Part shown: piece after piece, positions 1 through 64,000 of the stretch
Layout of the letters: the number at the start of each line of letters is the position of its first letter
How positions within the stretch are numbered: the stretch's first letter is position 1
Notes under the pieces: model-generated
Seen by the model: only the letters and a program-made list of their open reading frames with translations
What the model was told of the DNA's origin: nothing
Databases searched by the model: none
Program-made: the position numbers and the translations under genes
DNA from: Amoebophrya sp. A120
Lineage: Eukaryota; Protista; Dinoflagellata
Length of the DNA stretch: 64,000 bases
Direction: 5' to 3'
Assembly: GCA_905178155.1 (NCBI GenBank)
Contig: CAJINV010000002.1
Span: 565,493-629,492, forward strand

Positions 1-948
1 CGGGTCGATGTCGTTCTCCAGCAGATAGGCATTGGCGCCCTCCTCCAGCGCCGTCCCGGCGTCGTGCTCCTCGCAGTGACTCGAGACTGTTACTAGGTGG
101 GCCCCCGGCGTTTGGCGAAAAATATCTTTCTCCTCCAGCACTGCCATGCCGGTGGCCTTGTGCGTCAAAACCATGTCCGGCCCTCGATCAGAGCTCGTGT
201 TGATTACTAGAAGCGGAGGTAGTTGCTTTTGTTGTGCTGTCGCTACGACACTTTTCAGATCACGCATGACAATGTCTGCGTTTTTCTGGGACGGAATTCT
301 TGTATCGGTGAGAAGTTGCTCGAGGCCGGTCCCGCCTGCTGCTGCTTCTGCGATTTTTGTTACCTTTTTGCTCGGCAGGAGGATCGTCGACGTCGGCACA
401 ACTACTTCATGAAGATTCTCGCCCGCGTACCACTTCACTGCCATGTGCGTCACCATCCACTTCGCCGCTTGGTCGACGAGAGTCTGCCGCCCGCCGCCAA
501 GTATGTCCATCGACAATTTCGTTCCGCATGGGGTCGCGTCGCTCATGTGGGTCAGCAGAACACTTCGCGTTCCCGGGTCGGCAATTATCTGTGCCGCGAG
601 GGTTTCCCCGGCTTCTTTTGCAAGAAGTGATGCTTTATCAAAATGAGCATCTTCTCGCGGACCTCCAGTCAGAAACGGGTCTAGCGTTCTCGCCAATGTT
701 GCGCTGACCCCAGCCAGGTCCACTTGCTCTGGAGACGGTGAACGCTCGCGAGGACCTCCTGAATCGGTGGCAGGAGGAGGAGAACTGGGCTGCCCGTCAC
801 CGTCGTCGCCATCTACTACTAGTACGTCTTCCCCAGCGTGAAGCCCCCCGTCGTCCATCCACAATGCCCCGGATTCAATCGCGGCCAAGGCAGTGTCGGA
901 AACATTTGCGGCCGGTACCTCCGGCTCTGCGGCCCCAACGTCGGCACG
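1..948 (-). CDS. Partial gene of unknown function (ORF3 of the element); ~316-codon open exon running off the window, with probable upstream exons to ~1770
   Basis: Manual translation is stop-free from 948 to 1 (RADVGAAEPEVP...AAKWMVTHMAVKWYAGENLHEV...NAYLLENDIDP). Preceded by a TA-ended intron (949-1112). Upstream ORFs 1090-1395 and 1389-1619 are in different frames. Confidence 0.6.
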
Positions 949-2679
949 TATGCGTTACAAAAAATAGCCAGCAGAGATGCCTCCTCGAACAATCCTTTTC
1001 GTATTTTCATGACCAACATTTTGCACCTCCTTTGCGCTCGATCTGAAAGCACAATTCGCGGAGGGGAACATGCGCCCTTAAGGTGTTTGTCATGCGAATT
1101 TTGAAAAGGATAGGACAGGAGCAGTCATCACTGCCGGAACATTTGACACAAACATAAATTCCTCGCGAGGTTGGCAATCGTGGTTGCCGCTGGTTTCATT
1201 TGCGATGCTGCTGCTGCCCCAAAGATCGTCAACGGCTGCGAGCCCATCGAACGCGAAGTAGTCCCCTTGTGCCTCAGCAAGGTAGGCGTCCACTCCACGT
1301 AAAGCCATTCGGGGCGGAACGGGCGAACTGGTTACCTCTGAGAGCGATGTGTGGCGGCACGGCCTCAGATTGTCGTCGTCCGAAATTTTCAACACCAGGC
1401 CGGAGCAGCCGACTGCTTACACTGGTCACGCGGGGCCAGGAGGTCTAGTAGTGCCGACCGTTTTATTCGTTCTTGCAGGATGTGCGTTCGAAGAGAAACT
1501 TGGGACACAGTTATCTCTTCCATCACTTCACCGTCGGCGCCATCGTTGGGTGTTGGTTTGCCTTCGTCAACGAAATCGAGCGTGCGACAGCGCACTGGCG
1601 GTAAGTTCAAATTTTCCACAGAAGCGAAAAAAAACTGCTCTATGGATTTCGTCGTCTATGAAGAGTTGCTGCGCCGTGCCACGTTGTGGCCTCACTAGAC
1701 CGGAAAAGAACGAAGGACCGACCTCGTAGAGTCTCCTTCTCGTCGTTCTTGAGATGTTTGTCGTTATGCCTGTAAAGTCAGTTTATTGAGAAACGGCACA
1801 AGAAAGTGGAAGTGCCTACTTTCGTTTTTGAGGCTACTTTTGCACTTTGCTTGATCGAACGCTACTCATACTCAGCTCAATGGATCCTGAAAATTTTTGG
1901 TCGGTGTGACGACTTGCGCAATAATATGTCTTGCAGCTTGTTTTGCGTGTTACGCTCAAGGCAGCATGATCGAAGCGAGCTACTACATCAGAGTGGCACA
2001 TCTCGACATAAGGCAATCTGGATCGACATCTTCACGACGAGACACGACAGAGAGGGGCAACAGCGTGCTCCTCCTGCGCTCCACACTTACACTCAGCTCG
2101 AGCAACGATTTGACGTGTTTGCAATGCGCTCAATGAATAAGAACTAAGATGAACGAATGTAGCGACATCGTTCACAGACAATCCGAGATAGGATGCGATG
2201 GGAGGTGGCAATGTAAGAAGGAAAAAGGACACTATGTACGACAGGAAGACAAAAAGCGGAGGCAATCAATGCGCAAGCAAAGCCCACTACTGGCAGAAAC
2301 GAAAGGATGTCCGTAAAGGCCGAAAAACGAAATAAGCACAAAACAGCATAGGAGTCGGGAGCAGAGGCGGGTGTGAAGCAGGGACGCAATAAAGCCGCCG
2401 GGAAACAAAGAGCTGGAAAGCGAAATAAAGCGGCGGACTACAACATAGTGACTAAGAAAAGGCGGCGCGACTCATGGAGATAAACTCTACGACAGACGGA
2501 CGGAAAACCGAAAAAATGGAAGCTACTAGTCCGGACATCAAGGGGAGGAAGGAGTCGCACTTTCTTGAGATACAAGCTGCAAGCCGAGCACTTCGCCACA
2601 CCAAAAAGTGTAAATTTCGGAATTTTTGAAATTCGTTTGAAATGCTTAATTATTGCATTTAGCGCCGCGTGCTTCTGCG

Positions 2680-5600
2680 TTAATTGTTCTTGTGCATGAC
2701 AAACGCGATGTACCGGGCTGGGTGGCGACCACCTGCTTCGTTGCGGTCCTTGCGGTCCACCTTAGCCTCACCGTCGTCGTTCTTCTGCCGCTTGTTGCCA
2801 TCGAGCTCCTCCTCGATCTCATCAATGGACTTGTACGCGAAGCCCTTCTTTTTCCGCAACCGCTCCTCCGCCAAGTGGTACCACATGACCCAGTTGTGCT
2901 CCGAGAGGCAGACATCCTTGAACAACTGCGCCTGCTCATCGTACGACAACTTTTCGAACTCGCGCATGGTGAAACGGGACGTCTCGTACGACATGTGGTT
3001 GACCCACCACAACTTCTCATCCGGCATCAGCGACTCATATGCGAGCGCGGTGATATCCAAAGCGGAGTACAACGTGGCGTCCTTCAAATCGAACTGCACC
3101 TCACCGGTCTCGTCGCATATGAAAAAGCAAAACTTGCTCCGTCATTATTGCATTTGCGTTTCTACTACAGCTCGTTTTTAAATTGTCATGCGTTTTTAAA
3201 TTTTTAGAACCACAAATGCAATGATGACGAAGCACGTTTTGCAAGGGTATCGCAGGCGTTCAAGTCAATCGCGGAGGTGTAGAAGTCGCAGTCGGTCAAG
3301 AGCATGGCGTGGAAGTGGCAGTCTTTCCACATCGGCGGGTACCGGAAAGTAGACGCCGGAATCAGGACCTTCTCGATCGTGTGCTTTTGGTCGGCCTCCG
3401 TCGGTAACAGCGTGTTCAACTCTTTGGCCACCTCGGTGTCGGATTTCGGCATGGGGGCAACTGCGGCCAAATCGGTGTAGGAAACGACGCCGTTGTCGTA
3501 GTGGCAGATCTGGACCGGGCAGTTGCTGATGCAGTGATGCACCACGACCGGAATACCCTGATCCAGCCGCTGCTTGACCTTCATCATGTTGTTAACCCGG
3601 GCGGACAGGGCGCGGCGCATGGCCCAACTGGTCGGTCCGAAGTTCAAGCAAGCCAGCAGCTCCGCACCCCGCATACCGACGTTATCGGCCATCTTCGCCG
3701 GTCCTTGGTTGCGGAACTTAGTGGGCAAGGACATGCACAGCTCCGTATCGTAGATTTCCGGCGCGCGGAGCATGGAGGTCATCTTCTTCACGCCGGCTCG
3801 CAAAGTACCAGTACAGTGGTTCTCCACGCGCACAGCAAGGTCCAGGCGGGCGGACTGCACGTCGTCCTCGGTGATCATGTTCAGCGACTCTTCGGCGTCC
3901 GCGGGGAACACGGCGTACTCGATAGCGGAGGCCTTGAACGTGGGCACTCGCCCGTCGCGATCACCCTTCAAAAAGCGCTCTCTCTGCATGGAGAAAAACG
4001 AACCCGCGCAGTTGATCCGCTTGTCGTTCTGCACGTGACGTTCCGCATGCGGCTGTTCTTGTTGCATCTCGCACAACGGAGTGTTGGCTAACTTCTGAGC
4101 CACGTATTGTTTCACCGAGTCGATTTTGCCTTGGTTGAGGAGGATGGCCTGCGACCGCGAGAATTTGCCGGGTTCGTAGCTCAGCTGATCGAACGCACAA
4201 TCCAGCATCCCCTCCCACAAACCGAGCTCAGTCGGAAACTCCTCTTTTTGGGAGACGCAGAGGGTTTCGAAGAACCCATACTGCGGATCAGCCAACTCAA
4301 ACAAGTAGCGGCTAATGGTTTGAAACAGCTGCTTCTGACCCTCCAAAATTCCGACTTTGCCGTGCCGGCCAGAAGCCTGCTGGATGCAGTGCAGCGCGCG
4401 CTTCGCGATGGCGTACTTAGCCTGGGCCTGCTTGATTTGGATGAGCTCGCAGGTCGGAGCAGGACTGCCCGTTGTGAAGGGGTGCAACAACACGTCCGTC
4501 ATGCGCTCAGCAACGTCCTGCGGCAGCGGTTCACCAGGCCCGATTTTGACCAAGTTCATCAACATCTTGCACTTGGAGTGGCCGAATTCGGACATCTCGA
4601 TCACGCAGGTGGTCATGCCCGGCTTCAGCTCGGTCTGTATCAAGCGCTGCAACTCCCGCGGATCCGAGCCGAAATACGCGTCATCCTCCTCGTCGGACTC
4701 GAGGCCGTCATCGTCAGCGTCGGGATGGAGAGCGGCCTGCGCATTGGCGTTCACGACCAAGGGGCGCACTTCGTACAAGTACATCAAGAGCCGCCACTTC
4801 CACTGATCCAAGAGCAAGGCCGTGTACAAGTCGCCGCACCAGCGCGTGTCGACGCCGCCTTGGATGGGCAGACCTTTTTTTGATGAAGAAATCAATAGAT
4901 TTTAGGTGGTGGAAGGAGAAAAATTTGCATTTTTTGATGCCGCGACTCAGCAGAGGTTTCTAAGTGAAAACTTAGACCTCTCAATTTACCTCTATCTGAA
5001 CGCCAATTACTCAGTGTGATTAAGAGGTTTACTCCGAGGTTCATTGGGAGGTCTCTAGAGAGGTCCCCAAATGCCTTCCGCCGATGGTATGATGAAAAAC
5101 AAAGCATACCATCGTGAATCAATCAAAAATAACAACTTATACGTTCTTTCAGCATGTCGATCATGGTCAAGTTGTGGGTTGAGCGCCCGGCTTTGGCCTC
5201 CTGCATGCAGTACTCCATGAACGCCTTCTGCAAAAACGGGTTGTCCGGCATGTTTTCCAACGCGTTCAGCATCTTCTCCAGCAAGCGGACACGGGCGTCA
5301 AAAAGGTCACCCATGTTGGTGCGCTTCCCAAAGGGGCCTCTCATCAGCGCTTTAATAGCGCGCCGGATCTTCTCGATCCCCGTGTACTTGGACTTCGCCG
5401 TGTTACTGTCCCTGTGACAGGGGCCTGGGGTGAACGTGATGCACACCAGCTCGCACAACTGCTGCCAAGCAGCCATTTCCCACGATGCCTGATCGGTCAT
5501 GAGGTTGACAACAAGGTTGTCTCCCTCTTCCCAATCGGCGCCATCGTCGTCCTGCGCGACCCACTCAGCGAAACCTTCCGCACCCATGATGGCACACAAG

Positions 5601-6648
5601 TACTCGAGCGCTTTCTCGGCGGATTGGCGCGAGGCCTTCTTGTCTTTCGAGTCCTGCGTGGACATGGTCATCTTCTTGTCAGCCGCATTGATCTGCACGG
5701 GCCACGTGGTCATCTCGAGCGCTTCGCCACCCAAGAAAAGCGGATAATCTTCTTGATTGAAGGTCTGTTTTAAATTTTAGCTTTTGATATTTAGACTTCG
5801 ATAAATACATGACTTCATTAAAATTTGTCATGCTGTGATCAAAACAAAAGTAAAAAGTACGTTCACGAGGGTGGTGCTCCGTTTCCGGCGCTTAGTGTCA
5901 TCATGGGCCAAGGTGAAGAACGCATTGCGCCGGCGCTGCTCGGACGCCATGCCGGTAATGCGGAGCCAGCGGTCATCAAAAAGTCCACGCGAGCGAGACA
6001 TCATAGCCATGCAGCGACGCAGGATCCAGGCCTGTGCTCAGAAGTTGATGATCATATGAGATGACATACATCGCCACGCTCGCATCACAAATGAAATTCT
6101 AAAACTAACAACAGAGCTTCGTGGTACCAGTTGATGGCTTTCGGGCGCCAGGTTGACACGCTTCTTGCCGCTATCGACGACGGCGTCGATCTTGGCGGCC
6201 ACCGCGGTGATCAACGTGTCGACCTCGTTGCCCACCCAGACGTCCGGAAACTTGACCATGCCCATACCATTCTGGTCGAAAATCTTGCGCCAGTGCACGC
6301 GGTTCTCATTCTCGACGATGTCCCACGCAATGAAGGTTACCTGCGTTTTTAAAAGTATGAATATGAAAATTGGTGTGCTTCGAGCGCATGACGACAAGAA
6401 TAAAACGACTATCTGCATGACAAAAAAATCAATACCGCCTTCTGGACAGTGCGCGTCGCCGTGATGCGACCACAGTCGGAGATGCCGAGCTCGGCCAACG
6501 CATTGCGACACACTGCCACGCTGCGCTGGAAGTTCGTCGGCTGAGTGGTGTGCTGACGGAGATTGACACATCCTTCATTATCGGAGCGAGTAAGTGGATT
6601 GATAAAACGTTTTTGCGTGCCAGCGTTCATCGCTAGCTGCCACGACAT
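2680..6648 (-). CDS. hAT-like DDE transposase, ~1090 aa, 6 exons (6648-6436, 6340-6128, 6031-5861, 5764-5143, 4873-3250, 3112-2680)
   Basis: Four GT-AG introns plus one introner join the ORFs in frame. Motifs appear in hAT order: FFTLAHDDT (D1), NLMTDQAS (D2), TPGPCH (CxxH position), VDTRW (RW), AVRVENH (candidate E). A further terminal intron at ~2577-2713 is possible. Confidence 0.8.
3118..3249. mobile_element. Introner inside the transposase gene
   Basis: ~38-bp imperfect inverted repeat (GCAAAACTTGCTCCGTCATTATTGCATTTG... / ...CAAATGCAATGATGACGAAGCACGTTTTGC) and TSD TCGCA. Removing element plus 5 nt gives NACD|ETGEVQFDLK in frame. Confidence 0.9.
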
Positions 6649-6665
6649 TTTCACTCTTCCTACGG
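6648..6665 (-). promoter_or_regulatory. Leader motif CCGTAGGAAGAGTGAAAA directly upstream of the transposase ATG
   Basis: Near-identical to the motif at 9217-9235 upstream of ORF2. Confidence 0.6.
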
Positions 6666-7398
6666 GTTTTGACTGTGAGGGAACTGTTGCGTTTTTTTGT
6701 AGACAAACAAGTTAATTGACGAAAAGACTACACTACTTCCAACACACAAACAGGCACGCGTGGTTGCAGCGAACAAAATACCGATGGACTTCGCAGTACT
6801 AGGCGCAGGCACTTACTCTTAGTTTTTTCCTTTAAATTCAACATGAATCTTCTTCCGAGGAATTACACCAGACGGCTTCGAAGATTATTTCGTGTTTTTG
6901 CAGCTATGGCTTGATGTAACAAGCATTATCCCTCCTTCACTAACCGTAATTCCGCTTTATAGTCAACCGAATACTTGCTGCTTCAAATTAGATGCCTATT
7001 TTCAGCGCGGCTACGCTCAAATCATCATCAGACATTGCTCGTGAATTAGTATAGTACTAAAAAGCAATAGTCTGTAAAGAAAGTAGGAGAAGAAACGCTC
7101 CTAAAACCGAATGACTCTGCTGTGCAAATTTTTCGCAAACCCCTGTATTTCAATAGCTGGGATAAGGCTATCATCGATGTTGCTGCGATGCGGCTGTATC
7201 CTTTCATAAATTTTTTCAGAAGCGAAAGTATACTAGTGCTTTGTCCTCAATTATAGTTGTTCTTGCAGCTACAAATAATAGAACGATAAGGAGGAAGCAG
7301 TAGAAACAGCTTAAAACTCAATAAACTGGACCTAATACAACACTACAACTCAAATAGAGTAGTCGATTTTGATTTTCCAATTCGCGACGAAGCGCTAC

Positions 7399-9178
7399 TT
7401 ACAACTGCTTCGCCTTCTTCGCGGCTTTTCCTTTCGCCGGGGCGGCTTCGCGCTTCATCGGCTTCTTGTCCTCCACCTCCTCCTCCTTCTCCTCCTTCTT
7501 AGCGGCCTTCTTCTTAGGGGCGGCTTTCATAGACTTCGTAGTGGCCTCCACACCATCGTCCATGAGGGGCTGCGGGTCGGCCTTCTGGTCCTTCTTAGCA
7601 CCCTTCTTGCCGGTGCCCTTCTTTTTCTTATCATCCTTTTCTTCCTTCTTCGCGTCGGAGTCCTTCTTTTTGTCATCGGACTCATCGGGGGAGTTGTCCT
7701 TCATCTCCGCGTCACCGTCGGTCTTGGGGGACAAGTTCGCCACCACAGACATGACGTCCTGCATGTCGTTCTCGGTCAAGTTCGCGTAGTCCACCTTGCC
7801 AGCAGTCGCCTTCATCTTGGCGATGATTTCCGCGGTCATGTACCCCTCCGGGACAGCGGATCCGGGGACCGGAGTGGCCAGGTTGGGGACGGCCTTGGCG
7901 GCGCCCTTAGAAGCGAAGAAGTCGTCCTGATATTTATGTTTTATATTGAGGCTCGAACAAGAAGACACGAACGAAAATACGACGCCAAATAAGTTGACTT
8001 ATCATTATAAAAAACCACGTAACTCAACTTGACTTGTAAAAATTTAAAAATCAGGCACCGATTCGCTCAGCTTCAAGGAGCCGACGTTCTTCTTCACGGT
8101 GCCCTTCTCGGCCTTGGGGACAAAACCGACCTTCTCCTCCTTCGCACCGATGCGGGTCTTGGCGTGGGGGTTGTTGGTGAAGGCGTTCAGCTGGTGCTTC
8201 TGTATATGATTTTAGTTGGTTACTTCTATGCTCTTCTACTACGCCACAAGTATGGAACATGTACATGAAACACGCATGACAATTTTAAAATTCAAACTTG
8301 TTCTACCTGGAAGTCGAACTTCAGCTCCGGCACGGCATCCTTGTCCTCATCTTCGGTCGCGGAAGCGGAGGCAGACTCCATGTCAGAACCGTCGTACGCG
8401 ATGCGCTTCGGTAACGACTTGTGAAACAACAACTTCTTCAGCACGTCCAAGTTACCCAAGGTGTCCAGCAGTTTGTCACCCATCGCGCGCGCATCCAGGT
8501 CGGGCGAAGCCGCATCCACGGTGGGGGCGAACGCGGTGATCTTCAGCTTCCACTCAGCGGCAGACATCTTTTCGGACAGCTCTTCGGCCGCAGCCTTCAG
8601 GGTGGGAGCGTTCTTCTTTTCCGGTGCCTGTTATTGATTTTAGGTGGTCGCTCAAAAAGAAGTCACGTTTGCATCTCAGCGTGACAAACTAGCATAATGA
8701 TGTGGTTCAAAACTTCTATAAAAAAGCAAACGCGACTATACCGCTTTCTTCACTCCCTTCCAGACCTGGTTCCAGAACTCGATCACGGCGGCCTGGTCCG
8801 GAAACTTGTGCCGGATGCTACGGGTGGCGGTGTTGCTGACGCAACCCAACAACTGCGCGGTGTTGTTGCAGCCAAGGTCGACGTAAACTGATTAGTTGTT
8901 TCAAGTGGAATTCGAAAATTTAGAAATCAGCATGAACATGTCATTTTCAATGGTGATATGCATGAAAAAAAAATTATCTTACAGACGGTCTCGCGGGGAA
9001 ACGGGCAGTCGGGCATGGCGCTGATGTAAGTCCACCCAGCCTCTTGGGCCTGCACCACCAACAAGATGGCCGACAGGCTGCTCACACCGTACTCCAGCTG
9101 GCTTGCGGAGAGACGCATCCCAGCAGCCAGACAATCCTGCAACTTTTGCAGGGCCACACTCTTGGCATTTTTGGACAT
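7399..9178 (-). CDS. Transposon accessory protein (ORF2), 443 aa, with a K/A/E-rich low-complexity basic C-terminal tail; exons 9178-8983, 8887-8742, 8627-8307, 8199-8059, 7926-7399
   Basis: Four GT-AG introns (95, 114, 107, 132 bp) join all exons in frame. Exons are GC3-rich. The tail includes AAPKKKAAKKEEK...AKGKAAKKAKQL. Confidence 0.85.
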
Positions 9179-9216
9179 TGCGAAGAACGTCGTTGTTGTT
9201 GTTTTTATCGCTCGTT

Positions 9217-9235
9217 TTTTCACTCTTCCCTACGG
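9217..9235 (-). promoter_or_regulatory. Leader motif CCGTAGGGAAGAGTGAAAA ~40 nt upstream of the ORF2 ATG
   Basis: Differs from the 6648-6665 motif by a single extra G. Confidence 0.6.
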
Positions 9236-10083
9236 TTGGAAATTAGAAAGCAGAATTGGCATGATCATGAAGATGGCATCATCAAATCCGTTATATGATA
9301 CGCAAAAAAAAACCTTTTTCTTATAAGCGGGTTCGCGATTGACATGAAGATGGACGCGTGGTAAGTCAGCACAAGACTAACGACACACAAAAGGGGGGGG
9401 ATCTTGAATGCGTGTTGTAATGTGGGGCAGTACAGGTCTTATTAGGTGTGAATCCTAAAGAGCTTAGTACTTTGGCCAGAATTGAACGTCATGCACTACC
9501 ATCCTGCTGTGGTGCAATTGAACAAACAAAAAAAACACAGACCCAGCCTATTCAACTCATGGCGCCCGTCGTTCTCAACTCGGTATTGCGCCGCTATTCT
9601 CTTCTTTTTCATCTCATTTGCATACATAAAAAAAGCTTTTTCTCGGTGGCCAGTGCTTCTGTATTCTGATGCTTCTGGTTTCGACTTAGGGTTTAGGCCT
9701 TCTGGATGACCACTCTTCACATCTATCTTTCAACCAAACAACAGGACACTCCACAGTCAGAGTAACAGCCTGCTACGTGACGGGGCACCAGGAGCGCGAA
9801 GTCAACCGGCACCTGGACAAGCTGCAAAAAACCCGCTTTTAGAAGGCTTATTCCGCCCTCTAATTTCACCTTAATCCATGACCAAACTAGTTACCTTATC
9901 TAGCTAGCTCAAATTGGAACGTTCATTTTGACTTGCATACTCTTCTCCAACTGCTACCACCACGGGAGACGGCACCTGTACGCGCGCACGCGACGCGCGA
10001 AACAACACCTAAACAGCACCTGATACTGCAATGTTTTTAATTTGAAATGGGGATTTTTGAATCGCGTTGACAATAATCACTCA

Positions 10084-10095
10084 GACGCTGCCATA
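10084..10095 (-). repeat. Right terminal inverted repeat of the large transposon (TATGGCAGCGTC on minus strand)
   Basis: 12/12 identical to 62161-62172, with weaker similarity continuing for ~15 bp (AGTGATTATTGTCA vs ACTGAAATCGTCA). Confidence 0.8.
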
Positions 10096-10112
10096 CATTT
10101 TTACATTTGATA

Positions 10113-13100
10113 TTGCACCTGATCGTACAACGTTTTCTCTTTTTGCTTCAAAACTTGGATTATCACCTGCAGGTATGTCGGAGTTTGGAAAGAACTTGTG
10201 ATGCGGGCTCGACAGTCATGAGGACGCCTCCAATCGCAGCGAAGCACGACAAGTTTTTGAGTCGCTAGGCGTTGCCCATTCTGCATGGCAAACTGCGTTT
10301 CTGCATGACAGTAACCACTCGGGGCGCTTGGATAACGTACATGACAGACTTGAGACTCATGCTGGCCGAGCATGACAAACCTGGCCTTCTGCCCGACCCA
10401 GACATATTTGCAATTGATATGGAGAATTTTCTGGTAGGGTTCGAGCCGCAAAGCAACGTATTGTTCCGTAATTTTGTCGTACTCTTGGTTCGCGGCTTTT
10501 GTCATAGAAGTTGAGGATGTAGTACAACCACCGCCGGGTTGATGCGACTGCATTATGTTGTTCGTGGCACCAACATCAGAAAGTGATGTTTTGGACCATG
10601 TTGAAGATGAAGTCGGAATCATTTGTGCTGCTGAAACACCACGACTACCAGCAACACCTGCAGATGACCTGTCCGAGCTGACGTTCCCAAAGGAAGACTC
10701 GTGTGTAGTGGTCGTGTTGCTGGAATTTGTGTTGGTATCCTGTGCAAAAGTATCGCAATCTTCGTAGTGATTGCAGGTATGCATCAGCATTACAAACTCC
10801 TTTCTTATGGTAAATCCGCATTACAAACTCCATTTCTCATCCTGGTTGAATTCGTACTAGTACGATGCTTTTGTTTTGCAATCCTTAGATGGTGGAATTT
10901 AGCAATGTGTTGAAAACTGCCCCTGCGGAGGTAGGCGGAGGGGGCTCGTCTAGCACTTCATCTTTGTTCTCCATCTCCGGGTGGTCGTGGTCGAAAATAG
11001 ATTCGTTTTTGCCCATAGTTGCAGAAGTTCCTGGATGCTGATTCCCCTGCAGCTTGATGTAGTTTTCTTCTTCTTCTTCTTCTTCTTCTTCTCTCACCGA
11101 CAGCACATTCATCTGTTTCAAGATCGGATCCACATCGTCCAGATCCTCCTCCTCGTTCACCGTGCCAATCGACGACATGAGCACAGATGGGTTCACCGCG
11201 GTTCTTTTGTGCTTCTTATTACTAGATGTTTGTTCCCCCGGAGCAGCTGCACCTCCGGGGTTGACTGAAATAGTTGACCCTGTGGAAGTTGTTGACAACA
11301 CGGAGGAATTAATGATCTTGTTTCTCGACGTAGACACGGCATTCAATCTCCCGTGTAGTTGCTGCTGTTGCTGCCCCCCGGAGGTTCCACGTGGGGCTGG
11401 GGAGTAAGTCGTGCGTTGTGGTTTATTTTTCAATTTTAAATTTTCATTTGTTTTCCCAGGAACGACACCTCCGCCACTCCCGCTGTTCAAATTCCGGGTG
11501 TTCACGTCTTGGTCATAGTAAAGCGAGTTACTGTTCGTGTGCTGCTGATGGCCATGTTGTTGCAGTCCTGATGAAGTAGTTCTATTCAGCCCGGATGATG
11601 ATGATCCCGATCGTCCGGCATGAAGATTTTTACTGTGCGGGGACACCAGAATGGAGCTCGGCGACGGAAAATTTTTCTCCTTCCAAACTAAGGTCCGCTC
11701 GAGACTGAGGTTCAGGAGGTGGAGCGCTCGGAGTTGAAACTCTGCTTCTTTCACTTCTAATTCCTCTTCGTCAACGTTCTGCAGCAAAACGTGCATCTTC
11801 GGCGCCTGGTCTGGGGGAATCGTGGGGGACTTGGCAGGAACACCAAGCTGGTTATTTTCCGGTGGCGGTGACAGAGCGTACCTGAGTTTATGCTTTTCCT
11901 TTCACTTCGTAGTTCATTCTGCGTTCCTTGCATTACAAACTAACCAAGCTTCTCGCAAAGTATACAAAAAGCCATCTCGTCAACCAAACTCATGATCAAG
12001 CAGAAGCAAGCCCTTCCATACCATATGTTCCACATCTCCTTCGACCCCTCCTTATCCGCCACTCCACCCACCGGTATGACCACTGTGCCCAGGATCTTTT
12101 GCTCACGCGTCTTATTTATGCATTGCAAAAGTATCACACTCGTATAAATGCATTACAAATTTCCTCAGCATGAGAAATTAAATTTGTAATGCGGATTTAC
12201 CTTGAGAAAAAAATTTGTAATGCATGATTGCAATACGAGTACGACTACGATACTTTTGCTCGCGCGTCTTATTTTCAAAAACCGTCAACTCAACCACCTG
12301 TTGATCAGACTTCGTGCATTCCTCGATGTCGCTGAGGTAATTCGACGGTGATGCTGCACACGAACTGCCCGTAGTACCGATATGAATTGCAAAAGCATCG
12401 TACTAGTAGTATAAATTGCATTACAAATTAGCTCAGCGTGAAAAATCAATCGGGTGCTCGCTTCTTCAGGCGAGCGAGTAACTGTTTAGCGTACTTTCTA
12501 TGTTCCTGCTTGTAAATAGCTGGTGAATAGTGTTTCAACTTATCACCACCGGAGCTTGATGAAACAAAACCCTTTTTAGCTGTGAGCCAGTCAAGCTCGG
12601 GGAGTTGCCTGGGAGAATGTCAGCCGGAGCCAGCAATCAGCCCTGGCTTCAGATGGGCGCAATACTACCTCCTCATCCGTACTGCACCTATCAACCTCCG
12701 CACAACCGCAAGGTCCTAAGCAAGCCGCCTCTGCTTGCCCTTCCTTGCGTCAGAACAGGCGCCAAAGAACTGGCAGGTCCTAAGCAAGACGCCTCTTCTT
12801 GCCCTTCCTGCCGACCCTACCTGAGCCTGAGCTCTGGCAGTGGTACGTAAACGCCACCAAGAGACACAGGAAAACACGGAGTTATGCCCTGCATCTCCCA
12901 GTTGCCCCCCTTTACCCTAGCCCTAACCCTTGAACCCTACTGCAGCGCCGCATTACTCGGCGCCCGACTACTTCGCAGCACTCCTGGATTGGTTGTAGGT
13001 CCATTTTTGCTTCATATTTGCGCCTTTTGATGTCCTGCGTCGCTCGTTAGTGACTCTTGACCCGAAAGTAGGAGGTGCGTCGGGGTCGGCATCTCCGAAA

Positions 13101-14075
13101 GCACTTTTGCGTTGAGATTAGTCGCTGCTATAGTGAAAAAAGGAAACCGTAGGATCGTCTACTACTTCCTTTCCCGTCAAAAAGGATCAGCGTGAAAAAT
13201 GAAATTTGTCATGCTAAATTACCTAAGAAACCAGATTTGTCATGCTAGTCTGGCATTTATACGAGTACGATACTTTTGTTTTGGATAACCGAATTCCGGT
13301 GACAACTTCGCTTTCCCGTCATTCACGATCGGGATCTGGACAGGCCTATGAATTGCAAAAATGTCTGGGTCTGGAAGATTGGAACTTGTCATGCTGCATC
13401 TGGATCATGCAAAAATTTGTGTTGCATGATTACCAAAAGATGTCCGCTTTTGACCAGGTTGACAGGGAGTTTCTCATGCAGGATAGGCATGATAGACATC
13501 TCACAGCATCTCTCATGCTAGGTGCTGCATGCCAGGCCTCATGGGTCATGGAAAACCTGCATCACAAATCTCGCATTCTTCCAGACCCAGACATTTCTAC
13601 ATTCGATAGGGCCGGCCGTGCGATTTTTTTCCAGCTCCTACAGCTGTGCTTTCAACATCTTCTCCAGGAGTTGTACCAGCGACGGTAGGGACGCTGAGAA
13701 TTTTTGGGCGAAAATTATACAGGGTTGCACTCCCATTATTACTGTGACCGGACAGGGGAGACGGTGCGGCGTTTGTTTTCACTTCCACCACGTATTCGGT
13801 CGGTGGGGAGGTGGAGGAAGAGGAATAATCGGGTGCAGTTCTTATCCTGTGCAAAAGTATCGCACTCGTAGCAATTGCAATCATGCATTTACAAATTTTT
13901 TTCTGGAGCTAAATCCGCATTACAAATTTTATTTCTCATGCTGAGGAAATTTGTAATGCATTTATACGAGTACGATACTTTTGCAATGCATAGCTCTTGC
14001 GCTGGATTGACGTTTATTTGGTGATTCCACGTTCCCGAGTTCGAGAACGTGGAGCAGCAGCAACATCTTGCTGAT
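10113..14075 (-). CDS. Multi-exon host gene with a C2-like segment and long low-complexity regions; interrupted by the large transposon; 5' limit uncertain (possibly to ~15760)
   Basis: Exons between introners read VELTVFENKTREQKILGTVVIPVGG...KEMWNIWYG (C2-like strands), plus ORF 10885-11796 and the coding parts of 10101-10790. Confidence 0.5.
12381..13287. mobile_element. Family A introner carrying a nested 740-bp insertion
   Basis: TAT...ATA ends, TSD ACCGA, family A TIR. Confidence 0.9.
12447..13186. mobile_element. 740-bp insertion with 14-bp TSD (retroposon-like)
   Basis: TCAGCGTGAAAAAT duplicated at 12433-12446 and 13187-13200; no TIR seen. Confidence 0.75.
13347..13608. mobile_element. 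Family B introner (~260-290 bp; TIR TGCAAAAATGTCTGGGTCTGGAAG); other copies include 15243-15514, 17535-17794, 19237-19523, 26489-26752, 31238-31487, 32739-33010, 61787-62060, 62861-63123
   Basis: TAT...ATA ends. 5-bp TSDs read for several of these copies: GAAGT, CTCCA, TCCAG, GCAGT, ACTCC, CGCCT, GCTCG. Confidence 0.92.
13843..13992. mobile_element. Family A introner (~145-160 bp; TIR TGCAAAAGTATCGTACTCGTA); other copies include 15578-15727, 18451-18607, 19978-20129, 20742-20892, 41471-41630, 47370-47519, 63157-63303
   Basis: TAT...ATA ends. TSDs of the listed copies: TGCGG, CCGTT, CTTTT, GACAG, ATAAG, CCGGT, TTCCG. Confidence 0.92.
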
Positions 14076-16217
14076 GAGTACAGCTGTTCTAACTATAGCA
14101 AAAATCTACTTAGATAAACTAGAGCAGCTCTACTTTATATTTTTGCGCTGACCACTCCTGTGGCCATCAGGGTTGAGAAATCTTGACGTTGCAAGTTGCT
14201 CGTAGAAGTACTAGTGGTCTAGCTCTAATATCAAATGAGGATGCGAAAAGACACGCTCGTGTGATACGTAACAATTAGAAGTGTGTCTTTATTCATCTTC
14301 ATCTTTACGAAAAAAAGTTGTCCTCCCTTGCTTTCTTTCACTTGGCAGGCGACTCAGCAACACACGATTAGAAGCGGCACGAAAAAAAACCTTGTGTGAT
14401 TCTTTGTTCCTTAAGTATCGGACGGGATTGCAGCTCGATGACGCGGACGACAGAACCGAAAAGGAAAAACAAATGGAATAGGCAAGGTGGTATAGACGTG
14501 TATACAGCGACTCGTAGACCGAAAATTTTCCAACCGACAAGAAATGGAGCAAAAAGAACCACCTCAAAACAGGGACCGAGGGACTATCATCCGTGCAGCA
14601 CGCGAGTAAATTTTCAGCACGCGAATAGATATCATCAATTTCAATATACAACAATAAAGCCGCCACCTGCCCCCGCAACCGCATCGGTTATGCTCCTCGT
14701 CCACCAATCTTGACGCAAGTCCAGAAGAAACGCCATCATCACGACCACTGGTGCTTACAGTTCGATTGTGCAAAGAAACCTTCGAAAAGCAAGATCGAAA
14801 CAGCGAAGCATTCATCTTCATTCGGTATTTTTGTAGTTGTACTGGCGTGTGAAATAATTTGAGTCAGCATGTTGAGCTTGCAGTTTATGGTGATGTTATC
14901 CCACTTTCGTAAATGAAGGACAAACAAATAGTGAAGAAGGTACTTACTTCTCGTGAAGACGGCGCTTTGGCCCCCCGTGCCGAAATGAGGTAAAAATTTG
15001 AACTGGTGTAACAAGCAACATTCTTGTACATTTTTCCTATTGGCGTCAAGGCGTATATTAAGAGAATAAACAAACTTGAACTTCGTGACGCCGAGCCTGC
15101 GTTGATGAATACTATCTGTAAGTTACATACAGAGCTCGCGGCAGCTGCAGTTTTAATAGGCGCTCTAAAAAATAGACTTCGTTGACAATGTTCGATAAAC
15201 AGCGAACGAGGAACTGCATGATAATCCGGAAAAATATGAAGTTATCAACTGTAAAAATGTCTGGGTCTGGAAGAATCCAACTTGTTATGCTGATTTTGGA
15301 TTTTAAGAAAATCTGTATTGCACGAGCAGCAAAGAGAGTCCAAGTTTTGCTACACGGAAAGAGCATACATTTGTCATGCGGTATAGGCATCAGGAAGCCC
15401 TCACAAAATCTGTGATGCTAGGGCATGCATCACAGACATCAGGAGTCATGCAAAATGTGCATGACAAACGCAAACCTGGCAATCTTCCAGACCCAGACAT
15501 TTTTACATTTGATAGAAGTGACCCTGCGCACGACCTCCTGACCGCGGCCCCGCGCGCTTTGGCAACGGTGGTTGCGGTATGAACTGTAAAAGCATCGTAC
15601 TAGTATAAATTGCATTACAAATTAGCCCAGCATTACAAATTGAATTTGTAATGCTGATTTACCTTGCGAAAAAGATTTGTATTGCATAAATGCAATTACT
15701 ACTAGTACGATACTTTTGCAGTTCATATGCGGCCATGAAGACGGCTTGAAATTGGTAATACATTGGTGTAAAAGAAGTAGAAGTAGCATATCAACATGTT
15801 GATTTTGATGTAGAAAGCAAACCCGAAAAAAAAAGAAATTGTTGCAGATCTTTGGCAAAATTTCCGTGCAGCTGCTCTAAAGACCACCACGACAACATAT
15901 CGTGGATTTTAAGAAGTGAGTGTAGAAAGAGCAATGCCTGATTTTGTGTTAGTTTGAAAACTAACATTGATGTTTTACGTAAAAAATATAGAAGTGGTAG
16001 GAAAATAAAACCCCCTACTGTTTGTTTGCTTATTCTAATAAAGTCGTGGCTTTCTGCCCGTTGAGTGATGAATTTATTCTATTCGGCGCTTTCGCCTCAG
16101 AGTATCCGTTTGTCTACTCATTATCGCCTGGATAAAGTTGTCGATAGATTATTACTGTAAACCAGTCAACACCCCAGCTGCTTCCTCCTTGTTGTCTCTC
16201 CCCCGACGTCCTTACCC

Positions 16218-19200
16218 TCACTTCGGCGCCGTCCTTTTTTTCAATTCCTCATATCGCAAGGAAAAATCCCCCCTCCCCATATTGACGTGGTAGGCTTTCG
16301 AAAATTTGTGTTGCTGACTTGTGATCACAAATCGCGTCTGTCTTGCAAGACGGCAACTCCACCGGCTCCGCCGCATTATGCGGGCGGTTTATCTTCATGC
16401 TGTGGGGCCTACAGCACGGACGTTTTTCATGCTAAGCTCCTAGGTCAAAGCCTCTCTACTCAGGCTTGATATGGGTCTGCAGTCCTCTCCAGCAACACAA
16501 ATCTGATTTGTGTACTCAAATCCAGCATCAGAAACTTTGTTTTGATATGGGGAGGAGGGATTTTTCCTTTTGATACCTCATTCTCCGCTGTCAGCCGCAC
16601 ATTTTCCGCGTCCATTTCGCTATCCAGGGAAAAAAGTGTAACAGTTACACACTTGTTGGAGTTTCTGCATCACAAAGTTGCTCGACATGTTGGCAAAGAA
16701 AACCTGTGATGCGCAGACTGTATGTAAGGCAAAACACAAAGGAAAGGAGGCTGGCCCTGGCAAGCATTTCCTGCAGGAAAGAGGTTGTCTGTCTTGCTTG
16801 TCTTCCATCAGAGTGTGTAACTGTAACACTATTTTTCTCACGATATTCGCCTATCAAAGCGTACTGCTGATCCAACGTTTTGTACAAAGTTTGCAAGTCC
16901 GCCGTCCCGCCCGTCGCCGTGGAATTTATCGGTTTTTCCATGGTGGTTGCGTTCTGAATGGTGGTGGCGTTTAAGGACGTTGCGTTCATCAAGCTTGTAC
17001 TCGTGATCGCACTGGTATTGGTTCGGTCCTGCCCGCCCACCGCTGCGCCGGAGTCGTTGACATTCGACGAGCTTTTCCTCACTTCCGCCAACAACGCTTC
17101 CAACTTTTTGTTGCGCTGCCGCTCCAACTTTGTTAGCTCTTTCTCCTGCTGGAGGTCGTTTTTCAACCTGGTCGACTCGATCAGCGATCTGTCCTGCTGG
17201 GCCCGGGAGGCGGCGAGGTCGCGCTCCAGGTTGAAGCGACGCAGCTCGACCTCCTTCACCGCTTGGCCGGAAACCTTTTGTAAGAGTTGAAGTTGTGACA
17301 TCAAACTCAAGTACTTGTTACTTATACTAGATCCAACACTTCTCCCAAGTCGAGTCAAATTTACCTATACCGCTGCTGTTGTCTTCGTGCCATGTCAATG
17401 AGAAAACATTTTTAGAAGGTTGTTGCCAAGTTCAAACCTGAAACACATGATCCTCAAAATCAGTACGAAAATCTCCTGCTCAAACTCCCTTTCCCGCCTT
17501 AATTTCTCCTCCGCCTCCTGCGTCAATCCCTCCATATGGATTGCAAAAGTGTCTGGGTCTGGAAAGTTGGAGCGTGTAATGATGGTCCTGCATTCCTGTG
17601 AAATCTGTATTGCATGACCAACAAAAGTGGTACTTAGCCTCTCACGTCTTACAAAAACGCAGTTTCTCATGCGGAGTTCGTATGATAAAGCGATGTGCAG
17701 ACTTGTTATGCTTTCCTGCATGAGGAAGTGACTTCCTCTTGCACATTTTAGCATCACAAATTTCCAGACCCAGATGACATGTTTGCATTTGATACTCCAA
17801 CCGCTGGCACAAATCGCTCACCTGCTGTTTCAAGGCCACCACGTTCAAGCCCTCTTGCCTCGCGGTATGGCGTTCTCAACTGTTACATGCTCAACTGCAA
17901 TGATGCAAGAATGGCAAAAGTGCAAGGCGGAAGATTGCGCCTTTTGCATTACAACTTTGGCGCAGATTATAATGCTATCCGGTGCGACGTCGAGAACTTG
18001 TCATGCGAAGCAGCTTGACGTTGATCCTGTAGATGATACGCATTTATTCAATTTTGCATTACAAATCCATGCAACAGTTGAGAATGTAACGCTTGAGAAC
18101 CCCATATGCGGCGGACAGCGCGCGCTCCTCCGCGTCAATCAAGGCTTTGTTCCTAACGGAGTGGGTATCAGAGTGCACAACTGCTTCTCCTCCCCCTCAT
18201 TTGGAGAGCATGAACAGCAATACAAACGCCAACACATTCACTTGTGGCGCGTGTGCATGACAAATCTTCTATGCGCCGACTAGAACTGTTTGGGCTTCCA
18301 GAATTTGTCATGCCAACAGCGGCGCTACAGGGCTGCAACTGGATTTGGGATTTTGCATGGGTAGTTGTGCACTCTGATAGTAGTCGGACAGCTTCTTCGA
18401 CGATTCCTCCCGCTCGACGGTCAGTTGCTTTATCGTCTTCTCCTGCCGTTTATGCATTGCAAAAGCATCGTCCTAGTGGAAATTGCATTTACAATTTTTT
18501 CCAGAATGAAAAGTCCAATTTGTAATGCGGATTCGGGTAAAGTGGAAGTGGATGATTTGTCATGCATCGCTGCAATTACTACGAGTACGATACTTTTGCA
18601 GTGCATACCGTTGTGATTCTTCCACGATCTCCTTGTACAATTGGATCATGTCGTCCCGCTCTAATTCCGTTTTCTTCAGCTGCTGTGCGTAGGTTTGCTG
18701 CATCGAGTCCGACTTCGATTTTTCCGCGGAGAAGACTTCCCGATCCCTTTGTAAAACGGACAATTCTTCATTTAGAGTCGCGTTTTCCCGCGTCATCACC
18801 GACAAATCTTCCGCGTACAAATCTAAATCCCGTCGGTAGTTTAAGTTATCCGCCCGCTGTTGCTCCAAATTCTATTCTGAGTAAAAACATCCCCACCCCA
18901 AAGCTGTCATGCAAATCTGCATGCCAAAGAAGTGTCTCATACGAAACCACATGAGAAGCTTTTTCTAGTCGTGTTTTCGGCTTTGCGACGCTACAAATAG
19001 CATGACGCTCTAGATCTGTGATGCTGCTGAACTAGCCAAACAGGAAAACACTATGAGGACAAACTTGTCATGCGAAATAACCAAAGCTGGCTGATTTGTC
19101 TAGCAGATTTTCCATCTTGACTCAGATATGGGGACGTTTTTACCCAGGATAAATTCTCGTTGAGGTTCAAAATCCGCTCGCTCTGCTCGGAGAGTTGCTT

Positions 19201-22200
19201 CTCCCGGTCGGTTAACTGTTGGGAAGAGACGTCCAGTATCAACTGCAAATATGTCTGGGCCTGGAAGATTGCGAGACATTTGTCATGCATGTTTTGCATG
19301 ATCCATGGCTCCTGTAATGCATGGCCTAGCATCTTCACAGATTTTTTTTTTAGAGGGCTTCCTGATCATGCCTACTCCGCATGACAAATGCCCTTCCCCC
19401 GTAGCACAAACTGGACCCCTTTATTTGCTGGTCATGCAATAGCAATACAGATCTTTTTACAATCCACAGTTAGCATCACAAGTTCGCTTCCTTCCAGACA
19501 TCCAGGGGTATTTGCAATGCATATCCAGCTTCCGCCGCAACTCTTCGATTCCGTTCTGCAGCGCAGATTCCGCTTTGTTGGATTCTTCTAACTGCAATTC
19601 CAAGACCCGGTTTTCCTGCGCTTTCTCGTCCGCGATAGACTGCAGGCTGTCCCTCTCCTTGTCTAGCTCTTTGAGAGCGGATTGAAGTGATTGGATCGTG
19701 ATCTGCTTTTCCTCTAAAATCTCGTCCTTCTTCTCCTTTGTGGATAACATTTCCGACCGCGATTGCCGTTCGAAATCCAACACCCTCTGCGTCTCCTGTA
19801 GCTGCTGCACGAGCTGCTCCCGGGTGTGTTCCAAAGCCGTCATGAGAGACGTAAGCTGCGACTTTTCCGCCTCTAGGTTTACACATTTTTCCTTTAATTC
19901 ACTGTTCTTCGTGCTCAGCTCCTCATTTCCCTTCTCCAAAAACGTGTAGTCGGATTTCTTCGCTTCTGTGACCTTTTTATCCTGTGCAAAAGTATCGTAC
20001 TCGTAGTTGTAATCGCGATTCTGCAAAACAAATTTCGTTTTCAAGCTAAATCAGCATGACAAGTTCCATTTGCCATGCTGAGCTAATTTGTATTGCAATA
20101 CTACGAGTACGATACTTTTGCAATGCATACTTTTCCTTCTCTTTCAGCTCCTGCCGCAGTCGGTCCATTTCCTTCACGAAAACAATCCTCTCCTGCTATC
20201 AAAAGGAAAAATCCCCCCTCCCCATATCGAAAAGGAAATTTGTGATGCTGATTTGTGACCACAAAACAGCTTTGTCTTGCGTACAAGGCAAACGGCACCC
20301 ATGTGGCGTATTGTGCAGCGAGTCTGTCATGCGTTTTCGCATATGTTAGACGTGTTTCGCATGCTCAGTTGCTAGCCGGCTGCGTACCCAAATGGGCTTA
20401 GAATTTGCCGCCACGCTCTTGCTGCAATTCTGTACGCAAATCCAGCATCACAAATTTCCTTTTCGTTATGGAGAGAGGGTTTTTCCTTTTGATACCTGCT
20501 CAAACGCGTTCAACTTCGTCTCGGTCTGGTCCATCGTGAAGGACTGCAGTGACTTCGAAGACTTCAGTTCCTGCAGCTCCTTCTCGATCGTATCGCACTT
20601 CTCTTCCACGAGCTTCTTTTCCTTCTGTAACTCCGTCACCAACACCTCCAGCTTTTCGCTCGATTTTTTCTCGTTGGTGACGATAATCTCGGACTTTTCC
20701 TTCGTGAGAATCAAGTCCTGGTTTTGCTCCGCCAGGGACAGTATGGCCTGCAAAGGTATCGTACTCGTATAAATGCATCACAAATTTTCTTAGCATGAGA
20801 AATAAAATTTGTAATGCGAATTTATTTACCTTTTAAGAAAAAGATTTGTAATGCATGATTGCAATACGAGTGCGATACTTTTGCACAGGATAGACAGAAC
20901 TTCCTGTTGAATGGACGTCATCTCCTGGTTGAACTGCGCGACCTTGTCTAAGAGTTGCTGCTTTTCTAGCTTCAGTTCCTGCTGTAAAGATTCGTTGCGG
21001 GATAGAAGTTATGAATTGCAAAAGTATCGCACTCGTATCTTAAATGCATGACAAATTCTCTCAGCATGAGAAATAAAATTTGTATTGCGGATTTACCTTG
21101 AGAACAAAATTTGTAATGCATGATTGCAATACGAGTACGATACTTTTGCAAGTCATAAAAGTTTCTCGTTTTCGATCTTCAAAGAGGCGTTTTCCAGGTC
21201 CTGTTCCTTCCTAGATTTTATCAACTGCAAATACGTTGAAGAAACTTGTGATGCAAGTCTGCCTATGATTGGCGCACTGCAATACGCAGGCAAGCATGAC
21301 AAGTTCTGGAGCTGCTCCTATATGTTGCGCATTTCGCATGGCAAAGTGCGCCCTTGCGTGACAGGCAAGGGGATCTTTTCCTGCTCATGCATCACAGAGT
21401 TAAAGAGGCATGCCAGCCGAGCATGACAGTCTTGCATTCTTCCAGACCCAGACATATTTGCACTGCCTAGATTTCGAATGCTCAGAAGTGAGCCGGACGA
21501 TGTCGGATTCTTTACCTTTTATTGTTTTATGTTTCACAAGTATGGATGGTTGTCTTCGTCACGCAGACACCAACAGAGGTATGAGAGGGTGCTTGTCATC
21601 TTCATGCACCGGTGAAGCTCGCATAAAATCAATGAAAAAGCAAAACAAAGAATATCAAAAATCCTACTCATTTCGGTCCGCATGGCTTTTTCCAATTTCT
21701 CCTCAAGATCCGCCTTTTCTCTTTTCGACTCTTTCAGCTTTTCCACCCACGTGCTGCACTCGGTCTGCAATATCCAGGAAAAAAAGTGTGTAACTGTAAC
21801 TTTCCTGGAGGAACAGCATCACAAATTTGCTCTGCATGACAGAGAAAACCTCTCATGCGTGGCTTGTAAGGGAAAACACAAGCGAAAAGAGGACTTCATG
21901 ATGGTTGTCTGACATGACAGGCGTAACTCTGTTGCATGTTCTGCATGACAGAGTTAATAATACACCTACACACTTTTTCTCTTGCATATGCAAGCTCGTC
22001 CGTTCGGTCTCGAGGAGGGCGATGCGCTCCTGCGCGTCGTTGAGCAGGCGCTTGGCAGAAGCGTGGGAGGCCTGGTGTAGTTGTATTTGGTAAAATTAGC
22101 ATGAGAAAAAACGTTATTGAATGTAGATTTTTGCATGACAAGTTCATTTTCATCACTATCGCATGGAGTGCCTATTCCGCATTAGAAATGCCCTTCCCGC

Positions 22201-25200
22201 GTAGCAAAAATCGCATCCCCTTTGCTGCTCACGCAATACAGATTTTTTTGGAATCCGAATGCAGCATCACAAGTTGCATTCTTCCAGACCCAGACATTTT
22301 TACATTTGATATTGCACCTGATCGTACAACGTTTTCTCTTTTTGCTTCAAAACTTGGAGTATCACCTGCAGGTATGTCGGAGTTTGGAAAGAACTTGTGA
22401 TGCGGGCTCGACAGTCATGAGGACGCCTCCAATCGCAGCGAAGCACGACAAGTTTTTGAGTCGCTAGGCGTTGCCCATTCTGCATGGCAAACTGCGTTTC
22501 TGCATGACAGTAACCACTCGGGGCGCTTGGATAACGTACATGACAGACTTGAGACTCATGCTGGCCGAGCATGACAAACCTGGCCTTCTGCCCGACCCAG
22601 ACATATTTGCAATTGATATGGAGAATTTTCTGGTAGGGTTCGAGCCGCAAAGCAACGTATTGTTCCGTAATTTTGTCGTACTCTTGGTTCGCGGCTTTTG
22701 TCATAGAAGTTGAGGATGTAGTACAACCACCGCCGGGTATAGATTCGTTTTTGCCCATAGTTGCAGAAGTTCCTGGATGCTGATTCCCCTGCAGCTTGAT
22801 GTAGTTTTCTTCTTCTTCTTCTTCTTCTTCTTCTCTCACCGACAGCACATTCATCTGTTTCAAGATCGGATCCACATCGTCCAGATCCTCCTCCTCGTTC
22901 ACCGTGCCAATCGACGACATGAGCACAGATGGGTTCACCGCGGTTCTTTTGTGCTTCTTATTACTAGATGTTTGTTCCCCCGGAGCAGCTGCACCTCCGG
23001 GGTTGACTGAAATAGTTGACCCTGTGGAAGTTGTTGACAACACGGAGGAATTAATGATCTTGTTTCTCGACGTAGACACGGCATTCAATCTCCCGTGTAG
23101 TTGCTGCTGTTGCTGCCCCCCGGAGGTTCCACGTGGGGCTGGGGAGTAAGTCGTGCGTTGTGGTTTATTTTTCAATTTTAAATTTTCATTTGTTTTCCCA
23201 GGAACGACACCTCCGCCACTCCCGCTGTTCAAATTCCGCCACCTCCCGCTGTTCATTTTTGCATGACAAGTTCATTTTCATCACTATCGCATGGAGTAGT
23301 AAGTACTTTCAGCTCCATTTCCTCCGACTTCAGCGTTATCACACAGAAAAAAGTTTTATTGTTTGCAGTCGCGCATGACAAGCTTGCCAATCATGCATTT
23401 GCATGCTATGATTGCAACATAAATTTGTCACGCCGAAGACACAACAACTTTTTGCCCATCTGATAAGCGCAACCGCTTCCTCATCCCTTTTTCTCCTCGC
23501 CTCTAGCTCTGCCTGCTGCGACTTCTTCAGCTCTGATATCGCGGCCAACTGCTGCTCCAAATCGCCCCGTAAACTGCTCACCTCGTAATTCAACGAAGCA
23601 ATTTCGGCGTCCTTCGCTCCCAACTGGAGCAGTCTCTCTTCCAAATATTTTTGTAGCGACCCCTTTTCGTCCTTCAAATCGTGCAAAGATTGCATCAGCT
23701 CGGACACCTGGGACTGCATTTTCTCGCTCTGTTTCATGGTGGAAGACGCGGAAATCGAGGTCGAATGGTTCTGCAGTTTCCACTGCCGGAGCTGTTGCTC
23801 GGTTTCCTCTAATTATTGCAAGGAAAAATCCTCGCTCCCCATATTGCAAACGCATCCGTCTGAAAATTTGCGATGCAGATTTGTGGCCACAGATCGCGCC
23901 GGTCTTGCAGCAAGCCAAGCGCAGGCAGTCCGCCACGTTATGCAGGCGATTTGTAATGCCGTAGGGACTACATGGCAGCCGTGTACCATGCTAGGCGCCT
24001 ACACCAAAAGGGCCCTACCTAGGCTTGCGATCTGCGTGCAGTCCTCTACTGCAAGACAAATCGGATTTGTGTACGCAAATCCAGCATCAGAGATTTCCTT
24101 TTCGATATGGGGAGGGGGGATTTTTCCTTCTGATACTAATTCCGCCGTTTTTAAAGCCAGTTGCGTCCGGGTGTTCACCTTCTCCGCGTTGGACTGCGCT
24201 AAATCCGCGGTGATGCGCTCCACGAGTTGCTCCAGCTCCTGGACGCGGGCGTCCGTTATCGTATTTAAAAACGCCCTCACCGCGCAGTTGTAATGCAAAT
24301 CTGCATACTGAAAACGTTTCTTATGCGGAGCCCCATGGGAGCAAGCATTTTCTAGCCGTGTTTTGGAATTTGTCATTCTCCAATCAGCATGATATACTAA
24401 GTTCGTGATGCTGCTGAACAACCTCAAATAACAGCACACTACGAGTCCAAATTTGTCATGCCAAACAGGCAAAACTTGTGGATTTGTCTAGCCGATTCCC
24501 CATCTTGACTCTGGGGTGGGGACGTTTTTACATAGGATATCCGTGTTCAGAGACCCGTCGTCGAAGGGGGATTTCAGGGCGGCCTGATAGATCGTGGTGT
24601 TCTTGGGCAACTTCAACTTCTACAACAAAGATATTATCAATCACATCTTGTTCTCAATCATAATTCCAGTATCATTTTCGTGCACGACCTTGACATTACC
24701 AACACGATGGCTGCCTCTTCTAGGAGCAGAGAAACACGGTTTAAAAATACGTCCAGCCGCAGCTGCACGACAGTGAACTGGCTTTTCACGCTGGACAGCT
24801 CCTCCTGGGTGGTCTTCAGTTCGTCTTCTTTCTGCTTCTTTTGGTTTCGCATCTCCCCCATTTCCACTTTGAGCTCCGCCAGTTCGTTGTTGCAGGACAC
24901 AAATTGTGCGTGCTTTTCCATTATGCGCTGAAAATATGTTCGGGTCGGGAAAGAACCTGTGATGCTGTGACTTGCGTATGATTGAAGCCCTTGCAATGGC
25001 AGCCAAGCATGACAAGTTTTTGGGACCACGCCTGCTGATGCCTAGCACGCATTACAAATTGCCTTTTTGCATGACAAAGGAAGCTCCTCTTTTACTACAC
25101 CTGCAATACAGAAGATTTTCCAGGAATGCAAGACACGCATTACAAGTTCCACTTTATTTCAAGACCCAGACGTATTTGCATTTGATATCCATCACCGAGT

Positions 25201-27376
25201 TTTCGATTGTCGAATGCTCCTTGGTCAACTGGGTTAACTTTTCGATTTTGTTCTCGTACTCGTATGCATCCGCAGAAGTATCTGTATCGCACTGGTACTG
25301 TGATTGCAGATATTTGCATGTCAAATCTCTTTTTTGAAGGTAAACGTAAATCTACATGACAAATTTCATTTTTCATGAAGAGGAAATTATCTGCCATGCG
25401 ATTTCTACTAGTACGATACTTCAACTTTTGCAATGCATAACTCAGCCTCCTTCTCGATCTGCATCTGGTACCGGGTCTGCAGGGCCGCCAGATCGTGTTT
25501 CAAGTTGTTGTGGGCTTGCTTCTATGCATGGCAGAAGTAAGAACGCACTCGTGTTTTGTGATAGCTGCCGACCTTGCATGACAAATCTGGTTTCTATAGG
25601 TAACTCAGCATGACAAATTCCATTTGTCATGTTTAGGAAATTTGTAATGCGATTCATACTATACTTCTGCAATGCATAGCTTCAAATTATCAAACGCTGC
25701 AGTCGAGGTGCTGGCGTTCGCTTCGTTCATTTGCTCCGCCTTGCGCAGTATGCAATGCAAAAGTATCGCACTCGTACTTCTGATTGCAGTTATGCATTAC
25801 AAATCCAGATCTTAAGGTAAATCCGCATTACAACTTCCATTTCTAATGCTGAGAAAATTTGTATTGCAATCACTACTAGCACGTACGATAATTTTGCAGT
25901 TCATACGCAGCCGGTCGCGCAGCTGCCGGATTTCCACCTTGATTAATTTTCTAGAAGCATGGTCATCATGCAGTGAAGAAGAAAGACGCAACGCGTCGTC
26001 CTCCATTGTGTCGAGTCATCGACAGTACACATTCTTTCTGCAAATTTTAGGTCCATTGTCTCTGCATGCGGTAATTGTACAAAATCTTACCTCGGCTTCC
26101 TCATTGTTCTGCGTTTTTGCGAGTCCCAGAGTTTATCGTAGGAAAGAGGAAAACCACGTGTCCCTTGACGACGTCTATTAGAATTACCTACTGCTAATTC
26201 GCCAAAGAAGTGATGTTCATCGTCCTACATTCATACGACAGAGCAGTAGAACGGCTTTTTTTTCACCCTGTGCAAGAGCTCTGGTTTCATGCACAAGCTA
26301 TGCTCAGCATGGATGCGGGTAGAAGTATGTTCACCTTCTTCCTTCTACTACAAAGTGTAATGGCTGCAAATGTGAAGAAATCCTTGGTCGTATCAACTAA
26401 GGCTAAGGATTTTTACGTCGTCGAGGTGGCGATTTCTTTTTCCTCACCATAGACTTTTTTGCTGCTCCAATTGGTCCTGCAAAGCCCGTATGCATTGCAA
26501 AAATGTCTGGGTCTGGAAGGATGCAAGGTTTGTCATGCACAGGTCCATGACACCTGACGTCTGTGATGCATGCCCTAGCATCACAGATTTTGTGAGGGTT
26601 TCCTGATGCCTATATCGCTTGAGAAATGCCTTCTCGCCGTGGCAAAAACTGGACCTCATTTGCTGTTCATGCAATACAGATTTTTGTAGTATCCAAATGC
26701 AGCATCACAAGTTGCAACCTTCCAGATGAACCAGACATATTTGCATTTGATATCCCGCTTTTCTCGATTGAACCTCTCCTCGAGGGCGGCGGTTTGCCTG
26801 ATGGAGGTATCGTTCAAATTTGGTAAGATGCATTTTCTGCATGACAACCATATGCCCACTTGCAATATCCGCATGACAAATCACTATTTACGTATATATT
26901 CCTGTACCTTCTCGCGTTCTCCTCGAACTTTGCCACGTCTTTCTGTCTATCAAGTGCAAATATGTCTAAACCGCAAGATTTGTCATGCATCTCGTGCACC
27001 ACGCACATCGTCTGGAATGCACACAAAAGCATCACAAATTTTGTGACACCTTTCTCATGCCTATCCCGCATGAGAAATCCGCATTTTACCTAGCAAGAAG
27101 CGGGCAGCTTTTGGCGTTCGTGCAACACAGCTTTTTTGTGGTCGAGACTTAGCATGACAAGTTGCAGTCTTCCAGACGACCCAGACATGTTTGCATTTGA
27201 TACTGTCGGTTCCCCTCGGAATCCTCATACCGCTGCTTTAGCAAGTGGAAGGACTCCACTGATTTGAGCAAGTCCTGTAGCAAGTGGTCCACTATGGGTG
27301 CGGCCTCGTGCGGGAAGTGTTCTGTGTAATGCAGCTCGGCTAGCCGCCGTTTCAGCACGGCGTAGACGTCCGACAT
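16218..27376 (-). CDS. CEP135: Centriolar cartwheel protein CEP135/Bld10 ortholog, >20 exons
   Basis: The N-terminus YAVLKRRLAELHYTEHFPHEAAPIVDHLLQDLLKSVESF fits the CEP135/Bld10 N-terminal motif, and DLSVMTRENATLNEEL fits the conserved C-terminal motif. Coiled-coil exons join in frame after introner removal, ending EELKKRTAPK*. Confidence 0.85.
16252..16575. mobile_element. Family C introner (~300-335 bp; TIR AAGGAAAAATCCCCCCTCCCCATAT); other copies 20197-20494, 23814-24135, 40225-40547, 42816-43152
   Basis: TAT...ATA ends; TSDs CCTCA, CCTGC, CTAAT, GCGGG, ATCCG. Confidence 0.92.
16621..16845. mobile_element. Family G introner (TIR GAAAAAAGTGTAAC); other copy 21771-21988
   Basis: TAT...ATA ends; TSDs TTCGC and TGCAA. 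Confidence 0.85.
17866..18106. mobile_element. Family E introner (TIR TATGGCGTTCTCAACTGTTACA); other copies 45479-46375, 49245-49480, 50185-50432
   Basis: Tandem TTCTCAAC units within the TIR; TSDs YGCGG, TCRAC, CGTCA. Confidence 0.85.
18166..18379. mobile_element. Family F introner (TIR TATCAGAGTGCACAACT); other copies 38544-38763, 47583-47823
   Basis: TAT...ATA ends, ~17-bp TIR, slightly decayed 5-bp TSDs. Confidence 0.85.
18873..19151. mobile_element. Family D introner (~280 bp; TIR GTAAAAACGTCCCCA); other copies 24257-24539, 31527-31806, 39275-40194, 41165-41468
   Basis: TAT...ATA ends; TSDs AATTC, TCCGT, CTTCT, TCGAT. Confidence 0.9.
22170..23254. repeat. Templated duplicate of the 10096-11495 locus (with ~460-bp internal deletion) inside a GT-AG intron of CEP135, flanked by 43-bp direct repeats
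   Basis: 22295-22738 matches 10096-10539 and 22739-23237 matches ~10997-11495. Direct repeats at 22127-22169 and 23255-23297. Confidence 0.9.
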
Positions 27377-28300
27377 GATTTTGGTTCTTTATGTCGGGGC
27401 ACCGCAGGACGACCTCCACGAAGATCTTCGCGATCGAGCGGGAGGGCACCACCGCTCCTGCAGCGGTGGGCGGCGCTACTTAGTACCGCGGGTCGAGGAA
27501 CTTGTGTCCTATCGCAGGACCGGGAAGCCGCGGCGCTAAATCGCAAAGGCTAGCTATGATACAGCACGACCCTTGCGTCGTCGCAAAGCAACATCTTGCT
27601 TGCTTTTTTTCGTTTATTTCACGGCATAGTGCGGTTGCAACACGACTTTCTACACCTACTCGCTCCGCCTATTTCATCATTCATGGTGAGAGGTACTGCA
27701 GATAGGTACATCTAACTAGTAAACCTAAATAACTAGAGCAGACACAGAGAAAAGAGACGAAAACTCGAAGCATGCACTTGAAGAAGAACAGCTCGAGCTC
27801 TGAGTGGAAAAATATTTTCAACCAGCATGACCTAGTACACACGACGACGTCACGTCGGTCACCACGACCACCTCACATGCTATACAGTATGTACGCGCTC
27901 AACAGCAGTAGTCACCGCGCCAACTCAAACAAACTAGGTACTGCAGATTATACCTGGAAACACAACGAAAACACGAACAACAGAGCCAGCGGGCCTGTAC
28001 CTTCTGTCTTGGTTGCTGGGTGATCATTCTTATTGCCAGCATGTCCCGAAGATTTTTTCATTTTTTCTGATAAAACAAAGTGGTGTACAAAATAAATTCA
28101 AGCTCGTTCTTCAGTTTTGCAGTGTCTTTCAGTGTACTTTTAGCTCAACATCTCGGCATCCCACCTTCAACTAGGCACGATGCTTTGCAGCTCTGGCACT
28201 AGAACTTTACGTAGCCGCTTTACGGCTCTTTCATCTTCTTGCGCTTCCGTCTCTTACTTTCTCCAAAGTCGCGCATCATTTTTCACTGCAGCTGCGCTCC

Positions 28301-29330
28301 GTCATCATTTTTAGACCAATGATGAGGAAAAATCTCTCAGGAATGGGAAGGGATGGCTGCACCTCCAATGTGACCGTCACATCGACGCCGCCCATAGAGT
28401 CGCCCAGCAGGGGTTCCGGAGGCTGCTTTACCTGCAGATTGTATGGAGTTGTTCACGCATGACAAGGCCGGCAGTAATTGTGACGCGCCGACGGAATGAT
28501 AAATCAATTGAGCATAATTGCATGATTTCTTTCACCAGCAAATCGCGCAATTTCTATACAAGAAAGAAGTACCTCAGGAGCTGCACAAAAATCGTTTCCG
28601 CAAGGGGGCGTCACGGATGAATCTGGCATTTCCACATCCGACGACGCGACGACACCGACAGAGTTTGCGTCGGCACTAGAGGAGCTTGAGGGCGCTGGCA
28701 GAATTCTGACACTGCTGGAGGTGACCTTGTGTGCCTCGAGAATCAAGAGCTCGTGTTGTGAGCATGACGACACGAAGTTTCATTGATGATGACATTAGTG
28801 TTATTTTTGCATGACAGATCTCCAAAACCAAATTGTGCATATCATGATCAGATCCCAAAACTATAGTACCTCGCCGTCATGATTGCACTGCTGCTTAACA
28901 TACGCGAGGGAAATCCTAGAAAAAACCGGCGTGTAGTGTAAATATCAACGTACTGCATTCATACGCAAGAAAATGAAAACAAAAATTCTTCCGCATAACA
29001 ACGGATTCTGCTTTGCATTCCACGACTACGACAGTAGCTTGTTACTCTAAACACAGGTTTTTTCGCCTTGCATATCGGTGCCGGACTCAAGAGTAGCGTC
29101 TGGCATGGACACATCTGGAGCGAGATCATTCGTGCGGCGGTCGACTGGGAGTGTATACATATGAAAAACCGAACCCCTCCTCCTCCCTACGTTCCGGAAA
29201 GGGAGGGAAACACAAACACATTATCAAAATGTTGAAAATTTTATTTAGAATAGGTTGCTACCATCAAAGTGTTAAACGACCTATCATACACTGGGAAAAA
29301 CACAAACGCCCTGCTATATCATCTGTTTTT
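28301..29330. other. ~1030-bp segment containing a spliced gene fragment, flanked by 43-bp direct repeats
   Basis: Identical 43-mer at 28258-28300 and 29331-29373. Inside, minus-strand exon-like pieces (...DFCAAPE / VKQPPEPLLG...) are separated by an apparent GT-AG intron. Confidence 0.65.
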
Positions 29331-32300
29331 TTTCTCCAAAGTCGCGCATCATTTTTCACTGCAGCTGCGCTCCTAATTTCATCTCGTTGCCGGTGTCGTG
29401 TCTACTGCTTCAAGATGAACTGTAACTGACTGACTGCTGGTGGTGTACAGAAACTGAATTACAAAAAGGTGTACAGTGTATTGCGAAATCAATTCTTTTA
29501 ATTTCAAAAGTGTAGTGTACAAAGAGAAACATTACATCGTGAAACAGAAACGGTACAATTGAAAAAGTTCTTTGTTTAATTTTGTCGACGAGATGAACGG
29601 GGACCAGAATCTATAATTTCGACTGCTAAAAGTTATTGTAGCATTTTTGCACGCACAGTCGACTGCATCAAGCACCGCGCTGTATCGTCCGAAGTAACTG
29701 CGGTGCGCAATTATTTTTTATTTTTGCGACGTAAAAAATTTTAGAGTCGGAAATTCAACGGTCCCCTCGTCGGGTGGCTGAAATCGTGGATAAACATAAA
29801 ATTCAAACAAGCACAGAGACTTCGTCAATATCAATCGCTCTTGTAAAACCGACGAGAAGTTACAAAAGGTGGAGTTTGTGAAGATCGCAACAGCAAGATT
29901 AAAGTCGATAGAAGCAGGCTGCAGCAACACCTCCCCCAGGTAGTACAGGGACTGCAGAAATAAAGGCACAATTGGAAGAGGTAAAAGTAATGGCCCCGTT
30001 CAGTATTTTTATCACTTTTACGCTTGAAAACAACGACCGATGGCACTGTAGTGGTTCTACTTCTAACTGAGACGGTCAACTTTTCACTTGCCTCTAGCTT
30101 TCAATAGCTTTGGCTTTGCTGCTAGCTTCTACCTAGTGCTTACGGTCGAGTTTTGTCCTTTTATTTGTCTCATCTGTTCTTCTATGTATATGCTGCGTCC
30201 ACCTTTTTTTTTCTAATTGGAAGCCCTTGCCCTTCGCCTTCAATAGCAATAGCTTTTTTCGTATAGCTATAGGATGTGTTCGTGTACTTACTCAAGCGAT
30301 CTACATTGAAAGAAGCCGGCTACATGTGCCCGTACAAACTTTTTTCTGTGTTCTTGAAATTGAAATTGTAATTGTTGGAAATAAAGCTAGCATAGCTTTT
30401 CAAACATTCATTGATTGATGTTCTTCTTGTGTGTGGTGCTTTTTTCAATTATACAATGCTGCTGTAGCAGTAGCACCACTACACTTCGATGTGCTTTAAA
30501 TATCAGAAGTACGACTATACTTTTCTGTATTGCACCCTGCTCGGAGGTGTCGGTCTGTATTCTTTCAGGATTTATTTTTTCTTCCCCTTAGCTTACTGAA
30601 TCGGTACAACTGGTTCTTCAGATTTTCAGTGCTCGTGCGCTTTTCCTCGTAGTTGCAGTTGGGTATGAAATTATTTCTTCTGATTCAGATAAACCCTCAT
30701 GTAGCAACATAAGTTTGGTTCTTGCATAATTACTAGAATAGTGTACGTGGTGGTAGGTCAACATGGGCGGGTACCTACGACCTTTTGCTCTGCTGTTGGT
30801 ACACGGGAACGTCCGTAATGGTAAAAATTGAGAATAAAGTTAAAATTGAAACAGATACAGCAAACCCCCGCCGAACAAGCTCAATGGGTTGATTCTGAAT
30901 AAAAGTTAAAATTGAAAGAGATAGCTGTCGTGGTGCTGTTGTTAAAATTGTTTAAAGTATACTGTGATGGAAATTGTCATCTTTTCAGAAAATTATTGTG
31001 AAGAAAATTAATTTGAGCGGGAAAAAGGACACACTATAATTTGCTGCCCTGGCTGCGTTCAGCGTCTATTCTAGTACGAGGACGGGGGGGCATTTGTACA
31101 GGGTTTTTGCTACAGAATCAGGCAGAGGACGTCGAGCATTGTATTTTGTTTTGGATTTTGGGTTTGGCACGGCACGACAAGCAAGAAAACTACACGCAAC
31201 GAGCCCCAGGGGACGTCGAAGGTGATGCAGTTGCAGTTATGAAATGCCAAAGTGTCTGGGTCTGGGGAATACAAACTTGTGATGCGCATTTCAGAGCAGA
31301 GAAAAATATCTCATGCATGGGCAGCAAAAGTTCCCGCATTCTGTCACCAAAATGGGGGATTTGTCATGCGGATTCGGTATTGCCAACGCTTCTCGAAACC
31401 TGTGACGCTAGAGCTTCCATGCCAGACCTTCTGTGTCATGCAAACGCAGCATAACTCTTCCAGACCCAGACACTTTTGCATCTGATAGCAGTTATTTACT
31501 GCGTATTCGCGTACTGGAGTTCTTCTTATCCTGTGTAAAAACGTCCCCACACCATAGTTGTCATGCAAATCTGCATGCTTAAAATGTTTCTCATGCGGAG
31601 CCCCATGAGAAGCATTTTCTAATGGTGTTTTGAAATTTGTCATGCCCTAATCAGCATGAGAGACTAGATCTGTAATGCTGCTGAACTAGCTCAAACAGCA
31701 CTACACTACGCGTCCACATTTGTCATGCGAAACAGCCAAAGCTTGTGGATTTGTCTAGCCGATTCCCCATCTTGACTATGGGGTGGGTACGTTTTTACAT
31801 AGGATACTTCTATTCGGGTACTTGCTTTCTACGGGTAGCTGTACTATATTTGGGTAGAGGACTTCTATTCATCGGGTACGTAGTGCCATAATTGCATTTG
31901 TCGTGGTTGGTACATTGTTATTTTTTTCGTCGGGAATTTTTTCCGGTTGTTACAGGAATTTTGTAAAAATACGTTTTGAAGACGAGCTCATTTTCCGGAC
32001 CACTTCGTAGAAAAAGCTTTATGCTAAATTCGAAACAAGCCATAAGTAATACTCGCGCTTTCTGTATTCTTGAATCGATTATACTGAAACAGAAACGCTG
32101 AAACAAAATTTGGCATCATGCCATACCCTGCGATCATACGCATAGCACATCAGCCGGGAGTTCTTCCTTCTTTACTTAACATTGGGTAAACGTCTGTGTA
32201 AAATTTCGATAAAACAGTATAAAATTTTTGCAGCACAAAGGGATCCTCTGCTCCCTGTTGTGATTTTGATTTGTGATAAAACAGTATAAAATTTGTGAGA

Positions 32301-32586
32301 TTTTTTGAACCGATTGTTCTCCGCGACTGCTGTCGGTACTAGTTCTGTCGGTGTATAAGTTGTTAAAACAGGATAAAATTTTTGGAAATCGCATAGAGTA
32401 CTGAGTTCGTCTTGAATTTTTTTGTTGGTCCTGATTCCATATTTGTGTAAACTGTGTAAAATCAAAAGGGTTTGAAATATATTAAGGCCGTGCAATACAA
32501 ATTTTTTGTGAAGTAAAGTTCCATCTTCTTGTGCAGGCAAGAACAGCCTGCAATACAACTTCCAGGTCGTGCTTTTCGCACTTACT

Positions 32587-35500
32587 TCACAACTGGTAGG
32601 TCGGAAGTAAGCACTCCGCTACCCCTGCCCCAGTAGAGACCACATGAGAATCTTCATGCGGGAGGTCTACCGCCGATGCCGATGCGGCGTTCATCATCTT
32701 GGCGGAACCACGTGCGGGATTGGTGGTAGTGAAACTCCTATCAAATGCAAATATGTCTGGGTCTGGAAGATTGCGAGACTTGTGATGCAATTTTTCCAAG
32801 CTCCACAAAGTCTGTAATGCAGATCTTAGCATCACAAGTTCTGCAGCCCCTTGGCAATGCCTAAACTGCATGAGGAATATCCTCTCGTCAGTATGGCCAG
32901 AAGTAGGCATCTTTTGCGAGTCAGGCAAGACAGATTTTTCTTTTTGTGTGATCCGCAACATGCATTACAAGTTCCCATTCTTCCAGACCCAAACATATTT
33001 GCAATGCATAACTCCTGCCTCCACCAGTCGTCCCTGGCTTTTCCTCCACCTCGCCATCCTCCACTGACATATTCCGAGCTGGAGATGGACCTGGAACGAG
33101 TTTTCCATTCAAAAATCAATTCAAAACGAAAATGCTTGTCCAAGTTTTTGCACATGTAAAAGTAAGATGACATCAAACACCTGCTGACTCCATGCAGTAA
33201 GTTGTAAGCAGCATCGCAACAAACTGGTGCAGAAGTACCTGAGCCCGTATTTGTTTTCGCTTGCAGTTTCATCTCCGGGACGAGTAGCTGGTCCGGAAAG
33301 TTGCCGCACGCCGTGGTCTCCTGCTGGTGCTGCTGGTGAACAAGATCTTTCCTCCGAGGAGGATGTCCCCGGCGTGGGTGGTCAACTACCTCTCTGCGGT
33401 TTTCTATTCTCAACGGCGTCCTCGCGGCGCTCGCGGTCTGATCATCTTCCTGATTGCTCATGGTGCTCATGATCGACAATTTTTCCTGTCGCGAGTGGTC
33501 GATGCTGCCATGATGTCGTCGTGCAGAAGTAATCGGGCTGCAAGACGGGGAGGTAGGCGAAGAAGGTCGTCGTCGTGAACTGGAACTACTAGAGGTCAGT
33601 TTCTCATCCGCCGGCTTCTGTCCTTGTAGTCCAGTCGGGGCTCCTTGTTCCTCACCTACCAAATATAGCCGCCGGGGCGGGGGTAGTGAGGTCGTGGGCG
33701 TTTTTCTGCCGGCCGCAGCCTTGGCCGCGGCTTTGCTTTTTATGGGCTCGCCATACCGCCGCTATGCCACACGGTATGGCGTCCACTTGGGAAACGTCGC
33801 AAATTTTGGCAAATTTCCAAAATTCCTTTCCGAAAGCCAGCCCCGACGCTATGGGGCCGATCCGGGTGCCACGGGGGGCGCCCAAAAAGCGAAGAAAAAC
33901 CGGGCCCATAGCATGCGGATTGGCCTTGCGCGTCTGGTACGCTTTTTATTTTTCGCGTTTTTACTTTTCACGCCGGCGCTTTTTGCAAAGCTCCCCAGGC
34001 TCTAAAACCGGCGAAAAGGCGGCCGCTTTCGCGGCCGCCCAAAATGCTCCGAAATCGCGGCCGTTCCCGGCTGTTTCGCTGTTCTGATTTTCGGCGCGCT
34101 TTTTGCGCGCCCCTTTTTGGGCGCCCCAAATCGCCAGAAACCAAGGGGGTGGGCGCCTCAGAAAGGCGCCCCTTTTGCCGGCTCCCCTGCGTCGTTTTAT
34201 CAAGTGCGAGTCGATAGTTTTCGACCGGGCTTGTTTGACGGCAAAGCCCCGGCCGCTTGATAATTGCAAATTTTTTATGTCCAAAAACGCTTCCGCCCGC
34301 TTGGAAACTGCCGGTCGTTTTGCTGGCTGGGTGTCAAAAAAACTCCCCGGTTAGAACCGTTCGGTGACCTCACTACATACAAAGTAGCCCCGCGCTTCTA
34401 CTCGTCCCTCGAAAACATCGTGCTCCTGCTGCTGCTGCTGGTGAACAAGATGTTCCCTCCCAGGAGGTCCTCGTCCCCGACAACGTGGGTGGTCAACTAC
34501 CTCTTCGGTCCTCGCGGCGCTCGCGGTCCGATCATTTTCCCGATTGCTCAACATGGTGCTCGTGATCGACAATTTTTCCTGCCGCAAGTCGATACTAGCA
34601 TGATATCCTCGTGCCGTGGTGATCGGGCTGCCAGACAGGGTAGGCGAAGAAGGTCGTCGTGAACTGGAAGTACTAGAGTTCAGTTTTTCATCCGCCGGCT
34701 TCTGTCCTTGTACTTCAGTCGGAGCTTGATGTTCATCATCCACAAGCAAGCCTCGCGCTTCTACTCGTCCCTCGAAAACATCATCGTGCTCCGGCAATAC
34801 TGCAACGCCGACCTTGCTGTTTCCCCTACCGCCGCCGTCGTGTGGTCCTCGCAAAGGAGAGTCGTGTGAGGAGTCGGAATCGGAGTTGTCCTCATCTAGT
34901 ACTCTTTCCTGGTCCCTTCTCTCGCAACTCTCGTCCGTCACTGAAAATTGCTGTACTGCCGCTTTCATCTTCCTTTCCCGTCGCTGCACGAGAAACAGTG
35001 CCACACCGATCCTCGTGGTGGCCACACACCCGGCGAGCAGGAGGGAGAGCACGGGCAGGAAGAGCAATAGGTATCCCACAGAAAAAAGCTGGCAGGTCTG
35101 ATTTGTAAATGTAATGCAAAAATAAATAGACAAGACAATCTGTATTGCATATCCGAAGCAAACGCTATGGGGCCGCCCATGGCCAATTTTTCTATGTATT
35201 TATTTTTGCATTACAAATACCAGCCATGCCCCGGCTGACGCCGGGGCGCAAGGCTGTTGGGGCGGGGCAGGACTATTTGCGAATCGGGCCACAATGCCAC
35301 GGGCCCAATATAATGCACGACGAAACACACTGGGTGCCGGGTCCGGCCGCCTGTTTGCGCCGCGCCAACCCGCAGGACCGCTTGCGCGCTTCCCGCGCCT
35401 GCGGGCGCTCTGCGCAGGGGGCAGCTGCAAAGAACACCGGGGGCGAACAGAAGCCGCCCGACGCGAGAGGGTGGCGCGAGAGGGTGCGCGAGAGGGTGCG

Positions 35501-38500
35501 CGAGACGGTAGCGCGAGAGGGTTCGGGCCTATGCTTGAAAAGGCCGCAAAAAAACAGCCCTGCCTCGGGCGGATTCGGGTTTTTTTACCCCTCTCGCAGA
35601 CCCTCTTTCTCACCTCTTCCGAGAGGCGTTGCTAATAGTCCGGCTATACTCGCGGGTAGAGGTCGACAGAGGTGGCCGAGAGGTGGCCCAGAGGGTGCGA
35701 GAGAGGTCTCCCCTTATTCGCGCAACCTCTCGGCACCTCTGTCCCCCTCTCGCTTGCCCTCTTTTTTACCTCTCGGCACCCTCCGAGGCGCTTAGCGGCC
35801 CTAAAGGGCGAGCGGTTCGGCGGGCTATACCCGCGCCACCTCTCGCGCACCCTCTCGAACTGCCTCCCGCGCCACCTCTCCACCTCTGTCGACCTCTTTT
35901 TGGCCTCTTTTGACCTCTGTTTTACCTCCCGGCCACCTCTCGTCTACCCTCTACAAACCCATATTTTCGCATGAATATAATAGATAGTAATGACCTGCCA
36001 GCTTTTTTCTCTGGGATAATAGGTAAAAGTGGTTGATGGTCCAGGAAGGTTCTGGTGGTTGCTGAGCTTCATCATCTTGAAGATCACCTGCTTTTAATAT
36101 TTCCAAGCTTTTGTTCAACGTTTGTTTTTTTCCTTCCAATTCGCTCCTGCTACCGCTTCTTTGTTCCTTGACGGTGGAGTTGTTCCCTACCCCATGTTCC
36201 CGCGTTTTCGGTCCGTCGTAAAAAGCTGCGGGGTTTTTATAAGCTGCAGAGAAATAGGGTGCAAGACGAGAAACAACACCACCGGGACCACTTCTACGAC
36301 TGTCGTTGTCCTCGTGTGTTGCAGATGAGGAAGATGCCGCGGTCGAGGACCAAGTGGAATTTTTCGTCAGCGCCCGATCAAGTCGCCGGTTTTCTTCATG
36401 GACTACATCTCCCATGTTGATAGCAGCGCCGCGCAAGTTCGATCTTCTCTTCTTGCGTGGATGTGCGAGGACTTCTGCTCCTCCTGGTTCATCCGTTGTA
36501 CTTGTTGTTGCGCCGCTCATTCGCATGATCTTCCTCCCAACTACATCTGCTGCGTCAAGTAGGGTTTTGCTTGTTGATGTCGACGTAGAAGCACCAATCA
36601 AACCTGATGGGGGAGGATCTTCAGCAGGCTGCATTGTTCCCTGCACTTCGTGTTCGTCTTCCTCCGGGACAGAAGGCTGATGTCGAGGAGGTGCTGTAGC
36701 TGCTAGAAGTACAACTGCCGCATCAACGGCCTCCTCCCCAGCAACATCGGATTCAGATTCGTCCCCAGTGGACGATTCTGCATCATCATCTTGATCTTCT
36801 TGCGGCGGCGACTGGTCGGCGTCCTCGTCGTGTAGTGGTGGGTCTGCAGGATCCTTTTCTTCTAGTTCTTCCCCTGGTCGTTCTGCTTCTTCCGCTTGTT
36901 CATCCTCCTCGGACCCAGTCTCGACTGAATCCCCCCCCTGGTCGTGGTCGAGGACCACGTCTTCTCCCAGATCCTCGTCCACAAAGTCCTCTTGCTCTGG
37001 TTGTGACCCCGATATTTTGCTTGTCGTTATTGTTCCACCCGTGGACAACGATTTCTTCGCACCGCCCCGCAAATTGAACTTCTTCTTGTTTTCCACTGGC
37101 ACTGGTTGTACTAACTGATTTTCATTCTTCACGTGATCTTGCTCTTGGCCTTCTTCTAGGGCAACATTGCTCGTCCGCGTGGTGGAGGACGGGATTTGGT
37201 GTACTACACCGGCGGGTCCGTCTCGACTACTTTTAATATGATCCGTAGGTAGTTTATCATCGCGACGACCCCCTGCTCCAGAACCCGTTGTATTACTAGC
37301 TGTTCTTTCACCTCGACCTCCGTGGCCCATGTTGAACAAAATGCTCTCACCTGCTCGTCCCAAGAAGGAAAAAAAGGAACCAGCGCTCACACCAACATCA
37401 TGATCCGGAGCGGTTTCTTCATCTCGTTTCTTCATTTTCTCCTCTTGCTCCGTTCTTGGTGGTCGTGTCGCAGTATCTTCCAGGAACGCAACTCTGCTGG
37501 TGCCAGTCACGGAAGTTTGCGTCCTCACGCCACCTCGCAAGTTCGATTTCTTCGTGCGCGACGTGCCGCTAGAAGTAGTACTGCCGTCCAGGTTCGTTAC
37601 TGTTCTCGGAGTAGAAGGTCTTTCGTGAGGTGATGCACTAGTCGACGAGGGGGAGGAGTCCTGCGTGAAGATGCTGTCGTTCTTCTTCTCGTCCTGGGGT
37701 GAAGAAGATGATGGTCCTCCAGGAGCTTCCTCCACCGTGGCCGCTCCAGTGGAGGAAAAGGTGGTCAGCAAAAAACTGGTGGCAGGTGTCAAGTCTTCTT
37801 CAACAGGAACAGCCTCTTCTCGTTCCGCATCTACTTGTACGTGTGCAGTTTCAGCTTGTCGTTGTTGTACCACGACCTCAGCTGGTGCAGCTACAGTGAG
37901 TTTTGCGGTTGCTACTTCATTTTTTGCAGCTGCTGCTATTTCTTCTTGTTGCAAGAACCGACTTTTACCACGTTCATCGGGACCCGCTCCAGGAAGATCA
38001 GGTTCGCCGACATGGGGAGCTGTTGTACTAGACCCCGCTTCAGCCACTTGTACTTCTTCATGTTGATGTTGACCAGGTGCAGGATTAAGATGCTGCTCTT
38101 CGTTCTCTGTCCCGCTCACCGGATGATTCCTCGCGGTTCCCGGCAGATGAGCTTCCACCTCATCCGCCTCTAACAGGGATGTTGACGCCCTACTGTCAAC
38201 ATGTCCATCTTCGCTGGATGATGAATGAACACGCACTGTTGATGCAGCAGGAACAGAGGAAGGAGGAGGAGCTACAGCTAGTGCATCACCTTGATTACTT
38301 TCCGGCAGTTTTGAAGATGCTGAAGTTGAAGACCATGTGGATCGTCGTGTAGTTTTTTGCATCATCGAAGACGCAGCTGCTGCTGCTGCTGCTGAACCCA
38401 ACGTGTTTTTTTTCTTCTTTTTCTTGTTCTTCCCACCGGAAGTAGTGCCACTTGATGTTCTTGCGGTACTAGTACTAATATCGCGGTCTAGTTCATCATC

Positions 38501-41500
38501 ATCACCGCCCCCTTCTTCATGATCCTCGTCTTTATTCTTGTTCTATGACAGTGCTCAACTCCCCCTCCCCCTCATTTGTCATGCAAAATACCCAAGCCAC
38601 CCTTTGACTCTTAGCACTGTTTGCATGACACGTTCTGGTTGCCCAAATAGCACTACTTACACTCCAGTGCAAATTTGTCATGCAAAACCGGCATTCTTGC
38701 TTAGGCTGGTATTGCCGTTCATGCGATACAAATGAGGGTGAGGGGGAGTTGTGCACTGTCATATATTCCGGCGGACTTTGCTCACGTCCTTCATCCGGAA
38801 GGCTGGCCCGACATCGCGGTCAGCAGCTCTCTTCTTGTTCCCCGCAATAGCACCCGCCACGGTCAATCCTGCCGCTCCTGCTCCGGCAAGTGCGGGATGG
38901 TCCGCGACGACTTTGAGGCCGAGGTTGCGGAGCTTGTCGTCGACTTCGCGATCGTACGTCAGGTCGAGTTGCTTCCTCCAAGCCGGTATCTTGTCCACGT
39001 GCTCCGTCAAATCGGTGAGCGCATTTTTCTATGGATAGCAAAAGTATCGCACTTCTACTAGTAGTAGTAGTCGCATTCATGCAATACAAATTTCTTTCTC
39101 AAGTTAAATCCGCATTACAAATTTTTGTTTCTCATGGTGACGAAATTTGTCATGCGATTTAATATACTAGGACGATGCTTTTGCATTTCATATTTTCAGT
39201 GCAGCGTTTTTTGAATCGTCGGGGCGTAGTTCATCACTGGAAAAGTCAATTGGAGGCTGCGCGCCGCTTTCGATCATCCTGAGGAAAAACGTCCCCATAG
39301 TACCAGAGTCAAGATGGAGAATCTCGTTCGTTCGTTCGTTGTGGATCGGCTCTGCCGACCGGGTAACCCAACGCCTTGCATATAAATGACCGACTTAGGC
39401 GAACCCCGTTGCGGGCATACAAATTGGCCGTACGGAAGGGCCCTAAGCGCTACATACATAGTTCACCCTAAGCGCCTACCACTTCGGTCTGGGACCTCGT
39501 CTACCTGATCCTGGGGGTCCACAGCGCACTAGCCCTTTGCTAGCATAAACAGACTGGGTTCTAAAAACTGACTTAACTCCCTCCATCCTTTCAACAGTAA
39601 GGCCATCATAAAGGTGCGCTAAAAAAGGTTCGGGGCGCTCCGTACGGAAGGGAGCCTTTCGACGCGGCGTACACTCTCCTGTAGAGGTTTACGCGGAACA
39701 CGGATGGGCCGCGCACGCAACTCAGTCGAGGAGGACACACGCTATCCTCAATAACAGAGGCGGTAGTCCCTCACGGCGGCTGGCCTGTCTGAAGACTGTA
39801 AGCCCCACCTCCCATCTTCCCGGTTCGTCAATGACTCGGGCGAGCCATGTTACTTAGACTCCCCGCACATGCAAATATGGGACGGCTGGGGGGGTTTAAA
39901 AGGTGCTCGCGCCGTTCATGATCTACTATAAAAGAAATAGTCTACTATAAAGAGAATCTGCTAGACAAATCGGCCAACTTTGGCTGTTTCGCATGACAAG
40001 TTTGTGCTCGTAGTGTCATGATCCTGAGTAGCTAGTTTAGCAGCATCACAGATCTAGCATATCATGCTATTTCTAGCATCACAAATCCCAAAACGCGACT
40101 AGAAAAACCTTCTCATGGGGCTTTGCATGAGAAACTTTTTTGGCATGCAAATTTGCATGACAACTCTGGGATGGGGACGTTTTTACTCAGGATATCGATT
40201 TCCTCAAAGTCAACGGGCTGCGGGTATCAAAAGGAAAAATCCCCCCACCCCATATCGAAATGTAAATCTGTGATGCGGGATTTGTGTACACAAATTGGCT
40301 TTGTAGTGCAGGAAGGCATCGCGGCCAGGTCCCCAGACTATGCAGGGGCGTATCGGTCTAGTTGTTCAGCATGGCAAACGGCTCCGCTTTAGTCCCAACA
40401 GCATGACAAATCGCCTCCATAATGGGGGCGAAGCTTTTGCCCTTGTCTTCTTGCAAGACAGACGTGATTTGTGACCTCAAATCAGCAACAGAAATTTCCG
40501 GAGAGATACCTTTTCGATATGGGGAGGGGGGATTTTTCCTCTCAATAGCGGGTGCGGGTCCGCGACTTGCTTGACATAGGCTTCTATCCTGTGCTTAAAG
40601 TATCGCACTCGTATAAAAAAATGCATTACAAATTATTTCCTCAGCATGATAAATAAAGTTTGTAATGCGGATTCAGCTTCAGAAAAAAATTTGTAATGCA
40701 TGATTGCAGTTACAGTTAGTACGAGTACGATACTTTTGCACAGGATAGCTTCTATGTTCTCGGTCAACCGGTCTTGGTCGCCTGGTGACAATCGGTGGTA
40801 GAACTTGAAAAATTGTTCCTTGGTGTCGAGGTTCGCCGGCAGGATATGTCCATTATCCTTCAGACCGTCTAGCAGCCGTTTGTGGAACTCTATTTGCTCC
40901 TCGCTCGCCCCAGACCCATTGGCCAACTCGTTATAAAAGAGAAAAAAGAACAAGGCAGGGGGTATCTGTAATGCAAAAATGAATTACTAGGCTACACAGA
41001 AAAAACTGTCATGGACGGCCCCGCCATAGGATGCTGTTTAGAATCGATCCGCAATTAGATTTAGATTTTCTTTGTGTGTATGTTTTTGCATTACAAATGT
41101 GACGTGCCTGCTTTTTTCTGTGCTGTGATAATCGTCGAATGGAAACCAGTCCTTTGGAAAGTTCTATCCTCTGTAAACACGTCCCCTCCCCAACATAGTT
41201 GTCATGCAATTCAGCATGCTCAAAATGTTTCTCATGCGGAGCCGCATGACAAGCTTTTTCTAGTCGTGTTTTGGAATTTGTTATGCTCCAAGCATGGTAA
41301 TAGGCTAGATCTGTGAAGATGCTGCTGAACAAGCTGAACATTATTGGCCCACTACGAGGACGCTAAAGAACTACTTGTCATGCGCAACAACCAAAGCTGA
41401 TTGATTTGTCTAGCAGATTTCCCAGCTTGTTGACTATGGGCGGGGGAACGTTTGTTCTGCTCCGGATAAGTATGCACTGAAAAAGCATCGTGCTCCTGGT

Positions 41501-44500
41501 AATTGCAAGAATGCATTACAAATCTTTTTCTGAAGCAAAGTCCGCATTAGAAATCTTTATTTCTCATACTGAGGAAATTTTCTGTATATGCATTTATACG
41601 AGTAGGAGTACGATACTTTTGCAGTGCATAATAAGTTCTCCCCCGTCGTCATCCCCGCAATTTCGCTTGTGTCAAACAGGTGTGAGTATTGATCACCGCA
41701 CGCTATCGCAAGAAAAAACTGTGTCAGGGGTCTCAACTTGTAATGCGCAACTTCCTTGAGTAGACTGTTTTTTGTCATGCTCGATAATATGCAAGAAAGT
41801 CGTTTTCTCTACGTGTTTTCCCTTCTTGTGTCGGACGCATCACAAGTTTTGCGTGACATGCTGTGCAAATTTGTATTGCTAAGTCTGCAAAGGTTTGCGA
41901 CTGAGACAGTTTTTTCTCACGATATTTGCGAGGGTTTCTCCTTTAATCCTCGGCAGCATATGCTGTGCAAAAGTATCCTATTCGTACTAACTGCAATCGA
42001 ATCGTGCATTACAAATCTGATTCCCAAGTAGGTCAATCAGCATGACAAAAAACTTCATTTTTCATGTTGAAGAAATTTGTCATGCGGTTTCTACTAGTAC
42101 GATACTTTTGCAAAAATGCATACAGCATCGACGTCAGTTCGGCCCTCTGCGAGCTCGATAGCCCCTTCACGTAAGTCAGCCAATCCTCGCGCGTGAGTTG
42201 TTGCTGCTGGTTCAAACCCAGGGCCGGTAACTTGCCCGCTGTGTCGTGGATGGCGGCTTTCAACCCCTGCCCTTCGACTTCGTTCAGCGGAAAGGGGTAT
42301 CAAATGCAAATGTGTCAGGGTCTGGAAGGATGCAACTTGTGATGCTACCTTTGGACTCTACATAAAATCTGTAATTGCATGAACAGCAAAAGAGCCAACA
42401 GGTGTAATTTGTGCTACGCGGAGAGGGCATTTCTCATGCTGTATGAGCATCAGAAAGCCCTCGCAAAATCTCTGATGCTAGGGCATGCGTCGCAGACCTC
42501 ATGGGTTATGCAAAATCTGCATGACAAACTTCTGCATTCTTCCAGACCCAGACACTTTTGCAATCCATAAGGGGTCTGTGCCGTCGTGGCCCCGCAGATC
42601 TCCGGGAATAGCGTTTTATGAAATGCAAAAGCATCGTACTAGTATAAATCGCATGACAAATTTCCTCAGCATGAGAAATAAAATTTGTAATGCACCTTTG
42701 CCTTAGAGAAGAGATTTGCAATGCATGACTGCAATTACTACGAGTACGATACTTTTGCAGTTCATACGTTTTCGAAGTACTGCGTGTTCTGGCCCAGGTG
42801 TTCCTCGGTGATCCGTATCGTAAGGAAAAATTCTATTCCCCCTCCCGCCCATATCGAAAAGCAAATTTGTGATGCTGGTTTGTGATCACAAGTCGACTTG
42901 TATTGCTAGAAGGCCAAAAGACGCACCTGCCCCCCTCGTTATTTGCAGCCAATTTGTCATGCTGTTTCGCGTTTCCAGTTGCTTCCTGTCATGCTGAAGA
43001 CGCAAGGCTTTCCGCCCAGGCCAGCCAGCACTGCAATCCGCATCTCTACTTCCCTTCTAACATGACAACGCGATTTTTTGTGATCACAAATCATGCTACA
43101 CAAATCTGCCTTGGAGTATGGGGATCATGGGGCATTTTATTTCCTTTTGATAATCCGCACAAAGTCTTCTTTCTCTTCGGCCGATATCGGCGTCGAGGGG
43201 AAGTTTTCCAAAAAAAAGTCATGCAGGTCCGCGCTGTTGTCAAGCTTTCCCAGTTTGTTTTTCCACGCGTTTTCTTCCAGTTTCAAATCCGGAATGGCCT
43301 TCGCAAGCTTTTCATAATAAGCGGTTTTTTCCGTGTCGCTCAAATTTTCCAGGTATCAAATGTAAAAATGTCTGGGTCTGGAAGAATGCGCGACTTGTCA
43401 TGCAGCTTTTCCATGACCCATGAAGCCTGGAATGCAGGACCTAGCATGACAGATTCTGCGCGATCTCTCTCATGCCTATCCTGCATGAGAAACTCCCTCC
43501 CGACTTGGTCAAAACAGGACGACTTTTGGCAATCATGCAACACAGATTTTTGCATGCTTCAGATTTAGCATGACAAGTTGCGTTCTTCCAGACCCAGACA
43601 TTTTTACGTTTGATACCAGGGGAAACACGTCGATGCGTTCCGGTAACTATGAACTGCAAAAGTATCCGATACTTGTATAAATGCATTGCAAACTTCCCCA
43701 ACATGATGAGAAAGAAAATTTGTGATGCGGATTTACCTTTAAAAAAAGGTTTGTAAATGCATGATTGCAATACGAGTATCAGATACTTTTGCACAGGATA
43801 GTAACTTGGTATCCAGCTCGTGATCCGTCCACGACGTGTGATCGTCGCGCAAATCGTATTACAGTGAAAAGTGCCCCCCACCTCCCCTGAAATTGCAAAT
43901 ATTTGTGATGCGCAGTTTCCAAATGAAAACTTTTTGTCGTGCATGAAAGGAGTATGAATCTTTCTGATGGATGCAGTAGAGTCTAGGCGTGTATCGCACC
44001 GCTTGCATGACAAGCGCCGCTCTTGCTGGGGTCTTTTGCAATGCAAATTTTTGCTATTCACGATCGCAAACCTGTGATGCTGATAGATGCAAGAGGGCGA
44101 ATGTTTCATTTGAAACGGTTTGCAATACAAATGCTCCCAAGTAGTTCGGGGGTGGGGGCATTTTTCATTGTAATAAATGGGCCTTCACCACTTCGTGCAG
44201 GTCACCCGCTTGCTCCGTGTATGAATTGCATCAAAAGTATCGCACTCGTTGTACTCGTCGCAGTCGTGCATTAGAAATCTCGATCTTAAGGCAAATCCGC
44301 ATTACAAATTCAATTTGTAATGCTGATCCAATTTGTATTGCAATTTATAGATACAACTATAACCATACTTCTTTTGCAATGCATACCGTGGTCAAGTCGC
44401 TCATTTTGTTTGACACGTAATCTTGCCACTCCTCCTCTGTGAGGAATAGACCGAAGTCCGGTTTCGGCAGTGCACTTCCGGCGGCGCGGGCCTTGTTGAT

Positions 44501-47500
44501 TTCGTCCACCAGCGCCGCCGTTTCGGCCGGGTTCGCGGCGATGCCGGGCATGTGCTGGGACTGGAAGTTGTTCTGGGACTGGAAGTTTGCGTTCAGCGTT
44601 TCCTCAAAATCGTCGGCAATGTCAGGCTGCCCGGTCATTGTCTTCGAGTAAATGAGCGAATTCCAGGATTCTCCCGTCGGCATGTCCGGTAACGCAGAAG
44701 GCGGAGCAGGAACTGCTGGTGGTGCAGCAGTAGTTGTAACCTCGTCCAAGAACGGGTCCACAAACGTGAGCAACTTCAATTTTTCCTTGTCCGTCAGGTG
44801 GTCGTAGTAGCTTTCCGCCTCTGTCTGCGAGTTGATGATGTCGTCGTGGCCTTCAATGAAACCTGAAGCCGCAGGATGCTGCTCGCCAGCCGTGTGGTCC
44901 GGAGCGGGCAGGCCCAAATCCTCCAGAACTTCCTTGGAAAGCAGCTCGATCGGGGGTAGATTCCCGTATCATATGTAAAAGCGTGGTCCCCACGGCCCCA
45001 TAGTCGTAGTCAAGTTGGGAAATAATCTGCAAGACAAATCAGAAGGCTTCGGTAGGTTGTTGCGCATGACAAGTTTAATATTGGGCTCGCAATGTAATCA
45101 GGATTAGCTAGTGGAGTAGCATCACAAATCTTGCATCTCATGCTGATTGTAGCATCACAAATTTCAAACAGCACTAGAAATAATTGCGTCTCATTGGGCT
45201 CCGCATGATAGACATTCTCACCATGCAGATTTGCATGACTTGTACTATGGGGGGTGCGGGCTGGACGTTTTTCCACAGGATATCTCGTCCGTGTCCTTCT
45301 TTGCCAAATAACCCGGACTGGCCTTTCCCGTCGCCGTCGTCAAGTCAGCAAGCTTGTCTCTGTGGGGCCCCGATTCATCGTCATCGGTGTCCAGCCACTG
45401 CGTGTACTTCTTGGTCCAGAAGTCCTCCGCGTTTTCCGGCTGGTCCTCGCCCCCCAAACCAACGACCTTGTCGTCGTCTATGGCGTTCTCAGCTGTTAGT
45501 ACATTCTCAACCGTTGCATGTTGAATTTGTGATGCAAGAATGGCAATAAAATTTGGTTGGTTCTAGATCTTAGTTGCAGAGACGGAAGAACAAGAAGTAA
45601 CAACGCAACAGAGAGATGGAGGGGGGACAACACTTCTGCCTGTAACGTCCAAAGAATCCGAACCACGCTGCTTTGGGAAAAGTAGCCCTAAGTGGCAAGG
45701 AAAACTTTAGTGCTCGCTTAAAACGGTGATCCCAGTGTACATGGCGGTTACAGGCGCCGGCTCCACCATCCATGCACTCACCGCTTTAACGTGTTGGGGG
45801 AAAAGAGTCGGAAGAGGAAAGCAAAACCACAACACGCACACAAACGGGGATCAAGGAATTTGGATCGTAAGGACCGATGCATTATGAAAGTATTAAGCGA
45901 AAACCCGATCGAGAAAAGATGATACGTTACGACCCGTACGAGCAGCGATAAATGACGAGCGGACGAATTGGACGTAGAGAAAGTAAACGAGAGCGATTCG
46001 AAAGACGATCGAGGTATAGATGCGACAGAGCGTATATAGAGGTATAAATGCACGAGCAAGTCGAAATCAAGTACGGAAGAGGCGTTTGTAAAGTGCAATA
46101 GGGATATATCGAAAACAGCCAACGGCAATAAACCGAATGATCTCATAAATGATCTTCACGCACACTCAATAAATGTGAAAGGGGGGACCACCTTGCGCGT
46201 CTTGCGTAACAGATATTAAACTTGGTGCAGATCTACAGCCTGTTTTGCCAACCTTCGAGAATTTGCCATGTGTAGCAGCTTGATCGCGCCGATCATTCTG
46301 ATGGTGGTAATTTTGCCTGACCAAAAATCATCATGTACTAACGGTTGAGAAGGTGACCGATTTGAGAATCCCTTATCTTCTCCGATGGTGCTCACGTCCA
46401 CATCCACGTCGTCCGGACTGGCCGCGTAAGTGTCTGGATCCGCCTGGTCCAGAAAATTGTTCACGTAGCTTTGGAATGTGTCTGCATGGTGAGTGGCGGG
46501 GGAGCCAGATGTGTCGTCCTTGCCTCGCAAGAATTCCCAGTAGGCCTGAATCTCGTCGTTGGTATCAATCGGCAGAGTGATGTCTTTCTTTAACAGAGAG
46601 TATCCCAGAGAAAAGGCCTAGTTAGCTGAACATATGTGAATGCAGAAATGAAAAAGATCCCATCTGCTTATCCTCCGCAGCCCGCTGTGGATTCGGATTG
46701 CGAATTCATTTTTGCGGCATCACTGTAAAAATGCATTACAATTAGGTATTTTGAAAAACAGATGTCTATACACAAATCTGGTGGCACCATGGTAACTTTT
46801 TGCTCCGGGATAGCTCGTCATCGGTTGGCCATGGCAAGTTCATCGCACCGGGGTCAGAAAGAACTTCCTTCGAAAACACTGGCGGAGGGCCGAGGTTTGG
46901 ATGCGACGTCTCGGCCTTGAAAGCGTCGTTCCCCGCGGACAGGTATCAAATGCAAAAGTGTTTGGGTCTGGAAACTTGTAATGCTGAGTGGCGTAGCATG
47001 AGGAGGCCACACGTGTTGGCTCAGCATGACAAACCTCTGAGCTTGTAGGTGTTGCTTATTCTGCATGACAAATTGCGTCTCCGCATGACAGAAAAATGCG
47101 GCTCTTGGGCAACGTGCATGACAGATTTAAGAGTTTGTTATGCTAGACAAGCATGACAAACATGCTTTCTTCCAGACCCAGACATTTTTACAGTTGATAA
47201 CAGGTGTACAGCTTTCCAGTCGTTGAAGTCGTGCTTCCAATTGATGGGCCTCGCAATGCTGCTGTCTTCCGGGTGGCCCTTCAACAGCTTATCCGGGTAC
47301 GCGTCGTCTTCGAATAGGGCCAAAGAGACGTCGACGTCCTTCTTTTCCGCTTTGCCGAACACCTCCGGTTATGCATTGCAAAAGTATCTCACGAGTATAA
47401 ATCGCAATACAAATTTGCTCAGCATTTGAAATGGAATTTGTAATGCTGTTTTACCTTAGGAAGAAGATTTGTCATGCATATTTGCAATTACTACGAGTGC

Positions 47501-50500
47501 GATACTTTTGCACTGGATACCGGTTCCGTCTTGTCTAGGAAGTTGTTCACGTACGTTTCGAACTTTATCTTATCATCGGCGTTATGAGAGTGCACAACTT
47601 CAACTCCCCCTCCCCCTCATTTGTATGGCATGAACAGCAACACAGGCAACAGCAGAAAAGGGACTTTCGCATGACGAATCTGCATGCGGATTGTAGTTGT
47701 ATTATTTGAGGTTCCAATTCCAAAATTTGTCATGCTAACAGTGCTTACGAGCAAGTGCAAGGTGTGACATTGGTATTTTGCATTACAAATGAGGGGGAGG
47801 GGGAGTTCTTGTGCAGTCTCATATGCGTCCAACGAGTTGTAGTATGTCTTGATTTCGTCGTATGAAATGTAAAAATGTCTGGGTCTGGAAGGATCCAAGG
47901 TTTGTCATGCACATTTTGCATGACTCCTGATGTCTGTGATGCATGCCCTAGCATCACAGATTTTGTGAGGGCTTCCTGCTGCCTATACCGCATGACAAAT
48001 GCTCTTTCCGTGTAGCAAAATTTGGACTCTCTTTGCTGCTCATGCAATACAGATTTTTTTAGAATCCAAATGCAGCATCACAAGTTCCAACTTTCCAGAC
48101 CCAGACATTTTTGCAATCCATACGTCGTTGGTGTCGATTGCGCCATGGATTCCAGTTTCCGGGACTTTCCCCAAGTGCAAGTCGTCCGTCAAATGGTCCT
48201 TGCCAAACACATATCCTGTGCAAAAGTATCGTACTCGTATTGCAGTCGTGCATTACAAATCATCTTGCCAAGGCAGATTCGAATTACAAATTTTATTTCT
48301 CACACTGAGGAAATAATTTGTAATGCATTTATACGAGTACGATACTTTTGCAATGCATAACACACGCAGCGTTGCCTCCTGAGAAAAAACGTACCCGCGG
48401 CGTCAAAACCTCAAGACTGATGAAACTCGGCAAACTAAACGAGTCAAGGAGCAGCCAAAGTTGCACCTTCCACTGACTTCGCGGGCCATGTTGCATGACA
48501 AAGTTTGGCTTGCGCCAGAATTTTCCCTCGTATTCATCTCGACGCGGATGGCAGCTTCACATCATAAAAAATCTACCTGTTCCTCTATGCGGATGAGTTC
48601 AACATGACAACTTCCAAAACGCCATGACAAAGTGCCTCTCCGACAGAGCCAATGCCAAAAGAAATATTTATATACTTTACTTCCCCTGCTCTTCGGGGCA
48701 ATCATTATCCCAGATTTGCATCACAAGTACGGCCGCGCGGGTACGTTTTAACACAGGATATGGGGGGCCCAGCAGGTTGGCGACAGGAGCAGGCGTAGCT
48801 GCGTCGACTACAGGATCCAACCCATCGCTATCTTTAGTTGCGCGCACGAAATAGTGGTCTTCCAGTACCTTATTCAGGTCGACGTGACCTTTGCCGGTGG
48901 CCTCGTGTTCTATCAACTGCAAAAATGTCTGAGACTGGAAGATTGCCAGGTTTGTCATGTATATTTTGAATGATCCATGATGTCTGTGATGCATGCCCTA
49001 GCATCACAGATTTCTAGAGGACTTTGTGATGCCTCTACCGCATGAGAAATGCCCTTTCCGCGTAGCACAAACTGGAGTCCTCTTGCTGATCATGTTGCAA
49101 TACAAACTTTTTTAGAAAAATCCAGAGACAGCATTACAAGTTTAGAATCTTCCAGACCCAGACACTTTTGCATTTGATATGTTCCGACCCTTGGTGATTC
49201 CAGCGCTCCCCGATGCTGCCCAAGTCGAATTTTTTGCCCTCAACTATGGCATTCTCAAAAGTTACATTCAGAGCTGTTACATGGATTTGTAATGCAAGAA
49301 CAGCAACAGCGAAAGTGGCAATATTGCAGCTTTCGCATCACAGACTTTCCACAGATCATCATGCTGCTTAGCCCTTCGAAAATTTGTCATACTAAGCACC
49401 TTGATCAAGTGGAGGCTGATGGCAATTTTGCATGACAAATCCGCGTAACAGTTGAAAATGTAACAGTTGAGAACGCCATATCGACGTCAGAGTTCTCCGC
49501 GTCTTCCAGATATTTGTTGACGAAGGCCTCCAGAATGTCCTGCTTGTCCGCCCCGGTGTGCTTACCACTCGGGTCCGGATTATGCATTGCAAATATTTCA
49601 TTTTCATCCGGGTCTGGAAGGATGCGAACTTGTCATGCTACGTCTGAACCGTGCAAAATAAAATCTGTGTTGCATGATCAACAGCAAACATTGTCCACTT
49701 TTGACCAAGTTCAGACTGAGTTTCTCATGGACAGGGGGCACGATACGGATCTCACAGAATTTTTCATGCTAGGTCCACCTGCATAATTCGTTCCAGACCT
49801 CATGCGTGGTCATCATGGAATAAAACCTGCATGACAACTGTCATCTGCATTCTTCCACACCCAGACATATTTGCAGTGGATACGGGTGCTGTCCCAGCCA
49901 CTCGTAGTGCTCTATCCTCTTCAAACACGCTAGCGCGTCAGAGTTATTTTTGTCTCTATATAAACTATGAGGTGATCGCTTTTTTGTGATACGGCTTTGT
50001 CGCCAAGCACGAAGATGACCACAGTTCACCTAAGAACTGTAGTCCAAGCTTGATGTCATGCGGATTTCGCACAGCTTCTTGATTTGTGAAGCACGACATG
50101 CACAAGCACAACTACAACCCCCATCTTCACATTGACTCTGGAGTGGAGACGTCTTTGAACAGGATACACTTCTGGATGTCGTCATATGGGATTCTCAAAT
50201 GTTGCATTCTCAACTGCTACATGATTTGTCATGCAAAATGAGCGTCAACATTTTGTTCCACACAGTCAAGCTGCTTCGCATGACAGATATAGAGAAAGGC
50301 TAAACAGCGACTACTTCTGTGCGGTATTCGTCATGCTACAGGTGCATCAGCCTCCCCTCTTTGACTTTTGCCATTCTTGCATTACAAATTCATGTAAAAG
50401 TTGAGAATGTAACAGTTGAGAACTCCAGCATACGTCATTGCTGTCGATGATCTTGTTGTTTTTCGGGCTCGATTCGTGCGTCCAGAAGTCGTCGTATTTT

Positions 50501-62500: not shown

Positions 62501-63410
62501 GAACCACGAAAATGCGATTGCCGCAGAACAGAGTGATATTAACGACGAAGAGGAATAAAAGTATGGAAAAACGGTAGTCGTTGTTCGTCGTGGTGGTCGT
62601 CCTCAATTTCCCTACTAAAACGCCAGCACCCCCGCGGCCACGCGTCGCGCTGCTGGAGAAGACAATTTTATTCACCGGTCGTGGTCCTCCGGAAATGGTT
62701 TTCCTTCTCTCCGCAAGTTCTACAATCTTCCCGGAAGTTTTGCTTCTCTTTATTCGTGTGGCGGTAGAAGAGCAGAAAAAACGTCGCGCGAAACCGCTCG
62801 ATATCTGATGTACTACTCCACCAGGAGAGGACAAGAACGTCATCGTGCACAGGTCGCTCGTATCAAATGCAAAAATGTCTGGGTCTGGAACATTGCGAGA
62901 TTTGTCATGCTTGTCTGGCATGTTGACCAAAAAGTTTGTGATGCGTGTCCAAGAAGAGACCCTTTTGCCTGTCATGCAAATAAAACACAGTTTGTCATGC
63001 GAAAAACGCATACACAAAGAAGGAGCGCAGATATTTCTCATGCTTGTCTGTGCATTACAGAGCAGTCACTATTCCCAACGCAGCATTACAAGTCTCCAGA
63101 CCCAGACATGTTTGCAGTTGATAGCTCGTTTTCCGCTTTCGCCGTTTCCTCTTCCGCATCCTGTGCAAAAGTATCGTACTCGTATTGCAATCATGCATTT
63201 ACAATTTTTTTTTCTCGGGGTAAATCCGCATTACAAATTCTACTTCTCATGCTGAGGAAATTTGTAATGCATTTATACGAGTACGATACTTTTGCAATAC
63301 ATATTCCGGTGGTTCGTGGTTGGTTTGTCGACGGCAGAAGAAGAACTACTGGTGCTTCTATCCTGTGAAGACAGTGTCGGCGAGGTCGAAAACACCGAGG
63401 AGGACATCAT
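32587..63410 (-). CDS. Giant multi-exon protein: putative N-terminal TM segment, many ~100-120-aa D/H/W-rich repeats, S/T/E-rich stalk, C-terminal TM segment (may be more than one gene)
   Basis: The repeat W..W...WP....RK..FDAAVAHV..G.V....F....HxAGLPDP....NS..DV..YY..L....AF.TLLNDYLD..D..KY...PD.DVDP.H recurs from ~61300 to ~44400. There is an 816-aa low-complexity exon at 35951-38401. Hydrophobic segments: FSILLFLFVVNITLFCG (~62540) and LLLFLPVLSLLLAGCVA (~35050). Confidence 0.6.
33327..34790. repeat. Diverged tandem duplication of a ~330-bp coding segment (33327-33655 vs 34430-34740)
   Basis: Both copies encode QKPADEKL.SS..SSRRPSSPT.S.SPIT.AR..H.SID..QEKLSI.STM. Confidence 0.85.
33683..34376. 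mobile_element. GC-rich non-autonomous element with an 11-bp TIR (GTAGTGAGGTC), unrelated to the introners
   Basis: GTAGTGAGGTC at 33683-33693 and GACCTCACTAC at 34366-34376; alternating GC blocks and A/T tracts. Confidence 0.65.
35222..35955. mobile_element. GC-rich foldback-like insertion nested in an introner (~35072-35977); boundaries approximate
   Basis: GAGAGGGTGCGC-type tandem units and their inverted CACCTCTCG/CACCCTCTCG copies. The host introner is homologous to the one at ~40932-41130. Confidence 0.55.
39325..39951 (-). mobile_element. 627-bp non-LTR/SINE-like insertion nested in a family D introner
   Basis: 8-bp TSD GAGAATCT (39317-39324 and 39952-39959) and a (CGTT)4 microsatellite tail at one end. 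Confidence 0.75.
45571..46211. mobile_element. Probable solo LTR nested in a family E introner
   Basis: Ends TAGTTGCAGAGACG ... CGTCTTGCGTAACA (decayed TG..CA with short inverted repeat), flanks GATCT/GATAT, strong purine strand bias, AATAAA near the end. Confidence 0.6.
51089..51532. mobile_element. Family H introner; paralogous copies at 53857-54353, 56741-57174 and, more diverged, 58324-58635
   Basis: TATCC...GGATA ends with a decayed TIR. Removing element plus 5 nt gives D.DVDPSH in frame. Confidence 0.8.
52106..52924. mobile_element. 819-bp GC-rich MITE nested in a family A introner; second copy at 54975-55793
   Basis: TIR GACGTGGCCTAGGTA / TACCGAGGCGACGTC, flanked by ATGCAT on both sides; many internal ACCGAGGC/GCCTCGGT repeats. 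Confidence 0.8.
62161..62467. mobile_element. Family I introner (307 bp) whose TIR matches the end of the large transposon
   Basis: Left end TATGGCAGCGTCAGGACTGAAATCGTCAGAGTTGAAAT; right end (reverse complement) TATGGGAGTGTCAGGATTAGAATCGACAAAGTTGAAAT; TSD AGTTG. Confidence 0.9.
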
Positions 63411-64000
63411 CGCCCGTGATGTTGTTCTCCTTCGATCTTCACTATCTCATGAAGAATTGCAGTTGGTGCAGCAGTCTTGTCGATGATGTAGTAGAAATCG
63501 TGCAGGGTCTACTTCAACACCCGACGTAGAGAACAAGGATGATGAAATAATTACGCGTAGTTTTCCTATCATCAATCCCCGACAAGATCGCCATCGGGGC
63601 CGCGGTCGCGGTTAGTTACCATCTTCGTTCTGGCGTGGTGGAGATAACACTTTTATTTCAATCGAAGATTTTCTTTTTGCTTCTCAACAGCATTGAGCTC
63701 CTTGTTCGCTGCTGAAGCTTTCAACTTGAAATCTCATCTCCTGTGGAAGAATAATTTTTTCATTCCTACTCATTCGCCGCCTATAACTACGATTTCGAAG
63801 ATTTTTGGTGTTGGGATCAAAAAGTTCAGAAAGTCGACGCCACGAATACAACTTGTGGCGCAGCCTCTTTGAAATCAGGAAACAAACGAAATATCCAAGC
63901 GCATCAATTCCAATTTCGCTCCCCTCGTTCTTATACGACTCGACAAAAATTCGAGCTATGTTCTTGTAGTTCACACTTTTTTTCTATAGTTCCCGTTGCT

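Follow-up and report, generated by a model that had tools for sequence, protein, structure and literature searches.

What generated the non-canonical introns of Amoebophrya, which number in the tens of thousands? The question becomes directly testable at the locus described here, a 64,000-nt stretch of the Amoebophrya sp. A120 genome (the window) that carries, at its left, a transposon with an introner-type end; this transposon supplies a named enzyme family, a search profile, a donor sequence and a prediction of what its left end looks like. In the genome paper, A120 introners are described as having TAT-N7-AAA ends and 3-5-nt direct repeats, putative transposases are reported in A25 with none in A120, and general transposase mobilization is ruled out (PMC7789003); because A120 was thus reported without a transposase and that route was set aside, a hAT-like transposase gene in this genome matters. 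A later survey gives the superfamily as 'Unknown' in 54 of 56 A120 rows (of 58), with one Ginger, one Mutator and no hAT (PMC12130899). Searches of open-access literature turned up no publication that connects a transposase of this kind with Amoebophrya introners.

Introners of the window follow a common terminal rule. In a scan for inverted-repeat pairs with a 5-bp duplication that imposed no TAT requirement, 33 of 34 pairs start with TAT, bearing out the TAT rule of the original prediction. Among 65 TAT..ATA pairs with a terminal match of at least 17/24, 33 possess an exact 5-bp duplication and 32 none, and no duplications of 4, 6, 7 or 8 bp were found; ten shuffles gave 0-2 such elements versus 40 found. 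The element set used below (n = 55) comprises 39 elements with an exact duplication, one likely chance pair having been dropped, and 16 hand-added elements with imperfect duplications. Their 110 ends represent 65 distinct 12-mers, and 87 of the 110 read TAT-N7-AAA. When 62161-62467 and 61787-62060 are cut out, each together with one duplication, a single frame of the six is free of stops, and a G[TC]..AG register is possible in only 3 of the 39 elements; from this restoration of the frame and the scarcity of such registers we infer that the introners are non-canonical introns. A stop-free test across the 39 elements did not separate the cut lengths (34, 33, 31 and 30 of 39). The sequence TGCATGACAAA is repeated at many sites of the window (e.g. 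6414, 2691, 15456, 47062 and 62201), both in introners belonging to several families and in the GT-AG introns of the transposon, and may be a splicing or protein-binding signal.

The transposon end lies at 10095. Its terminal 12-mer (10084..10095, minus strand) reads GACGCTGCCATA as given and TATGGCAGCGTC on the minus strand, and its reverse complement is identical at 12 of 12 positions to 62161-62172, the start of a 307-bp introner, either 12-mer occurring once in the window. The probability that a fixed breakpoint coincides with any of the 65 distinct 12-mers from the 110 introner ends is approximately 4e-6, or 9e-6 allowing two offsets, such that the proposed terminal identity holds with a chance expectation near 1e-5. 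Over the first 30 bases likeness to introner 62161 drops to 19/30, at both ends of 62161-62467. The position of the breakpoint is fixed without this match, since the paralogous family-B introner runs uninterrupted across CAGA|CATTT; 22170-22311 corresponds to the right 142 bp of that introner, confirming the independent boundary originally proposed, and 10091-10539 is 99.6% identical to 22290-22738. What remains of the interrupted family-B introner, its final 17 bp, follows at 10096..10112 (plus strand), of which CATTT (10096-10100) represents the one visible copy of the predicted 5-bp duplication.

The transposon end lacks AAA at positions 11-13 and reads TATGG-N5-TC. This pattern was found at both ends of 4 of the 55 elements, as well as at two more single ends, with an enrichment (12 vs 4.75) that is partly circular, the pattern having been drawn from these same sequences. 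The elements in question are the 307-bp introner at 62161..62467, which has an exact duplication, AGTTG, and whose removal with one duplication restores the host frame, and those at 60324..60644, 49245..49480 and 17866..18106, whose 5-bp duplications match at 3/5, 4/5 and 4/5 positions, respectively. The link between transposon and introners is consequently strong for one subgroup, and for the rest runs only through TAT and the 5-bp duplication.

Assembled genomic contigs from two runs, which represent one sample, possibly the window's own, and are not independent, show the transposon end to be shared with other sites. The end region 9877..10095 (minus strand) is common to two other genomic ends that are 94-100% alike and both depart at 10095. 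A single shared contig of depth 78.5 spans 9938-10051 and then divides into three paths: a 103-bp junction contig, with 74 letters left of the join and 29 right, and contigs of 925 and 523 bp that in both runs align to 10059-10095 and depart exactly at 10095, with at least 255 unlike letters behind. As three paths reach 10095, at least three genomic ends of this type exist. When the flanks of the two other ends are blended into a 30-letter consensus, 15/30 positions agree with the left flank as predicted, which speaks neither for nor against that prediction. Eleven contigs per run align to the transposon end at 80% likeness, indicating that no abundant introner family derives from its sequence. 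Further left, 1-9921 is represented by two long contigs of depth 23.5-24 with zero differences, and since this depth equals that of unique host sequence, the interior is single-copy at 88% likeness. One 411-bp contig of depth 54 matches both 9877-9967 and 4919..5112, the latter being part of the long fourth intron of the transposase gene (88% alike; one record inferred from length and depth). Given that this contig joins the end region to a piece of a transposase intron, the two other genomic ends are most simply read as deletion derivatives of a related element. The terminal 18-mer gave five metagenome matches, none of which extends, consistent with chance. Another contig, higher in depth, has just the 32 bp at 9892-9923 in common with the subterminal region. 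At 10014 and 10161 every aligned genomic contig differs from the window (C>G and T>G), likely reflecting assembly errors, and T>G at 10161 restores the exact duplication of introner 10161-10419.

The visible part of the TATGG-ended transposon occupies 2684..10095 (minus strand) and comprises its 5' end, gene 1 and the transposase gene, gene 2, the other end lying left of the window. Gene 1 (7399..9178, minus strand; exons 9178-8983, 8887-8742, 8627-8307, 8199-8059 and 7926-7399) encodes 443 aa, has four GT-AG introns and a GC3 of 0.82, and had no family match in library searches. Its exons are joined as modelled in RNA-like contigs, the RNA status of which was guessed, from one sample in which none is recorded as RNA; in the raw RNA run X8, 2 reads aligned, giving no evidence either way. 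The sequence CCGTAGG(G)AAGAGTGAAAA precedes both transposon genes, at 9235 and 6665 (minus strand), occurs nowhere else in the window, and is a possible trans-splice acceptor. Together, the 411-bp contig and this 5' motif of genes 1 and 2 support tying the transposase gene and the TATGG end to one another.

Gene 2 (2683..6630, minus strand; exons 6630-6436, 6340-6128, 6031-5861, 5764-5143, 4873-3250 and 3112-2683) has 1085 codons without a stop after splicing, and a GC3 of 0.79, whereas the host frame next to it has 0.54. Its exons are 99-100% identical to public proteins carrying the A120 label, the intron at 4874-5142 is confirmed by public fragment P0002, and the acceptor at 5764 coincides with a break in one RNA-like contig. 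Among 1.84 billion protein representatives searched, 9 matched, of which 8 are real: four proteins of full length, three fragments, and the fragment of gene 2 itself. A repeat protein, P0010 (E 1e-4), was dropped from all alignments as spurious, and a fifth full-length relative was obtained from a cluster. All five full-length relatives are labelled Amoebophrya AT5.2, and align to gene 2 with 26-29% identity over 880-1100 residues (E 1e-83 to 1e-106). Seven residues are invariant among all six sequences, namely D180 and D181 (5902-5897), D284 (5494), H310 (5416), R411 and W412 (4844-4839) and E678 (4043), all on the minus strand. A mutated third catalytic residue was considered and rejected, E678 being intact, as was an integrase-like DD39E reading, in which the corresponding glutamate, E324, 39 residues past D284, is kept in 0/5 full-length relatives. 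The protein searches thus yielded five full-length AT5.2 proteins and no second A120-labelled paralogue, with the qualification that such searches miss unannotated or masked paralogues. Longer and shorter protein searches yielded nothing further, metagenome, viral and prokaryote contigs contained no relatives, and no other copy of gene 2 was present at 88% likeness or above in the assembled genomic contigs.

No significant match came from Pfam, NCBIfam, PHROGs, PDB sequence or plasmid searches; gene 2 matched nothing in Pfam, NCBIfam or PDB sequences, and the Pfam hAT domain (PF05699) and BED finger matched neither its exons nor four full-length relatives. That libraries were missing this protein may explain why gene 2 went unreported. 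Weak Atlas leads connect it to a cluster with 25% PF05699 (0.76) and, in the same direction, to DUF659, ZBED1 and TNP RNase H (0.77-0.81). A single-sequence fold was of no use (pLDDT 32). The core of relative P0008 was modelled from ten alignment rows (pLDDT 52). This model had no Foldseek match at E<=0.001. Compared with 48,161 chains, it placed Hermes, a hAT transposase, first (Z 8.6, rmsd 4.8, 216 aligned residues; model 24-420 on chain 174-425), the next row having Z 6.7 with 52 aligned residues, and in a second structural comparison two further Hermes entries ranked top (Z 8.0 and 7.9; next 5.3), bearing in mind that a Z near 8 can reflect a common arrangement in helical proteins. By range, the first aspartate is in register with that of Hermes (model 24, chain 174). 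The histidine after the second aspartate (compare Hermes H268) lies in an HRxxN motif present in all 8 distinct sequences covering the site, and R411-W412 corresponds to the RW pair (compare Hermes W319) in 6/6; the third catalytic glutamate, falling in a low-confidence, unaligned part of the P0008 model, is placed by conservation only. Histidine and tryptophan at these places have been described for hAT and MULE enzymes (PMC4763223, PMC5225508). The cysteine of CxxH has no counterpart, with G, A or D found three residues before the histidine (G307 in gene 2). From the Hermes-like fold predicted for its relative, the gene 2 product is likely a hAT-type transposase. It is predicted to work like a hAT enzyme, but we stop short of classing it as a hAT member, given the missing C of CxxH and a transposon duplication whose second copy would lie outside the window.

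Upon closer inspection, gene 2 was found to contain two insertions. A degenerate TAT-type introner at 3118..3249, with ends TAT.. and TAC.., an inner inverted repeat matching at 27/30 and an exact duplication, TCGCA, lies within the gene, and public protein P0001 is joined across it and one duplication. The second, nested insertion (1..2683 in the window, likely ~13.7 kb in total) splits the last coding exon. P0001 joins at 2686-2683, the position of a genomic contig break, which identifies 1-2683 as a second insertion and 1-10095 as a composite. The region of more than 10 kb originally described thus does contain a DDE-type gene, though it is not one element, nor does it hold the whole transposase gene: coding stops at 2683, and the C-terminal 84 residues (321-404 of P0001), whose homologues form the C-terminal part of the AT5 proteins, are outside the window. 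From the contig break at 2654/2681, the nested insertion would have a 32-bp repeated end at 2652..2683 (minus strand) beginning TTAACGCAG. This end starts TTAAC and is preceded by GAACAA, a candidate 6-bp duplication; for A25, introner ends that start with TTA have been described. Where P0001 joins, it exceeds 3/5 relatives by two residues and 2/5 by one residue, which fits a retained 6-bp duplication. A unique contig of 13,716 bp extends 11,035 bp left of base 1. Open frames of the nested insertion, comprising one of 318+ codons (1..954, minus strand) and those at 1416-1093 and 1655-1392, have no family match. Gene 2 is split at 2683 in the DNA, and unspliced it meets a stop at the next codon; gene model P0001 joins across. 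RNA-like contigs provide no cover over 1-2502, and one reads 10 bases into the nested insertion, indicating that unspliced forms or DNA are also present. Activity of this copy of the transposon would require splicing to remove the nested insertion, as P0001 implies.

Right of the transposon, the host exon at 10420..10730 (minus strand) is unique to the locus and is contained in a spliced RNA-like contig of 2553 nt (depth 37.5), compared with RNA-like depths of at most 6.5 over 1-10008. This contig continues 2040 nt 3' of the exon and, with only 48 exon bases left between the exon and the insertion, supports the predicted continuation of the host gene beyond the transposon. The rest of the contig likely derives from exons on the far side, which suggests that the host gene splices out a nest of more than 21 kb; the same contig could equally have arisen as a chimera, or from an RNA sample that lacks the insertion. 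A copy of the pre-insertion locus is located at 22170..23254, with the empty site at 22294/22295 and a flanking 43-bp direct repeat (22127-22169 = 23255-23297). This 1085-bp copy of the 10096-11496 locus without 10540-10996 (22127-23297 with its repeats) lies inside another intron-like element and looks like a templated repair insertion. Also identified was a tandem duplication at 50791-57715 with a period of ~2.9 kb (50791-54912 vs 53568-57715, 88%), in which introners are duplicated and a 22-bp palindrome is present at 52772 and 55641.

Taken together, we consider it reasonably probable that 2684-10095 represents one side of an Amoebophrya-specific hAT-like transposon with two genes and a low copy number, that its transposase is a hAT-type enzyme from a lineage not described before, that its enzyme family moves the introners with TAT ends and 5-bp duplications, and that this copy is the partner of the minority TATGG-N5-TC group. 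The enzyme would bind TATGG-N5-TC ends, excise the transposon and insert it with a 5-bp stagger; short derivatives would land in exons and be removed from RNA together with one duplication, so becoming introns, and diverged paralogues, present or lost, might serve the TAT-N7-AAA families. Against this reading, only 4 of the 55 elements share the transposon's terminal pattern. Furthermore, the genome paper reports 99.98% predicted canonical introns for AT5 (PMC7789003) despite its five paralogues, so that possession of the enzyme family is not by itself sufficient to create such introns. The original prediction of an autonomous master that makes introns stands insofar as an introner-type end and a DDE transposase occur in one unit. 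It is not supported for an autonomous master of families A-H (letters as named there), given that the end lacks the AAA of 87/110 introner ends, that no high-copy family exists at 80% on the end, that the interior is single-copy and that gene 2 is split by the nested insertion; to call the transposon an active, autonomous master would be an overstatement. More tentatively, and as no more than one possible extension, two-gene hAT-like transposons of a previously undescribed lineage confined to Amoebophrya (TAT ends, 5 bp) may have made the tens of thousands of introners, with whole transposons (13.7 kb, more than 21 kb) being removed as giant introns through permissive end-pairing splicing, and transposase and introns sheltering each other.

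Another explanation involves a different moving enzyme. The TATGG end could be that of an element resembling IS3EU/GingerRoot or Ginger, its integrase-type transposase being encoded in the left part, which is outside the window, or elsewhere, with the hAT-like gene as cargo and integrase-type enzymes moving the introners. IS3EU elements are described with TAYGG..CCRTA ends (PMC12730594), GingerRoot elements have TA..TA ends, 100-150-bp repeats, sizes of 4-13 kb and captured genes (PMC6839031), and the survey of A120 introners assigns family 38 to Ginger, with a 5-bp duplication and TA/TA ends (PMC12130899). We regard this explanation as unlikely: the sole integrase-like reading in the visible part fails with E324, the fold match is to Hermes, IS3EU and GingerRoot are described as usually duplicating 6 bp, and the other genomic ends carry a piece of a gene 2 intron.

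The strong form of the original prediction, in which this transposon is the autonomous master of all introner families of the window through the shared TAT rule, appears to us less probable still. TAT ends and 5-bp duplications are indeed common to all families, the transposase gene itself harbours an introner, and neither another gene copy at 88% or above nor a second A120-labelled paralogue was found. However, unannotated or masked paralogues are invisible to protein searches, AT5 demonstrates that one genome can hold five diverged members, gene 2 is split, and positions 11-13 of the end differ from 87/110 introner ends. Finally, 10095 might be a rearrangement or assembly join with a coincidental 12-mer, as other rearrangements occur in the region (22170-23254, and the 457-bp gap in the paralogue), the 29 letters that the junction contig has right of the join fall short of the aligner's 31, and the genomic runs may stem from the window's own sample. 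With two other contigs diverging at the same base and a P of ~1e-5 for the terminal match, such a join is highly improbable.

The low-copy hAT-like transposon that we favour can be compared with several known systems. The introners of the window agree with A120 introner elements as described in PMC7789003 (TAT-N7-AAA ends, 3-5-nt repeats); the difference is that neither this paper nor the 56 A120 rows of PMC12130899 assign a hAT enzyme to A120, whereas gene 2 is hAT-like. With hAT elements, and Hermes in particular, the transposase has in common the D..D..H..RW..E order, a long helical insertion and the best structural match, but it lacks the C of CxxH and any Pfam hAT or BED match, is ~1170 aa long with a long C-terminal part, is 8-9% identical to Hermes, and is accompanied by a second gene and TAT ends. 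hAT elements usually make 8-bp duplications. Families of hAT with 5-, 6- and 7-bp duplications also exist (PMC12730594), the hAT5 lineage being one with 5 bp. IS3EU and GingerRoot resemble the transposon in the TAYGG end (one end only, TATGG at 10095), large size and more than one gene, and differ in that no integrase-type compact DDE was found in gene 2 and that the duplications of related short elements measure 5 bp instead of 6. Pairs of MITEs and autonomous elements, such as hAT-5 and the pandoravirus hAT-NA, follow the same logic with a terminal match of similar strength, their partners having been matched by 5-10 of 10 terminal bases (PMC6004678); what sets the present case apart is that the short elements act as non-canonical introns.

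Follow-up and report, generated by a model that had tools for sequence, protein, structure and literature searches.

Gene structure, splicing and transcription at the locus

Six exons on the minus strand of the window, by which we mean the whole 64-kb stretch of Amoebophrya sp. A120 DNA that was analysed, join between 6648 and 2684 into a single open frame of 1,096 codons (Table 1). It had originally been predicted that these exons would join in frame and carry five motifs of a hAT-like transposase in a given order, and this was borne out, with HDDT at residue 191, TDQAS at 295, GPCHR at 319, DTRW at 421 and RVENH at 761 of the spliced frame. The transcript leaves the window sequence at 2684, from where it continues with 28 letters that are absent from the window (runs X3 and X4, one sample). 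Since these letters match the C-terminus of the database protein fragment P0002, there is a seventh exon and a protein of about 1,180 aa; the length of about 1,090 aa first given to it falls short, as the frame continues beyond 2680.

The intron at 5765-5860 is removed in transcript-type contigs, in which 5764 is joined to 5861, and an RNA-type contig has a 137-nt gap at 3113-3249, with 5 ambiguous letters, where P0002 has the frame restored. At both places transcript data thus confirm the predicted exons. The junction of exons 4 and 5 is crossed by the annotated protein fragment P0001, and three database protein fragments are 99-100% identical to the window sequence. Introns 1 and 2, like the start ATG, are proposed from GT-AG ends and from alignment with homologues. 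Runs X3-X6 are RNA by our guess, none of them being recorded as RNA, and the joints across introns argue for transcripts; the raw-read runs X8 and X9 contributed 1 and 0 reads. In one run positions 2654-9921 are spanned by a single 7,268-nt contig at a flat depth of 41, whose exons are free of variant letters; at an identity of 80% or above, the gene therefore occurs once in this run. The gene is intact, transcribed and single-copy in Amoebophrya sp. A120, and its introns 3 and 5 are spliced out.

A 13,716-nt DNA contig spans 1-2681, with a joint on the opposite strand that leads back to 2612. Intron 6 would be an element of about 13.7 kb with inverted-repeat ends (5'-TTAAC at 2683); exon 7 lies outside the window. 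The insert carries a second CxxH-type ORF. Its end was considered as one of the TAT type described below and was rejected (score 14, end TTAAC).

Table 1. Positions of features in the 64-kb window, counted from its first letter
Feature	Position	Strand	Evidence and remarks
Exon 1	6436..6648	-	putative ATG at 6648; frame; GT donor at 6435; aligns to AT5.2 homologue N-termini
Exon 2	6110..6340	-	alternative donors 6112, 6109 and 6127, each frame-keeping
Exon 3	5861..6031	-	D192/D193 (predicted first catalytic D); RNA-type contig 5861-6032
Exon 4	5143..5764	-	D296 (predicted second catalytic D), H322-R323; joint 5764/5861 in RNA-type contig
Exon 5	3250..4873	-	R423-W424, helical insertion domain, E685/E690 (predicted catalytic E); P0001 across exon 4/5
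Intron 5	3113..3249	-	132-bp degenerate introner 3249-3118 plus one TGCGA TSD copy; skipped in RNA-type contig
Exon 6	2684..3112	-	part of C-terminal extension; RNA-type contigs in runs X3 and X4; P0002 100% identical
Intron 6, in-window part	1..2683	-	putative insert of ~13.7 kb; 13,716-nt DNA contig
37 curated TAT...ATA elements	15243..63123	.	147-337 bp, perfect 5-bp TSDs
Candidate TAT-type ends, unpaired in window, weak	10056..10112	-	at 10095 and 10112
Gene C, spliced neighbour, Lys/Glu-rich, no family	7399..9190	-	RNA-type contigs

The protein family and its predicted fold

A phmmer search with exon 5 over 1.84 billion representatives returned seven matches, three from the A120 locus and four Amoebophrya AT5.2 proteins, and a subsequent profile search added two further AT5.2 proteins to give six relatives in that strain. 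There was no second A120 locus among the seven phmmer matches, and no further relatives came up when longer and shorter forms were sought by word-index protein search or when metagenome contigs and viral contigs were searched. With the six homologues the A120 protein shares 26-28% identity, and they are 30-64% identical among themselves; judged by their sequences, six such diverged paralogues would fit a mobile family.

The alignment of all seven proteins has 86 invariant positions, among them 17 acidic residues and no Cys. D192, D193, D296, H322, R323, R423, W424, E681, E685, H688, E690, R691, N695 and D696 are all invariant. A D, D, E triad in the order and spacing of the hATs can accordingly be read in each protein, as D192 or D193, D296, and E685 or E690, the choice of catalytic residue being left as alternatives, and the RW motif is present as R423-W424 in all seven. 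RVENH, which had been put forward as the site of the catalytic E, was rejected: the column of its E763 reads E,Q,S,R,Q,E,Q, and it is E685 and E690 that do not vary. Counted from these, the extension after the likely catalytic E grows from the 300 aa first estimated to about 490 aa. This tail is conserved in the family and probably serves in DNA binding or oligomerisation. The GPCH variant, proposed as the marker of a distinct lineage, was likewise rejected, as it keeps only its H across the family. The homologues have AEAHR, GLPHR, AAAHR or AQMHR in place of GPCHR; H322 lies 26 aa past the second D in all seven, position -3 is G or A and never Cys, and the Cys at -1 occurs in A120 alone.

Neither the exons nor the six homologues matched any Pfam family (PF05699, DUF659 and DUF4371 included), and PDB sequence searches gave no match. 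As controls we took canonical hATs from a genome-contig scan that gave 18 loci, of which the seven with ORFs of more than 250 aa were used; all seven matched PF05699. Profile comparison (hhalign) of the family with these seven gave a best score of 25 as against 13-28 for 30 block shuffles, both profiles being shallow. Two scans of viral contigs with control-hAT motifs gave two chance matches in one case and none in the other. It is from the lack of a Pfam match and of a profile match to the seven canonical hATs, and from the restriction of the relatives found to Amoebophrya, that we conclude the family to be deeply diverged.

Structural models were built from AT5.2 homologues standing in for the spliced A120 protein, namely full-length P0004 and a 575-aa core of P0008. 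The core model, based on 10 aligned rows, had a pLDDT of 57.5, and fell below 40 in the strands bearing the first and second D and in the E helix, where triad geometry is unreliable. It has a large helical insertion separating the second D from the E (model residues ~183-530, mostly pLDDT 70-90) that aligns to Hermes. Of 48,161 chains compared by VIA-align, Hermes (8edg_A) came out on top, with a Z of 7.2, which is within the range below 8 that the program itself warns is common for unrelated models, an rmsd of 5.5 and 278 aligned residues (model 95-575 on chain 215-607). The runners-up were helical bundles with a Z of 5.8 and 103-115 residues aligned. The match gains its weight from the enzyme having been predicted in advance and from the length of the alignment. 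The Hermes catalytic triad is D180/D248/E572, and the alignment stops where E685/E690 would meet E572. Among the best 50 of the 48,161 chains there was no RAG, Transib, P or IS256. Foldseek, a second look included, found no transposase with the P0008 core. The full-length P0004 model had a pLDDT of 36.8 and no Foldseek match, and Hermes was not among its best 50 VIA-align rows. A feature search of the ESM Atlas gave two hAT-dimerisation clusters at 0.77, as a lead only.

The original reading of the protein as a hAT-like DDE transposase is therefore supported. The order and spacing of the motifs in all seven proteins and the Hermes match, the top one in VIA-align for the homologue P0008, argue for it, while Pfam, profile comparison and Foldseek returned nothing that would. 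This support is moderate, that from Hermes being no more than moderate because of its Z of 7.2 and the poorly modelled catalytic strands.

TAT...ATA elements and the introners of A120

Amoebophrya sp. A120 is a marine parasitic dinoflagellate, with a genome known for its non-canonical introns and with thousands of introners for which no transposase had previously been found. An unbiased scan of the window for inverted ends bounded by exact k-bp repeats, run against three shuffles, gave 61 matches at k=5, of which 39 start with TAT, while the shuffles gave 7, 3 and 10 matches; at k=8 there were four matches, none with a TAT start. The predicted class of TAT...ATA elements with 5-bp TSDs is thus present far above chance. 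Curation left 37 elements, two of the 39 being dropped because of an overlap in one case and a TAG end in the other. All 74 of their ends start with TAT, after which come a loose consensus and a run of A; their TSDs have no sequence preference.

In the parts available to us, Farhat et al. 2021 describe introner ends as TAT, about 7 variable bases and a run of A, with short direct repeats, and count 29,850 repeated introns in A120, or 17% of the assembly (PMC7789003). On the match of end motif and short direct repeats, the elements of the window can be identified with these published introners. The same authors found no transposase in A120 and took general transposase-mediated mobilisation as ruled out (PMC7789003). 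Gozashti et al. 2025 distinguish 58 A120 families, of which 56 are of 'Unknown' superfamily, one is Ginger and one Mutator (PMC12130899, supplement file 8). The ends and the TSD of the introners were therefore already known, and in the available parts of these two papers no enzyme is named for them and no transposase of the A120-family kind appears.

One introner lies in the gene itself, as intron 5. It is a degenerate copy of 132 bp with TAC...ATA ends and a perfect TGCGA duplication, and it folds into a hairpin of -50 kcal/mol (z -5.15). Removal of an introner from RNA was seen for this copy only (3113-3249); one copy of the TSD goes with it and the frame stays intact. Two other assignments were considered and rejected, one taking intron 5 for a GT-AG intron, the other taking the hairpin ends of introns 1-4, which are T-rich/A-rich, for ends of the TAT family.

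Function of the protein and the mobility of the introners

We consider it likely that the product of about 1,180 aa is a deeply diverged hAT-type DDE transposase which, encoded by an intact, transcribed and single-copy gene, would cut and paste elements with terminal inverted repeats in trans. By analogy with Hermes and Muta1, the metal ligands would be D192 or D193, D296, and E685 or E690, placed in an RNase H fold that the helical insertion interrupts; H322 would be in contact with the element end, with W424 positioning the flank for cleavage, in keeping with the roles of H and W in transposases as given in the available part of PMC5225508. The flanking DNA would leave as a hairpin, and staggered insertion would duplicate a few target bases to give a short TSD. 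An inserted element that forms a hairpin and is taken out of the RNA with one copy of its TSD keeps the frame, as in intron 5. More tentatively, the stagger may be of 5 bp and the substrates may be the TAT...ATA introners. If so, the gene could be the missing master transposase of the A120 introners, hAT-derived, hidden from sequence searches, making 5-bp TSDs and moving the TAT...ATA elements to which non-canonical introns in their tens of thousands are due, the one in its own gene among them. This last step we regard as possible but would not presume.

Indeed, we lean slightly towards the view that the protein is a transposase and that the introners are moved by another enzyme, which could be Ginger- or integrase-like, the product of the CxxH-type ORF in the nested element of intron 6, or that of an unseen gene. 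An introner inside the gene marks it as a target and not necessarily as the source. No paired element ends were found around the gene within the 64-kb window. Over 12 bases the candidate end at 10095, flanked by CATTT, agrees with one TAT family, and it breaks into a second end, which lies at 10112 and is flanked by TTGCA, but its score of 31 was reached by 2 of 6 shuffle maxima (26-34), and as proof of an element boundary it was rejected. AT5.2, in spite of its six homologues, has introns of which 99.98% are predicted to be canonical, and this together with the nested CxxH-type ORF implies that there are other candidates for the introner enzyme; the gene prediction behind that figure may, however, be biased towards GT-AG. 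As regards a Ginger-like enzyme, TDD-4 and TDD-5 of Ginger2/TDD make 5-bp TSDs like the A120 elements (PMC2836005, in part), and supplement file 8 of Gozashti et al. labels A120 fam38 as Ginger, with '5-bp TSD, TA/TA termini', although the available text of the same paper has fam38 without Ginger homology, termini or TSDs (PMC12130899). Ginger elements have TGTNR ends and an integrase-like enzyme without an insertion domain, whereas the A120-family protein has the insertion; we found neither TGTNR ends nor a compact core with an H2C2 finger, all 74 ends being TAT and the distance from the second D to the E about 390 aa. The nested element, for its part, ends in TTAAC and not in TAT, and as no transposase at all turned up in A120 in the work of Farhat et al., there has to be a hidden one.

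It is also conceivable, but unlikely, that the gene is a domesticated hAT derivative retained by the host, which moves no elements or none of the TAT...ATA class. Its single copy at flat depth with no exon variants, the lack of a second A120 locus among the seven matches, its six introns, a GC3 of 0.77-0.80, the lack of paired inverted ends within the window and the two elements that have struck it could all be read in this way. Against this, every predicted catalytic residue is retained, in AT5.2 the family is multi-copy and diverged, and the locus has its far boundary outside the window.

A third alternative, that the family forms a DDE superfamily of its own outside hAT, appears to us improbable, even though the distances from the hATs are considerable. 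Canonical hATs (Ac/Buster/Tip, and Hermes, PDB 8edg) have no detectable sequence or profile similarity to the family, in which the Cys of CxxH is mostly lost to leave xxxH-R and there is ExxHxER in place of SxxERxFS, with neither a BED finger nor a match to PF05699, the hAT dimerisation family. Spacing is longer between the first and second D (79-106 as against 65-75 in the control hATs) and between H and W (95-102 as against 52-89), and the tail past the E is 470-520 aa as against 38-111. Yet the D-D-H-RW-E order is the same, as is the helical insertion that follows the fifth strand and precedes the E helix, and the distance from W to E is similar: 261-272 aa to E685/E690 in six of the seven proteins (225-230 in P0007, which has a gap), and 233-291 aa in five canonical control hATs. 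The RW motif, this distance of some 260-270 aa and the top structural match favour Hermes over RAG/Transib, P and IS256, and Amoebophrya proteins are fast-evolving (PMC7789003, in part).

A conserved H after the second D is shared with MULE (Muta1), the P element, Kolobok and IS256, the CxxH clade, and MULE has the conserved W as well (PMC5225508, in part). In Muta1, however, 18 aa separate W401 from E419, as compared with about 265 in the A120 family, and none of MULE, P element, Kolobok and IS256 was among the best 50 structural rows of the 48,161. The ExxH of the family resembles the motif at the catalytic E of MULE and Kolobok. Transib makes a 5-bp TSD. It has CAC ends and, between D and E, the motifs C(2)C and H(3-4)H (PMC12730594); these motifs are not conserved in the A120 family, where no Cys is found among the 86 invariant positions, and the element ends are TAT, so that the features of Transib/CMC are lacking. 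The elements associated with the A120 gene would, if that link holds, differ from canonical hAT in a TSD of 5 bp instead of 8 bp, which was originally taken as a sign of a lineage outside hAT. As the families hAT5, hAT6 and hAT7, with 5-, 6- and 7-bp TSDs, are placed inside hAT (PMC12730594, in part), a TSD of 5 bp does not justify setting up a new superfamily. Compared by their descriptions there, these three are recognisable hATs near Blackjack or Ac, whereas the A120 family is unrecognisable by sequence. What stands of the distinct lineage first proposed is thus the deep divergence, the arguments from GPCH, from the C-terminus and E, and from the TSD being weak. That there is no transposase here, and that chance produced the motifs in a protein specific to Amoebophrya, is very improbable, for although 17 invariant acidic residues would allow a D-D-E to be picked by eye and the sequence searches were all negative, Hermes had been predicted in advance and headed the 48,161 chains, its alignment being much the longest, and the D-D-H-RW-E order has hAT-like spacing.

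The hAT-type reading of the A120 protein makes it a new, deeply diverged hAT-like variant and, as one possibility, a candidate, open to testing, for the introner transposase that is missing. No prior description of this family was found in the literature, mostly open-access, on Amoebophrya transposons and dinoflagellate introners. Whatever its substrate, a transcribed gene with intact hAT-like motifs weakens the argument of Farhat et al. against mobilisation by a transposase, and a named protein and named ends are now available for direct assay of introner spread. More generally, DDE transposases in fast-evolving protists can drift past the reach of Pfam and HMMER.

The gene may also have a partner at the locus. 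A near-identical upstream motif occurs at 6647-6666 and at 9216-9235, in front of the putative transposase gene and of gene C respectively, and the GC3 of gene C is 0.82, while that of five other ORFs is 0.41-0.66. The shared motif and the high GC3 of both genes hint at a two-gene unit.

The nested insert and a second transposase-like ORF

Splicing apparently removes the element of about 13.7 kb nested in the hAT-like transposase gene as one of the gene's introns. Overlaps between contigs imply that its end is exactly repeated over 32 bp (2652-2683), and the mRNA of the transposase gene carries two additional residues (NK) at the insert junction, as if neither copy of a 6-bp duplication had been lost. 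The terminal sequence of the insert is nearer to the A25 type of element end, given as TTA... in PMC7789003, than to TAT.

The insert holds a second transposase-like reading frame (Table), with D139, D256 and C-E-E-H (294-297) of its 318-aa frame as candidate motif residues. Searches of Pfam, PDB and metagenomes with this ORF returned no match, and its profile showed no similarity to the main hAT-like family or to the control hATs, the canonical proteins recovered from the genome-contig scan. Four loci from that scan (L010, L015, L017 and L020) lie on contigs of 1.7-3.2 kb assigned to bacterial MAGs, where they are probably eukaryotic contamination; their hAT transposase ORFs run without interruption for 541-890 aa.

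Table. Additional features of the window
Feature	Position	Strand	Description
Second transposase-like ORF	1-954 and 1093-1416	minus	inside the ~13.7-kb insert
End of nested insert	2612-2683		terminal sequence 5'-TTAAC
Intron 4 sequence of transposase gene	4919-5112		contains internal palindrome
Gene C	7399-9190	minus	five exons, expressed, Lys/Glu-rich
Recent duplicate of 10091-10539 plus 10997-11496	22290-23238		99.6-100% identity
Tandem repeats	50300-57900		unit about 2.8 kb; encode Asp/His-rich repetitive protein

Neighbouring gene and copied segments

Gene C, the spliced neighbour of the transposase gene, belongs to no known family. The two genes have in common a GC3 near 0.8 and a near-identical upstream motif of 20 bp. 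Elsewhere in the genome, a related copy of the intron 4 sequence is joined to sequence like that at 9877-9960. The recent duplicate sits inside introner sequence, with 22130-22170 found again at about 23254-23298, an arrangement resembling the capture of a gene fragment by an introner.

Tandem repeats and introner lengths

A GC-rich insert of about 1 kb occurs twice in identical form within the tandem repeats, starting near 52060 and near 54929. Among the 37 curated introners (15243-63123), the length of the element plus one TSD is divisible by three in 19, and the other two remainders account for 10 and 8.
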